A DNA stretch of 64,000 nucleotides. Source: Isurus oxyrinchus. Taxonomy: Eukaryota. Below are positions 1 through 64,000 of this stretch, in pieces. The DNA lies in the NCBI GenBank assembly GCA_026770705.1, contig JANJGN010000140.1, forward strand, positions 62,001-126,000. The letters are read 5' to 3'. The notes below the pieces were generated by a model that saw nothing but the letters and a program-made list of their open reading frames with translations, made no database searches and was not told the origin of the DNA. How positions within the stretch are numbered: the stretch's first letter is position 1; each line of letters starts with the position of its first letter. The position numbers were made by a program, and so were the translations under genes.

Positions 1-399
1 AAATCAGCAGAGGCATTACTGGAGGACAGACAGTGCAGGGTGGAGCTGAAGAAAGCAACTAGGAGAGCAAACAGGGGATATGAGAAAGCACTGGCTGGTA
101 AAAGTAGGGAAAATCCTAAGATATTCTACAAGTGTATCAATGGGAAGAGGAAAACCAGGAAAAGAGTAGGGCCCATAAGGGACGAAGGTGGTAATCTATG
201 GGTGGAGCCAAAGGACATCGTTAGAGTGTTGAATGAATACTTCACATGTGTCTTCACCCATGAGAATGAGGATGAAGGTATGGAACTCAGGGAGAGAGAC
301 TGCGAGGTTCTTAAGCAAATTGATATAGGGAATGACAAGGTATTGGAGGTGTTGGCGGGCTTAAAAGGGGACAAATCTCTAGGTCCGGATGATTTGTGA
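1..399 (+). mobile_element. CR1-type LINE ORF2 fragment (region upstream of the RT core)
   Basis: ORF 40-399 (KSRENPKIFYKCINGKRKTRKRVGPIRDEGGNL...LNEYFTCVFT...DKSLGPD) aligns by eye with the N-terminal part of the LINE ORF at 17774-19120. Confidence 0.8.
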
Positions 400-972
400 A
401 CAGAGGTAGAGAAATCTCTCGAATGAACAGTAACTAAAGCTTAATATGAAGGACTGTTCTTCCAGACCGTTAACTCAGACAGACCAGAGGACATTCTTTG
501 TCACTCCTGTAACAAAATGCAGAATTTGTCAAATCTGGGACTGGATGTAACATATGAAGTGTACAACTACTTAAACATAGACTCACCGTATAACAAGACC
601 ATTGCTACCAGAAGGGAACGTAGAGAGTATCTGACTTCGATTTCGACAGAAAATAACTAAACTTAGAAAGTTAGCTGATATTGTTGCCCTGATATTAAAG
701 AGTAATCACGGATCAGGGGCAGGAGTCACTTATTGAGATGCCGTGGGGGAATGTTAATGAAAACCCAGCTCTCTGATAACGGCACAGGCGACAAAATGTC
801 ATAAGAGGCTCGGCTTTGCCAGCCGCTGGCAATTTAAAACATTGAAATGTGAACCGATCACCGATCACTGATCCAGATGGTTTTCCAGACAAACGAACGG
901 GCTGGAATTTCAGAACCAATTTTCTGAAATATGATGCATCCAATTGGGATATTCACCGTTTTCTTTCCACAG

Positions 973-1357
973 GGCTGTTCTGACTTAAGGAAACTCGGTT
1001 GGAAAATAACGCTTGTTTGGCATGTTTAGCTTGCATTCACTGGGCCCTGTGGTAGGACTGGATAACCCTAAGCGAGCAGGGGAGCAAAGGCTGGTGGAGC
1101 CAGAGGTTCAAATCCAGCTACAAGGCGCAATGATTGGATTCGGTGGTACCGAAAATTATCACTCTCGACAGCAGAATTTATAATCTACCTCTATCAGAGC
1201 AGAGCAACTGAGGATAGCGGACGGTTTGGAAAGTGTCTTGACAGGAAAAAGGTTATAACACTGTTTGTGGGAAGGAAGTGGTGGCTTCACACACAAGGGT
1301 GTATGGCTGCGGGAGGATACACATTGTGGAAACGGTTACCGATCCTGTACAACAACT
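973..1357 (+). pseudogene. Highly degenerate TCR V segment with remnant 23-type RSS
   Basis: Acceptor ttccacag at 965-972. WIRWYRK...EFII motif, then frameshifted SHTRVYGCGR (D-x-A-V-Y-Y-C relic). CACATTG 1320-1326 + 22 nt + ACAACAACT 1349-1357. Confidence 0.55.
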
Positions 1358-1589
1358 CGCATTCTTCTCAATCGTCGAGTTAATTACTTTCATCCTCACC
1401 ATCTCGAGTATCACTTTGTCAGTACAACAAATGAGAACTGTCATATTGTCTTATAGTCTCATCTGACAAAGATCTGAAACGTTAAGGGTTCCGATGCTGT
1501 GGGTAGACACATTTGTAGGAGCGTGAAAGGATCTGCGATTACCCAGCAATCGTGATTTCACCTGGATACATCAAATATAATGGGTCAAC

Positions 1590-1718
1590 NNNNNNNNNNN
1601 NNNNNNNNNNNNNNNNNNNNNNNNNNNNNNNNNNNNNNNNNNNNNNNNNNNNNNNNNNNNNNNNNNNNNNNNNNNNNNNNNNNNNNNNNNNNNNNNNNNN
1701 NNNNNNNNNNNNNNNNNN
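1590..1718. other. Assembly gap (N run)
   Basis: Run of N. Confidence 1.
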
Positions 1719-2284
1719 GAGGATAGATTTCTAAAGGCGTTTGTGTGTGTGTATGTGTGTGTGTGTGCGTGTGTGCATGGTTTTGAGTGTTTGATTTTGA
1801 CAGTGTTCAGCAGAAGGTAAATTAGTGAAGGTGTGTGGGAAAACCAGGGATGCATTGTGGATTGATATTATATTTCTGCTGTTTAGCTGTATACCTCTGG
1901 GATTTAGCTCCCTTGTTGCACAATGGCCTAGTGAACCTGATGACTGTTGCAAATAACGTGTTAATCAATACCTCTGGAACCAGCTGCTCCTACTGAACAA
2001 GTCACCAGTTATCTCCAACGTTACGTTTAAAGATCAGAAGTTTATGTGAGGAATTTAATCTCTATTCACAAACGGGTATGTTTGTATTATTGCAGTGAAT
2101 GAAGTTAGTTAAAAACAACCAATTGCAGTGAGCTTGTTTATGTTTTGTGTGAAATCACCAGATTCAACATTTCAAATCAAGAATGAAACACTAGTTGATA
2201 TCTGCAAGGGAAAGTGAGCGGTTTCTGTTTGCCTTTAACTCCATCGATCTCCTCTATCAATACACCGAATGGTTGCAGAATCGT

Positions 2285-2520
2285 ATCTGCAAGATGCACT
2301 GCAGGAACTCACCAAGTCTCCTTTGACAGAACTTTCCAAACCCCCGGCCACTACCATCTAGAAGGACGAGGGCAGTAGATGGATGGGAACACCACCAGCT
2401 GGACGTTCCCCTCCAAGTCACTCACTGTCCTGACTTGATATATACCGCCATTCCTTCATTGTCGCTGGGTCAAAATCTTGGATCTCCCTCCCTAACAGCC
2501 CTGTGGGTGTACACTACTGC
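2285..2520 (+). mobile_element. LINE 3' end / SINE-tail fragment (common shark repeat)
   Basis: ctagaaggacgagggcag...ccctccctaacagc...gtgggtgtac motif recurs in either orientation at 2760-2985, 6480-6970, 9715-10020, 15165-15345, 46760-47060 and 62050-62260. Confidence 0.65.
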
Positions 2521-2989
2521 AATGAAGATTTCAATTTTTTGAATGAGTCTCTAGCAGCAATATGAGGAAAATTGCGCTCTCAAAATTTCTGAAATTTAAC
2601 CAAAAAATATCAGCAACATCTTCTGTGATCACCTAATGTGGCTATTTGAATGCATATGTGTGTTTGTGCTTGTGTGTTTATCTGTATGTATATGTGTGGT
2701 GCTCCGATGTTCTCCAGCGGATTACTCAATAGCGATCATGTTTCCCAGCTACTGGAAGAGTTTTTTTATTCATTCATGGGATGTGGGCGACGCTGGTTGG
2801 GCCAGCATTTCTTGCCCATCTTTTATTGCCCTTGAGAAGGTGGTGGTGAACTGCCTTCTTAAACAACTACCGACAGTGCTAGTAGGGAGGGGGTTCCAGG
2901 ATTTTGACCCAGCGACAATGATGGAACGCGATATATTTCCAGGTCAGGATGGTGTGATGCTTGGAGGGTAACTTCTAGAAGGTGTTGTG

Positions 2990-3051
2990 TGTTTGTGTGA
3001 TTATGACAGTATCCAGGAGAGGGTAGCTTGCTAAAGGTCTGTTTGTGTGTT

Positions 3052-3104
<53 letters not shown>

Positions 3105-3440
3105 GTGTGTGTGTGTGTGTGTTTCTGTATATGTGTATGTGCGTGATTATAGCAGTGTTCAGCAGATCGTAGATTGCTGCAGAGGTGTGTGTTTTTGTCT
3201 GTGTGTGTGAGGTTATGACGGTGTCCAGCAGAGGGTAAGGTGCCAAAGGTGTGTGTGTGTGTGTGTGAGTGTGTGTGTGTGTGTGTGTGTGCATGTGTGA
3301 TTATGGCAGTGTCCAGCAGAGTGTAGGTTGCTAAAGGGGTGTCTGTATGTGAATGTGTGTGTGAGTGTGGATGTGTCTGTGTGTGTGCATGTGTGTGTGT
3401 GTGCGTGTGTGCGTGTGATACCGAAAGTGTCCAGAAGAGC
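2990..3440. repeat. Compound minisatellite: (TG)n spacers between gtgtccagcagagggtag-like units
   Basis: Repeated tgattatgacagtgtccagcagagggtag..tgctaaagg + (TG)n; related copies at 1720-1840 and 21790-22210. Confidence 0.85.
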
Positions 3441-3789
3441 AGCAAATAGCAATATCGAATTGAAGGGCCGCATCAATATTAACAGAACCGTTTCGTTTTC
3501 TTTGTGTGAAACGGCAGATGCTATAACTGGGACTTAGCGAACATTTACTCCGTCACCGAGCTCCATGACCCAGTGAACGCCTCAGAGCTTCCACCGATAT
3601 TGGAGGTGGCAAAACAGAATTGGCGGAGGTTGCCAAGTAATTGCAGTGCAGTGATATCCAGGGCAACATACAACCGCTTCATTCTGAAAGAGGTTCCGAA
3701 CCTGAATCTTCGCCATTTCTTCCTGAAAGGCAAAGGCAGAATATTTCAAACGTAAGGGAGCAACCCTGGAAAACAGGCTGACTCTTCAA

Positions 3790-4070
3790 ACCTCGTTTCA
3801 CTGTGTAATTTGAGTTCTCTAAATAATTTGGAAATAAAAGTCTAATGATGCCTACGGAACCATTGCCGATTGTCGGTAATAAACCCATCTCATTCACTAA
3901 TGTCCTTTGGGGGCGTAAATCTGCCGTCCTTACCCGTTCTGGCCTACATGTGACTCCAGGCCCACATGAATGTGATTGACTCTTAAACGCCCTTTAGCAA
4001 GGGCAATTGGAGCAGGGCAATAAATGCTGGCCTAAAAGCGACACCCATATCCCATGAATGAATCAAAGCA
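3790..4070 (+). mobile_element. Deu-domain-type SINE (SacSINE1-like)
   Basis: aagtctaatgatg...ttcactaatgtcctt...ctggcctacatgtgactccag...aagggcaatt...catcccatgaatgaat; paralogues at 22570-22830, 44960-45274 and 57150-57480. Confidence 0.65.
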
Positions 4071-4649
4071 AATGTTTAGAAGATCCATTTTCTTCCAGTC
4101 TCTCGGTGCGAAGATTTTCTACGTGCAGTGCCCGATAAACAGTAGGTGTTCGAATTGGTAAAAGGTAATCACCACAGCTCAGAGACAGGTTAAACATAGC
4201 AGTTCAAATCGCTCATGAAACGCTGAGAATCACAAATGCTTAGAAATAAAAGAACAGAACATTCTGGAAAATTAAAGTTTAGCCGGATAGGATGCCTCTC
4301 AGTGGAGAGAAAATCTGAACTAACGTTTCTGATCGGGTGACTTTTTATCCGAACTGAAAAATCTGGAAGTGAAATAAGTTCTGTTCAATTGTTTGGCAGG
4401 ACAAGGTTTCATTGTACGGGATCCGGTTAATCTCTGTAGCAGTGCAGGGTTCATGGTGCAAAGGCACACCAGTGGCGGAGGGAAGTTCCCAGCGATATTT
4501 AAAACAATCCTTGTGATTTCCTTTAGCAAAGCAACAGATACCTTTCCGGAGTCACAGGGACCAGGCAATAGAACGGGTGCCCTCAAATATATGACTGTCC
4601 TTTTACAGAGCGGACAGTTCCAATGCGAGCTTTGGAATGGGTGTCTTCA

Positions 4650-4710
4650 CTTGAGTCACGTCATCAAATTGTTGAGGGCGGGGTTTAGAATGGGTGCCTT
4701 CAAATATGCG
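4650..4710 (+). promoter_or_regulatory. TCR V promoter (CRE/AP-1-like, GC box, TATA-like)
   Basis: tgagtcacgtca, gagggcgggg and tcaaatat lie 30-90 nt upstream of the leader ATG at 4740; the GC box/TATA block is shared with the paralogous promoter at 13570-13610. Confidence 0.55.
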
Positions 4711-4739
4711 AGTGCCCTTTGACTGAGAGGATAGCGACA

Positions 4740-5243
4740 ATGCAGCTACTCGGCACCTTGGTTGTGCGGGGAGTATTTATCACAGGTAATTGTGAACTGA
4801 GCATCAAGTCATCTTTTCTCCTGTTTCCCAGCCATGGTTCAAGTCATGTTTAATCAGCCACCGTTCATATCTTGCCCGCTCTTATTTTGTTTCCAGATCT
4901 AAGTGATGGTGATTCAGTCACTCAGCCGCTGTCCACACATGTTAAGGCACAGGGAGAAGGGGTGACACTGAGCTGTAGCTACAATTCTACAGCGAGCAGC
5001 TTTAGTCTATTCTGGTACCGACAACACGTAACACACAGCCCGAGTGTATGGTCAGGAAGGATAGTGACGGTGATGAATTTAAAGCAGATTTTGCTGAAAC
5101 TCGCTTCTCTTCGGATCTCCAGACCTCCAAGAAAATCATCTGTTTATTCATCTCGGGTTTGCAGCGGACTGACGCTGTCGTGTAATACTGCGCTTTCACG
5201 GACTCACAGTGACGGAATGCAGCCTCACTCCTGTGCAAAATTG
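4740..5243 (+). pseudogene. TCR alpha/delta V pseudogene (same family as the intact V at 13641)
   Basis: Leader 4740-4785 MQLLGTLVVRGVFIT|gt. V exon 4897-5204 DSVTQPLSTHVKAQGEGVTLSCSY...LFWYRQH, frameshift in FR2, then ...LQRTDAVV*YCAFTD. RSS CACAGTG 5205-5211 + 23 + GCAAAATTG. Confidence 0.92.
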
Positions 5244-6479
5244 CGACTGAACTGCGGAGTGGGATTCACTGACTGTTGAGCATTGTGGTGAATCTCAGGC
5301 ACATTTAGCCTCTCAAAAACACACTGGAAGGAAACCAAATGAACCTCGGAACAAACTGTCACCCAACAGTTTTCTAAGAGAGGCTGAGAAAATAAACCTT
5401 CAGCTTCTCAACGGGCAGAGAGACATAGAAGAGAATCCTATTGGATCAGATCCCTTCACTCACTGACCTGCTGCCGTTTGAGAACTGTCGATGCTGAGCT
5501 GCATGTCAGTGAACGGAAACACCCCAAGGTCGGCTACTCTCAATGCCCTGAGCGGAGTAATGGCTTTGCTGTTCGAGATCCGGGTGGAAGTGGGAACGCC
5601 AGGCCCAGTGCTGATCAACAGGAAAGCAAGTTTAATGGAGAAGAAAACTGTTCCAACGTTATGAAGACTTGCTTGGGTTTGTTTTAACGACCATAGTCAC
5701 TAACTTGCAAGATCTTCTGCCTGTGTAAAAAGTACTCTGATCCAGTGTCAGGAATATAAAATAATTTTAGTAATGTTATTAGAAATTATTGTCAAGTGGA
5801 GTAACAGTGGGGTCTGGGGACTGTGCGTGAATTAATTCAATTAAAGGCAGATGGTCTGAAGACTTTGATGTATTGGAAGATAAGCTCGATTTGAAAAGTG
5901 AACGTTACAAAGTGATAGGAAATCAAATTATCCTCGGATCAAACTGTCAGCCAACTGTTTCTCGCAGCGGCCGAGAATATCAAACAGACTGCAGAATCCG
6001 ATTGGACAGATTGACATGGAAGTGAATCATACCGGAAGAAATCCTGTCCAGTCCACATTGGTTGTTCACCTGTAAATCAGGGTTAATGGGGGAGGGAGAC
6101 ATTCTAGAGTGAGGAACACATCCTCAAACAGAACACACATTAGGGGCGCTCTTCCTTCACTGCCCCGTTCCTTCTTTGCCGCTGTCTCAAAATACTGGAT
6201 CTTTCTCCCTAACAGCGCGGTGGGTGTACACCGCTGCAATAAAAGCGACAAACTCATGAATGAGTCTCTGGTGGCGATTGAGGTAAATTGCGCTCTCGCA
6301 GCTTCTGCAATCAAAGAAAAAAATTAGCAACATCTATTTCTGGCCACCGAGCGTGGCTATTTGAATATATATGCATGTGTGCCATTGTGTGTTCCGATGC
6401 TATCCAGTGGAGGGCGCTCGCTGATCACTTGACAGCGATATTTTTGCTCAACAGCAGAAAGAGTTTTTCTCATTGATCT

Positions 6480-6970
6480 GCCAGCTGCGGGCTGCATTGG
6501 CTGGGCCAACCCTTATTGCCCATCCCTAGTTGCCCTTGAGGAGATGCTGGTGAGCTGCCTTCTTAAACGCTGCAGCCCATGTGGTGTAAGTGCATCCACA
6601 ATGCTGTTAGCGAGGGAGTTCCAGGATTTTGACCCAGTGACAGTAATGCAATGATTATATATTTCCAAATCAGGATTGTGAGGTATTTGGAGGGGAACAT
6701 CTAGGTGGTGGTGTTCTCATCTATCTGCTGCCCTTGTCCTTCTAGATGGTAGTGGTCGTGGTTTTGGATGGTTCTGTCGAAGGAGCCTTTGCGAATTCCT
6801 GCAGTGCATCTTATAGATGGTACTTCCTGCTATTGCTGTGCGTCGGTGGTGGAGGTAATGAATGTTTGTGGTGTGGTGCCAGTCAAGTGAGCTGCTTTGT
6901 CCTTGATGATGTTGAGCTTCTTGAGTGTTGTGGGAGCTGTGGGAGCTGTAATCATCCAGGCAAATGGAGA
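6480..6970 (-). mobile_element. CR1/L2-type LINE 3' fragment
   Basis: Minus-strand ORFs AWMITAPT..LKKLNIIKDKAAHLTG and IHYLHHRRT..TIYKMHCRNS, followed by the repeat 3' tail. Confidence 0.75.
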
Positions 6971-7609
6971 ATGTTCCGTCACAATCAAGCGCATATTTGG
7001 AGAACGGGCCCATATTCCCAATCGGGATGTTACCAGCATTGTCAAGGAATTGGCACCTGGGTACCACAAACAGATAAACTGTGTGTTTGAATGATCATAA
7101 TATCTTCCATTGTCGCAGGACTATTTGACATAAGCACAGAAGGAATGTTAAAAGAAACCACGGGCCACACCTACTCTGAAGAGCGGACATTATTCACTCT
7201 CTGCTCAATTTCCCCCCTTATTGGCGATGAGAAAGATTATTTCTTCTTAGTGTGGTACGTTCAAGCTAGATCAGAACGGTCTATGATAAATGCGCTGCTA
7301 TGTGCAGTTAACTATAGAACTAAGAGAGATGGATCGTTCACTGGTTACAGTGAATTCTCCAGTAAGATTTCCTCTCGCCCCCTCTAAGCTGACATTAATG
7401 TGTTCTTTGTGATAAAATGTTCCAAGAAAGTAAGGATCTTATATTTTTCCAGGAATTAATGACCTGAAGAACCTTCATTAAACCATTTCAGATGTTGCTA
7501 CACAGACAGGAATTGGAGCAATCCCTCCTTTTACCTGATGCTCTGATATTGTCACAAACGGAGAGGCCATGTGCGGAGTCCCTCTCAGCTCTTTATATTT
7601 GATGTTCCG

Positions 7610-7680
7610 CAGGAAGTGACATCGGACCAATCCCGACTCTTTCCCATAGGAAGGTGACATTAGTGCTTTTTGATTGGATA
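7610..7680 (+). promoter_or_regulatory. TCR V promoter with ETS/CRE-decamer and CCAAT motifs
   Basis: caggaagtgacatc (AGTGACATCA-like decamer overlapping GGAAG), ccaat, ggtgacatt and gattgg upstream of ATG 7734. Confidence 0.55.
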
Positions 7681-7733
7681 TTGTGCAGCTCCCTGAGACA
7701 CAGAAAAGACCCTGGGATTCTGAAGAAGCAGCA

Positions 7734-8829
7734 ATGTGGCTCTCTCTTAACGCTGTAATCTGGGGGCCATTCATTGGCGGTAAGAGGATGAAACATTTTT
7801 AGAAAGTAACATTAATTTCAGGATGAATCAACGTGAAAAGCAGAGAGTTGGTGTTATCCTTTCAACAGCCCGCTGTTGGACCACATTTGCAGTTTCACCA
7901 AAAGCAAATAGAAGATCAGGAGAAATTTAGGGGGAAAATATTTACCAAGACGAGAACAGAATTGAGAGACAACATCGATGAGGAATAATTGGAGATGGTA
8001 GGGTTCTTCTCCACAGTTAAGTCAGGACTGAGGGACTAGCTGACAGAGATCCGTAAATAGATGAAAGAGGTTGATAGGGTTGAAATGGAAAACTTTCCAC
8101 ATGTCACGGATTATAGAGCTACGGGGCACAAACACAAGAGTGTGAAAAAATATCCAATGGAGTTTTCAGGAGAGGGTTTGCACCCACGGAATGGTTAGAA
8201 TGTTCACTTCACCTTCACAAAGAGGATTTCGGGTGAACAGTGTCCCTGATATAATTGGACAGGTGATGGGGGAATGAAGAGGAGGATATGATAGTAGAGT
8301 TAATGAGGAGTGATGGAAGGTGATGCTGGCGATTGTAAACACCCGCAGGCACTACTTGCGCCCAATAACCTTTTCTATCGCCCCAATGATATCTCCGTCT
8401 AAGTAAAACTCTCTGTGAATTATTGCCGTCAGTTCAGTTGAAGTTTTAATCGATGATTTCCGCTTTCTTTAACCGTGCTTTCCAGATCCGAGCGATTGGG
8501 ATTCTGTTACTCAGCGGGAATCCTCACTCACACAGACAGAGGGAGAAGGTGTCACTTTAACCTGCATCTATACCGGCGCTGGTTATTACTTATTCTGATA
8601 CCGACAGTACCCTGGAAAACAGCCCGAGATTGGAGTCCAGATATACACGGAAGGCAGTGCGGAATATAAGGTGAATTTCGCTCAGAGCCGGTTTTCTGAT
8701 ACAGCCCAGCAGTCAGACAAGTTGTACCGATTGACCATCCCGGAGCTTGTGGCTGTCTGACACCGCAGTCTATTACTGTGCACAGAGTCTCACAGTGAAG
8801 GGAACGAGTGCAAACCTCGTACAATAAGT
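7734..8829 (+). pseudogene. TCR alpha/delta V pseudogene
   Basis: Leader 7734-7779 MWLSLNAVIWGPFIG|gtaag. The 706-nt intron contains an old CR1-like fragment. V exon 8486-8790 DSVTQRESSLTQTEGEGVTLTCIY...YLF*YRQYPGKQP (Trp41 to TGA at 8596), frameshift before LSDTAVYYCAQS. RSS CACAGTG 8791-8797 + 23 + ACAATAAGT. Confidence 0.92.
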
Positions 8830-9281
8830 GCTGCAGCTTTCTGGGTCAAAGCTGCTGTCTGCTGAGTGTTGTTTATCACAGACATGACACGTGAAAGCAA
8901 TCCTGTGGGCAAAAAGAACAAGCACAATCCACATATACAGCAGCTGAAATCTTTCCGTTTGAATGCTGACCCTCTTCCTGTTGATTGCATTAACGTTGTG
9001 GAGGCTGAATTGGCTGCTCGCCAGTTCCCATTTGCCCAGAACAATCTCCAGCCCCTTTCCTGAAACCATTTCTACCAGTTTACCGCTGCTTCAGGGACAG
9101 CTCGTGGCAAGGGGACAAGGAATCATTGTGCTAAAAGATTAGTCTGCAGCGTAAACAGAAGTATGCCAAGGGGAGAAGGGCATGATAATTATATGAACCT
9201 CATTAAATGTTCCGAAATGTTAAAGACATTTGAACATATTAATACAAATCATGCACAATATAAGCCGCCCCTGAGGGTTTG

Positions 9282-9295
9282 CTGCCATCTGGCGG
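9282..9295 (-). promoter_or_regulatory. CTCF-like core motif CCGCCAGATGGCAG
   Basis: Close match to the CCASYAGRKGGCRS core; motif only, no binding data. Confidence 0.45.
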
Positions 9296-9714
9296 GAGAA
9301 ATCAGAATTGTTCCTGTCATTGTTTCCTTCAGTTCAGAGGGCCGGTGTTTCGGAATTATGCTCCGAAGACAATCGAAAGACCACACAGGCACCGGGGGCG
9401 ATAAGCATAACCACCATCCAATTACGTTCACGTTGAACACTGGCTCTCTCTCTCTCTAATGATTGCATTAAGGCAATGAGGGCAGAATTGGCGGCTCGTC
9501 ATTCCCGTTAAAAAAACAAACTCCCACCCGCTTTCCTGGAACGAGCTCTGTCGGTTTCCGGCTCCTTCAGATAAAGCTGTAATAATTGGTTTTATATACC
9601 AGCCTGCAGGGGAAGCAGGAGTCCGCTAGCTGGAAACGATCGTAATAATTATGAGCCTGATTAAATATCCCGCGATGTTAAAGACGTTTGACATCATTCA
9701 ATGATTGTATTCTT

Positions 9715-10865
9715 TTTCGATTCATGTACGGGATGTGGGCGTCGCTGGCTGGGCCAGCATTTATTGCGCATCCCTAATTTCCCTTGAGAAGATGGTGGTG
9801 AGCTGCCTTCTTGAACCGCTGCAGTTCATGTCGTGTAGGTACACCCACCATGCTGTTAGGAAGGGAGATCCAGGATTCTGACCCAACGACAGTGAAGGAA
9901 CGACGATATATTTCCAAGTCAGGATGGTGTGTGGTTTGGAGGAAACTTCCAGCCGTTGGTGTTCCCATCTATCTGCTGCCCTTTCACTTCTAGATGGTAC
10001 GGGTCGTAGGTTTGGAAAGTGTTGTCAATAAGGGCCTTTGTGAATCCCTACAGTGAATTTTGCTGCTGCTGTGCATCGGTGGTGGAGGGAGTGAATGTTT
10101 TTGGATAGGTTGCCAATCAAGCGGACTGCTTTGTCCTGGGCGGTTTTAAGCATTTTGAGCCTTGTTGGAGCTGTACATATCCAGGCCAGTGGAAAGTATT
10201 CCACCACACTCTTGACTTGTGCCTTGTACACGGTGCACAGGCTTTGGGGAGTTAAGAGGTGAGCCAATCGTCGCAAGATTCCTACCCTCTGACCTGCTTT
10301 CGTAGCTATGGTATTTATATGGCTAGTCCAGTTCAGTTTCTAGTCAATGGTAACACCCTGGATGTTGATAGTGGGAGATTCAGTGACGGTAATGCAATTG
10401 AACATCAAGGGTTGATGCTTCGATTCTCTCTTGTTGGACATGGTCATTGCCTGGCATTTGTTGGCCGTGAATGGTAATTGCTATTTGTCAGTCCAAGCTT
10501 AAGTATTGCCCAGGTCTTGCTGCATTTGTACATGGGCTGCCTCAGTATCTGCACAGTCACAAATGGTTCAGAACATTGTGCAATCATCAACGAACATCCT
10601 TACTTCTGGCTTTACGGTAGAAGGGGGGGTCATTGATGAAACAGGTTATTGATAAGCAAGTGTCACATGATAGCAATGTTGGTAACCTCTTTTATTACTT
10701 TACTGATGATGGAGAGTAGGCGGATGAGGCGGTACTTGACCGGAGTCAACTTGTCTTGCTTTTTGTGTACAGGACATGCCTGGGCACTTTTCCATATTCC
10801 CGGGTAGGTGCCAGTTTTGTGGCTGTACTGGAACAGCTTGGCTAGGGGCGCAGCTAGGTCTGGAC
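9715..10865 (-). mobile_element. CR1/L2-type LINE 3' portion
   Basis: ORF 10025-10276 (LLTPQSLCTVYKAQVKSVVEYFPLAW...QDKAVRLIG) is the C-terminal ORF2 region, followed by the repeat tail. Confidence 0.8.
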
Positions 10866-13514
10866 CACAAATGGCTTCACGATGTGAGAAACTCTCAGGG
10901 GAGATCCAATCCAGCTGCCCTGGGAGCCAGCAGTGCCTTTTGCATTGACGGTGATCGTAGTACTTTAACTCTTTGCAACAGGCTTATTCCAGGCAACCTG
11001 TGGAGACCTCAGAGGGATAATGTCGCCTGCTCCATACCATTGCATCAAGGCGTTCACAGATGTAATGTTCTGAAGGGCTGGAAATAACATGGACAGCCAT
11101 GCACCTTTACAAACAGGAAAGATTTACACTTGGTCAATGTGCAGCTGGTGTGCCACCATTAGGTGGCGTCCAGCGATCATGAAAGGCACTATATTCGTGC
11201 TTATATTTTTGTTATGAATTATAGGCACAAAATAAAAAGTGTCGGATTGAGCCAATGAGCCATAGCTTTCCAGACTGACCCTAAATCCAAGCAGTGGGCG
11301 AAGCCGCTCAGCACCCTGGAATAAAAGAACTATCCATTCTTCAAAACCTCCCCTCCCACCCTCACTGCTGCTTCAACATAGCCCTGCATTTTATTTCCAT
11401 TGGAGACCATGTCTCCATTGATAATGGATTAGACCCTGTCCAATTGTCCTACTTAGGTTACCCTGGAGCATGACGCCTGTTGCCATGGTTTTCACACCTC
11501 AGCACTGTTGTAATTGACGTGAACTGACAGAGCTTCTGGTCTACAAGGCAGGTGCAGTTTCATGTCAGGGATGTTGCTAAGACTCTCAATGAGTACTTTC
11601 GATCAGCACTTTCGGTCAGCTGCACACTCGGGATGGGCGAAGTGAACAATTTCTCCAAGCTGTGAAAAACAAACTATCTTCTCTCAAAATCTGTTTGCCT
11701 TCATAACCGCAGGTAATTCTAGCAGGGTAAAATTGGGATGAGTTGTGGCCGATACCAAGGGAAACAATACCTGCTGACGTGAGCATTACTATGGGCGCAA
11801 GCTAAAGCCACTCCCGCTCCTTCCATCTTAATTTCTGAAGGCAGCGACTATGTGAGCGAATCTCCATGACCCGGATCCCGAAATCAGGCTGAGAACGAGC
11901 AGATTAGATGCACACACGTTAAAACAAATAGATTCAAAAGACGTTGGGAAGGAGGGTGAATAGACAATGAGTTAGACCCACCAACATCAGCACCCGATTA
12001 CAAACTGTAATATCCACAGTAGTTCAGACAGTGGGAGAATAGAATTCTATTCGGCAGCAAAACATAGCGAGAAGTGAAATAATAATGAAGACCGGCGCTA
12101 GAGAGTTCCACAGATTGATTCCTGACTCTGTAACTCTCCGGGATGCCCGCGGTCAGATAAGTGATGTAATTACCCGTCCCACTGGATTTCTCGTTCATGA
12201 CAAACAGGGAACGCCGACAGAAATATTCCTGATATCAGAGCGGGCAAGGCGGGACAGGCAGAGAGAGCAAACAACGGAAGCTGTTGCTGGGCCGAGGCGA
12301 GACGGATGTAATACATATACAATCTGAAAGGATTTCTCGCGTCATCCTTGGCTTATATCAAAGCGTTTGGATGCTAATTCAATTGAAAGAATCCAGTCCC
12401 AGGAGACAGACTACAGTACTTGTGTCATGTAACAGTCGGCTGAACAAAAGACCAGGCGATAGAATAGTGGTAATGCTGCTGATGAGAGTAATACAGAGCA
12501 TTAATACTCTGGAGATATGAGTTCAAAGCGAAACAAAGATCATGGAAGTGTCACATGGTTATAAAACCGCACCTGGTTCACTAACCTGCCTCGGATAAGG
12601 AAATCCGTCACTTTTGCCCATGGGACGGCAAATTCACAGCAATGAGCTTGCTTCATTACTGCGCCCGGAAATTTCCTCGCAGGCCACTCATTTGAATCAA
12701 GCCACCACAGAAGAATAGGACTGTGTGTGCATCTACATCACAGACAAGACAGCTCACCATCACCTTCGCAATGACATGTCGCAATGCGCGCTTAATTTTG
12801 CCCATGCCGGCTGTGTTCAATTCTAAAGAATGAATTAAAAATTATTTCAATCACCACCCCATCCGAGTGCCCCAATGTAGCCGTATCGGGCAGTGGCTGT
12901 GTGGAAACGTACCCTACAGCAATATCCTCAATGGAAGTGTTGAAATAAAACTGGAGAACATTGATAAAACATATAAGAGCTCAAAATGCAATATCGAGAT
13001 ATCTTTCGTACACACAGGGAATAACGAATATGTTCTAATTACGTTCAGTGAGAGTTAGGGAGGAGTATCACCTGGACAAGTTTAAGGGAGCTCTTGGGGA
13101 AGAAGAGAGAGAGGGAGCCCCGGAGAATTGAGTTAAAACATGAAAAACCGACATGAAATAGATTGCTTCAAGTGCTTCATTTTCTACATTCTTGTTGTCA
13201 AGGAGAATAACCTTTTTCTTCGAAATGTGTTCACGTTTACCATTTTCGTGCATTGACAAACAACCGCCCCTTTGCAGCCTCTCGATAGCTTAATTTCCAC
13301 CATAGCTCTGCATAATCGGAAAGCCTGGAAACATTATATCTGTTCCTTCTCCATCTTGATAACGTCCAGTTGGACTCCATCGGATCAGGAAGGATTTCTT
13401 CCCCAATCCTGCACTGTAAATCCGAATCGATTCCCTCTGTAAGGATAGTGAGTGTAATCTAGGTCAAGGCGCTTCGAGTTACTCTCTGATCTCTCAAAAC
13501 CTGGCGTTCACGGC

Positions 13515-13610
13515 TCACCACAGGGGACACAGGAAGTGAGGTGTAAGCATCCTGAGACAGAGCAACAGATTATTGAGGGCGGGGATTAGAAAGGGTGTCT
13601 TCAAATATCG
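13515..13610 (+). promoter_or_regulatory. Promoter of the intact TCR V
   Basis: accacagg (Runx), caggaagtg (ETS), gagggcgggg (GC box), tcaaatat (TATA-like). Confidence 0.55.
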
Positions 13611-13640
13611 AGCAGCCGTTTGGCAGGGCGGACAGCGACA

Positions 13641-13686
13641 ATGCGGCTACTCAGCATCTGCGCTGTGTGGACAGCGATTCTGACAG
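13641..13686 (+). CDS. TCR V leader exon
   Basis: ATG...MRLLSICAVWTAILT G|gtaaac, phase 1. Confidence 0.92.
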
Positions 13687-13799
13687 GTAAACGTGAAGGG
13701 AATACACTTCATCTTTTCTCTCTTTTCTCAGGCATGTTTTCAATCAGATTTCAATAAGCTATCGGTCTTAACTTTACTGTTTTAATACATCTTTTCCAG

Positions 13800-14108
13800 G
13801 CGGGACTCATGGAGATTCTGTCACTCAGCCACTCTCATCAGATGTTAAGACCGAAGGCGAAGAGGTGACTTTGAAATGTAACTATGATACTACAAGGAGC
13901 GGCTATAGGTTATACTGGTACCGGCAACACCCAGACACACAGCCCCAGTTTGTACTGTACAAGGATAATTCTGGCAATGAGAATAAAGCAGAATTTGCGA
14001 AAAGTCGTTTCTCTGTAGAGCTCCAGATCTCCACTAAATTCACCAGTTTAACCATCTCGAGTCTGCAGCTGACTGACGCCGCCGTCTATTACTGCGCTTT
14101 CTGGGACG
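13800..14108 (+). CDS. Intact TCR alpha/delta V exon
   Basis: ttttccag| GTHGDSVTQPLSSDVKTEGEEVTLKCNYDTTRSGYRLYWYRQHPDTQPQFVLYKDNSGNENKAEFAKSRFSVELQISTKFTSLTISSLQLTDAAVYYCAFWD; C23, W41 and C104 present, no stops. Confidence 0.95.
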
Positions 14109-14147
14109 CACAGTGATGAAAATCAGTCTCACCCCTGTACAAAAACT
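14109..14147 (+). promoter_or_regulatory. 23-RSS (near consensus)
   Basis: CACAGTG + 23 nt + ACAAAAACT. Confidence 0.95.
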
Positions 14148-14489
14148 GCCTATGCACTGTTAGTGGGAACTCCAGTCTGTTGGGGTCTGTGTCGAATCTC
14201 GGGTAGATGAAGTGACAATGCTCAGCTGCGCTGCCAGCCGCTCAGACACATAGCGACGCGAAACCACATTAACCTCGGATCAAACTGCCGCCCAACTGTT
14301 CCCAGGAGCGGCCCAGAAAATCAAACAAACTGCAGAATCCGATCGGGCAGACAGACATGGAAGGGAATTTGACCTGACGTCCGATCCTCATTCGTTGTTC
14401 ATTATCACCAGTAAATCAAGGTTAATGGAGGATGAGGGAGACATCTGCAAACAGGATGCAAACCGAACGCGATCTATGCTTGGTTCAGT

Positions 14490-14870
14490 AATCACAGGGC
14501 TGGACTGCACTAACCATATAAATACTGTGGCTACAAGAGCTGGTCAGTGGCTAGGAATCCTGCGACGAGTAATTCACTCCCCTATTCACTAAAGTCTATC
14601 CACCTTCTGCAAGGTAAAAATCAGGAGTGTGATGGAATACTCCTCACTCGCCTGGATCAGTGCAGCTCCCAAAACACTCCAGAAGCTGGACACCGTTCAG
14701 GACAAAGCAGTCCGTTTAATTGGCACCACATTCACAAACATTCACTCCCTCCACCACCAAAGCACCGTCACAGCAATGTGTACCATATACAAGATGCACG
14801 GCAGGAATTCACCGAGACTCATTCGACAGCACCTTCCGATAACAGATGGATGGGAATACCAGCAAAAGTA
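14490..14870 (+). mobile_element. CR1/L2-type LINE fragment
   Basis: ORF 14629-14871 MEYSSLAWISAAPKTLQKLDTVQDKAVRLIG...TIYKMHGRNSPRL. Confidence 0.75.
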
Positions 14871-16021
14871 GGACAGCATAAGGTAAAAAAAAGATATAGA
14901 TGCATTTCTGAAATTCAACTTTGGTTTATATTGTGAGTTGAAATAAACTACTCTAAATCCGGTACTGATTGTCACCTGTATTGAAAGGGAAAAATATAGA
15001 TAAAGGAGTAGAGACTGGTTTCAAGGGAAGGCATCCCTGAAAATCATCGTGGAGCCTGAATTCTTCCTCCTCCTCATTGGTGTGAAGGAGCCCTCTTATG
15101 CGCACTGACTGGAATTCTCAGTGTGAGGCTTTCTACGGGCTCCTGGAAGACATGTTCAATTGTTATTCATTCATGGGATATGGGCTTCGCTGGCTGGGCC
15201 AGCATTTATGACCTATGTGTAATCGCATTAGAAGTTGGTGGTAAGCTATCTTCTTGAACCGCTGAAGTTCATGTGGTGCAGGTTCAGCCACAGTGCTGTT
15301 CGGGAGGGAGTTCCAAGATTTTAACCCAGCGACAGGGAAGGAATTTCATGCAGTGAATAATACATGTGTCACAATTGCATTGGAGCATCTCAGATTGCAA
15401 CCGTTGTGTAGATAGTTTAAGTACAGTTGCGCTGGCTCACTGTCTGTAAAGGCCACGTTGACATGTTTATAATATTCATTGACTGCATTGAAGCACTTCA
15501 TGATCTATTTGGAAAACTGTAATATGATTTCATTTTTTGTGATGACCACTTTGAAACGCTTTGAACTGTTCTTTCAGATATTTTATGAATAAAGTATATT
15601 TTACCTAAAATAAACTGGATCACAGGAGGCAGACTCACTGATGGGAATGGTATAATTACTGATTGATTTAGTGACCTGGTTCATTTATTACTATCATCTT
15701 AGCAAGATGCGTGAAAGACAATAAGTGATACCATAGGTAAAAGTTAGAAATGGTGGAAAATACTATCTGGAATGTGCAGGGACAAGAATTAAACGCTGCT
15801 CCCACTGGGGGCGAGTACTGTCACTGATACTGTATCTATTCTTTTAGCTGGGAGGTCTCCTCTAGATCTGACCTGTTCACTGCACTTTGTCTTGTGCTAC
15901 ATGCGACTGCCGAATTGTCACCACAGCCGTTTCGGGTCAGTGCCCATCTGAGAGGCTTTGAAGAGTAACTCTGGCCCGCTGAATGGAAGGAGAAATTGCC
16001 CGGGTGAAAGTTTGATTTCCT

Positions 16022-16035
16022 CCACCAGGTGGCAG
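16022..16035 (+). promoter_or_regulatory. CTCF core motif CCACCAGGTGGCAG
   Basis: Perfect fit to the CCASYAGRKGGCRS consensus; motif only. Confidence 0.55.
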
Positions 16036-16054
16036 ACGAAGCCTAGATATCGAT

Positions 16055-16190
16055 GAAAACAAAGAAAACTGCGGATGCTGGAAATCCAAAACAAAAACAG
16101 AATTACCTGGAGAAACTCAGCAGGTCTGGCAGCATCGGCGGAGAAGAAAAGAGTTGACGTTTCGAGTCCTCATGACCCTTCGACAGAACT
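16055..16190 (-). mobile_element. Penelope-like element terminal fragment with hammerhead-like core
   Basis: Same ~135-nt unit as 56567-56810, 45750-45850 and 57800-57895; the minus strand reads CTGTCGA-AGGGTC-ATGAG-GACTC-GAAACGTC. Confidence 0.5.
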
Positions 16191-16989
16191 GTCTCGATAT
16201 CGCCCAGCTCTCTGCCTGGAGCAGCCCTCAGCCGCCGACCAGCCTTGGAATTGTCTATCAATCAATCTGTGCTTATAAATCCCATTTCGCTCCTGGAATC
16301 CACTCCAACTGAACGCATGGCATTCACCCGTCTGCTGGGTAACGGGAGTCGCTGTCCCATTCGCTGGTCCACGGGAAAAGCAGTGGAGAGTTCAGTTACT
16401 TTTACTGACTTCGCATCCATTCTGTCAATGCTTCCTCAGGCAATTCTAAGGGAGGTCAATGGCAGAGTAATTAATGCTGCTGAGTCCGCGCAATCACCAC
16501 CACACATCTGATACAACAACAACCCTCAAACCCCCTCCGCCCCCACCTTCCCTTCTGAAGCAAATGTGGCTCTTTCTCATTTTGTGGCTCTATTTGAATG
16601 GAGACGAATGGCAGCCGGAAAGCATCTGATGTGTTCCTGCTCCATCTCAGAAGATGGATCTCGCTTCTTTAGACTTCTGGGTCTCAAGCCAAACTTCACA
16701 GGGTGAAAGGTCAGCCTGTGCCCCAATGGCCAACTTAATGGCTTGTCATAGACAAGAGGCCCTCTGCGAACTCGGCTGAGGCCGAGCGGACTCCGGCTTC
16801 GTGAAGATCCTGGAACAAAGATCTGACTCACCCAAATCACAGCTATGTGCAAAGCAGCAGAAAGCATGAGAGCATTGGGTCCTGAAATGCGATGAAATGC
16901 CACCAGAGTGCGTGTCAGCTTCAATTGGGCTTCAGCATGGCAGTGTGACCTGAATATTCGGATAAGTATAAGAGAGACTTGCATTCAGA

Positions 16990-17177
16990 CCCGGCAGAAA
17001 ATGGCATCAGCGATTGCAATCGGAATTATCCCAACTGATTGAAACTCAATGCAGTGCAAACACCATCGGTATGGGGGCTACCACTGGTGCAGACAAGTAC
17101 AAAATCGCGGCCCAGAATTCATAACATTAGTGACCGCAATACTGACGGGGCCGTACAGGCTTTATTTGCACCGTAGG
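16990..17177 (+). pseudogene. TCR V pseudogene, 5' half (interrupted by LINE)
   Basis: MQCKHHRYGGYHWCRQVQNRGPEFI reads as C23...W41(YRQ)...GPEFI; ends at the LINE tail. Confidence 0.6.
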
Positions 17178-17179
17178 AG

Positions 17180-19470
17180 AACAAAGAACAAACAACAAAG
17201 AAAAGTACAGCACAGAAACAGGCCCTTCGGCCTTCCAAGCCTGCGCCGATCATAGAGCTCGTAACTAAAACATTTTGCACTTCCCGGGTCCGTATCTTTC
17301 TATTCCCATCCTATTCATGTATTTGTCAAGCTGCCTCTTAAACACCACTATTGTACATGCTTCCACCGCCTCCTCTGGCAGCGAATTCCAGATACTCACT
17401 ACCCTCTGCTTAAAAAAACTTGCCCCGCACAAATCCTCTATAGTTTTCTCCTCTCACCTTAAATCTATGTCCCTATTAATTGAATCTTCCACCCTGGGAA
17501 AAAGCTTCCGACTATCTACTCTGCCCATGCCACTCATAATTTTGTAAACTTCTATCAAGTCACCCCTCAATCTCCGTTGCTCTAGTGAGAACAATCCGAG
17601 TTTCTCCAAACTCTCCTCATAGCTAATAACCTCCAGAGCAGGCAGCATCCTGCTAAACCTCCTCTGTACCCTCTCCAACGCCTCTATATCCTTTGTTAAT
17701 GTGGCGACCAGAATTACACGCAATATTCCAAGTGTGGCCTAACCAAGGTTCTATACAGCTACAGCATGACTTCTCAGTTTTTATACTCAATACTCCTGCC
17801 AATGAAGGGAAACATGCCGTATACCTTCCTGACTACCTTATCCACCTGCGTTGCCACTTTCAGTGATCCGTTGACCTTTAGACCCAGATCCGTCTGCCCG
17901 TCGATGCACTTAAGAGTTCTGCCATTTGCTATATAATTCCTGCCTGTATTAGACCTTCCAAAATGCATTACCTCGCATTTGTCCGGAGTAAACTCCATCT
18001 GCCATTTCTTCGCCCAAGTCTGCAACCGATTTATATGCTGTTGTATCATTTGACAATCCTTCTTTACTATCTGCAACTCTCCAACCTTAGTGTCTTCTGT
18101 AAATTTACTAATTAGACCAGTTACATATTCCTCCAAATCAGTTACGTATGCAGCAAACAGCAAAGGTCCCAGCACTGATCCCTGCGGAACTCCACTAGTC
18201 ACAGCTCTCCATTCTGAAAAGCATCCTGCCAATGCTACCCTCTGGCTTCTATGACCAAGCCAATTCTGTATCCACCTTGCCAGCTTACCTTTGATCCCGT
18301 GCAACTTTACCTTCTGTATACGTCTACCATGAGGGACCTTGTCAAAGGCCTTACTGAAATCCATGTAGATAACATCCACTGCCCTTCCATCATCGACCAT
18401 CTTTGTCACTTTCTCGAAAAACTCGATCAAGTTAGTGAGACCCGACCTCCCTTTCACAAAACCATGCTGCCTTTCACTAATACGCCCATTTGCTTCCAAA
18501 TGGTAGTAAATCCCGTCACAAAGAATCTTCTCCAATAATTTCCCTACCACTGATGTAAGGCTCACCAGCCTGTAATTTCCTGGATTATCCCTGCTACCCT
18601 TCTTAAACAATGGAACAACATTGGCCATTCTGCAGTCCTCTAGGACCTCTTCCGTAGCCAGTGAGGATACAAAGATTTCTGTCAAGGCCCCAGAAATCTC
18701 CTCCCTTGCCTCCCTCAGTACTCTGGGGTAGATCCCATCTGGTCCTGGGGACTTATCCACCTTAATATTCTTCAAGACGCCTAACACCTCCTCTTTTTTG
18801 ATCTCCACATGATCCAGGCTATCTACACACTCTTCCCTAGGCAAATCGACCTCTAAGTCCTTCTCGTTGGTGAATACTGATGAGATGTGTTCATTTAGTA
18901 TCTCTCCCATTTCTTCTGGCTCCACACACAGATTCCCACCTCTGTCCCTGTGTGGGCCAACCCTTTCCCTGGCTACCTTCTTGCTTTTTACATATGTTTT
19001 AAAGGCCTTGGGGTTTTTCCTTAATCCTAGTTGCCAGTGACTTTTCATGACCCCTTTTAGCCCTCCTGACTCCTTGCTTAAGTTTCTTAGTACTTTCTTT
19101 ATATTCTCCAGGGTCTTCATCTGTTCCCAGCCTTTTAGCCCTTACGAATGCTTCACTTTTCTTTTTGACTAATCTCACAATATCCATCGTTATCCACGGT
19201 TCCTGAAACTTGCCATGCTTATCCTTCATCCTATCAGGAACTTGCCGGTCCTGAACTCTTATCAACTGACGTTTGAAAGCCCCCGACATGTCCATTGTTG
19301 ATTTGCCCTCAAACATCCGCCTGCAGTCTAGATTCCTCAGCTCCTGTCTAATATTGTTCTAATTAGCCTTCCCCCAATTAAGCACCTTAACCCGATGAAT
19401 CCTGTTATCCTTATCCACTAGTACCTTGAAACCTATTGAATTATGGTCAGCTTTCCCGAAATGCTCCTCT
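17180..19470 (-). mobile_element. 5'-truncated CR1 LINE with reverse-transcriptase domain
   Basis: 448-aa ORF 17774-19120 with KSPGPDGI, NYRLVSLTS, QHGFVKG, YMDFSKAFDKVPH, GVPQGSVLGP and FTEDTK (degenerate FADD); frameshifted C-terminus (ORF 17454-17723); short tandem tail at 17180-17205. Confidence 0.95.
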
Positions 19471-19474
19471 AATG

Positions 19475-19602
19475 TTATGTACTGACATAACTAGAAGTTA
19501 TGACATTCTCAGTATTGAGGGAATCGCGGCGTCAGACGTTGGAGTGTTGGGTGTACAGTGAGACATGGTGGGGCCGAGACCAAGTGGGCCCGTACAATAC
19601 CC
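19475..19602 (+). pseudogene. TCR V pseudogene, 3' half with 23-RSS relic
   Basis: LSIEGIAASDVGV...CTVR, then CATGGTG 19564-19570 + 23 + ACAATACCC 19594-19602. Confidence 0.6.
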
Positions 19603-20288
19603 GCTGCGGGTTCCCATCAGCCAGCCCCTACACAGGTACTATTTTGTGGGCTACTTTCAACAGGCTTCACCCATCCTATAAGGAAAGGATAACTAGATTA
19701 TCCTGAATGTGTTGACTCCCTTGGTAGGTAGAGTATCATCGACCACGCCCATTCCCCCGGGAAAGGGGTTTAGAGATCATGGTGAGTGTTTTACTTGTTT
19801 TGTTACACACAAGTCCACAGGCTCCACACATTCTGTAAGGAAATGGCTCCCTGGGCTGTCCTGATGGCGTTAAATGTTTACTGAGTTACAGCACCTCGGG
19901 AGCTCACTCATTTTGTAAGGGATGGTTTCCACTGGATTTGCACATCCAGTGTCAGGCTGGTCGCTTGTGAGAATGATTCTCATAAAGAGATGTGCTTCCC
20001 CTCACTTCCCTCCTCGCGGAGCAGAAGAAGCTGCTGGTCTTCAGACAACTGATAGGTTCAGAGCTGAACCGCGGGGGAAATGAGCAGCGGGCTAACAAAC
20101 CACCTCCTTATATCCGGTGAACAATATCAATTTCAAGCCAATGAGGAGCGGGAAAAAGAAACACGTGACCGAGACATTGAATATCCATCATTGACTTTAA
20201 ACAGCCAACATTTTAAACTCTTCACCCGATTCATTTTCTTCTGTTATGAGCTGCCTCCTATTATTGTATTGACATTCTCATAGCAACC

Positions 20289-20764
20289 ATGTGTTGTGTC
20301 GCCCCGTTAAAGCTATTATCCGTCATCCTGGCGATCCGAACAGGGAGGTACAGGACAGGTACCCAATAACCAAGAGTGAGTTTTTCATTATTCATCTCGT
20401 TTTTCCAGTTTTTCATACCCTGAATACTTCTGCAGGTCGATGTCTCTCGAACCGTGTCCTTCAATCTCCCGCTTCGAAAACAGTCCAGAGCGGGAATTCG
20501 CTGCAGATGGACTGCAGCTACGAGGTGTCCGACTTTTAGGCGATGCGTTGGTATAGACTGCAATACGGCCAGGGACTGCAGTGGATTATAAGGCGAGCAT
20601 AGATTGGCAAATAGAGACGCCGGCGATATGAACTGAAACTTTCCGAGTCGGAGAAACGCGGCAAACCGCTCATTGAAGGCACTGAGGACGCCAATGTCAC
20701 GGTTTATTAATGTGCGGCTGAGCCCCACACTGAGACAAAACCGGGCAGTCACTGTCCAAAAACC
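20289..20764 (+). pseudogene. TCR alpha-like V pseudogene
   Basis: Leader-like exon from ATG 20289. V exon 20436-20725 RVLQSPASKTVQSGNSLQMDCSYEVSDF*AMRWYRLQYGQGLQWII...TVY*CAAEP with four in-frame stops. CACACTG 20726-20732 + 23 + CCAAAAACC. Confidence 0.88.
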
Positions 20765-21789
20765 TCGCTCCTGGGCACAGTTCCGGAAGAGAGGCAGCAA
20801 TCTCTTTGATAACAGAAGGCGGGCCAGGCGGCTCAGAGCATGAGCGGCTAACGACAGAGACGGGCAGGGGTGCCACTGGTTGCCTAGTAAATCCAGGGCT
20901 GCCGCGGATTGTCTAGTAAATCCTACTGGAGAGGATCTTTCATCAGAGATACTGATGGTCACAGCAGAGAGTGTCGGACTGTGGATGCAGTTAGTCAGTG
21001 CGGTCTTTCCTACGTGGGGAGCTCCATTGTCTGAGGGTGTCCCAGGGAACCGAGAGGGATCCTGAGTGTTTAATTTATGCCGTTGTGTGATGATTCTTAA
21101 AGAGCATTAAGATAATCATACAGTAAAATCCGTGCTTAAATTTGCCCCAAATTATGACAAAACAGTTATCTGAAAGAATGTGCTTGCGATTGTCCTGCGG
21201 ATGATATTTTACCGACCCCCACCCCCCTCTTCTATCTCGCAGGAAAATATTAACCAAATTCGAAACAAAAACAGAAAATTCTGCAAACACAACCAGAAAC
21301 AGTATGAAGGCTCCAGTCTGTGACCTTTCACCAGAAATCAGCAACTCCTCAAACTGAGTTCAGGTGGAACGTCGCGGACGTGAAACCTTATATCTGATTC
21401 TCCCTGCAGCAATGTTTTCTGACTTGCCGAGTATGGCAAGAATTACCTGTTTTTGCCCCCAAATGTATTTGAATGGGAGCATAAAGCTGCTGATGACAGA
21501 GCCCTACCAAGTGAGAGGCAGCAGCCATCATTATTTGTAACTAGCTGTGGGTCAGAGTCCCACGCACGGCAAGACATTTGTAAGCCAGATGGGTTTTCGT
21601 GACAATTGTTTTTTTCCTGCAGATAATTAGACAAAGTTATTAAACTCAAGTTTTACCATTTGTCGTGGTGGGATTCGAACACTGGACATTGTACAATGTT
21701 GTTGGATTACTAGCTCATCTATAATTCCACTACACCACTGTAGCACACTGCCTTAACGCAAAAGCAGAAAGGTTAAGGAGTATGATTCC

Positions 21790-22132
21790 GCCAGTGTTCA
21801 GCAGAGGGTAGATTGCTAAAGTTGTCTGTGTGTGATTATGACACTGCGCAGCAAAGGGTAGATTGTTAAAGGTGTGTGTGTGTGTATGTGTTTGTGTATG
21901 TGTGTGATTATGACATTGTCCAGCAGAGGGTAGATTGCTTAAGATGTGTGGGTGGGTGTGCGTGTTTGTCATGATCACAGTGCCCAGCAGAGGGTAGATT
22001 GCTCAAGGGCTGTCTGTGTGTGCATGTGGTAATGACAGTGTCCAGCAGAGGGTAGATTTCAAATGTTGTGTGTGCGTGTGTGTGATTCAGGCAGTGTCCA
22101 TCAGAGGGTCGATTGCGAAAGGTGTGCGTGTG

Positions 22133-22201
<69 letters not shown>

Positions 22202-22210
22202 TTCTGGCAC
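21790..22210. repeat. Compound minisatellite (ccagcagagggtag units + TG tracts)
   Basis: About six ~60-nt units; paralogous to 2990-3440. Confidence 0.85.
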
Positions 22211-23817
22211 AGCACAACAGCAAACGGCAAAGACGAATTGAAGGGCCACATCAATACTAAGGGAACGGTTTCATTATCTTTGTGTCAAACAGCAGATGCC
22301 ATGACTGGGACATGTGAAAACATAGGCCCTGTCACCGAGCTCCAATACTCAGTGAACATCTCAGAGCTTCCAAGCGATTTTGGAGGTGGTAAAACAGAAT
22401 TGACGGAGCGAGTAACCACAGTTCAGAGATATCCAGGAAAATTCACAACCCTTTCATTCTGAAAGATGTTCAGAACGTGAATCTTCGCCATTTCTTCCTG
22501 AAAGACATAGGTAGAATATTTCGAAAGAAAGGAAGTAACCCTGGAAAACACGCTGACTCACCAAACCTGGATTCACTGTGCAATATCTATTCTCCTAATA
22601 ATCTGGATTTGTAAGTCTAATGATGACCACGGAATCATTGCCAGTTGCAGTGAATAAACCCATATGTTTCACTAATGTGCTTTAGGGAGGGAAATCTGCC
22701 GCCTTTACCTGGTCTGGCCTACATCTGACTCCAGGCCCACATTTATGTGGTTGGCTCTTAAATGCCCCTGAACAAGGGCAATTAGAGCAGGACAATAAAT
22801 GCTGGCCAACGTCCTACTAAGGAATAAAACAAATGTTAAAAATATCAATTTTTCCCCAGTGTCTCAGTGCGAAGAGTTTCTGCCCGTGCAGTGGCCAACG
22901 AACACGAGGCAATGGAATTGATAAAAGCTAATCAGCACAGCTCAGAGCCAGGTTAAACATAGCAAGGGTTCAATTCCAATCCCACACGATGCAATAATCG
23001 AATGCCGAGAACCATAAATGCTGCAAATCTGAAATAAAAGAACAGAACATTCTGGAAAAGTAAAGGATAGCTGGTTAGGATGCCTCTCAGTGGAGAGCTA
23101 ACGTTTCAGATTGATGAAATTTTATCCCAACTGGAAATGCTGGAAGTGACGTAAGTCTTCTTCAATGATTTGGTGGGATTTTGTGTGTTTCACTGTATGG
23201 GACCTGGTTAACTTTTGCAGCCAGTGTGGGGTCCATGGCGTAAGGTGTTGGCGGATGATAGTTCCCATGGATATTTAAAGAAAACCTTGTGATTTCGTTT
23301 TGCAAAACATCAGATGCCTTGTCTGGGGTCACAAGAACCAGGTAACATTCTCCGGAATACTGGGGTAAGAGCGGGACAGGGGGATTCTCTCGGTGTCCTG
23401 GGCCCACATTCCACCTTTAACAAACACCACCCAATGCAAACACATGCACCGACCTCCCAGTTTATCACTGTGGGGAAAGGAATGCAACAGCACAACTGGC
23501 AGAAAGAAAAGCTCCCCTCCCCCACCCCTGTACCCCAGAATATTGTGGGAGGGGCTTTCACATCCTGATCACAATCCAAATGTAGAGTCAGAAAATTGCA
23601 GCCTCCTTTTATAAACCTATCTCTTATTCACACAGCACTTAGCCACCTATCCGGGAATCATGCGACCCATCAATGATCTCAGCGAAACTGCCCTGTACAA
23701 ATAAACTCGATCCCCCGAAAATATTTCAGTCCAGCTCAGAGGTCCGGTTTCCCAGTGCACTCCAGGGCTGCAGTCTCCAGCTCCCCGTCAAATAAACCCT
23801 CAGTTCCAGGCAGCAGA

Positions 23818-23863
23818 ATGATGGGAATCTTTCTTGTTTTCACCCTGTGTGAATGTTTACCCC
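23818..23863 (+). CDS. NAR-TCR V leader exon (cassette 1)
   Basis: MMGIFLVFTLCECLP C|gtgagt, phase 1; aaataaa TATA-like element ~25 nt upstream. Confidence 0.85.
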
Positions 23864-24009
23864 GTGAGTACCGATCAAACAAACGACATTGTGTGGATTT
23901 AATAGTAAGCTGCCCGAGCCCATCCCAATTACAGACAATGTCTGGGGTTTAACCCCGTTCTGTGAATCTGCTCTGATGCTCCATTAAACTCTCTCTGTTT
24001 AATTTCCAG

Positions 24010-24299
24010 GCTATTTCAGTCAGTCATTGACACAGACCCCGGCAGCGGTGACCAGGAAGGAGTGTCAGTCTCTCACCATTACCTATGTTTTCTATGGTGG
24101 TTTTTACGCTCGACATTTGACGGGCGGGGATTTCTTCAGAAAAACCCAGACCGGGACAGAGCGGGAGCGGATCTCCAGCGGAGGAAGATTTGTTGAGTCG
24201 TTGAATAAAGCACAAAAGACATTTTCGCTGGAAATTCGGGATGTGAGAGTTGAAGACACCGCCACCTATTTCTGTAAAGCTCAGTACGAGTACGAAGAA
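24010..24299 (+). CDS. NAR-TCR V exon (IgNAR-like V lacking CDR2); open frame but probably defective
   Basis: SLTQTPAAVTRKECQSLTITYVFYGG...FFRKTQTGTERERISSGGRFVESLNKAQKTFSLEIRDVRVEDTATYFCKAQY resembles the VNAR framework (ERISIGGRYVE..SFSLRI.DLRVED..TY.CKA). Extra FR1 Cys at 24063; canonical Cys23 is TAT at 24084. Weak RSS CACGACG 24300-24306 + 22 + ATAAAAACT. Confidence 0.9.
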
Positions 24300-24665
24300 C
24301 ACGACGACGGGTCTCGGTTTCCCGCGATATAAAAACTCTCACTGCAGATTATTACAGAATCAAATAAAAAAACGGAGTTAATCTGCAGTTAAACCCCCCA
24401 CGGTTCCGCCTCACACCGCCTGCCCCACAGTCTAGTGTATAATGAGATTGGATTATTGCCGTTAACATCTTGAGTTTTATAAATGTCGAGTGTGTGCGGA
24501 TGGCGATGTCTTTGCCGGGATTGGTGTCAGTGAATGGGGATTGGGAATGACTAATCCCAGTTACAAACCTCTAACACCAGATGTGATCCTGGTCTAACAG
24601 CTGGAACCGGGAACCGCAGTCCCAGCTGTTTACCTAGTATCCCCACAGCGCACCAAGTACCCAGG

Positions 24666-24738
24666 GGATTTCATGCTGACTTGTAACATTGTGTGTTTGG
24701 ATGGGTAAGTCACAGTTGAAGAGACTTGAGCAAATATC
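24666..24738 (+). other. NAR-TCR D segment (24694-24710) flanked by 12/12 RSS
   Basis: GGATTTCAT + 12 + CATTGTG | TGTTTGGATGGGTAAGT | CACAGTT + 12 + GCAAATATC. Confidence 0.75.
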
Positions 24739-25054
24739 TCTCCACAATCACAGTATAAATTCTCCAGTCCCGGACAGTGAATTGTCGGGTTGATGTTATT
24801 GTTGCTATAATCTGGTTACATTTCATTGTAATTTCCACCATTCAGTTATCTTTCTTTAATCATTTTTCTCGGTTTATATGAAGAGAACATTTCGTTCCCG
24901 GGACCATTTACTCAGAGCTCAGGGCCTCACAAAGAACAGTTTGAACAGACAGAGACTTTAAAATATTGAATATTGTTTATTTATTTATATCCGCTGAATA
25001 ATTGGGCAGTTTCTACTGTCTGATGATGATTCCCCAGTAGTTTGAGTTGTCGGT

Positions 25055-25137
25055 GGTTGTTGTACCGGGGACACTGAGAGTGGTGTCACTGTGGTGGGTT
25101 ACTAAATATTATTCTGTGGATGGACCCAGGAAAGCTG
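25055..25137 (+). pseudogene. NAR-TCR J segment (25094-25137) with 23-RSS; 15-nt internal deletion
   Basis: GGTTGTTGT + 23 + CACTGTG; WVTKYYSVDGPRKA G|gtaata versus DYVDGSGTVVTVTA G|gtaag in the paralogous J at 40358-40410. Confidence 0.8.
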
Positions 25138-26029
25138 GTAATAACTCCAAACCTCGCCGGGTTACCGACTGTCCCTTGTAATGTTCACCGTCAGTTTATT
25201 ATTGATATCGGTTGGGTTTGGGGGGATGTGGGAGTTGACGGAATCTGGACCATTATTAGTTTAACGGGCACATTGGGGACAACATCAACATCTTGGACTC
25301 TCACACTTTGAATCGCTTTTAATGAGAGCAGATTGTCAGCAATCCGGACTCCACTCCCAGTGTTAATTGTGACCGAGGGAGCTCTGCCTGTCCCTTAGAG
25401 CTGGGAAGCGGGCTGACAGATCTCTCTCCTGGGCAGCAGTTTGCAGTCCGAGCTGCACAATGTGAATGAGGAACCGGGTGAATAAACTTAACATAACTGC
25501 GGCCAGTTCGGATACCTGACCCAGGAGTAAAACAAGCAAGTGATACAATGGACTTCAGATATAAGAGGTCCTGATGTGGGTCTACATGGAATTTTATTAT
25601 TGGATAATCAGTGACTGAAATTAGTGACAATGCCCCCGCCATTTGTTTCAATTGTCTTCAGAAAACCAATTACTTTCCTCCCTTTCTGACCTCAGACCGA
25701 AATGTGAAAGTTTGGAACTGCTGACACTTTATTATCTTGAATGTAGATGTTTGAGAGATGGGATTGCTGTAATTTTTCTGTATCCCTGATTACTGTTAAT
25801 GGAAACAACAAAATGCAGTGAGATAGTGAGGATAACGCATTAATCTTATAAAGGAGAACAAGAACATAGGGAACAATTATAAACTGGGGCCATGTTCATT
25901 TAGAACCAGCAAGAAATAGCTCAGCGAAAGGGGGAGAAGGATTGTATGACCTCTGGGCGCCTTCCAAAGTACAATCCGGCTACGTGGTGGGTGAGCTTTA
26001 TGGAGAGAAGGACTGAAATAGACTGAAAT

Positions 26030-26570
26030 GCTGTGTAAAGTTTTGGTCTCATTACTGAAGAGAGAACCATCTGCTTTGGAAGGAGTGCAACAAAGGCTCA
26101 CCAGACTGATTCCTGAGATGAAGAGGTTGTCCATTGTGAAATGATTGAGTAGTCTGGGCCTGTATTCCCTAGAGTTTAGGAGAATGAGAGGTGATCTAAT
26201 CAAAAAATATAATATTCTTCAGGGACCTTGACTGGGCAGATACTGGGTCGCAGTTTCTCCAGGCTGAGGAGTATAGAACTCAGGGTCACAGCTTCAGAAC
26301 AAAGGATCATCCATTAGAACTGAGAAACGGAAAATAATCTTGAGAAGAACTATTGTTGTGAACCTGTGGCATTCTGTAACTCAGAGAGCGGTGGGTGTTC
26401 AGTATCACCGTGTATACAAGGCAATATTCGACAGATGTTTGGATACTAACAGAATCAGGGGATATTGGGGGAATGTGGGAATGTGATGTTGAGGTTGAAA
26501 ATCAGCAACCATATTACTGAATGGCTGAGCAGGTTTGAAAGGAGATCTGGCGCCTCCTGCTTCTATTCGA
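26030..26570 (+). mobile_element. Old CR1 3' fragment in the J-to-supporting-V intron
   Basis: caaaggctcaccagactgattcctgag...gagtttaggagaatgagaggtgatct; a copy at the equivalent position in cassette 2 (38930-39430, -). Confidence 0.7.
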
Positions 26571-27984
26571 TGCTCTACTTTGATTTTCTACAGGCCTGAG
26601 AAAAGAAATCAGCAGCATTCCACATCTCTCTGGGAAGTTGAAGCCGGCTGGACCTTTTTTCTCTGGACAAAAGGGAAACACTGGGAAAATTAATAGAAAC
26701 CTTTCAAACAATGAGCGGTTTTAGTCTGGTGAAATTGTTTATTTGTGGCTGAGGCCAAAGCAATGGACCATCAAAATATTAACAGGACAAAGAAGAATAT
26801 TAAGACAAATAATTTTTAACAAAGACAAGTCAGAGTATGGAACTTGCTGTCCCAGGGAGTGCTTGCAGATATTACTGATATATTTACGGAACAGACCGAC
26901 CCAGGGAGCTGGATGGAAATGGTCAGTTAAGTTTCGGTGGGGATTAGGTTGGAATTGAGTCTATGCACAGGTTGAATGGCCCATTCCTCTTTTGCGTTCT
27001 TTTTCCTCCATAATGTTAAAATTGAGGGAAAACTCCGCCCAGTGAACCCGGGAAAGAATCAGTTAACGTACGGAAAGAATTGAAATTGTCAGAGAGCCGG
27101 AAGAGGCAGTTCCCAGTGAGTAACAGTAAAACCACTGCGGAAACTGAATAGACTGAACCCAACAGACAACTGAGAGAGTTTGGGACAAGTTCCCACGATT
27201 GCAAAAAGCGCAAACAGCACAAAGTAAATGTGAAAAAAGGAAATGTGAAATAAAATAAATAAAATTAAATTAATTGTAAATATTTCAAATGAACTGAACT
27301 GCAGAAGATTGGACCCTATTGATAAAACTTAGCGAAATAGAGCACCAGGCCGTGAGAAATGCCCGAGCACTTATAAACCGCAGGAAATGATTGACCTTTG
27401 GCCACTGATGTTTGGCTTTGGCCCAATTGGTGCTGATGATTCCCATCGGTTTTGTGTTGGGTCTTGCTGTGATGCCACACAGCTGTATTTCTCTCTAACA
27501 AACATTTTTTTTTTTGGAAATCGGTTGCCTCATTGATCATAAAATATTCCCTCGGGTTTGTCTCTCATTAGGGATAATACACACAGGGATGTAATTTTAT
27601 TCATAGAATTATCTGGCCCATCGTGTAGGCGCCGACGCTTTAGAAGTGCAAACCAATTGTTCCTACGGCCCATTAACTTTCTCCATCGCTCTATATTTTT
27701 ATTTACATTTCCAGTACAGATCCATTACCTGCTTCAAAGTTACAATGGAATCTGTTCCCACCACCAATTCAAACGGTGCATTCTTCATGAGGAGAATTCG
27801 CTATGGAAAAAAAATCACTTCATTCCCAACTTTATCATATTTTAATAACAGTGAATACGGTTCAAACAGGCTTCAAACGAATAAAATTACCACAAAAAGC
27901 AGAGCTATTCAAGCGATCGACAACTTCTCCTGGACAAACAGTGGATAAACAAAAAGATAATGTTCATTTTTTTTGATTCTCCAG

Positions 27985-28290
27985 ATTCCAGTTCCATGAT
28001 TTCCCGGGATCCGCTAGTACAAATCTCTGCTGCCTGTGACACCGTTACTTTAAACTGTGAATATTCAGGGTTCTGTCCATACACAGTACACTGGTATCGT
28101 CTGTCACCCGGACAGGCTCCGGAATATCTGCTTCAGAGACACACTTCAGGAGAGGAGAATAAAGAAAATGCCGTCGAGGGGAGAATTTCTGCTTCTATCG
28201 AATCCGTCGAGAAAATCAGCCGGTTAAAAATCTCCAAACTACAATGGAGCAACTCCGCTGTGTCTTACTGTGCATTGAGTCGGCGTGCAG
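27985..28290 (+). CDS. Leaderless supporting TCR-delta V of NAR-TCR (cassette 1)
   Basis: tctccag|AT is phase 1, matching the NAR-TCR J donor. DSSSMISRDP...VTLNCEYSGFCPYTVHWYRLSPGQAPEYLL...NSAVSYCALSRRA with CDR1 Cys at 28074; no leader found upstream. RSS CACAGTG 28291-28297 + 23 + AGAAAAGCC. Confidence 0.92.
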
Positions 28291-28703
28291 CACAGTGATA
28301 CAGAGCATGGAGAGAGCTGTAGAAAAGCCTGAACATGGTGGGATTACAGAAGGACCAACAGTAGCTGAATCTCCTTCAACGCTCGTGCAATAGCCTACGG
28401 GATGGTACCAACTGCTCTCAACACAGCCCCCCTCCCTCCTCCCCACCCCGTGATGTTAACCTGGGTCCACCCGACATCACCACCCCCACAGCCTCCCGGC
28501 CCTGGACCCTTACCCCCTTTCCCATTGTGTCAGTATCGCCCTGTTTTCTCCTCCTGGATATTCAGGGATTTGTACCCTCCCCAGTGCACCCAGGACCGCA
28601 TAATAAAGTCACGTCCCGTGTATTCACCGGCCTGATCCATCTCCCAGACAAGGGAGCAGCTTTGCCCAGAGATGTGGAGGGGGTGGGTAACATGGATCTT
28701 GTG

Positions 28704-28762
28704 ATCGGGTTTAACCGCGTGCAACATACGGAACAACGGGACCAGGTTGATTGTGGAAACCA
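28704..28762 (+). pseudogene. Possible degenerate TCR J segment
   Basis: TAC GGA [AC] AAC GGG ACC AGG TTG ATT GTG GAA ACC A|gtaatt gives YG(N)GTRLIVET if a 2-nt insertion is removed; only a weak heptamer (TCTTGTG 28697-28703). Confidence 0.4.
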
Positions 28763-29081
28763 GTAATTCATTGTGGATCACTCCACACCTTTTATTTATT
28801 TAATTTTCATTCTCTTTCCCTCCTCTGAACTGACTTAGATGTTAAGACACGGCGTTATTTCATGTGTCAGTGATGCAAACGGGATTTGGGGTGAGGAGCT
28901 GTCGTTGGGGGTCAGATGGGGGTGGGTGCGAGGGAGGGGGTGTTGATTGACTGGATCCATCCCAGAAAGTAGATGCCAACCCTTGTGCATCGCGATTCCA
29001 ATGGTCCCCCCCCCCACTCCCCCAAGGCTTTAACAGGCCTTTAATCACCAAGTCAGGCATTATTGAATGTGTGTCCGTGTA

Positions 29082-29115
<34 letters not shown>

Positions 29116-30150
29116 TGTCTGTCTGTCTGTCTGTCTGTCAGTGTGTGTATGCACTGGCGGGGGAAGTTTCACTTGAGCTGGGGGGTTGTGCACTGCACTG
29201 GTTAAGGGCTCCAGTCTCGAAATATTCGAAGCTTCAATGTCCCCAAAGTACACGGTCAGTCAGGGTTCGGTGTGGGGATCGTGGGATGGTACAACCTTGT
29301 CGGTGGGTACCATTAAGGACATAATAAATAGGAGCAGCATTGAGCAGTTCAATAAGATCATGACTGAGATTCGACCTCAATGTCCTCTTGGCCTGTCCCA
29401 ATATCATTGATCCCTTCAGCGCCACCTCCCAAAAAATCTATCCATCACCAAATGAAAATCCATCAGTCACCATTTTGAATATGGGCATCTGCTGAACATC
29501 CTGAACCCTCTGGGCTGGAGAATTGCAAAGGCCCCCAGCCCTCTGAGTGAAGGGATATCTCCTCAACTTAAGCCAAAATGGCCGACTTATTACCCTGAGA
29601 CGAGGACCAGAGTATTTAAAGTGCCATTTGAAGGTGTTAGTTGTTTTGTGTGTGTATGTGTGTGCCTGTGTCTGAATTCTAATGTTAAGGAGACTCCGTG
29701 AAATTAGAAGTCATGTTTATGTTGCATTGTGTAATGTGGCCCAAAACCCTATGCTCCATTAACCCAGGCAGCCATATATTGCATCAAATATCGCAGTGTC
29801 GAGGAACAGTTGCCGATGGTGGGGTGGGGGATGTACATTGTCTTTGCTTCCAATTCTACTGAAACCCCACTTGCAGCATATTTGTAATGCGTTGAGTATT
29901 TCGTTTGAAAGTAAAAAAGAGGATTCACCCAACCCTCTGCCTCGCTTGGATTTGTCAATTGGGAAATCGCGGCCATGATTTCTTATGGTGCGAAATTGAA
30001 GGAGAGCTGCGAATCATTTCCAAGATTGCAGGGTTTGAGGATTAACTGTTTAACCCAAGCAAATTGCAGAAAATAGCATTATGTGGTGGGACTTGGTGAA
30101 CTGGCCAGAAGAGTGCCGAAAGCCATTTGAAGTTTATTGGCGTGTCATTG

Positions 30151-30239
30151 AGTTTTCAGATGGAGTTTTGTCATTGTGTATTCGAGTGTTTTTAGACCAT
30201 TAATATTCGGAACAGGAACCAAACTGACCGAGGAACTTA
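30151..30239 (+). CDS. TCR J segment, delta-like (coding 30179-30239), with 12-RSS
   Basis: AGTTTTCAG + 12 + CATTGTG; YSSVFRPLIFGTGTKLTEEL A|gtgagt (FGxG motif, phase-1 donor). Confidence 0.88.
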
Positions 30240-30349
30240 GTGAGTATAACCTGTTGGTATCTATTTGAGAAGACTCATTCGGCAAACAGAAATTATTGCA
30301 AAAAGGGGGGGCAGGGGGCGGTGAATTTCAAACTGCCGTCCAGAATGAT

Positions 30350-31220
30350 GAGCCTGGGGAATTTATTTGCGGGGTGGGGTGGGGGGGGGTGGTAATTTGT
30401 GGAGGGGAGAATTTGGGCCTGGGGGGTAAATTTGCGGGGGGTAAATTTGCACGGTGTGGAATTTGCAGAGTGACAGAATCTGCAGGGGGAATTTACACAG
30501 GTGGAAAATTGCGGGGAGAGAGAATTTGCACGGGGGGGGAAACTTGCACATGGGGGAAATTTGCATGGCTTGAATTTGTGGGGGTGGAATTTGCGCAGGA
30601 GGGAATTTGCCGGGCGGGAAGACATTTGTACAAGGAGAAATTTAAGGTGGGGGAAATTTTCGCAGCGGAAAATTTGTGAGGGGGGAGTTTGCACAGAGGG
30701 AAAATCGCACGAGCGAATTTGCAGTGGGGAGATAATTTGGAGGGATAAATTTGCAGGGGCAAACTTGCAAGTTGGGAAATTTGCAGGGGGAAATTTTTCA
30801 GGGGGAGTAAATTTGCATGGGGGAGAAATTTGCGGGAGGTGGAAATTTGCAAAGGGCCAATTTGCGGGGAGAGGATTTTTCATGGGGGGAAACTGTGGGG
30901 CTGGAAAGGAGAATAGAACCTACAGGGGCTGAATTTGCGGAGGGGAATTTGTGGGGAAGTAAGTTTGCACAGTTTGTAATTTGCACAGAGGGGAATGTGC
31001 GGGGGGAGGTCGAATTTGTGGATGTGGTATTTGCACATGAGGGAATTTGCACAGGGTGGAAGTTGCAGGTGGGGGAAATTTGCTCATGGAGGATTTTGCC
31101 GGGGGGGAGGGTGGATTTGTGGGGTGGAAAGAACCTGCAAGGGGGATTTTGCACTGGTGGAAAACTGCGGGGAGGGGGACTTTGCAAGGGCGAGAATTTG
31201 CAGGGGCGTAAATCTGTGGG
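30350..31220. repeat. Degenerate G-rich tandem repeat, core GGGGGAAATTTGCA
   Basis: Dozens of ~15-20-nt variants of gggg(g)aaatttgc(a/g); strongly G-skewed on the + strand. Confidence 0.9.
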
Positions 31221-31415
31221 AGAGAAAGAAAAAATAGAGATAGAAGAAAGAGAAAAAGAGACATAAAAGAAGAGACAGAGAAAGAAGAAAGAGAAAGAGA
31301 GAGACAGAGAGAAAGGGAGAGAGAGACAGAGAGAAAGAAAGAGAGAGACAGAGGAAAAGAGACAGAGAGAGAAGATGCTCAATTGAAAGACAGAGAAAGA
31401 AGCAGAAAGGCAGAG
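31221..31415. repeat. (AG)-rich polypurine tract
   Basis: agagaaagaaaaaatagagatagaagaaagagaaaaagag... Confidence 0.85.
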
Positions 31416-31553
31416 AAAACTATAGACATGTCCTGAAATAGACGTGCATCTGATGAATGAGGGATTGTGGTGTGACCAGCAAGAGGGTTAGGGTGTGACA
31501 AACAGAATAATAAATTAGGTGGGTTGTCGGATGGATAAGTTGTTGGATGAACA

Positions 31554-31693
31554 NNNNNNNNNNNNNNNNNNNNNNNNNNNNNNNNNNNNNNNNNNNNNNN
31601 NNNNNNNNNNNNNNNNNNNNNNNNNNNNNNNNNNNNNNNNNNNNNNNNNNNNNNNNNNNNNNNNNNNNNNNNNNNNNNNNNNNNNNNNNNNNN
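31554..31693. other. Assembly gap (N run) within a (GATG)n-like tract
   Basis: Run of N, flanked by degenerate (GGAT)n extending to ~31945. Confidence 1.
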
Positions 31694-32099
31694 ATGGATG
31701 CATGCACAGATGGACGTATGGGCGGATGGACTTATGGATGGGTGGGCGGGTGGACAGATGGACTGAAGGAAGGAGGGACAGGTGGATGGGCGGATGGATG
31801 GAAGGACGGAGAGGAGGATGGATGGATGGGTGGATGAATGAAAGGGGAGATGGATAGAAGGGCGGCCTGATGCATTAATGGATGGCTGGATGTGCGGGCG
31901 GATGCAAAGGGGTGAAAGTGAATGACGGCTGGATAGATGGATGGTCCTCATCAATTGTTCATTTTAATTTAGATGAAGCTTACAACTGCTTTCCTTAAAC
32001 TTCGGTACTTGGGCCAGTGATGTATGCATAATAATTATTTGTAAACCGTAATCCAATAAGCATATTAATGTAATAACTTATCCTTGGTATAGTTGGTTC

Positions 32100-32960
32100 A
32101 GGCTTTGCAGATGACGGGGATCTCGCTTTGTAATAAACAATGGGGCAAATGTAAAACTTCAGGAGGACATGGACATTTCAATTTGCCTGGACTGTATCAG
32201 ATGGTATTTGTGAAATGATGCATTTTGGTGGGAATAATGAGGATATCCGATATAAACTAAATGATACAATTTGATCAGCGCTGTAGGAACAGAGAGATGG
32301 ATACGGTGCAATGTGCTCAAACCTTTGAAGTTGGCAGTGATGGCTGAGAATCCTGTAAAGAACATTTTAAGTTCTTGCTTTTATCAAGAGGAAAAAGCTG
32401 CTATGCTAAACATTTCTACAAAGCTGGTAAGGTCTCAGGTGGACTGTTATCTACGAATATCTGAACCACACACGATAAATGATTTGAGGGTCTTGGAGAA
32501 GGTGCGGGAGTGATTTACTTGGAAGGCACAACTGATGAGGGGCTTTAGCTTTGTGGTGAGACTGGAGAATCTGTGGCTGTTCTCTGTACAACATAAAAGA
32601 TTGGGAGGAGATTTGTTTGAGATATTGACAATTATTAACTGTTTTAGTTGAATAAATGAGGGAAGTTGCATCTAGTGGTGGAAAGCTCCATAATCAGAGG
32701 ACTTGGATTTAAATTCATTTACAAAAGAATCAGAGGGAATCCGAGCAGCCATTTATTTGCACTCTGAGTTGTTGTGCTGCGGAATAAGCTGCTGGATATG
32801 TTGGTGGAAGCAGCTTCAATATCAAATGTCAAAAACATAATTGGGTAACTGCTTGAAATGGGAAACTTTGCAAGGCAAAGGGGAGCAAACAGTGGAGTGG
32901 GAACAATTTGGTGCCCCTACCAAAGAGACTACATAGACATGATGTGCTGTATGGCCTCAT
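32100..32960 (+). mobile_element. Old CR1 fragment
   Basis: tttgcagatgac (FADD), tgtgaaatgatgcattttggt (CEMMHFG), and agattgggaggagatttg, similar to the LINE at 17180-19470. Confidence 0.65.
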
Positions 32961-33054
32961 TCGATGATGGTGCGATGAAGGAAAGGAACAAGCATTCATT
33001 GATGTCTCTAGGACCTAAACATCCATTTGTATTCTGTTCATTGAATATTCGAAG

Positions 33055-33398
33055 ATCTGTGATGCTCAAATATAATTAAGCAACCTGCATCATCAGTATT
33101 ATGTATAGTGGAAGGACATATGGTGTTGTCCTGTTCATACTCCACGGACAGCCGCCGATATGATCTGTTCTAGTACAGACAAAGAACGGGGGAGGCGCCG
33201 GTGCTTTTAATCAAAATGAATTCTGAGGGAGGGCAGGAAGCAGGGCGTGTTGGAGGCCGAGTCTATTCAATACCCCGAGTATATGACCGTTTTTTCAGCT
33301 TACCCCTGACAGATGTTGAGCTGAGTGCTAATGGGATTTACTATTGTGTGCTGAATATTCGCAGTGATACAAACTAATACAGGCCCTGTACGGAAACT
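33055..33398 (+). pseudogene. TCR alpha/delta V pseudogene
   Basis: IKQPASSV...MVLSCSYSTDSRRYDLF*YRQRTGEAPVLLI...DVELSANGIYYCVLNI (Trp41 to TAG at 33171). CGCAGTG 33360-33366 + 23 + ACGGAAACT; leader not located. Confidence 0.88.
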
Positions 33399-35867
33399 AT
33401 CGGTGGGTTGCCATATAACCTCAATGATGGGAGTTCAGTGTGTGAACTCTGAATCTTCGCCTCTGAAAGAACCAGTAACTTGCGATTGGAAACAATGAAA
33501 GTAGAGCCTGTTATAGGGAAAGCGAAAGTCAAGGAAAGTAGAAAGAAAGAGAAAAAGTGAGAGACAGAGGGAGAGAAAGAGAGGAAAATATGCCGAGACA
33601 CTGAAAGATACAGAGGATGGAGACAAAGATTGACGCAGAGAGCAGAAAGTCTGTGCCTGAGAGAGAGAAAGAGAGAGGGAGGGTGAGACTGCGAGAGACA
33701 ACGGAGGGAGGCACAGGCAAAGCCAGACATTTAAATGGAGAAGGAGAAAGCGATTGACAAAGCGTGAGAGGGGCAGACAAAGGGACAGATATAGAAAGAT
33801 ATAGAGGCAGAAAGAAACAGACAGACAAGGAGAGAGAGAGTCCGCAGCTTATTCTATAAAACCCTCAGGTTCAGTTATTGATCTCCAGCTAATTGTGCTT
33901 TAAGTTTGTCCCATTGTGTGATTTCAATGTGACTAAATCCGGTTCTACTGATCAACGGACATCGAGCTGTCGGCAACCGCACTGCAGAAACTGCTCGTTT
34001 TACTGTGATGTTTGAAATAAGGAAACTGAACAGTGAAAACGGTTAAAAGCTGCACGTTTCTCAGGCACTGGGGTTAGAAGGTTAGAAAAGTGTGTTATTG
34101 AGAGCGGCAGTTTCTAGCATTCCCCCTCACCTCCTTTTATTTATTAGTTGTTGTTATTGAACTATGAGAAAATGGGGAGATGTAACACAGAAATAGAAGG
34201 GGTTCATACACCCGCCCATTTTATGTCATTGCTTTGTTAAACACTACTGTATTTAATGTTTTTAATCAATTGCCTTCAATTAAATCCCATTTGTCTTCAA
34301 GCACCAATTTTCCAAGATTGCCTTTTAAACCCCTCAACTCATCCCTCATTGTCACACACTCTGCCAAAATGTCTTTGTTTACATAAATTGCTCGTTATTT
34401 CCCTGTCAGTCCAACATTCTCTCTTTCTGTGTATTTGAATCTCCCCCTCTCTGCATCTCTCTCCATCGGAAAAACCTATCTCTGCATCTGAAGACACTAT
34501 ATTCCTATATAGGAACAGGAGGAGGCCATTCAGCCCCTCGAGTCTGCTCGACATTTCCTAAGAGAATCTTTGATCTGCCCAAGAACTTCAGTACCTTACC
34601 TCCATTTTCCTTAATCAACAAAAGTGGGAGCAGCACTGGTAAAGAAACTCGCAGAAATGGAGTTCAAACGCACATGAGCATTCATGTATTCAATTTTATG
34701 TTAATTTTCTCAATCACTGGACCATCCTGCTTCACTGGAATTACCTGCCCAGCGTTCAATCAACTAGATGATTAGTTGGTTTCAAAACTTATTCTACCCC
34801 TAACCCCATCTCAAAGCATTACTACGTTATGGTCAGCAATGCCCAGATGTTCTTCTGGCTTTACTTCTCACCCTAATTTGTTTCACTCCCCGTTACCTTG
34901 CTGTTCTTCGTTTTTTGCATTTTGCTTTATAAAGACAACAGTGCACCCTGTGGGAACTCTATTCCCTTAGCCCCTTTACATACTTCTGGTGAAGTAATAC
35001 TAGGTAGTGCACGCACTATTATTAATATTCTGTTTACTATATTCCTTAATTTGTCTGCATATTTCTTTCTTCAACTCCCTTCAAGACGCAAATCAATTCA
35101 GAGATAGAGATATGGAAATAAAGAGCTACAGAGTGACACAAAGACACTCAAAGAGAGCGAGAAAAATGGAAAAGGAGAGAGAGAGAGACACCGAGAGAGA
35201 GAAGGTCCAAATACTGAGTTTTAATATAACAGTTAACACTGCGCTCAGGTTGTGAATTCAGTCCCATCTTCCGGCTCTGATTTGCAATAGAGAAAGAAAA
35301 AAAGCATGCATTTATAAAGCGCCTTTCATGACATCAGAAGTTTACAAAACACTTAACAGTCAAAAAAGGCTCTAGAGTGTCTTTATGTGGGAAACATGAC
35401 AGGCAATTTACACACGGAAAGCTTCCATAAACAACAAGGTGAGAATGACCTGGTGATCTACTTCTGTGATGTTGATTTGGGGGCGGGGGTGGTGTTGGTT
35501 GGGTAGGAGGGGGGGGATGAAAATTGATATACAACCTGTCAGTCAGTCATCGAAGCTACCATTTCCACTCATGCCTCGCAGAGATGTAAATTCCTGCGCA
35601 TGTTTCAGATGGTTCCCTCATGTAACTCGACTGTTCACGCGGAGGGTGTGTTGTGTCCCATACTATGTGGTCCAGGATTTATGAAGTTACTGTTGTGGGC
35701 CTGAGACTCTGTTGTTATTGTGTTTCTTATTTTGATAACATGTTGCCTTACCTGTTTGACACCGATATTCATGACCATTCAACCCACTGAGGAAATGGGG
35801 CCCTTGTTTCAGGATCCACCGGGCATCATGGTGAGTTATGGAGGCAGTGTAATCCCCACCATGTTCA

Positions 35868-36206
35868 TGTATTTGTACAGATGTCTCCATGCTCTGTATC
35901 ACCGCGCTATGCGTCGACTCAGTGCACAGTAATACACAGCGGAGTCACTCAGTTGTGGTTTGGAGATCTTTAACTGGCTACTTTTCTCGGCCGAATTGAT
36001 AGAAGCAGAAATTCTCCCCCTGGCAGCGTTTTCTTTCTTCTCCTCTCCTGAAGTGTGTCGCTCAAGCAGGTATTCCTGTCCTGGAGATTGACAGTACCAG
36101 TGTACTGTGTACTGACAGAACCCTGAGTATTCACAGTTTAAAGTAACGGGGTCACCGGCAGCAGAGGCTTGGAAATGCGGACTCTGGGATACCAGAGAAC
36201 TGGAAT
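35868..36206 (-). CDS. Leaderless supporting TCR-delta V (cassette 2), exon 35907-36206, with damaged RSS
   Basis: DSSSLVSQSP...VTLNCEYSGFCQYTVHWYCQSPGQEYLL...SDSAVYYCALSRRI; open frame, 6-nt FR2 deletion versus copy 1. Heptamer CGCGGTG (35900-35906) + 23 + ACAAATACA. Confidence 0.9.
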
Positions 36207-39200
36207 CTGTAGGGTCAAAAATAAACATTATTTGTCGGTGTAACCACTGTTTGCCCGGGGGAATTTGTTAATAGCTCTTGATTTTGCGGTTTTCTTCACT
36301 TGGTGCCTGTTCGAACTGTATTCACGGTTATTAAATGTGGTCAAGATGATACATGAGGATGATAATTTATTTTGCAGAGCAAGTTATTCACATCTGGAAT
36401 GCACGGTGAAAATGGGTGATAGGAGCAGATTCAACAGTAACTTTCAAAAGGATGATGGATCTGTGCTGGAACAGGGATAAATGCATGTCTACGGGGAAAA
36501 TGTCTGGTTAACGGGGACAATTGGATTGCACTTTTAAAGGGGCAGCCAATGCGCAAGTGCCTGAATGTCATCCTTCCGTGTTGGATGTTTCTGTGATGTA
36601 TATTAAATTTCTGTTTGTATTTTCTTTGGTGAGAGACAAACCCGAAGGAATGTCTTATTATCAATGACGTAATCAATTACCAAAAATAGTTAATCGGTAG
36701 CGACACAGCTGCGTTGCATCACTGCACACAGCAAGATCCAACAAAAAGCGATGAGCTTAATGATCCGATTGGGCCAAACTGATAGTGAACATCAATGGTC
36801 AAAGGTCAATTATTTACTGCAGTTTAACACTGCTCTGGAGTTTCAATCTGCCGTTCCTTCCATTTCCCTATTTTCATCCATCAACAGGGTCTAATTTATT
36901 CCATTTCCATTTAACTTGACATCTTTACATTCAGTTCCCCTTCATTTTTACATTTCCTTTGTGCTGTTCGCGCTTCTTACAATCGTGGGAACTTGTCCCA
37001 AAGTCTCTCAGTTGTCGGTTTGTTTCAGTCTGTTCAGTTTCCACAGTGGTTTTACTGTTACTTACTGGGAACTGCTTCTTCCGGCTCTCTGACAATTTAA
37101 GTTCTTTCCGCCCATTGACTGATTCTGTCCCGGGTGCTCTGGGCGGAGATTTCACTAGGTTTTACATTGTACAGGTTCTGCAGAAGATGAAAACGCTATT
37201 CGGTCCAACTGAGTAATGGTGAAATGATGATTCCAGCAAGCAATGTTTGATTTCCAGGTCTGGATAATTCAGAGTTTCCAGTTCCAGTGATAAAACATGA
37301 AGCCACACTCAGACGGACAATGAAATGGGTGTGGACACTGTGTTTGGGACATGGTTTAAAGTTCACACTCACTGCCTTGGTGAAATCTTGTCATTGTGTA
37401 TAAACTGCCCTGGATCAAACAACACGTTCAGTTGAAATAAGCCTTGCTCCTGGAAACTGAAGGGGAGTAGGACATGTGGCTGCTGAATAATCCAGGCAGC
37501 TACCCAAAGGGCAGAAAATGGCCTAGGAACGACTTCAGGAGCACAGGCCTGACACGGTTTCGGCCGAACGTACATCACTCAAACGTGGTCGATTGTTGAA
37601 TCGACCTTTGAGTAGCTCCCGATGAGCTGCCGCTGATCCCCGATGTGCAATCGGAGACATAAACCTCATCTGATTCATCGGAAAAGAAAAGAAAGATCTA
37701 CAAAGACCTTTCTGCTTCATACACAAGTTTTGCACGTTAAATATTGTCCAAATTCTTTCCGATTTTGAATACTACTGCCCTGAAACAGCACAGAACAGCG
37801 CATGACATAAACATGTTTTGCCTCAGATCTACCACAAATACAATTTGTATTTTAAAACACATTTAACCAAATGAGATGTCCCTTCAGCAGGTAGTGGCAG
37901 TGATCTGCGTGCAACATGAATTCTGAGAGGCCGATGTGGCTGATCACACGCGTCATCGTCTGCAATGTGGGAACACTGATACAAATTGCTATCATTATTA
38001 CTAATACTCAGATTGTAGTAGCTTAAATTTAGGAGACCAAGGTTCTGTAAAAGTAATCGTACGGTGAAGGATTAATTGAATGTTTTTCAATCAGTATTTG
38101 TTTGCAAAAAAACCCATAATTTCTTCTATCAATAGGTTTCATTTTTCTCCTTTACATGTATTTTCATATATTTACATTTAGTTTCATTTTATTTTTCCAT
38201 TTCCTTTGTACTGTTTGCACATCTTGCATGGGAAGGTAGCAATCGTGGGAACTTGTCCTAAATTCTTTCAGTTGTCGGTTGGTTTCAGTCTGTTCAGTTT
38301 CTGCAGTGGTTTTACAGTTACTTACTGGGAACTGCCTCGTCTGCCTTTCGGACAATTGCAAATTTCTTCCGCCCATTGACTGACTGACGGGGCTGATTGG
38401 AGTTTTCCCTAAGTTTTACTTTACACAGAATCTGCCTGAAGAGGAATAATCCATTCTGCTCAAATGATTTATCCCTGTGTATTTACTGCAGACCAGCCCC
38501 CATCTGCCTGAAATCTAATTGTCAATTTCTAGTCAGCTCCCTGTGCCAGTCTGTTCCGTTCTCCCTTCTGTATTTTCAAGTATTCCCATAATTGTATCAA
38601 TACTATTTGCTCCAACCACTCCCTGGGCAGCAAGTTCCACATTTTGACCTGCCTGTTTTTACACATCTTCTTCATCGTGTCTTTATTTGTTCTGTTTTTG
38701 ACTATCTTCTGTTAATGGCACTAGCTTCACCCACAAATAAACGGCTATTCCACAAATACTCCAATGAACCCGTCCATTGCTTAAACGATTTCTATGTATT
38801 CTCCTCCTATTTCTCTGTTCTCCAGATACAAGAGACCCGGCCTGTTCAACCTCTGCACAAAGAGGTGGATTGTTCCTGATTTCTTTTCTCAGAGGTGTAA
38901 CAGATCAAAGCAGTTAATATAACAAACAGAAGCACGAGCGACCATGTTACCTTTCAAAACTTTTCCGCCATTCAGTAATAGCCTGACTCATTCTCGATTT
39001 CAACATCGCTTTGGCGCAATGTCCCCATATCCGTTGATTCTTTTAGCATCCCAAAATTCATTGAACACTTCCTTTAATACACTCAACTACAGCTCTCTGA
39101 GGTAGAGAATGTCACAGATTCACAACAATGATTTCACTGAATAAATTTCTCTTCTTCTCATTTCTCATGGCCGAATCCTTACTCTGAAACTGTGACCCGT

Positions 39201-40357
39201 AGTTATAGACTTAACACCCTGGGGAAACACCCACCGAGAATCTATACTGTCCTGGAAGTTAAATGTTCCAATGAAATTACATGTCATTCCTCTAAACTCT
39301 TGGGAACATAGACCCAGCCTACTCAACCTCCTCTTACAGGACAATCCCTTTATCTCACGAATCAGACTGATGAACCTTTGTTGCACTAGCTCCAAGACAA
39401 GGAGGTCCTTCCTTAAGTAAAGAGATCATAACTTTACACAACATTCCAAACTGGAGTCCATTTCAGTCATTCCTCCATGCACCTCACCAACTAACATGGG
39501 CTCGGATTGTAATTTGAATGGGCCAGAGACCCTCCAATCCTTCTCTCCCTTGCGATTAATTATTTCTTGCTGCTTCGAAATGAACATTCCCCCAGATTGT
39601 AAATGTTTCCTAAGGTCCCTGTTCTCCTTTATAAGATTAATACACAATCCTCAGTCTCTCAGTGCGCTGTGCTGTTTTAATTAACAGTAATCAGGGACAC
39701 AGATAAATTACAGCAATCCCATTTCTCAAACATTTACATTCAATATAGAGAAATGTCTGCAATTCCAAACCTGCACATCTGACAGCGGAAAAGGAGGAAA
39801 GTGATTGGTTATATGATGGCAACTGAGAGAAGTGGCGGGGTCAATGTCACTAATTTTAGTCACTGGTTGCCCAATCATAAAATTCCATCTGGACCCACAT
39901 CAGGGTCTTATATCTGAAGTCCCTTGGGTCACTCTCCCATTTCTCTCCCGGGTCAGGTATTGAACGAGCCGCTGCAGGTATCTGAACTGGCCATAGTTGT
40001 GTTGAGTTTATTCACTCGGTACCTCATTCACATTGCTCAGGTCGGACTGCAATCTGCTGCCCAGTAGAGAGATCTGTGACCTCGCTCCCGGGCTCTAACG
40101 GACAGACAGAGAGCCCTCGGTCACAGTTAACACCGGGAGTGGAGTCCGGATTGTCGACAATCTGCGCTCATTAAAAACGATTCAGAGTGTGAGAGTCCGT
40201 GATGTTGATGTTGTCCCCGATGTGCCCATTAAACCAATAATGGTCCAGATTCTGTCAACTCCCACATCTCACCCAAACTCCACTGATATCAATAATAAAC
40301 TGACGGTGAACATTACCCGAGACAGGCTGTAACCTGGCGGTGTTTGGAGTCACTTAC

Positions 40358-40449
40358 CGGCTGTGACAGTCACCACCGTCCCGGATCCATCCACATAATC
40401 TTATTTTCAGCACAGTGATCCCGCTCTCAGTCTCTCCGGTACAACAATC
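40358..40449 (-). other. NAR-TCR J segment (coding 40358-40410) with 23-RSS (cassette 2)
   Basis: GATTGTTGT + 23 + CACTGTG; ...DYVDGSGTVVTVTA G|gtaagt. Two in-frame stops in the first 10 nt would have to be trimmed. Confidence 0.85.
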
Positions 40450-40762
40450 ATTGACACCTCAAACTGCAGGGAAATCATCATCAGACAGTAGAAACTGCCC
40501 AGTTATTGAGTGGATTAAAATAAGTGTAAAATATTCAATGTTTCAAAGCTTCTGTCGGTTCAAACTGTTCTTTGTGAGGCCCTGAGCTCTGAGTAAATGG
40601 CCCCGGGAAGGAGATGTTTGCTTCATATAAACCGAGAAATTATCAAAGAAAGATAACTGAATGGTGGAAATTACAAGAAATATAACCAGATTACAGTGGT
40701 AATAACATCAACCCGACAATTTCCTATCCGGGCCCAGAGAATTTAAACAGTGATCGTACAGA

Positions 40763-41273
40763 GATATTTGCTCCGGTCTGCCCCACTCTGACTGTACCGC
40801 ATGCTGTACATATACAGAGCTTTACAGTAATAGGTGGTGGTGTTTCCAACTCTCAGATCCCTAATTTCCAGCGAAAATGTATTTTCTGCTTTATTCACCG
40901 ACACAACAAATCTCCCCTTGCTGGAGATCCGCTCCCGGTCTGGGTTTGTCTGAAGAAATCCCCACCCGTCAAAGGATGAGAGAAAAAGCCACCATAGAAA
41001 ACGCAGGTGATGGTGAGAGACTGACACTCCTTCCTGGTCACCGCTGCCGGGGTCTGTACCACTGACTGACTGAAAGACCCTGGAAATTAAACAGAGAGAG
41101 TTTAATGGACCATCAGAGCCGAACCACAGAGCGGGGTCAAAACCCCGGACATTGTCTGGAATTGGGATGGACTCGGGCAGCTTTATATTAAACAAACACA
41201 ATGTCGGTTTGTTTGATCGGAACTCACGGGGTAAACGGACACACAGGGTGAAAAGAAAGAGAACTCCAATCGT
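40763..41273 (-). pseudogene. NAR-TCR V pseudogene fused to D (VD), followed by 12-RSS (cassette 2)
   Basis: Leader 41228-41273 has ATG ATG mutated to ACG ATT. Exon 40791-41079 SVVQTPAAVTRKECQSLTITCVFYGG..., 10-nt frameshifting deletion in FR2, ...TYYCKALYMYSMRYS, then CAGAGTG + 12 + GCAAATATC. Confidence 0.9.
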
Positions 41274-42588
41274 TCTGCTGCCTGGAGCTGAGGGTTTATA
41301 TGACGGGGCGCTGGAGACTGTAGACCCGGACTGCACTGGGAGACCGGACCTCAGAGCTGGACCTAAATATTTAAGTGGGTGCTGAGTTGATTTGCACAGG
41401 ACAGTTCCGCTCTGATCATTGATGGACCGCACGGTTCCCGGGTCGCTGGCTAAGTCTGTGACTAAGAGACAGGTTTATAAAAGGAGACTGCAATTTTTTG
41501 ACTCTTCATTTGGATTGTGATCCGGATGTGAAAAGTCCTCCTGCAATACTCTGGGGTACAGAGGTGGGGGAGGGGAGCTTTTCTTTCTGCCAGTTACGCT
41601 GCCGCCTTCAAATCCCCGCAATAATGAACTGGGAGGTCGGTGCGTGTGTTTGTACCGGGTGGTGTTTGAGAGATGGCACTTCCCGTCAGTCCCTCAGCCT
41701 GACCAGTAAAGCCAATGAGTTCGAGGGGCTGAACGGTGACCCGGCACTACACCAAGGAGGCAGGAACACCCGGGAGACTTTAATCCAACGAACCTTCAGT
41801 TAATCCCACACAAATGGGTTTGCAAGCCAGCATTACCTGGCGCATTCATATGCAGCACTTTAGTGCGACATCTGTCACTTCATCAGCTGCAACAAGGGGC
41901 TTTGGACACAAATCTAAATATCCACTCAAACACAAATGACATGTCTGTGAAACATACAAATGCAGCACAAAGGAGCCACCCTCAGTCATCGAAACACTTG
42001 TGGATTTTATTTTGATCCATCATCTGGTCCAACAAATTTGCCTCATATTTCCTTTCCATTCCCGTGCAGTTTTTCTCTACAGCGCTGTCCCCATGGCCTC
42101 TGATCACGATGAAACTACATTTATTGATTGACTTTAAGTCCGATATAAATGCGAAAACTCCAAAGCAACTTTCACGACGCCTGGAGGTGTTTAGGCGTCA
42201 GTGCTTGCTCACCGATTTGTCTTATTCTGTCTTCACTCCCAATTTAACGTATTTATTTCCACGTGTTTTACTGCGGTGGGAGTGTTTACTTCGAGGAGAG
42301 ATTTACCCAGCAGAGAGACATCAAGGCAAAGGGACAGACAAGCTAAGAAGGTCAGAGCGAGGGAGGGGGAACCACCCAGTGAATTAAACTATCCGCAGCT
42401 CACATTCATTGGTGCGTAGCTGTCATCAGCTCGGACAGACAAGTGAATCTTCTCCTTGGGAAACGCCCCTCTCTGCCTCAATAAGTGGAGCCCGATCCTG
42501 TTCTGGGTTTCACTTTAATATCAGACTAGAGGGACCAACATATTAAGATGAACCTGTGATTTTTTTGTCGAGCTCGAAACCAGATACC

Positions 42589-43057
42589 ATGAGCTCACCA
42601 TGTCCCTTACTCCCAATAATTGCCTTGCTGCCTGGTAAGTCTATGTCTACATAGTCACTGTGTTTACGGGGGTTGTATTTCCTCGCCGGCTTTGAACCAT
42701 TCTGTATATGTGTTACAGGGTCGAATGGCACAGATTCAATGTCCCAGGATCCGTCTGCATTAATGATAATGGAAGGACAGAGCATAATACTGGGCTGCAG
42801 TTACTCGCCAGCCGGCCCTGTCACAACTCTGTTCTGGTATGCCCAGTATCCCGGGGAAGCTGCGAGACATTTACTGAAGCTTGGGGAATGAAGAAAGGCT
42901 TCCAAGCTAACCAGACAGATTTTCTGGTTATTTTCACAAAGGAAATATAGCGTCTCCTTTAAATATCGCCGGGGAACTTCTCTCCGAAAGCGCCGTGTAT
43001 TTCTGTGCCCTGGAGCTCACAGTGCTGCGGAGATATTGCCGATCCCGTGCTGAAACC
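42589..43057 (+). pseudogene. TCR alpha/delta V pseudogene
   Basis: Leader 42589-42634 MSSPCPLLPIIALLP|gtaag. Exon 42719-43017 DSMSQDPSAL...ILGCSYS...LFWYAQYPGEA, frameshift and stop, PDRFSG...ESAVYFCALE. CACAGTG 43018-43024 + 24 + GCTGAAACC. Confidence 0.9.
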
Positions 43058-43080
43058 TCACTGAGAGGTACAGTTAGTGC

Positions 43081-43094
43081 CCACCAGAGGGCGC
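43081..43094 (+). promoter_or_regulatory. CTCF core motif CCACCAGAGGGCGC, 23 nt after a V-RSS nonamer
   Basis: Perfect fit to the consensus core; motif only. Confidence 0.6.
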
Positions 43095-43319
43095 TCTCAC
43101 ACCGATAAACATAAGCAATAAAGCAGCCGCCACAGTGAGGGCCACAGAAAGATTCAAAACACATCAAACACGAAGAGCTGAGGAACACTTGCGCAATTAT
43201 ATTAATCAATTTCAACTCACGTCTGTACCATAATCGACATTCCTAGATCGATTTGATCGCTTTCATATATTTATTGCCGTTTGACACAGTTTCAGTGCCT
43301 GTTTGAGATATTGAACAAC

Positions 43320-43401
43320 CAGATGATCGGCTGAAGCCTCGTCCACACACAGGACACGTGTGCGGTTTCTTTCTGCTGTGAATGGTGCTTTCTCCTTCCA
43401 T
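43320..43401 (-). pseudogene. C2H2 zinc-finger gene relic
   Basis: MEGESTIHSRKKPHTCPVCGRGFSRSSG; upstream flank (to ~43840) is homologous to 50490-51120. Confidence 0.65.
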
Positions 43402-44959
43402 GTTCAAAATCCGATGATATTCAGGTTACGATAAATTGGGTAACTCTTGACACATCCTGATGTGATGCTTGGTTTGAGTTTCCGGACTCGAAATCCTCCC
43501 CTTCTAAAAACCTGTCAAAATGTTTTAAAATAGAAAAAAGTGAGAGAGACCCCACAAAAACACAAAGACATGTTGTGAAATTGAGCTGAATGAATCTGGT
43601 GATTTGTGGGGCCGACACTAGGAAAAAGTGACCATGAAAACTGCTGGACTGTCGTAAAACCCCAACTGGTTCACTAATGTGCTTCAGGGAAGGAAACATG
43701 CCACCCAGTCTGGTCCTATACAAGACTCTGGAATATGGGGGGAGAAGAGTGAAAGAGGCCTGGGAGCAGAAGCAGAGAACGAGAGGAATATTATTTATAT
43801 TTGTGCAAATCGACCAGAACTTTGACAGAATCTCATGAATCCTCAATCTCCACCACCTAGAAGGACCAGGGTAGCAGGTGTATGTGAACACCATCACCTC
43901 CAGGTTCTCCTCCAAGTCACACACATCCTGACCTGCCCAACACCCAGCACTGGATGAGGAGAATTTTCCTCTATTTAAATATTGAGAAGGCTGAAGCCGT
44001 TGACTTCAGTCCCCACTACAAACTTCACTCCCTAGGCACCGACTCCAGCCCCCTTCCCTGTCAACTGCCTGAGGCTGAAGGAGATTGTTCAAAACAATGG
44101 TGTCATATTTGACCCCAAGGCAAGCTCCACCCACATACCTGCATCATCATGAAGACTGGATTCCACCTTAGTAACATCGCCAGAATCCACCCCAGTCTCA
44201 GCTCATCTGCTGCTGAAACTATCATCCATTCCTTTGTTACCTCCGAGATATCTGCACTCTACTTCTGACTTCCTGACAATTCCTAATTTCCTTTGCTCCA
44301 CATTTGGTACCTGTAGCTGCCAAGGCCATAAACTCTGGGAATTCATTACTAATCCTGTCCACCTCTATATCTTCCTTTCCTCCTTTAAGATACTCCTTAA
44401 AAAAGACCTCTGCTTCCGGTACCCCATGAGTTTATAGAAGCAATCACTATCAGTCCAGGATGGAAATTCAGAGGAGACAAATATTTTTCTTGCTTTGAGT
44501 TTGTTGTGCATAAATCCTCCCCTTCTAACCCCCTTAAAAGGAGTTTCCAAAATCTATCCCAGCATAGAAATTCACAGCATTGTGTCCTCCTCCTCCCTGG
44601 TCCAGGATGACCTCACATGTGTCCTCTGCACATTGTCCCTCATTGTCATCAGCAATCCCTTGATTAGAGGGTGATGTTTACTCAGGGTTCTGAGTTTCTG
44701 CCGTTGGTCTTCATGTGACTGAACAGACACGCAGATCTTTGGACACATGGGGCAGGTCGTCTATGAGGTAGTGAGATCAGGAGAGCAGGATTTTCTTCCT
44801 TTGCTTGCCTTCTCTGCTGCAGCTTTGCCTCATCAATAAGACATTATTGATCAGCTCAAAGGTTAATACACCTTGATGGACAAGTTGTCATCATTTTAAA
44901 CAATGGGTAACAAGCTCCTCCCAGTCATTAAAACATTGCCCCGTACATGTGCCCATTGT

Positions 44960-45274
44960 GGTGGCATAGTGGCATTGTGATGTCTTCATATTCAAGAGAC
45001 CCAGGGTAACGCTCTGGGGATGTGGGATCAATTCGCACCACTGCAGATGGTGAAATTTGAATTCAATAAAAATCTGGAATTAAAAGTCTAAAGATGACCA
45101 TGAAACCATTGTCGATTGTTATTAAAAACCCTTACCTGTTCTGGCCTATCTGTGACCCCAGACCCCACAGCAATGTGATGATTCTTAGCTGCCCTCTGAA
45201 CAAGGGCACTTAGGAATGGCCAGTAACTGCTGGCCCCAGCCACTGACACCCACATCCCAGGAATGAATAAAAAA
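44960..45274 (+). mobile_element. Near full-length tRNA-headed Deu-type SINE
   Basis: ggtggcatagtgg A-box-like head, conserved core, aagggc..tagg...catcccaggaatgaataaaaaa tail. Confidence 0.7.
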
Positions 45275-45329
45275 TCATGGGGCCTTTAGCCCGAGTCGAA
45301 CATGGCTGCGGGTTTACACATGTCTTCGT

Positions 45330-45460
45330 CCATCGCTCCCTCCGCCCCGCCATCCCCCCTCTTTTCCCATTGTGGATCAGCCCCGCCTTCTCATTGGTTG
45401 CAGGGCCAGCCTCTTGCGCACGCATGCCCCCAGTCCCGCCCCCTTTTCCTATTGGTCTGG
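45330..45460. promoter_or_regulatory. Housekeeping-type promoter relic (GC boxes, two CCAAT, NRF1-like)
   Basis: Several ccgccc, attgg at 45393 and 45451, tgcgcacgcat at 45415-45425; probably belongs to a neighbouring ZNF relic. Confidence 0.45.
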
Positions 45461-45606
45461 AGCAACCGTCAATTGTGACGGTTTCAGACGCTGAGAGCGG
45501 CCACAGAGTCAGCCTGACTTGCTAATTATTGGCAGCATTTTCTGTTTGGGAATTAGAGCTAGAGATGGATGGTCAGTTCCTCTCTGTCCGGGGGGGATTC
45601 ACACTC

Positions 45607-45677
45607 ATTTCCCCAGTGCAGTGATTATCACGTTTACTTTAGATGAGAGAGTGCCCGGTTCAAACCCGGCCGAAACT
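45607..45677 (+). tRNA. tRNA-Val-derived pseudogene
   Basis: atttccccagtgcagtgattatcacgttt...cccggttcaaacccggccgaaac resembles vertebrate tRNA-Val (GTTTCCGTAGTGTAGTGGTTATCACGTTC...CCCGGTTCGAAACCGGGCGGAAAC) with many mismatches. Confidence 0.6.
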
Positions 45678-47339
45678 TTGTGTTTAAAATTATTACCAAT
45701 GAGGAATTAACAATTAGTTTAGTTTCATGTCGAACAGGGTGACAATTACTAAAACAAAAACAAAAATACCTGGAAAAACTCAGCAGGTCTGGCAGCATCT
45801 GTGGAGAGGAACACAGTTGACGTTTCGAGTCCGAATGACCCTTCAAGACAATTACTGCTGTCTCATTCTTTAAAAGCTCTTCTTCACCTTTATACAGGTA
45901 ACGATAAATGAGAGAAAGCACAGTGACCCCAAAAAAAGATACTGCAGATGCTAGAAATCCAACCTCAACACAGAAAATGTTGGAAACACTCAGCAGGTCA
46001 AACAGTATCTACAGAGAGGTAAACAGAGTGAATGTTTCACATCGGTGACCCTTTATCCAAACAGGAAAGAGTGAAAGATTTAATACTTTTCCAGCAAATA
46101 TAGGGTCAGGTAAAAGGGAGGGGGGGGAGGAGGAAAGAACAAACGGTCTTGCGATAGGATGGAAGACAGAGTAAATCATCAAGGGGATGATGATTCAAGG
46201 CAAAATTGAAGACTGTGGTTGAGTACAATTCTGCTGCTGGTGATGGCTCACGGCACCTCATGGTTGCATGATCTGTTTGAGATCTAGGGTTGTAGTACCA
46301 GAAAACATAATGGAGGGTATCCTCAATGTGAAGACGGGACTTTGTCTCCACCAGAACTATGGTTCCGTGAATATGATTTTGTCAGGCTCTTGCTTAGCTC
46401 CTCTGTGAAACAGCTCTCTCATTCTTGGCATCAGATGTTAGTATGGAGGACTTCATAGGGTTGGCAGGGCTGAGTTTGCCTTTGTCGGTTCGGGTGCCTG
46501 GGCCGATGCCGGGTGGTCTGGTTTCATTCCTTAATCATTTTCCGGTCATGGTTTGATACAACTGAGAGCATTTCAGAGTCAACCACATTCTTGTGGGTCT
46601 GGAGTCACACGCAGGCCAGACCAGGTAAGGATGGCAGATTTCCTCCCCTAAAGGATATTAGTGAACTAGAAGGGTTTTTATGACTATCGACAATGATTTT
46701 GTCGCCAACATTAGACTTTTCATTGAAATTAAATTCCACCATCTGTCTTGTAATTTTTTTTTATTCACTCATGGGCTTCCCTGGCTGGGCCAGCATTTAT
46801 TCCCCATTCCTATCTGCCCTTGAGAAAGTGGGGTGAGCTTCCTTCTTGAACCGCTGCAGTCCATATGGTGTAGGTACACCCACAGTGCTGTTAGGAAGGG
46901 AGTTCCAGGATTTTGACCCAGTGACAGTGAAGAAACTGCAATATATTTCCAAGTCAGGATGGTGAGTTACTTGGAGCGGAATGTCCAGTGGTGGTGTTCC
47001 CATCTATCTGCTGCCCTTGTCCTCCTAGGTAGTTGTGGCTGTGGGTTTGGAAGGTGCTGTGTAAGGTGTCCTGGTGAAAGCCTGATGTTGTGGTGGGATT
47101 TGAACCTGGGTCCCTCAAGCATTACCCTGATCTCTGAATTACTTGTCCAGTGACAACAACACTATGCCAACGTCTCCCCGATAACTGAAACCATTGTCTT
47201 CAGTCCCTTCTCCACTCCACAGCCACTGACTCCATCATCTCCCCAGCAACTGCCTGAGGCTGAACCAGACTTTTCACAACATTGGTGTCATGTTTCACCC
47301 CAAACTGACCTTCAAACCGCATATCCACATCATGTGAAC

Positions 47340-48540
47340 ATGCAAAATAGGAAAATAAGTAGGGTATTCAGCCCCTCGAGGCCACTCTGCCATTCAATAT
47401 AATCATGACTGATTACTTGCATTTCAAATTCCACCTTCCCATCTACCCCTGATAAACTTTGATCCCTGTGCCTAACAAGAATCTATCGACCTCTGCCTTA
47501 AAAATATTTAATGACTCCACCACCACTGACTTCTGAGGCAGGGAGTTCCAGAGTCCTCAGAGAAAAAAATTCTCCTCATCTCTGTCCTAAAATGGCGACT
47601 CCTAATTTCACAACAATGCCCCTAGTTCTGGACTCACCAACAAGAGGAAACATCCTTTGCATATCCACCTTGTCAAGACCATTCAGGATCTTATATACTT
47701 CAATCAAGTCACCCCTCCCTTTTCTAAACTCCAATGGAAACAAGCCCAGCCTGTCCAACCTATCCTCAAAAGACAATCCGTTCATCCAGGTATCAATCTA
47801 GTAAACCACCTTTGAACCACCTCCAATGCATTTACATCTTTCTTTAAATAAGGGGACCAAAAACTGCACACTGTATTCGATATGTGATCGCACCAATGCC
47901 CTGTATAAGTGAAGCATAACATCCTTGCTTTGATGTTCAATCCCTCTCGTAATAAAGAAAAGCATTCCCTTAGCCTTCTTAACTACTTGCTATACCTGCA
48001 TACTAACCTTTTGTGCCTCATGCACTATAACACCTAGATCCCTCTGCACCTTGAAATTCTGCAGTCATTCTCCATTTAAGTAACACTCTGCTTTTTTATT
48101 CTTCCTGCCAAAGTGAACAACTTCACATTTTCCAACATTAAACTCCATTTGCCAGATCTCTGCCCAATCACTGAGCCTATCTATATGCATCTGCAACCTC
48201 CTTATGTCCTCTTCACAACATACATTCCTACATATCTTCATGTCATCTGCAAATTTAGCCACAATGGCTTCTCTCCCCTCATCGAAGTCATTGATATCAA
48301 TTGTAAAAAGTTGAGGTGCCAGCACAGATCCTGTGGGACTCCACGCATCACATCCTGCCAATCAACAAAGACCAATTTATGCATACTCTCTGTTTTCTGC
48401 CAGCCAGTCAATATTCTATCCATACTAACATATTACATCCTACATCCTGAGCTTTTATTTGTCACGATAACCTTTGATGTGGCATCTTATCAAATGCCTT
48501 CTGGAAATCCAAGTACAGTATGTCGACAGGCTCCCCTTTA
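47340..48540 (-). mobile_element. CR1 LINE 3' portion
   Basis: Minus-strand ORFs GSVLAPQLFTIDIND...AKFADD...WQMEFNVGKCEVVHFG and RLGLFPLEFRKGRGDLIEVYKI. Confidence 0.88.
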
Positions 48541-51042
48541 TCGTCACCAAGACTGCCCATTTGCACTTCAGTATCATCCAACTCCATCCTAGTCTCAGTT
48601 GCTCTGCAGCTGAAATTCTTATCTATTCATTTGTTACCTATAGACTTAACTATCCTAACGCAATCCCAGCCGGCCTCCTACATTAAACCTCCCTGTGATC
48701 TTGAGGTCATTCAAAACTCTGCTGCCCATGTATTTACTCCACCAAGTCTTGTTCACTCATCACCATCATGGTCTCTGAGGTACAAAGTTTCCAGGCTAAG
48801 AAGCACTTAAATTTTAAATGTATCATTTTTGCTTTCAAATCTCTTCAGGATATCGCTCCTTCCTATCTCTGTGATCTTCTCCAGCCTCATAACCTCCAAG
48901 ATAATTCTTAAAACCTATCTCTGACCAAACTTTTGGTCATCTGCCCAAACATCTCCTTCTGTGGGGTCAGTGGCAAAAGTTGCTTCATAAAACTCCTGTG
49001 AAACACTTTGGAGTTTTCTATTACACGAAAGGCGCCATATAAACACACATTGTTGTTGATTTGGACATGTCACCATTCCTTAATCATCACTGAGTGAAAT
49101 TACTGTAACTCCTTATCTCACAGAAATGTTGGAGCAGTTTACCACACAGACTGCAAAGGTTCAAGGTCAAGCATCATCTTCTTCTCTGGTAACAGTGTTA
49201 TACAATTCTATGACTCAATGATTCTTTACAGACATTCCCTGTTCGTCAGCATGTTCCCTTGCTTTTTAAGCAGTCCATGCTCAGTCATTATTTCCTTCAT
49301 TTGCCCCAACTGACACAGGTGATCCTTGAGATTTCAGTGCCACTAACAAGACCAGCAGTGGATATTGCCCATCCCCATTTTCCTGTGGGGAAGATGATGT
49401 TTGACCTTTTTGAACTTCTGCTACCCATGTGAAGGTGCTCCCACAATGTTGTTAGAAAGGGATTAAAAGAACGTTTCACCCTATGGTGATGAAGGAACAG
49501 TAATACATATCCAAACCAACAATAATTTATATTTATATAGCATCTTTCATGTAATTGAATGTTCCAAAGCATTGTGCAGCAGAAATATTACAAAACAACA
49601 TTTGACACCGAGCCACATAAGGAGATATTAGTGCAGGTGACCAAAAGCTTTGTGAAAGAGTAAGGCTAAGGAGTATCTTAAAGGAAGAAAGTGAATAGAG
49701 ATGTGGGGAGGTTTAGCGAAGAAATTTCAGAGCTTGGGACCTCGGAAACTTAAAGAACGGCAACCAGTGGTGGAGTGATTAATTGAGAATGGTCGAGAGA
49801 TCAGGATTAGATCAGCGCAGTGATCACAAAGGGTTGTGGGCTTGGAGGAGATCACAGAGGAAGGGGTGATTGCAGCCACAGCGGGATTTGAAAACAAGGA
49901 TGAGAATTTTAAAATTTTGGTTCTTCTTAAACGTGAGCCTTTTTAGGTCAGCGAGCACAGAGGTGATGAGTGAGCAAGACTTACTGCAAACAAACACATG
50001 GGTAGCAGAGTGTTACATCACCTCAAGTTTACTGGAGACATGAATGTGGGAGGCTGGCCTGGGGTCCGTAGGGTAGTTAATTCTAGAGATAATAAAGGAA
50101 TGGATGACAGTTTCAGAATTGGGTGAGCTGAGACTAGGACAGGGTTCGGTGATGTTACTGAGGTGGGAATCAGCGGTCTTGGTGATGATGCAGATATGTT
50201 TGAAGCATGACATCAAGTTTGAGAAGAATCTGGTTCAGCCTCAGACAATTGCCGGGGAGCGGGAAGGAACCAGTGGCTAAGGAGTGACGTTTGTAGGGGT
50301 GTCGGAGGGAGGTGGGGGGGGGGGGGGGGTGGTGGGGTGGGGGTGGCGCTTAAGACAATGGCTTTAATTTTTCCAATATTTAATTGGAGGACATTTCTGT
50401 TCATGCAGCACTGGATGCCAGATAAGTCAGGATGGTGTGCTGCTTTCACATACACTTGTTACCTTGCTCCTTCTAGCTGGTGTAGATTCAGGGCTCGGGA
50501 TGTTCTGTCAAAGTTCTGGTCGAGTTGATATGAAATCCCTCTCTTTCACTCCTGCCACTCTCACCTCTCTCTCTCTCTCTCTCTCTCTCTGTGTCTCTCT
50601 CTCCATCTCTCTCTCCCACTCTTTCCCTCTGAACCTTACCCTCTCACGTCACTCTCTGTCACTCCTTTTGCATATCTCCCTTATTTTCTCTCTCTATCTC
50701 CATCTTTATCTCCCCCTTTCTCCTCCTATAGAGGCCTTGTGTAGGCCCAGACTGACTCTGATGAACATTAGTGAACCAGTTGAATTGTTTCGTCAATCCA
50801 ACAGCATTGAATGTCATTTTCCCTCGTGTCAGTCCAGAAATTTCCAACATTTCTGTTCAATTTTACAATCTGCCTTTGTGTTTCTGTGGGTTCGCTCTCA
50901 CTCCATTTTTTCTGTTTTACATCATTTTCACAGTGTATTAAGAGGGGAAGATTTGCAGTCAGGAAACTCAAACCAAACATCACACTAGGATCTAACTGAG
51001 TCATCCAATTTATCGTAGCCTGAATATCATCAGAGTTTGAAC

Positions 51043-51240
51043 ATGGAAGGAAACATGCAACGTTCACAGTGGGGAGAAACCATACGCGTGTTCTGTGTGT
51101 GGACGAAGATTCAAGGGATCATCTGGCCTGCCGAAATACAAGTGTAGTTACACTGACGAGAATCTGTGGAAATGTGGGGAACGGGAGGAAGAATTGAGCC
51201 ACCCATCTTAGCTGGAAATTCACCAGTGCAGTCACACTGT

Positions 51241-51276
<36 letters not shown>

Positions 51277-51402
51277 GGGGGGGGGGGGGAGTTATTAACC
51301 TGCTCCATTTGTGGGAAGGGATTCACTCATATATCCATCGGCTGAGACACCAGCAAATTCACACTGGGGAGAGGCCATTAACCTGCTCTGAGAGTGGGAA
51401 GG
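51043..51402 (+). pseudogene. C2H2 zinc-finger gene relic
   Basis: HSGEKPYACSVCGRRF...; CSICGKGF; HQQIHTGERPLTCSESGK; contains stops, frameshifts and a poly-G interruption. Confidence 0.75.
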
Positions 51403-52319
51403 AAAAACATCACAGCAAGTTAACTGTCTGAATGCAATGGGAGAGAAGGGAATTAACCACCAGAAACACAAGAGTCCAGTGCTTTCCCATCAAACATCAA
51501 TAACATCATTCACAGATTCCATTTCTTAGCTGCACCTCCTTCCAAACATTGTGATCTATTTTCCTCAGGATGTGTTCCTGGATTTAATATTGACCTGCTT
51601 TGTGACCTCATTCTGAAATCAGATTCGCTTCAATCTCCAACACAAATTGAGTTACAAACCTGACAGACAAACAATGGAAAACAAGTCAGTCGGTAACACA
51701 AATCCCATGGTGCTCATTTTCAGATTCACAACAGTCAACTTTTAAATAAAAAGATGGTATTTCAGTGAAAAGATTTTGAATGTTGTCTTTATTTGTGACT
51801 CCCTCACTCGGGTATTCTGTGAATGCTGCTCGGAGGTTTAGTGACCGGAATATAATCTACCAGTGTTTTCCTGAGCCTATGCTCGGTGTATAGGGAGGTT
51901 TAGCCCGTGTTGGAGTGTCTTGCATCCAAGGGATGGAGAGTAACCCGCTGACTGAAGCTGCAGTCGCCACTTTCTGCTGGCAGAGGGTGATTGGAGAGTG
52001 CGGGGCCGGAATATTGCTGCTTCTCTGCTCTTCCCTGTCCCACTCACTGTGGAGCTGAGGAAGAGAGAATCACTGATGGGTTTGTTCGAATCTCATAACT
52101 TCATATATTTCCAATGGGTTATATAGAGGTACATGGCAGGTCTGATCATTTTCTCTTTACATCTTAAATATTCGTAAGAATGCAACTCTTCATGTGGGAT
52201 CACTGAATAACAGAAGCATGAGCCTCGATTGTAGATTATTTGCTTGAAGCCAATATGCACGTTGACAACCCAGAGCTGTGGGGTGATGAATATGATGGGC
52301 TGACAAACAGTGAAATCTT

Positions 52320-52393
52320 CATCCCCGGGTGGTCTCGAACCACCAACCTTCCAGTTAACAGCCGAACATGCTGACCAATTGTGCCACAGAAAA
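52320..52393 (-). tRNA. tRNA-Asn(GTT), probably a pseudogene
   Basis: TTTTCTGTGGCACAATTGGTCAGCATGTTCGGCTGTTAACTGGAAGGTTGGTGGTTCGAGACCACCCGGGGATG; anticodon GTT and B box intact, but weak acceptor and anticodon stems. Confidence 0.75.
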
Positions 52394-54175
52394 AGTCGCA
52401 AGATCGATCCTTAAAGGTTCAGATGCCGCTATCAGAATGATCATTGTTCTTTCCGAGTTTTACTTTTCCAAAATAAAGGGTGAAACATTGATTTGGATAC
52501 ATGGAAACAGTCTGATCCCACCCACTGCAGCTACATTCATGTCACTAGGAGCCAGCTCTCCTACAGCCGGTGCCATCTCCCTTCGAGCTTTTTGGTGCCT
52601 TGTCTATCACCAAGTACTCTGATTGTCCCGAAACCAATATTCAGATTAAATTGCTGATGTGCAGTATGGAGAATCCTTTCAATGTCTCAGATCAGTTAAT
52701 TTCAATGATAGCATCAGAGTCATTGTTCTAGTGCCTTAAAGAAGGGAACAGTACCTTGAACGGTCAGTCGGACAGTTCACCCTTCATTCTCCTCTGATCC
52801 CAGTTCCCAAAGAGTTTTGAAAGATTTGCGAAGCTGGAGACTGGGTTTTCTGCTTTGGTTCCTTTTCCATCTTCCCAACTGCCAGCTGGCAATATTTTCT
52901 AAAATCTCATTGCAATTTTCCACCTTACATCATGTCCATAGATGAGGAAATTCAGTTTTGTGGGGAGATTATAGAGGTCGCGATTGTTCCCTTTCGAGCA
53001 AAGGATGTTAAACAAAGATTTCATGGAGCTTTTGAAAGTGATGGAACAATATTGAAAGAGGTGCAGGAGTTTTGCAGTGCCCATGCGCACTGTGTGATCA
53101 TTAATAAAGTTTCCTTGACCCAATGACATCAAGAGTTGAGCTTTAGGTTCCGATATAGTTTTTGAACCATAAATGTATTTATGTTGCTGATTTCATACCG
53201 AACTTTCCAAAGAGATTGATTCAGATCAAGCATGTCCTCGTTTTTCTCAGTCGCCCTATACAATCTAATTCCTCTTGCTCTACACCCTGTGACAGAGACT
53301 GTTATAGAAAAGACGGAAAGGTTTGCTGCAGCGATAAAAAGCCCTGGTTAGATCACACCTGGAGGACTGTGGATAGTTCTGGGAACGGCACCTTATAAAG
53401 GATCAATATTTGCCTTGAAAGTTTCAGAGGAGCCGCATTGATTGTGTTGGTGGCTTTGGAAATTGAAAGTTGTCCATCCGCAGCTTGTGGCACTATTTCC
53501 CCTCAATGTTCACTTCATGTTCATGTTGAACACACTCGAGGCTGTTATTGGCTGAACAAGTCTTCTGTGTTATAACTAAACAGGCTGTTATCCGGCGCTC
53601 CCGCTCCTGCCGCCCGGGTTTGGCCTTCATCAGGGAATGTTGTTTTCTTGTTGCTGTGTGAACTGTCACAATGAACTGATCCTGGAGTCCCTTTCCCCCA
53701 GGATCTAGAAAACCCGTCACTTCTCTTCCTTCATTCTCATTCTTTCATTCCCAGCTTGAGTCGGTTCTCCTTTCGGGCTCTTTAACAAATCCATTTGGAC
53801 AGACAAGTGGCAGCTGAAATTTAATGGAAGGAAATGTGAAATGATTCATTTTGGTCGGAGAGGAGAGGAAACAGAAAATAATGTTACAATTTTAAAGGGG
53901 CTCCTGTGTTGCACAGTGAGTGGTTCGGATCAGGAATGTATCAATTCGGCTCAGTTCCACGAGGGGATGGATGCATTTTTACCATCGCAAACTTCATTCA
54001 CATTAGTTGTGTAGCTTCACATTAAAAAGGTTCAGGGAGAAAAAACAGGCTGGGAAGATGCAAGAGGAGATTATTTCTTTCTGTATGTTTTTACACTGGA
54101 GGCCGTTCAGTTACTGAGCGTTACAAAGTGGACGGCGATTGAAATTTCCAGTTAAGGCAATGCGAATTTTTAGAC

Positions 54176-54257
54176 GTCGCAGTGGCCGAGCGGTCTAAGG
54201 CACTGGATTTAAGTTTCAGTCTGTATGGAGGCGTGGGTTGAAATCCCATCGCTGCCA
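54176..54257 (+). tRNA. tRNA-Leu(TAG-type)-derived pseudogene, anticodon now TAA
   Basis: gtggccgagcggtctaaggcactggatttaagtttcagtc...ggaggcgtgggttgaaatcccatcgctgcca; T-loop TTC mutated. Confidence 0.7.
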
Positions 54258-55271
54258 GAGTTTCAGACTGTCTGTATTTTCAATCAATTTTGCCACAGCC
54301 TTCAGTCATTGAGGTGGAGAGGGCTGCAGCACAGAAAAAGGCCCTTCGGCCCATCGAGTCTGCGCCGGTCAAACAAATACCGAACTATTCTAATCCTAAT
54401 ACTTCTTAAATGTTATGGGGGTTTCTGCCTCTACCACTCTTTAAGGCAGTGAGTTCCAGATTCCCACCACCCTCTGGGTGCGAAAATTCTTCCTCGCATC
54501 CCCTCTAAACTTCCTAACCTTTACCCTAAAATCTGTCCACCAAGGGGAAAAGTTCGTTCCTGTGTGCCCTATTATGCCCCTCATAATTTTATGCACCTCA
54601 ATCATGTCCCCCTGTGTGCGCTCGGTGCGCAGTGCTCCATACTGGCGGGAAGTTCGAGAAGAGGCAGCAGAAATTGCAGGACAGCCAGGAATAGATGGGG
54701 CTGCATTTCTTCATTCCCTTCTGTAACCACTCTGTCATTTTATGTACTGAACATTAAAAGGTACATGGCGACGATATACGGAACTGACTTGCTTATGTAA
54801 TGGGTTTGAAACCCTTTAGAGTTTCCTGATACAGGTGAAAATCCGACATTTTGAACCTGCAATCTACATTTAGTAGTTTACATTTCTCACTGTTCCTGTT
54901 TTAAGAATGAGTTACAGAATTGATTATCTATTAAATGGACTAAAAAAACTTTCAAACGCTTCCCTGTATTTTTCATTTCCGTTCATCTGTTGGCACTCAC
55001 CAAATATGCAGTTGGAAATGGAACAAAAACGGAGCCAATTTGGTGACATGCTTGCTTTCTGGATGTTTGTCTCTCCTTAGGCTGCTGCCACCTATCGGTG
55101 TCAATGTCTGTGTGTGTTCCTCTCCGTGTGTCAATGTGATTCAGTTCCCTGAGGGGGATGAATGCATTTTTACCATCATAAACTTTACTCACTTTCATTG
55201 TGCATCTTCATGGTAAATGGCACAGAGAATAACAGTAGGTTTAAAAGCTGGAAGAGGACTTTAACCTTTCT

Positions 55272-55350
55272 GGCGCTGTTGGCGTAACCTGTGGTTAAAA
55301 TAGTGGACTTATCAAGCTAGATGCCGTGAGTTCGATCCCTTCTGGTGCCT
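55272..55350 (+). tRNA. Degenerate tRNA-like relic (Thr-like ends)
   Basis: ggcgctg...tggttaaa...gagttcgatccc...ggtgcct. Confidence 0.4.
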
Positions 55351-55379
55351 GTGGATAAACTTTAGCAGATGGAAGCGGT

Positions 55380-56170
55380 GGAAATGTAAACTGTGGGGAG
55401 GAGTATCTCGGCTGTGAAGAGATTTAGGCATGTCAGGTGAACAAGGATAGAACATGGGAGAATACTTTCCAGATGTGCAAAGCTATTATGAAGGTCTGAC
55501 AGAAATTGAAAAAGTGCTGAACCATTTAGGCACCACAAGGAAAACTAATAGAACGTTATCATTTGCTGTGAGGGGGAATTGAAGTAAGAAGGTTTTACTT
55601 CAGTTGTACAGGACAGTGATATCAGGAGTACAGTGTAGGGTATTGGCCTCCTTATTTAAGGAAAATGTAAATGTGTTAGAAGCAATTCAGAGAAGGCTTA
55701 CTGAACTAATACCAAGAATGGGCGGCTTGTCTTGTGAGGAAAGGTGGCAGGTTAGGCCTGCATCCACTGGAGTTTAGAAGGCTAAGAGGCGACTTGATCG
55801 AAATCTTTCAGATCCCGAGGGGTCTTGACAGGGTGGATGCGGAGAGGATCTTGCGTCTTGTGGGAGAATTTAGAACTAGGGGTCACTGTTTAAAAATAAG
55901 GGGTCGCTCATTTAAGACAGAGATGAGAGAAGTGTTTTTTCTCAGAGGGTCGTGAGTACTTGTAACTCTTTCTTTCAAAAGGCAGTGGAAGCAGAGTCTT
56001 TGAATATTTTTAAGGCAGAGCTAGATTGATTCTTTATCAACAAGATGGTGAAAGGTTATCGGGGTAAGCAGCAGGTTTCAATCAGATCAGCTGTGATCTT
56101 ATTGAATGGCGGAGAAGGCTTGAAGGGCCGAGTGTCCTACTCCTGCTCCGAGTTCATATGTTCACATGTT
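55380..56170 (+). mobile_element. CR1 LINE 3' portion
   Basis: ORF 55734-55955 RLGLHPLEFRRLRGDLIEIFQI...RTRGHCLKIRG; CR1 3' tail cctactcctgctcc. Confidence 0.8.
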
Positions 56171-56566
56171 CTTTGAGTCCAGTCTTCTTCCTGGCTCAGT
56201 GCGCAAAGGCCAAAAAGTCAAGGATGATTGAAATTTTCACTGAGCAACATGTAAACTGACAGTGGATTCACTCGGTGCGATGTGTTCCAGTTCAAAATGT
56301 GCAATCATAGAATCAATTCATATTTGTTGTTTTGAACCCAATATTTCTAATGGGCTGGATGTAATGCACATGTTTGATCTAATTTATACCATTTACAAAA
56401 ATAAATATTCGAAAACTATTTGTGTGGGAAGTTACTGGATAACAGCAGGCCTGGAAATGGAGCAGAGAGAGACGATCCCTGGGGTGATGTTCAGTGAGTT
56501 TGGAAGAAAGGTATGAGAGGGAATGGGGTAGGGAGAAAAGATCCCTGGGGCGATGTTCCGTGCATT

Positions 56567-56810
56567 CAAAACAAAAACAGAATTACCTGGAAAAACTCAG
56601 GAGGTCTGGCAGCATCGGCAGAGAAGAAAAGAGTTGACATTTCGAGTCCTCATGAACCTTCAACAGACCTAATCATAGTTCTGTTGAAGGGTCATGAGGA
56701 CTCGAAACGTCAATTCTTTTCTTCTCCGCCGATGCTGCCAGACCTGCTGAGTTTTTCCAGGTAATTCTGTTTTTGTTTTGGATTTCCAGCATCCGCAGTT
56801 TTTTGTTTTT
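56567..56810. mobile_element. Inverted pair of Penelope-like terminal fragments (hairpin)
   Basis: 56567-56667 and 56680-56780 are near-perfect reverse complements with a 12-nt spacer. Confidence 0.7.
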
Positions 56811-58036
56811 ATTTCCGTGAATTTAGTTGTTTATTGCGCCTGGCAGGCCGCAGGGCCTGGGAATTTCCACGATTTGTGCTCCCTGGTGTTCCTAATAAGC
56901 CCCAAACTGTGGTAATAATTTGCAGGATTACTGCTCGATAACGTGTCTGTGTCAGATCGGCCCTAGTCTCTAGGAATCTTCCCATGGTTTGGGTCAACGG
57001 TTCAGTCTGCGGTATTTGTGTATTTTTTGTTATTCATTTATGTGATGTGGGCATGGCTGTCTGGGCCAGCATTTATTGCCCATCCCTAATTGCCTTGAGA
57101 AGGTGGATTGTGACGTCTCTGCCTTGTGAGTGTTTAACTGGACAAGGTACAGAGAATCCAGGTGAATGCTCTGGGCGCATGGATTCAAATCCCAACATGA
57201 CAGCTGCTGGAATGTGAATTCAATTATTAAAACCTGGGATTGAAAACTAGCCTCAGTAATGGTGACCATGACAACTATCACCGATTGTCGTAAAAATCCA
57301 TCTGCTGCACTAATGTCCTTTAGTGAAGGAAATCTGCTACCCCTACCCGGCCTGGCCGACATGTGATTCCAGCTCGACAGCAATGTGACTGACACTCAAC
57401 TGCCCTCTTAAATGGCCTCGGAAGCTGGGCTGTTCTGGGCGGTCTTGCCAGCGACACCCACACCTCATGAAAGGGTAAAGAGATAAAACAAAACCTTTTA
57501 CCCCCTATCTAACCCCCTGCTGCACCGACCCTGGGAGTGTTTGATGGGACAGTGTAAAGGAAACTTTCGTCCTCCATATACTGCCCTGTATGGGCCTCTG
57601 ATGAAGCAGATCACTGCTGTTTACTATTACTTGACTTGTGACTGTGACAGACCTGAGTATGAGTGAAATCGCCGAGGCTCCCCTCGCTGTGCAATCATCC
57701 TGGCTCTGGGGTTTGCCATAAAAAGGCAGAGGTAAAGGCATGTTAACACTGATGGGTCGCTGGATGGCGCAGTGACTCTTTCACTGAAGGACATTGGGCT
57801 CTGCAGAAGAGTCATGAGGACTCGAAACGTTAACTCTTTTTTTCCTCCACAGATGCTGTTGGGCCTGCAGAGTTTTTTCAGCATTTTCTGTTTTTGATTC
57901 TCATCCCAAACAGGAAAGATTAAAAACACCTGCCTGGGAGAGAGGAGGAATGAGTGTAATAGGGGTATAAATGGAGCGGTGTCGATGGGCCTGGGGGAAA
58001 GAAGCTCAGCAAAGTCAGTTCGTTTCACAATCATGA

Positions 58037-58042
58037 TTTATT
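58037..58042 (-). terminator. Candidate poly(A) signal of membrane IgM mRNA
   Basis: AATAAA on the - strand ~450 nt after the TM2 stop. Confidence 0.5.
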
Positions 58043-58493
58043 GACAATTTCGGAGAACATTTTCCAGAAAAGTTTATTTTAAAGTCAACTCGACTGAATA
58101 TATGACTGAGAGTCATACTGAGAACAGAACACATTCGCTCTGAGTTGCCAACTGTATGTACAGCTGTAACAGAGACCAGAAAGAGAAAACAGGAGTTCAA
58201 CATAAAGGGAAGGGAATAATTGTGAATGAGGAATGAGAAAATCTACTTATTTACACATGGAATTCAAACAACTGGGGAATTATAAGCTACAATTACAACA
58301 CAGCCATAATTATCTCGCACATTTCAAACAGAGAAACGGAAATACCGTCCATGACTGTCTTAGCTACAAATTCAAAAACATGAACTGAAGGTGATTCATT
58401 TTTAGATTCACTGAGAGGACATATTTTAAATTCGTAATACAGAGATCTCAATAAAGAGCTGAGGAAAATCTACGGTGTCCAAAATTCAACCGG

Positions 58494-58502
58494 TCACTTG
58501 AT
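58494..58502 (-). CDS. IGHM: IgM heavy chain TM2 exon (IK*)
   Basis: cttttgcag|ATC AAG TGA; gives cytoplasmic tail KIK. Confidence 0.85.
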   Translation of the reverse strand: MK

Positions 58503-58640
58503 CTGCAAAAGAGGATAAAATAATGAAGCAGATGTTTAGAATGTGGGACATTTATGTTAGTGTATTAATCAATGAAACATTGACAGATTTTTCAAACCCC
58601 TTCTGTCAGTTTGAAGTGTGAGTGGATTGAATCTTCTCAC

Positions 58641-58768
58641 CTTCGCCAGAGTGACGGCAGTGCTGTAGAAAATGCTCAGGAAGAACAGGATGATGAATGT
58701 GGAAGCGGTTGTCCAGATGTTGCCGTTATCATCCTCAGAGTCTTCAATCCAGATGCGGTCTGTGGAAT
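58641..58768 (-). CDS. IGHM: IgM heavy chain TM1 exon
   Basis: ccatag|[43 protein letters not shown]|gtgag; conserved antigen-receptor transmembrane motif. Confidence 0.95.
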
Positions 58769-59329
58769 CTATGGGGATATAACCGAGCGGATAGAATTAG
58801 ATTGTTTATTAATCTAGGATATATTTTTAAAAAATATTCTCTTTACTCTTTCCTAAGTTATTAATGTATTCTCTAATTTAATGTTCAATGTATATCTACT
58901 TTTAAGCTCGTGAACTTCAGCAACCTATCTCTGTAACTATCTCCACAGCTGTTCTTCCTTTACAATCCTCATACAGTCCGAATCGCAAAATATGGAAAAT
59001 TATCTCCAGTATCAGTTCTTTTTCGAACAATTTTGTACGATCTATTATTGGAGAATGTTATGATGGATAGCGAGAGAGATTCACTGAGCAACTTATTTGG
59101 AAACTGTGGATGTTGCTTTTTAAAATCTCGGCCGTGATTTCCCATCTTGTTTTTTTATTTGTTTTGGAAATGTTTGGTGCGTCATTAACTTAAATCAGTT
59201 TCTCAGTAAGAACATTGTTTCAGTGTGCTTTTTGCATCATTATGTAATAGGGACAATTTCCGGAGGATAAGTCGGTTAAAAAAGTACATTTGAGTTATAC
59301 TTTCTTCAATAGCCTGGCGTTTGTGTCAT

Positions 59330-60223
59330 GCTTTAGCTTTTGTGTATGTGTGCATGAGTATATCGTGCCTTTCATCACTCTTTGTTTCTGTGTCCATATG
59401 TGTGTATGAGTATTGAGGTGTGTTCATTTGCCAATGAGTGCTGACTTGTCATTTTTGTGTTTGCGTCTGCATGTATATTTTGTTTTTTTGTCAATATGTA
59501 TATATGAGTGTGTTATTGTGTGTGTTTATGCATTGATATCTAGGTTTATTTATTACTATCTGTGTTAATACGTGTTTATGCGTTCTTGTCTGCTAATATG
59601 AGAGTTAATGTTTCTTTTTGTGTTCCACGTATGTGTCAGCATATTAATGTCTGTGTCACAGCGTGTGTGTGTGAGTGTGTGTGTGTGCGTGCGAACGTGT
59701 GTGTGAGAGAGAATTTTTTATGTGTGCATTTGTGTGTTGATGGATATTTAGAACTATGTATCAATGTGTGTTTATGTTTTCATACGTATTAACGTGTGTT
59801 TTTTGTGTTCTCCTGTGTATAAGCATGTTTCATGTTTGTGTCTACATGTGTGCCTGTGAATGTGTTAGTCTCTTCCTCTATCTATTTGAATGTCTGGTTG
59901 TCATCTGCTCATGTGTGTGCATGTGTCCATGTGTATCGATGGACTTGTTTCAATCTGAATGATAGTGTGTGTCTTTTTGTCTGTATTTATGTCATTATGA
60001 ATGCGTGATTATGCATATTTGTGTCCTTATATGAGTCTGCTTGTCTGGTTTTATCTGTTTGTGTGTGCGTGATTGTGTATGTGTGTGTGTGTATGTGTAT
60101 GTGTGCATGCGCGTGTGTGTATTTGTGTTTGTGTGTGATTGTGTGCATGTGTGATTGTGTGTGCGTTTGTCTGTTTGCCTGTGTTTGTGTGTGTGTCTGT
60201 GCCTGTGTGTGTGTGTGTGCCTA

Positions 60224-60261
<38 letters not shown>

Positions 60262-60330
60262 TGCCTGTACTGTGTGTGTTTGTGTCTGCGTGTCTATGCC
60301 TATGTGTGTATGTATGTTTGTGTGCATTCA
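59330..60330. repeat. Degenerate (TG)n tract in the CH4-TM intron
   Basis: About 1 kb of TG-rich sequence. Confidence 0.9.
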
Positions 60331-60939
60331 TTTGGGTCCCAGGTGTGCATTTTTACTATTTTTCCGAGGTTCATCGGGTCCCAGCGATCGAGTCTGTCCC
60401 TGATAGTGAAAATTATATTTTCAATGTTCTGCATAAACGTGTTTTCTGTGAGATGCAAGGTGATATCAGGTGAACGAATGCAAACAATCAACCATCTGCC
60501 TCATAAAATTCAGGGGCAGAACCGTAAACAACCCAGGGAGGATTTAATAACCAGTTTAGATTCGGATGATGGAAAATCAATCTTAGCATAAGATTAACAG
60601 GAACAAGAGTGTTAAAACTTCTTAAAATTATGTTGCATAAATATATATTTTACAACATTTCAAGCATGATGGGACTTTAAAACCTGTGATCAGTAAGCTA
60701 GAAGCTGATTTCTGCTGTTGGTAACTGAGTCCTTACAGTAGAGACCTGTTCCTTTCAAGATTCTCTGCTCGGGGACTGAGAGTCCAGTGAGTTAATAGTT
60801 TTGCTCCGTCTGGTTGGCTAAGCAATTTCCTTTTCGGTTCTCTGTGCTGAGAAGGTGGAGACACATTGGGTTTACCTATGATCTTCCTCGTCTTTTTGTT
60901 TAGCGAGTGGAGGTAAAATTGGCTAAAAATTTTCCTTTC

Positions 60940-61115
60940 ACTTTTCTCTGTTGGGAAAGTGGGGTACAGTGGGTTAACAATTTCTCCTCCCCCTCTCTCT
61001 GTTGGGGAAGTGGGGGTACAGTGGGTTAACAATTTCCCTTCCCCCTCTCTCTGTTGGGGAAGTGGGGGGTACAGTGGGTTAACAATTTTCCTTCCCCCTC
61101 TCTCTGATGGGGGAT
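60940..61115. repeat. ~53-nt tandem repeat, about 3 copies
   Basis: ctctctgttggggaagtgggggtacagtgggttaacaatttcc.. repeated. Confidence 0.85.
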
Positions 61116-61497
61116 TGTTGGGACATGTTTCTCTGTGACCCTCACTTCCCAGTGGGTGTGATGCAGCAACTTAAAGCTGGCATCCACTTTAAAGGAATGG
61201 ACAATAAGAGAAGCAGGAACACCGAGATCTCAATGTGCTGAGTTTGTTTGCGAGAAATGGGAATGGTCAGATTTCTCCTCAGTGGGAGGTGATGTTATTT
61301 TGCAGAACCCCGTAATGAATGAGCTTTACTCTGTCTCTAACCCAGGGTGCATCTGAGCTGGGAGCACTGGATGTACAAGTCTTGGTTCTGAGCCCTGGAA
61401 ATATCCGATTTTAACTGAATAGGTCTAACATTAGCAAAAGTGGAAAACAACATTAATTGAGGAACCGTGCATTTAAATCACGATTGGAGAAAAGGAC

Positions 61498-61512
61498 TTT
61501 ATTTTTTTTATT
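61498..61512 (-). terminator. Poly(A) signals of secretory IgM mRNA
   Basis: Two AATAAA on the - strand (61507-61512, 61498-61503), 28-42 nt after the secretory stop. Confidence 0.75.
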
Positions 61513-61539
61513 GAAGTTTGAAATGTAACCAAGAGACTC

Positions 61540-61931
61540 TCATTGACATGAATTAACGGTGTCCATCAGTGCAAGGGAAATATTCACAAAACTCGGTTTA
61601 CCGCTGGATTTATCAACCGTTCTGTTGATGATCTTCAAGGGGATCGCTTCATGTCCCACCACACAGGAGTAAGAAGCGCCGCTGGCCCACTCCTCCGCTG
61701 CAATGGATAACAGGCTGTACATGAAGAAGGAGCGATTGCCGTTCTCCGCCACCACCTCGGTGTTCTTGTAGTTTCCGGGATTCACCGGCTTGTCATTGAC
61801 GGTCCACTTGACGAAGATCTCTCGGGGGGAGAAACCTCTCACTAAGCAGCTGAGGGAGACGTACCTCTGAGCGGAGACATCTTCTGCCGAGGGCAGGAGG
61901 ACAGACACGGATGGTTCCTGCGGATTTTTGT
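61540..61931 (-). CDS. IGHM: IgM heavy chain CH4 + secretory tailpiece
   Basis: [43 protein letters not shown]...[43 protein letters not shown]; internal donor G|GTAAAC at 61602/61601 for the membrane form; penultimate Cys. Confidence 0.97.
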
Positions 61932-62638
61932 CTGCAGAAAATGTACAATAAATGTCAATAAACTGGATAATTTCGGAGACAATGAAACCACTGGTTAGGG
62001 TGAGGGATGTGTTTTTGAGTTGAATAGTAAAAGTTTACATTATCCACTTCTAGGAAATATATCGCCATTCCTTTACTGTCGCTGAGGCAAAATCCTGGAA
62101 CTCCCTCCCTGACAACACTGTGCATTTACCTACACCACAGGGATTGCAGCGATTCAAGAAGTCAGCACACCACCACCTTCTCAAGGGCAATTAGGGATGG
62201 GCAATAAACTCTGGCCCAGCCAGGGACGCACACATCCCATTAATTAATAAATAAAAATCTTTGGGATCTGATCGGTTTTCCAGCTCGGAGCAGAGGTGGA
62301 TACAATCCTTTTCCCTGAGAACTTATGGGGTTGGACTAGAAAGTTTCTCAAAGTTTACAGCACAGAACAGGCCATTCGGCCCAACTGGTCTGTGTTGGTG
62401 TTTAAGCTCCACACCAGGCTCTTCCCATCTTTCTTCATCGAAATCCAAAAGCACAGCCTTCAATTCATTGCTCATTCATCTACTTATCAATTTCCTCCTT
62501 GAAGTCTGCAGGCCCAGAGCCTTTAGCTAGTGGAATTGCCAATCCGGGTAGACCATGAACACACTGAATAGTAAATATTGACCCTTGCACTGGAAGTAGA
62601 CACAATGACTCACTTATTGTTTCAATCTCACCGCTCAC

Positions 62639-62947
62639 CTTGTTCCTTGTGGATGGAACTCCTTAAAGGAGTCGGCAGATCCTGATTGCTCACCACGCAG
62701 TAGAACTCAGCCCCACTCAGCCAGGCTTGTGTCGAGATGTTTACGTTGCTGACCACGCTGCCGGGATGCTCTCCCGGTTGGACGGCAATCTCTGATTTCA
62801 AAGGCTTCTTTTCTTGGGTCCAGGACACGAGTACTGGTTGATGAGCATCAGAAACGATGCAGGTTAAGGTCACCGTCGCTTCCAGCAAGACCTGTTCTAT
62901 TGGCGGTGGCAGTAGAGTAATTGTGGCATCTCTGCAGTTGGAACATT
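62639..62947 (-). CDS. IGHM: IgM heavy chain CH3
   Basis: cacag|[33 protein letters not shown]...VSWTQEKK...[30 protein letters not shown]|gtgag. Confidence 0.96.
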
Positions 62948-63299
62948 CTGTGAGACAGAAATGAAAATCAACCAAAGTTTCACCATGAGAATCAGGACAG
63001 CAGTATTCAGTCTTCACTCTCCAAAGGACATTCGACATATCAATCTCTAACTATCGTCTGTAATCGTCTTTACACAATGCAAAACCAGCTTGGTCTGTGT
63101 AAATTGTTCTCATAATTTCAGTCATTTAGCCCTGGAAACATTCTAGCGAACCCGTGTTGCCCCAGTCCCAATACAAATACACCATTCCCGGGCCCTGGAA
63201 TGCAGTACTGAATGGCGCTTTATGAATAGGGTGGATGCACTTTCCAGCACTTTATTCCGAAGCTATTACCAGTTACTTTAATGGGTTTGTATCTCTTAC

Positions 63300-63587
63300 C
63301 AGACCCGGTGGTGTTTCGACTTAGGGTGACCCCTTGATGAGTGACCTGACAGGTATAGACCGCGCCGGTGAGCAATTCCCCAGCGGAGACTTTCAGCCGA
63401 CTGGTCGCCGAGAAGTTCCCGTTCATTTCAAAGGCGGGAGATGTGACAATTCCTGAACTCATGGGTTGTCCATTCTTCAGCCACTTCACGGTGATTGGCT
63501 TTGGACGGAAATCGATGATTGAACAGACTACGGTTTCTTCCCGGCAACTTACGGTTAGGAGAACAGCTGGAGGGTGGATGTCAGTAC
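63300..63587 (-). CDS. IGHM: IgM heavy chain CH2
   Basis: gaag|[40 protein letters not shown]...SATSRLKV...[21 protein letters not shown]|gtaag. Confidence 0.95.
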
Positions 63588-63800
63588 CTTCAAAAAACAC
63601 AGGTTAAACATTTCTTGCAGAAGAAATTGATAACAGATACAATGAGGTCCTATATTTTAACAGGCTTTTTCCGTTAACAGACAATAACCTGGATTTTTCA
63701 GGGATCAAAACTATGCAGAGCACTATAAATGCGTTACAACCAAGGCCCCATACAGGTTAGTCACAGCCTTTCTGTTTCTCAGAGGTTCCCCAACACTTAC

Positions 63801-64000
63801 ATGGCATTTCAATGCTCTTGTCTGAGCCGCTGTGTCGAACCTCACAGTTGATATCGCATCCCCCCTCTGACTCGGTGATGGTTAACTGGCTGCTCAGGGT
63901 GAACGTTCCCTTCTGGTTTCTCACTGACGGGTATGTCTGAAATCCAGTGGTGAACTGCTGCCCATCTTTCTTCCAGATCAGGCTGGTGATTTCTGGGGAG
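63801..64000 (-). CDS. IGHM: IgM heavy chain CH1 (3' part; 5' end outside the window)
   Basis: [67 protein letters not shown]|gtaag. Confidence 0.93.

Follow-up and report, generated by a model that had tools for sequence, protein, structure and literature searches.

The 64,000-nucleotide stretch of DNA analysed here (the window) contains a NAR-TCR cassette, cassette 1, that is followed by J segments of its own. Cassette and Js together probably represent a duplicated NAR-TCR and delta-J unit, in a copy that is decayed and C-less. The full account that we favour, in which a duplicated V-D-J-V-(D)-J-J(-C) unit was formed by a germline RAG join and survives here as a fossil, seems to us evenly balanced between right and wrong.

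The two NAR-TCR cassettes and their surroundings

The window consists of a TCR alpha/delta V array from a shark, in which two NAR-TCR cassettes are oriented in opposite directions; IgM-type C exons lie at its far end on the minus strand. In the parts of the literature cited here, NAR-TCR is a doubly rearranging TCR-delta of cartilaginous fish (PMC1845163, PMC6795676, PMC12227049). As in the window, it is interspersed with TCR alpha/delta V segments and IgM clusters, and the great white shark has this same mix (Table S1 of PMC12227049). Further alpha/delta-type V segments, mostly broken, lie at 4863-5203, 8476-8790, 11563-11895 (minus strand), 13781-14108, 20396-20725, 33075-33359 and 42712-43017; that at 13781-14108 is open with a near-consensus RSS. 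A V-like remnant at 1072-1360, with a 22-spacer RSS at 1320, is found just ahead of the window's first gap, and the IgM-type C exons with a secretory tail (61540-63940, minus strand) stand next to the TCR V array. The segments of cassette 1 and of the region behind it are as follows.

23821..23863, plus strand: NAR V leader exon, from its sequence and a match to homolog leaders; GT donor at 23864
24010..24299, plus strand: NAR V exon, open; Tyr in place of the first canonical Cys; decayed RSS heptamer at 24300
24694..24710, plus strand: NAR D with a 12-RSS on either side (sites -24693 and +24711)
25094..25137, plus strand: NAR J, from alignment to the cassette-2 J; 23-RSS 25055-25093, donor GTAATA
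27985..28290, plus strand: supporting TCR-delta V, open; CDR1 Cys present; DxAxYxC motif with Asn for Asp and Ser for Tyr
28291..28350, plus strand: RSS ladder unit (23-RSS 28291-28329 and linker), stopping 2 nt before the expected start of the next heptamer
28351..28356, plus strand: candidate D-delta remnant or N bases, from the position between ladder end and second RSS
28357..28395, plus strand: second, decayed 23-RSS, candidate 3' RSS of D-delta; first heptamer base lost
28704..28762, plus strand: J-A, a dead J of GNGTRLIVEP type; GT donor at 28763
30151..30245, plus strand: J-B (12-RSS 30151-30178, coding 30179-30239, phase-1 GTGAGT donor at 30240)
30421..31836, no strand: low-complexity block (G-rich minisatellite, GA repeats, a gap of 140 N at 31554-31693, GGAT repeats) with no C exon

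Cassette 1 has the order V-D-J-V-J, all within a few kilobases. Like described NAR-TCRs, it has a leadered NAR V with the extra Cys (in the a-b loop) and without the Trp of WYRK, a D and a J with their RSSs between the two Vs (the J present, although deleted in part), and a supporting V-delta with the CDR1 Cys that is spliced after the NAR J. By these defining features cassette 1 is a NAR-TCR cassette, and it is a pseudogene. Against 44 gene models from sharks and rays the supporting V has 60-81% identity, the lamniform ones being closest; a tree of supporting Vs (79 columns; without window V P0001 and P0037) is mostly unresolved.

Canonical Ig-fold residues are not kept in either V domain of cassette 1. 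The first Cys of the NAR V, retained in all 40 motif matches among 44 homolog proteins, is Tyr here, and the Asp and Tyr retained in 44 of 44 supporting-V homologs are Asn and Ser; the homolog set for these counts consists of annotated gene models and is biased towards intact genes. Compared with the cassette-2 J, the NAR J carries a net in-frame deletion of 15 nt, or five codons, in which the TVVTV core is gone. J-B ends in EEL, in place of the VEP or VVP of most shark delta-type Js. Judged by their sequence, cassette 1 and its Js are probably not functional.

Cassette 2 (35848-41668, minus strand) is an inverted paralog of 23421-28348 (plus strand), with which it shares 73-85% identity. The CAC is gone from the heptamer of its supporting V, and its ladder consists of one unit. 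The homology between the cassettes stops at 28348/35848, and no private J is found behind cassette 2, a check that the preliminary description had suggested for other cassettes. At 40798-40813 (minus strand) the NAR V of cassette 2 runs directly into D-like sequence and a 12-RSS, without the interval from NAR V RSS to D RSS that is present in cassette 1. This arrangement looks like a germline V-D join.

The J segments and the junction at 28350

The J with a 12-RSS, an FGTG core and a GTGAGT donor that had been described behind the supporting V is borne out by our analysis. Its coding part (30179-30239) reads YSSVFRPLIFGTGTKLTEEL, and none of 200 block-wise dinucleotide shuffles gave a J-B-like site. 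J-B is the only one of the five [FW]GxG[TS] cores in the window to have both a donor and an RSS; against the consensus used throughout for RSS scoring, the heptamer has one mismatch and the nonamer four. It lies about 1.9 kb from the supporting V, with J-A in between. J-A, previously put forward as a possible dead J, is a real but dead J: the GTRLIVE core and the GT donor are retained, the FG is lost and the RSS is decayed. ATTTGCA occurs 27 times in the window, and 13 of these motifs, all on the plus strand, fall in the minisatellite directly after J-B (30445-31202); we take this motif to resemble the Ig octamer.

The features of J-B (12-RSS, FGxG and phase-1 GT donor) form a set that is also common to TRAJ, and alpha and delta Js give its peptide similar scores, in a mixed ranking that by itself does not separate them. 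Three observations favour delta. J-A and J-B are similar to the GNGTRLIVEP and GKGTKLTVEP types that precede C-delta in shark models; P-x-I-F-G occurs in three of 66 listed J cores, all three in chains read as delta (their C tails being, we presume, delta); and a candidate D RSS lies upstream. The Js are thus likely to be delta rather than alpha, although the matter is not settled.

The 23-RSS of the supporting V (28291-28329) matches the consensus with no mismatch in the heptamer and two in the nonamer, and an in-frame stop lies inside this heptamer. It is the first of what appears elsewhere as a ladder: tandem RSS units of 60-61 bp are found behind supporting Vs in both organisms of the contig comparison described below (runs X1, X7, X11 and X18). 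In all four runs, position 28350 of other supporting-V copies continues back to 28290/28291 with one to three letters between, which amounts to one more 60-61 bp unit. The peptides read through the ladder in P0032, P0036, P0039 and P0048, with whale shark, sawfish and Mustelus among them, agree. The junction in the window coincides with an RSS border, give or take a few bases lost or gained: it is 2 nt short of the next ladder heptamer and 6 nt before the second RSS.

The second RSS is 302 bp ahead of the first J. A forward 23-RSS shortly before a J is how the 3' side of D-delta looks in TRD. The preliminary description had recognized no D between the supporting V and J-B. As far as an intact D is concerned this stands, as a relaxed RSS scan (16 plus-strand and 24 minus-strand rows) returned none, but the candidate remnant with its decayed 23-RSS (28351-28395) suggests that 'no D' is probably wrong. 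It is by their position that the six bases are a candidate D-delta remnant.

How far the second RSS stands out was assessed in two ways, both post hoc. Its loose criterion is satisfied by 29 sites in the window, which gives a chance of about 0.005 of one falling within 20 nt of the junction. Ten of the 29 have a GT spacer end, eight of these ten in recognized segments, and with this end required the chance is 0.002. In a weight matrix made from nine assigned RSSs the second RSS ranks 12th of 127,232 sites and third among non-training sites; its score of 11.2 lies in the uppermost background tail, far below the 22-30 of the assigned RSSs. Base 28387, the first of the nonamer, is the consensus A in all of the organism-B contigs listed (4, 3 and 2), so that the nonamer is one base nearer to consensus in organism B; one contig of X1 has the A as well. 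The possibility that the second RSS is a diverged ladder unit was considered and rejected, since its spacer is identical to that of the ladder unit at only 4 of 23 positions and its alignment score is equalled or exceeded in 908 of 2000 shuffles.

A germline RAG join would explain this arrangement as follows. The second RSS of the ladder, a 23-RSS, would have recombined with the 12-RSS on the 5' side of D-delta in a duplicated copy. The join would have deleted the intervening DNA and left six bases and the 3' 23-RSS of the D ahead of the first J. It would have been unproductive, because the retained first heptamer contains the in-frame stop. The first ladder RSS would have stayed free and, being 12/23-compatible with the Js, could have allowed the supporting V to join a J directly, D-less (23/12). 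The C end would later have been lost, or is unassembled, and the unit would have decayed. The break 2 nt from the predicted cut site, with the second RSS 6 nt further on, fits such a join, and what looks like a germline V-D join in cassette 2 would count in the same direction. Ladders may, however, simply end or break, as in cassette 2, whose ladder comprises one unit and is followed by no visible RSS.

The same adjacency could have arisen by ordinary segmental rearrangement. A fragment of a TRD or TRA J block would then have been copied beside the cassette by a process independent of RAG, the neighbourhood of V and J would be accidental and there would never have been a working cluster. The region is rich in duplications, inversions and pseudogenes, the second RSS is weak, and the J-B region is about as divergent from organism B as are non-coding flanks (15 differences in 535-592 bp), so that no extra constraint on J-B is visible at that resolution. 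Such a rearrangement would nevertheless have had to break no more than 2 nt from an RSS border and to leave a 23-RSS in the right orientation before the Js, and models in which a supporting V, a J and C-delta are combined are found in Mustelus, Cetorhinus and Heptranchias. We regard this explanation as unlikely, though one to be taken seriously.

Inheritance of the J block and the search for C-delta

Part of the stretch is present in 20 of 24 listed runs, from seven studies and two organisms. Contigs were aligned for four of these, X1 (organism A, perhaps the source species and not counted as independent) and X7, X11 and X18 (organism B, three studies), and the comparison reached position 30300, i.e. 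through J-B. The junction at 28350 is crossed by organism-B contigs from two studies (X7, 28144-28425; X18, 28267-28425) and is present in the germline DNA of several individuals. Overlapping organism-B contigs tile 28144-29069, J-A included, and contigs of both organisms tile 29155-30300. The J-B region is found in organism B at about 97% identity, with the 15 differences and no gaps, and also at about 88%, with an X7 piece at 85%. As X1 shares indels with the 88% copy, the duplication of the J block likely predates the split between the two organisms. In X1 the contig depth is 47-106 for window-type contigs and about 10 for the 88% paralog, a weak hint of further copies, depth not being equal to copy number.

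Two ways in which the V-J arrangement could have proved spurious had been foreseen, a chimeric assembly and an unused, solitary J fragment. Given the organism-B junction contigs and the diverged paralogs of the J block (about 97%, 88% and 85%), the assembly is not chimeric at the V-to-J junction and the J is not a solitary fragment. An assembly chimera elsewhere between V and J would be consistent with the lack of any single listed contig that spans the whole stretch and with the TG repeat at 29070-29154, between J-A and J-B, that none of the contigs listed bridges. It is highly improbable in view of the contigs that cross 28350 in two studies and tile both sides of the repeat. We give even less credence to the idea that J-B is kept as a decoy or deleting element, a 12-RSS target that absorbs upstream Vs in sterile joins. 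J-B does keep the CAC of its heptamer, and upstream, at 13.8-14.1 kb, there is an open V whose 23-RSS is near consensus, but the J-B region has no sign of constraint and its nonamer has four mismatches, both of which would speak against a conserved target.

No C-delta was found in the window by tblastn with five C-delta queries, a search that the preliminary description had proposed; among the hits listed were minus-strand IgM exons and noise, and the best, an IgM exon on the minus strand, was weak (E of 9e-4). For the remaining 33.7 kb, the hits listed likewise included no C on the plus strand, and no C gene of its own follows the J within the window. Beyond the low-complexity block the V array restarts at 33075. 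It had been suggested that a C exon might be hidden in the gap at 31554-31693. To place a multi-exon C gene in 140 bases would require an error in the size of the gap or in the join, and GGAT-type sequence flanks the gap on either side. The loss of C rests on one assembly only and depends on it, since the TG repeat is unbridged and the contig comparison ended at 30300.

These results bear on a reading in which the copy still works as a TCR-mu-like unit, with the supporting V joining J-B directly and the product spliced to a private C-delta concealed by the gap or by a misjoin. The V and J-B are open, co-oriented and 12/23-compatible, with a good donor; the gap lies in low-complexity DNA, C-delta is multi-copy in Mustelus, and the depth in X1 hints at further copies (again with depth not taken as copy number). 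Set against this, the NAR V is without its first Cys, the NAR J is five codons short and the supporting V no longer carries its invariant Asp and Tyr. The supporting V is leaderless, so that its expression requires the NAR leader, as stated in the portion of PMC1845163 cited here. There is no plus-strand C in the 33.7 kb that remain, and the similar GGAT-type sequence on both sides suits a small gap. A working unit is therefore improbable. Of the two origins proposed in the preliminary description, the remnant of a duplicated D-J-C-delta block, without C, fits best. The TCR-mu-like cluster has support at the level of the family, from Mustelus models, and not for this copy, in which all segments are damaged and which has no C-delta in the window.

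With a C-delta region as query, 13 proteins were retrieved, eight of them from Mustelus asterias, and a cluster look-up added a ninth. The nine Mustelus models (P0028, P0029, P0031, P0034, P0047-P0050 and P0061) are on nine scaffolds and contain eight distinct C-delta sequences in two groups (129-159 of 159 residues identical), more than two haplotypes can account for. Six of the nine include a supporting V and one starts in ladder read-through; one has a locus number consecutive to that of a NAR V-V model, on a scaffold of equal length. These are automatic models, known as models only, which can span long distances and whose scaffolds are mostly unplaced. The C regions are called delta because catshark P0051, to which the Mustelus C is 58% identical, has the same NCBI name as an entry labelled IgWVTCRD in Table S1 of PMC12227049. 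Two C-delta models of Heptranchias share one scaffold, and a model that combines supporting V, Js and C occurs once in Cetorhinus and once in Heptranchias. The Cetorhinus model (P0003) runs from a supporting V and a PLIFG J through three V-like exons to another J and C-delta; a J may lie inside the V array in Cetorhinus as well, if the model, which can span long distances, is correct. With nine modelled Mustelus C-delta genes on nine scaffolds, six of them spliced to supporting Vs in the models, a cluster-type NAR-TCR likely exists.

Relation to known receptor loci

Three features set the copy apart from described NAR-TCRs, namely the private Js directly behind the supporting V, the candidate consumed D and the damage in every segment. 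Its layout resembles that of platypus TCR-mu, in which, according to the sections cited of PMC3457774 and PMC7615758, the cluster is V-D-J-V-J-C and the second V joins J without D. The V-D-J-V-J order is shared, and the second V here could also join a J D-less. Unlike in platypus, the Vs are of NAR and TCR-delta type and not VH-derived, the window has no C and the copy is defective. The VH-related Vs and C-mu by which the TRM family is recognized are absent, and the window copy is not a member of that family; its origin is independent.

For shark Ig genes, the part of PMC2193156 cited here documents RAG-type joins in the germline. The join proposed for the window would likewise be inherited, being common to individuals and to two organisms. 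It differs in belonging to a TCR locus and in using a spare ladder RSS, which would leave the V still able to rearrange, whereas the joins of shark Ig genes fix the V(D)J exon. Duplicated D-J-C-delta blocks are described for frogs and birds in the cited part of PMC3457774. The window has in common with them an additional delta J block at a distance from the main block, but here the Js are attached to a NAR-TCR cassette and not to VH-delta, and C was not found. Private Js, cluster-type NAR-TCR and tandem RSSs in sharks were met in none of the titles and abstracts searched, with most subscription papers outside the search.

As the copy is dead, its own importance is limited. It may nevertheless belong to a wider pattern, in which sharks repeatedly built self-contained, TCR-mu-like NAR-TCR clusters by means of ladder RSSs. 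Spare ladder RSSs would let a germline RAG join pull a D-J-C-delta block beside a cassette, with the D consumed; the window would be a fossil with a readable scar and Mustelus an expanded set with C. We put this forward tentatively, as a possibility that we rate below even. In the passages cited from PMC12227049 and PMC6795676, shark TCR genes are described as translocons and Ig genes alone as miniclusters. The private Js, and the multiple C-delta genes tied to supporting Vs in the Mustelus models, suggest that the separation is not strict. NAR-TCR and TCR-mu, convergent in protein shape, may then be convergent in gene layout as well. Should the junction be a germline RAG joint, it would offer a way, open to testing, in which a translocon becomes a cluster, and the RSS ladder would have a consequence.

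What the first reader, a model, noticed from the sequence alone, without database searches (positions are those of the whole stretch)
40763..40830. Germline-joined V-D in a NAR-TCR cassette (fossil RAG coding joint)
Seen: cassette 1 reads TGTAAAGCTCAGTACGAGTACGAAGAA [RSS and intervening DNA, 394 nt] TGTTTGGATGGGTAAGT CACAGTT-12-GCAAATATC. Cassette 2 reads TGTAAAGCTCTGTATATGTAC AGCATGCGGTACAGT CAGAGTG-12-GCAAATATC, and downstream homology continues to the J. Both inner RSSs and all intervening DNA are gone, with only a few nucleotides lost from each coding end, as in a V(D)J coding joint. Established: germline-joined genes are known in shark IgH, IgL and IgNAR clusters and in marsupial TCR-mu. 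I do not recall one described for NAR-TCR. Inference: RAG acted on this TCR-locus cassette in germ cells, and the gene later decayed.
Basis: partly seen in the sequence, partly recalled or inferred. Interest (0 to 1): 0.8.

Follow-up and report, generated by a model that had tools for sequence, protein, structure and literature searches.

The report
Inherited V-D fusion in shark NAR-TCR
In a shark T-cell-receptor locus, one dead copy of the antibody-like NAR variable gene has its V and D pieces already fused in inherited DNA, right beside an unfused sister copy; this is the footprint expected if the lymphocyte cut-and-paste enzyme once worked in germ cells.

Summary
The window holds two NAR-TCR cassettes (NAR V, D, J, leaderless supporting V-delta) in inverted orientation. 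Cassette 1 (+, 23.8-28.3 kb) is unjoined. Cassette 2 (-, 41.3-35.9 kb) lacks the 394 nt that hold the V 23-RSS, the spacer DNA and the 5' D 12-RSS. Homology runs at 83-90% on both sides of that gap. Both breakpoints fall in coding ends, at most 6 nt from the V heptamer and about 7 nt into the 17-nt D. The 3' D 12-RSS and the J 23-RSS remain, so the gene is a VD-J form. Contigs from another sample of the same organism and from a second organism bridge the junction. A third organism has a diverged V that also runs into a D-3'-type RSS.

The best reading is an inherited RAG-type V-to-D coding joint (0.72). An ordinary deletion is not excluded, because the only unjoined comparator is 15% diverged.

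Both cassettes are dead. Cassette 2 has no ATG, a 10-nt frameshift and two spoiled heptamers.

Germline joining is classic for shark Ig genes. No paper I could search reports it for NAR-TCR, but three key papers were not held. This scan had already noted VD- and VDJ-joined NAR-TCR genes elsewhere in this genome. Moderate interest.

The parts
41228..41273 (-). Cassette 2 leader-exon remnant. Both ATGs of cassette 1 read ACG and ATT here, so there is no start codon. The donor GTGAGT follows at 41227.
   Evidence: alignment columns 39-46
40791..41079 (-). Cassette 2 NAR V exon fused to D (289 nt). A 10-nt deletion near 40936 shifts the frame: the N-terminal half is in one frame and the FR3-CDR3 half in another.
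   Evidence: All 11 of 11 relatives keep the stretch that is deleted here.
40791..40826 (-). VD junction: Cys codon and V end to 40806, three letters AGC of unknown origin 40805-40803, D-derived letters 40802-40791.
   Evidence: Two abutting 6-nt palindromes lie at 40810-40799.
40763..40790 (-). Retained 3' D 12-RSS: CAGAGTG-12-GCAAATATC. The third base of the heptamer is mutated.
   Evidence: Homologous to cassette 1 24711-24738.
40411..40449 (-). Cassette 2 J 23-RSS (nonamer GATTGTTGT, 23-nt spacer, heptamer CACTGTG as read on the - strand).
40358..40410 (-). Cassette 2 J segment, intact (…VDGSGTVVTVTA), with donor GTAAGT at 40357.
   Evidence: The same J motif occurs in 13 of 14 gene models.
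35900..36206 (-). Cassette 2 leaderless supporting V-delta exon (open frame, extra Cys in GFCQYT). Its RSS heptamer is spoiled (CGCGGTG, 35906-35900).
23818..24299 (+). Cassette 1 (unjoined comparator): leader 23818-23863, intron, NAR V exon 24010-24299. The frame is open but Cys23 is Tyr.
24300..24693 (+). The 394 nt that cassette 2 lacks: V 23-type RSS CACGACG-22-ATAAAAACT (24300-24337), intervening DNA, and 5' D 12-RSS (nonamer 24666-24674, heptamer 24687-24693).
24694..24738 (+). Cassette 1 D (17 nt, 24694-24710) and 3' D 12-RSS CACAGTT-12-GCAAATATC.
25055..25140 (+). Cassette 1 J 23-RSS (25055-25093) and a J remnant. The remnant lacks 16 nt relative to cassette 2, so the GSGTVVTV motif is lost.
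27985..28329 (+). Cassette 1 supporting V-delta exon (27985-28290) with an intact RSS, CACAGTG-23-AGAAAAGCC.

Best explanation
Cassette 2 is a germline VD-joined (VD-J) NAR-TCR cassette. An ancestral cassette was built like cassette 1: V with a 23-RSS, a D flanked by 12-RSSs, J with a 23-RSS, then a splice to a leaderless supporting V-delta. In germ-line cells it underwent one V-to-D recombination of the V(D)J type. The cuts fell at the V heptamer and at the 5' D heptamer. The signal-ended 394-nt piece was lost, and the two coding ends were joined after a few nucleotides of trimming or addition.

The product kept the 3' D 12-RSS facing the J 23-RSS. It could therefore still have completed its V domain in one somatic step.

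The copy in this window is now dead. Its start codon is lost, it has a 10-nt frameshift, the D RSS heptamer reads CAG, and the supporting-V heptamer reads CGCGGTG.

Shown here: the structure, the breakpoints to within a few nucleotides, presence of the junction in other samples, and the decay. Inferred: that RAG made the cut, that it happened in germ cells, and the order of joining and decay. The join may be older than this cassette and may be shared with copies in related species.
For: 1. The cassette identity is established.
- The best solved-structure matches of the V are VNAR domains (8hgi_C, E 1.1e-17).
- The RSS pattern is V-23, 12-D-12, 23-J (with the V RSS read by eye).
- The J donor and the leaderless V-delta match NCBI shark gene models that read …DGSGTVVTVTA|DSSS….

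2. The missing DNA is exactly the RSS-to-RSS interval.
- V-side homology runs to 6 nt before the cassette 1 heptamer.
- D-side homology resumes 7 nt into the 17-nt D.
- Flanks are 83-90% identical.
- Under a crude model of two random breakpoints between the V exon start and the J, both landing in these coding ends has P about 3e-4.

3. The leader intron is kept (89.7% identity). This excludes a processed cDNA copy.

4. Other samples carry the junction.
- X5, another sample and study of organism A: a whole 162-nt contig lies on 40763-40924 with 2 differences.
- X6, organism B: a whole 246-nt contig lies on 40647-40892 with 4 differences and no gaps.
- Both bridge the junction with more than 31 letters on each side.

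5. Organism C (X7) has a V-like contig that leaves the window at 40801. Its 30 visible loose letters, reverse-complemented by hand, match cassette 1 D end plus 3' D RSS (24703-24732) at 21 of 30 ungapped. The 15 letters after its heptamer match the cassette 1 V-RSS spacer at only 2 of 15. That copy is therefore VD-joined too.

6. There is precedent. Shark Ig clusters are partly (VD-J) or fully joined in the germ line, and this is ascribed to RAG in germ cells (PMC4279169 and PMC5192425, passages; PMC2193156, abstract).
Against: - The only unjoined comparator is 12-15% diverged, so the ancestral V end and D of cassette 2 are unknown.
- The aligner can also place the junction letters AGCATGCG on cassette 1's AGAACACGACG (V end plus heptamer) with three gaps. 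If that alignment were right, heptamer remnants would survive and the left breakpoint would not be a RAG cut.
- No N/P assignment is secure. The palindrome GCATGC at the boundary is compatible with a 3-nt P addition. However, 22-nt zones with at least 2 palindromic hexamers make up 1.9% of this window, and the neighbouring TGTACA overlaps a family-conserved Tyr codon.
- The read evidence is contigs only. Tissue, read fractions and the organisms' names are unknown. No listed piece of X1, the probable source sample, bridges the junction, though only the longest pieces are listed.
- The cassette is a pseudogene, so no function can be argued. dN/dS of the two NAR V exons is 0.85.
Confidence: 0.72

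Rival explanations
1. Ordinary deletion. A roughly 400-nt deletion by end joining or replication error happened to remove the V RSS, the intervening DNA and the 5' D RSS of an already inactive cassette.
For: Cassette 2 carries other small deletions: 10 nt in the V, flanked by a CGGGA repeat in cassette 1. The alternative alignment of 8 junction letters to the V end plus heptamer is possible. The cassette is dead, so nothing would select against such a deletion.
Against: Both breakpoints fall within a few nt on the coding side of two heptamers, with rough P about 3e-4. No direct repeat brackets the deletion. The 3' D RSS is left exactly in place. A second, diverged copy in organism C has the same V-to-D architecture.
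Confidence: 0.15
2. The join did not happen in this cassette. It was inherited by duplication, or copied by gene conversion, from an older VD-joined NAR-TCR cassette. This is still a germline join, but an older one made elsewhere.
For: Organism C has a diverged V-like contig that shares the junction position and then runs into a D-3'-type RSS. dS differs between the NAR V exons (0.15) and the supporting V exons (0.39) of the two cassettes, which may hint at conversion among NAR V exons. Earlier scan notes report other D-less, 12-RSS NAR-TCR V genes in this genome (unchecked).
Against: Flanks on both sides of the junction are co-linear with the neighbouring unjoined cassette 1 at similar identity (83-90%). 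No mosaic boundary is visible at this resolution.
Confidence: 0.08
3. Artefact. The assembly captured a somatic V-to-D rearrangement from lymphocyte DNA, or it mis-assembled the region. The two cassettes converge on an N gap at 31554-31693.
For: An N gap lies between the inverted cassettes. The tissue of the source DNA is unknown.
Against: Junction-bridging contigs occur in two other samples from different studies. Cassette 2 differs from cassette 1 by 10-17% everywhere, so it is not a rearranged cassette 1. The junction lies about 9 kb from the gap.
Confidence: 0.03
4. Reverse polarity. The joined form is ancestral, and cassette 1 gained its RSS-flanked 394-nt piece by insertion (RAG-type transposition).
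For: None specific. It is the classic 'relic' alternative discussed for shark fused genes (PMC2193156, abstract).
Against: There is no target-site duplication at 24299/24694. Unjoined V with a 23-RSS is seen in a distant shark: P0004, Chiloscyllium, reads through CACAGTG-23 by back-translation. NAR-TCR is described as doubly rearranging (PMC5931798, passage).
Confidence: 0.02

Closest known systems
Partly germline-joined (VD-J, VD-DJ) shark IgM heavy-chain clusters
   Same: V and D are fused in inherited DNA, the remaining RSS faces an unjoined J, and the event is ascribed to RAG activity in germ cells (PMC5192425 and PMC4279169, passages). The RSS logic is the same IgH type: V-23, 12-D-12, 23-J.
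   Different: Here the gene is the NAR V unit embedded in the TCR alpha/delta V region. It splices to a supporting V-delta, not to an Ig constant gene. This copy is a pseudogene.
Nurse shark type III IgNAR clusters (D1-D2 germline-fused)
   Same: A partial germline join in the closest relative of this V family (PMC4622739, passage). The V here matches VNAR structures best.
   Different: That is a D-D fusion in an Ig cluster with three D segments. Here a single D is fused to the V in a TCR cassette.
Fused VJ NS4 light-chain genes of nurse shark (Lee et al. 2000)
   Same: Joined and split paralogues are compared side by side, and the joined ones are concluded to result from recent RAG-like germline rearrangement with hairpin intermediates (PMC2193156, abstract).
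   Different: That work had close paralogues, a population survey and expression data. Here the comparator is about 15% diverged and the P-nucleotide evidence is only suggestive.
Marsupial TCR-mu germ-line joined V exon
   Same: A pre-assembled V in a three-domain TCR chain that is structurally analogous to NAR-TCR (PMC3457774, passages).
   Different: In marsupials the supporting (second) V is fully joined, probably via retrotransposition. Here the N-terminal NAR V is only VD-joined and keeps its leader intron.
Pre-joined V-J in the TRD locus of the newt Pleurodeles waltl
   Same: A germline-joined V region inside a TCR-delta locus (PMC12698447, passages).
   Different: The newt gene is a complete V-J join, it is expressed, and it makes up a third of TRD clonotypes. 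The shark copy is a partial join, is dead, and has no expression data.

Membership tests
NAR-TCR cassette (doubly rearranging TCR-delta with an N-terminal NAR V) | N-terminal V domain of the NAR type | tested here: met
   The cassette 1 V exon matches VNAR chains best (8hgi_C E 1.1e-17, 2ywy_A 5.3e-17) and Pfam V-set. The cassette 2 V is 87.6% identical to it.
NAR-TCR cassette (doubly rearranging TCR-delta with an N-terminal NAR V) | Own D and J segments with RSSs next to the V | tested here: met
   Cassette 1: V-22/23, 12-D-12, 23-J. Cassette 2 keeps only the D 3' 12-RSS and the J 23-RSS.
NAR-TCR cassette (doubly rearranging TCR-delta with an N-terminal NAR V) | J ends in a splice donor and is followed by a leaderless supporting V-delta with its own RSS | tested here: met
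   J…TVTA|GTAAGT. The supporting V exons begin after an acceptor and read DSSS… in phase. The same order is seen in 14 shark gene models. The supporting-V heptamer is intact in cassette 1 and spoiled in cassette 2.
NAR-TCR cassette (doubly rearranging TCR-delta with an N-terminal NAR V) | Use with TCR-delta D, J and C | not testable with these tools
   There is no C-delta match in the window (C part of P0015 unmatched). One Mustelus model (P0015) continues into a C region. No transcripts were examined.
Germline-joined antigen-receptor gene (RAG-type coding joint in inherited DNA) | Both facing RSSs and all DNA between them are absent, with flanks co-linear with an unjoined relative | tested here: met
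Germline-joined antigen-receptor gene (RAG-type coding joint in inherited DNA) | Breakpoints at the heptamer/coding borders, with only coding-end trimming or N/P additions | tested here: inconclusive
   Breakpoints lie within 6 nt or less (V) and about 7 nt (D) of the borders. The comparator is about 15% diverged, a rival alignment keeps heptamer remnants, and the palindromes are only suggestive.
Germline-joined antigen-receptor gene (RAG-type coding joint in inherited DNA) | The joined form is the inherited state (non-lymphoid DNA, several individuals) | tested here: inconclusive
   Bridging contigs occur in X5 (another sample of organism A) and X6 (organism B). These are contigs only, the tissues are unknown, and no read fractions are available.
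Germline-joined antigen-receptor gene (RAG-type coding joint in inherited DNA) | Not a processed copy (introns kept) | tested here: met
   The leader intron is present with GT..AG and is 89.7% identical to that of cassette 1.
Marsupial-type retro-copied joined V (TCR-mu) | Fully joined, intronless V exon | tested here: not met
   The intron is kept, the J is still separate, and an RSS remains.

The most novel reading that the evidence does not exclude
The NAR V units inside the shark TCR alpha/delta locus have been substrates of germline V(D)J recombination more than once. This has left a graded series of unjoined, VD-J and (per gene models and earlier scan notes) VDJ forms. This cassette pair is a fossil 'before and after' of the first step. 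That would extend germline RAG activity from shark Ig clusters to a T-cell-receptor locus. It would also mean that part of the NAR-TCR repertoire is, or was, built with one rearrangement step or none.
Probability: 0.55. Interest if true: 0.6.

Novelty: new member of a known kind. Interest (0 to 1): 0.45.

Why it matters
Germline-joined genes are the main evidence that RAG can still reshape inherited genomes. So far they are textbook material for shark Ig loci, marsupial TCR-mu and, recently, a newt TRD gene. A VD-J intermediate in a NAR-TCR cassette sits next to an unjoined sister with co-linear flanks and keeps the downstream RSS. It points to the recombinase rather than to retro-copying, and it places the process in a shark TCR locus. 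This copy is dead and has no function itself. Its value is as a dated, readable junction. It also gives a reason to census all NAR-TCR cassettes for intact VD-J and VDJ forms, which would change how the diversity of this receptor is thought to be generated.

Tried and rejected
Related shark DNA. The other DNA collections hold microbes, viruses, plasmids or E. coli and were not tried.

Protein searches.
- The V exon alone gave 4 proteins of 4 candidates.
- The 65-aa VD read-through piece gave no candidate. This is a blank within 0.55-1.75 of its length only.
- The 229-aa genomic ORF, scored on residues 165-229, gave 14 of 17 candidates. None carries the cassette 2 junction.
- I did not run the big all-against-all protein search. 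The operators asked to spare it, and its 50%-identity clusters could not separate cassettes.

Second copy of the excised interval. I looked for the 394-nt interval elsewhere in the window as a sign of reinsertion and found none.

P nucleotides. I considered them as proof. Two abutting palindromic hexamers are rare in the window (11 abutting pairs of 63,989 positions). But one overlaps a conserved V codon, so I rejected them as decisive.

IgNAR cluster. I considered and rejected this reading. There is a single D, and the J splices to a leaderless V-delta.

Somatic artefact and insertion polarity are covered under the rivals.

Papers.
- 'nar-tcr' + 'germline-joined' returned 7 papers. I read passages of all 7, and in each the two terms occur apart.
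- 'nartcr' + 'germline' returned 2 papers, both with passages read.
- 'germline-joined' + 'shark' + 'tcr' from 2015 returned 6 papers. I read passages of 5; PMC8355894 was not opened.
- 'nar-tcr' from 2019 returned 14 papers, 13 listed, judged by title only.
- None describes a joined NAR-TCR gene.
- Supplements were not consulted. Table S1 of PMC12227049 may list such genes.

Full report
WHAT IS IN THE WINDOW

The window is part of a shark TCR alpha/delta V region.
- tblastn with two shark gene models finds exactly two NAR-type V exons (23973-24290 on +, 41101-40749 on -). It finds two supporting V-delta exons (27978-28295 on +, 36207-35902 on -) and weaker TCR-V-like matches near 5.0, 8.5, 13.9, 33.1 and 42.7 kb. 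There is no C-delta.
- Self-BLAST shows that the two NAR units belong to one large inverted duplication. The matched blocks are 23421-24286 ~ 41668-40813, 24701-26713 ~ 40802-38775, 27012-27237 ~ 37168-36945 and 27709-28348 ~ 36471-35848.
- The two arms converge on a region that holds an N run at 31554-31693. I left the N runs alone.
- Other notes of this scan call the genome a lamnid shark. I could not check the species, because run and organism names were coded.

THE CASSETTES ARE NAR-TCR CASSETTES

- The cassette 1 V exon (96 aa) matches solved VNAR domains best (E 1.1e-17 and following) and Pfam V-set.
- A consensus RSS scan plus reading of the sequence gives the cassette 1 layout. The V is followed by CACGACG-22-ATAAAAACT. 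This RSS was read by eye and scored below the scan threshold, at 4 of 7 heptamer matches. A 17-nt D lies between two 12-RSSs. The J lies behind CACAGTG-23-ACAACAACC. The supporting V is followed by CACAGTG-23-AGAAAAGCC.
- This is the IgH/IgNAR type of RSS logic.
- The J of cassette 2 reads …VDGSGTVVTVTA and ends in GTAAGT. The supporting V exon starts after an acceptor and continues in phase as DSSS….
- Fourteen NCBI gene models have the order leader, NAR V, CDR3, DGSGT…-type J, then [DE][SF][SNR]S-type supporting V; 13 of the 14 have DGSG. They come from basking shark, white shark, starry smooth-hound, zebra shark and two catsharks.
- White shark P0008 is 80% identical to the cassette 1 V and shares its CDR1.
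- I searched exons apart and did not join exons into a spliced model.

THE OBSERVATION

- In MAFFT and BLAST alignments, cassette 2 follows cassette 1 through promoter and leader (82.7%), leader intron (89.7%) and V exon (87.6%) up to the letters GTAC, 6 nt before the cassette 1 heptamer.
- It picks up again inside the D. Cassette 2 40802 downward aligns with cassette 1 24701 onward, which is 7 nt into the 17-nt D.
- It then runs on through the 3' D RSS to the J RSS (85.0%) and beyond (84.8%).
- Three letters (AGC, 40805-40803) belong to neither side.
- The nonamer GCAAATATC is identical in both cassettes.
- The 394-nt interval has no other copy in the window.

So cassette 2 has V fused to D, with a 12-RSS facing a 23-RSS J. 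It is a VD-J gene that would still obey the 12/23 rule.

IS THIS MORE THAN AN ORDINARY DELETION?

Arguments for a recombinase-type coding joint:
- Both breakpoints sit on the coding side of two heptamers.
- Under a crude model of two random breakpoints between the V exon start and the J, that has P about 3e-4.
- No direct repeat brackets the gap.
- The downstream RSS is untouched.
- The leader intron is kept, which rules out a processed copy.

Arguments against certainty:
- Cassette 1 is 12-15% diverged, so the true ancestral ends are unknown.
- The aligner can also lay AGCATGCG on cassette 1's AGAACACGACG (V end plus heptamer) with three gaps. This is less parsimonious than the D alignment (10 to 12 letters with two one-letter gaps) but is not excluded.
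- The junction holds two abutting 6-nt palindromes, TGTACA and GCATGC. Abutting pairs occur at 11 of 63,989 positions, and 22-nt zones with two or more palindromic hexamers make up 1.9% of the window. GCATGC would fit a 3-nt P addition to a D starting TGC.
- TGTACA, however, overlaps the Tyr codon that unjoined relatives also have. I therefore treat this as suggestive only.

IS IT INHERITED?

- X5 is a different sample and study of organism A. A whole 162-nt contig lies on 40763-40924 with 2 differences.
- X6 is organism B. A whole 246-nt contig lies on 40647-40892 with 4 differences and no gaps.
- Both bridge the junction with more than 31 letters on each side.
- X1 is probably the source sample. 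It has depth across the bin, but no bridging piece is among those listed, and only the longest are listed.
- X7 is organism C. One V-like contig matches up to 40801 and then runs on 'unlike' for 68 letters.
- I reverse-complemented the 30 visible X7 letters by hand. They read 8 D-like letters, a heptamer CACAGAG, a 12-nt spacer and the start of a nonamer.
- Those letters match cassette 1 24703-24732 (D end plus 3' D RSS) at 21 of 30 without gaps. The 15 letters after the heptamer match the cassette 1 V-RSS spacer at only 2 of 15.

So a diverged copy in a third organism is VD-joined at the same place. The join is therefore inherited and probably older than this cassette's lineage. This rests on one contig and 30 letters. 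Contigs cannot give read fractions or tissue.

DECAY

Cassette 2:
- Both ATGs of the leader are changed (ACG, ATT).
- A 10-nt deletion shifts the V frame. All 11 of 11 aligned relatives keep that stretch.
- The D RSS heptamer is CAGAGTG.
- The supporting-V heptamer is CGCGGTG.
- The J, its RSS and the supporting V frame are intact.

Cassette 1 is not healthy either:
- Cys23 is Tyr. Nine of the 10 relatives covering that column have Cys. The tenth, P0005, has an unrelated N-terminal part there.
- The V heptamer is weak.
- The J lacks 16 nt.

dN/dS between the two NAR V exons is 0.85 (dS 0.15, 90 codons). Between the supporting V exons it is 0.40 (dS 0.39, 98 codons). These are small samples. 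Whether the join came before or after inactivation cannot be told.

COMPARISON WITH WHAT IS KNOWN

- Partly (VD-J, VD-DJ) and fully joined shark Ig clusters are well known and are ascribed to RAG in germ cells (PMC5192425 and PMC4279169, passages; PMC2193156, abstract).
- Nurse-shark type III IgNAR has a germline D-D fusion (PMC4622739, passage).
- Marsupial TCR-mu has a germ-line joined supporting V, probably via retrotransposition (PMC3457774, passages).
- A newt TRD locus has an expressed pre-joined V-J (PMC12698447, passages).
- NAR-TCR is consistently described as doubly rearranging (PMC5931798, PMC4279169 and PMC12227049, passages).
- None of the papers found by four searches mentions a joined NAR-TCR gene.
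- The primary NAR-TCR papers (PMC1458790, PMC7039070, PMC7909615, and the catshark paper by DOI) were not held. Supplements were closed. 'Not in print' is therefore only provisional.

WITHIN THIS SCAN

The phenomenon is not new within this scan. Earlier notes on other DNA of the same genome report D-less NAR-TCR V genes with a 12-RSS (s1-869584, s1-864016) and fully VDJ-joined NAR-TCR exons (for example s1-868553, s1-869596). I did not test those.

What this window adds is an unjoined sister cassette with co-linear flanks on both sides, which shows directly what was removed.

In addition, the ORF P0001 (unnamed ENA contig) back-translates after its V end to CACAGTG-12-GCAAATACC. P0004 (bamboo shark) back-translates to CACAGTG-23. 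This hints that both states occur in other sharks, but back-translation is ambiguous.

VERDICT

This is a real, inherited VD-J form of a NAR-TCR cassette. It was most likely made by germline V(D)J-type recombination (0.72), and it is now a pseudogene. It is a new member of a well-known kind of event, and of moderate interest.

Noticed in passing
window 61540-63600 (- strand): Three Ig C1-set exons lie about 20 kb from the NAR-TCR cassette. The last one matches the IgM heavy constant mu CH4 plus tailpiece (PDB hits at about E 1e-44 over residues 4-121). [quoted passage not shown]
   Followed up: partly
window 23818-25140 (+): The unjoined cassette 1 is probably also non-functional. Cys23 of the V is Tyr (9 of 10 covering relatives have Cys), the V heptamer is CACGACG, and the J lacks 16 nt including the GSGTVVTV motif.
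   Followed up: partly
window 23421-28348 and 41668-35848, N run 31554-31693: The two cassettes form an inverted duplication whose supporting V genes face each other across an assembly gap. It could be a real palindromic duplication or a scaffolding orientation error. I could not tell which.
   Followed up: no
window 24010-24293 / 41079-40806 versus 27985-28290 / 36206-35907: Synonymous divergence between the two cassettes is 0.15 in the NAR V exons but 0.39 in the supporting V exons (small samples). This may indicate gene conversion among NAR V exons or a mosaic history.
   Followed up: partly
P0001 (unnamed ENA contig, 116-aa ORF) and P0010 (Mustelus asterias model): P0001 reads …YWYYTHGTPQW…. 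After the HGTP it back-translates to CACAGTG-12-GCAAATACC. P0010 has the same …WYYAHGTPQ… inside a complete V-J-supporting-V model. This hints at VD-J and VDJ versions of one cassette type in other sharks. A 23-RSS reading of P0001 is also possible.
   Followed up: partly
Read-laying run X7 (organism C), place 40801: A V-like contig continues into a D-3'-type RSS with an intact CAC heptamer (CACAGAG). A VD-joined copy with a possibly usable RSS may therefore exist in that species.
   Followed up: partly
alignment A2, family-wide: The whole NAR-TCR V family here has FF (…G-x-FF-[KR]-Q…) where V domains usually carry the conserved Trp. G39, F41 and F42 are invariant in 12 of 12 rows, so this is a family trait and not a defect of these copies.
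   Followed up: no
window 17774-19120 (- strand): A 448-aa open frame has a reverse-transcriptase-like look (…YMDFSKAFDKVPH…). It is probably a LINE fragment. This was judged by eye only.
   Followed up: no
window 30290-31400: A long low-complexity repeat is open in several frames (PANF/KFPP-like units), just before the N run. Another note of the scan calls it switch-region-like. I did not examine it.
   Followed up: no
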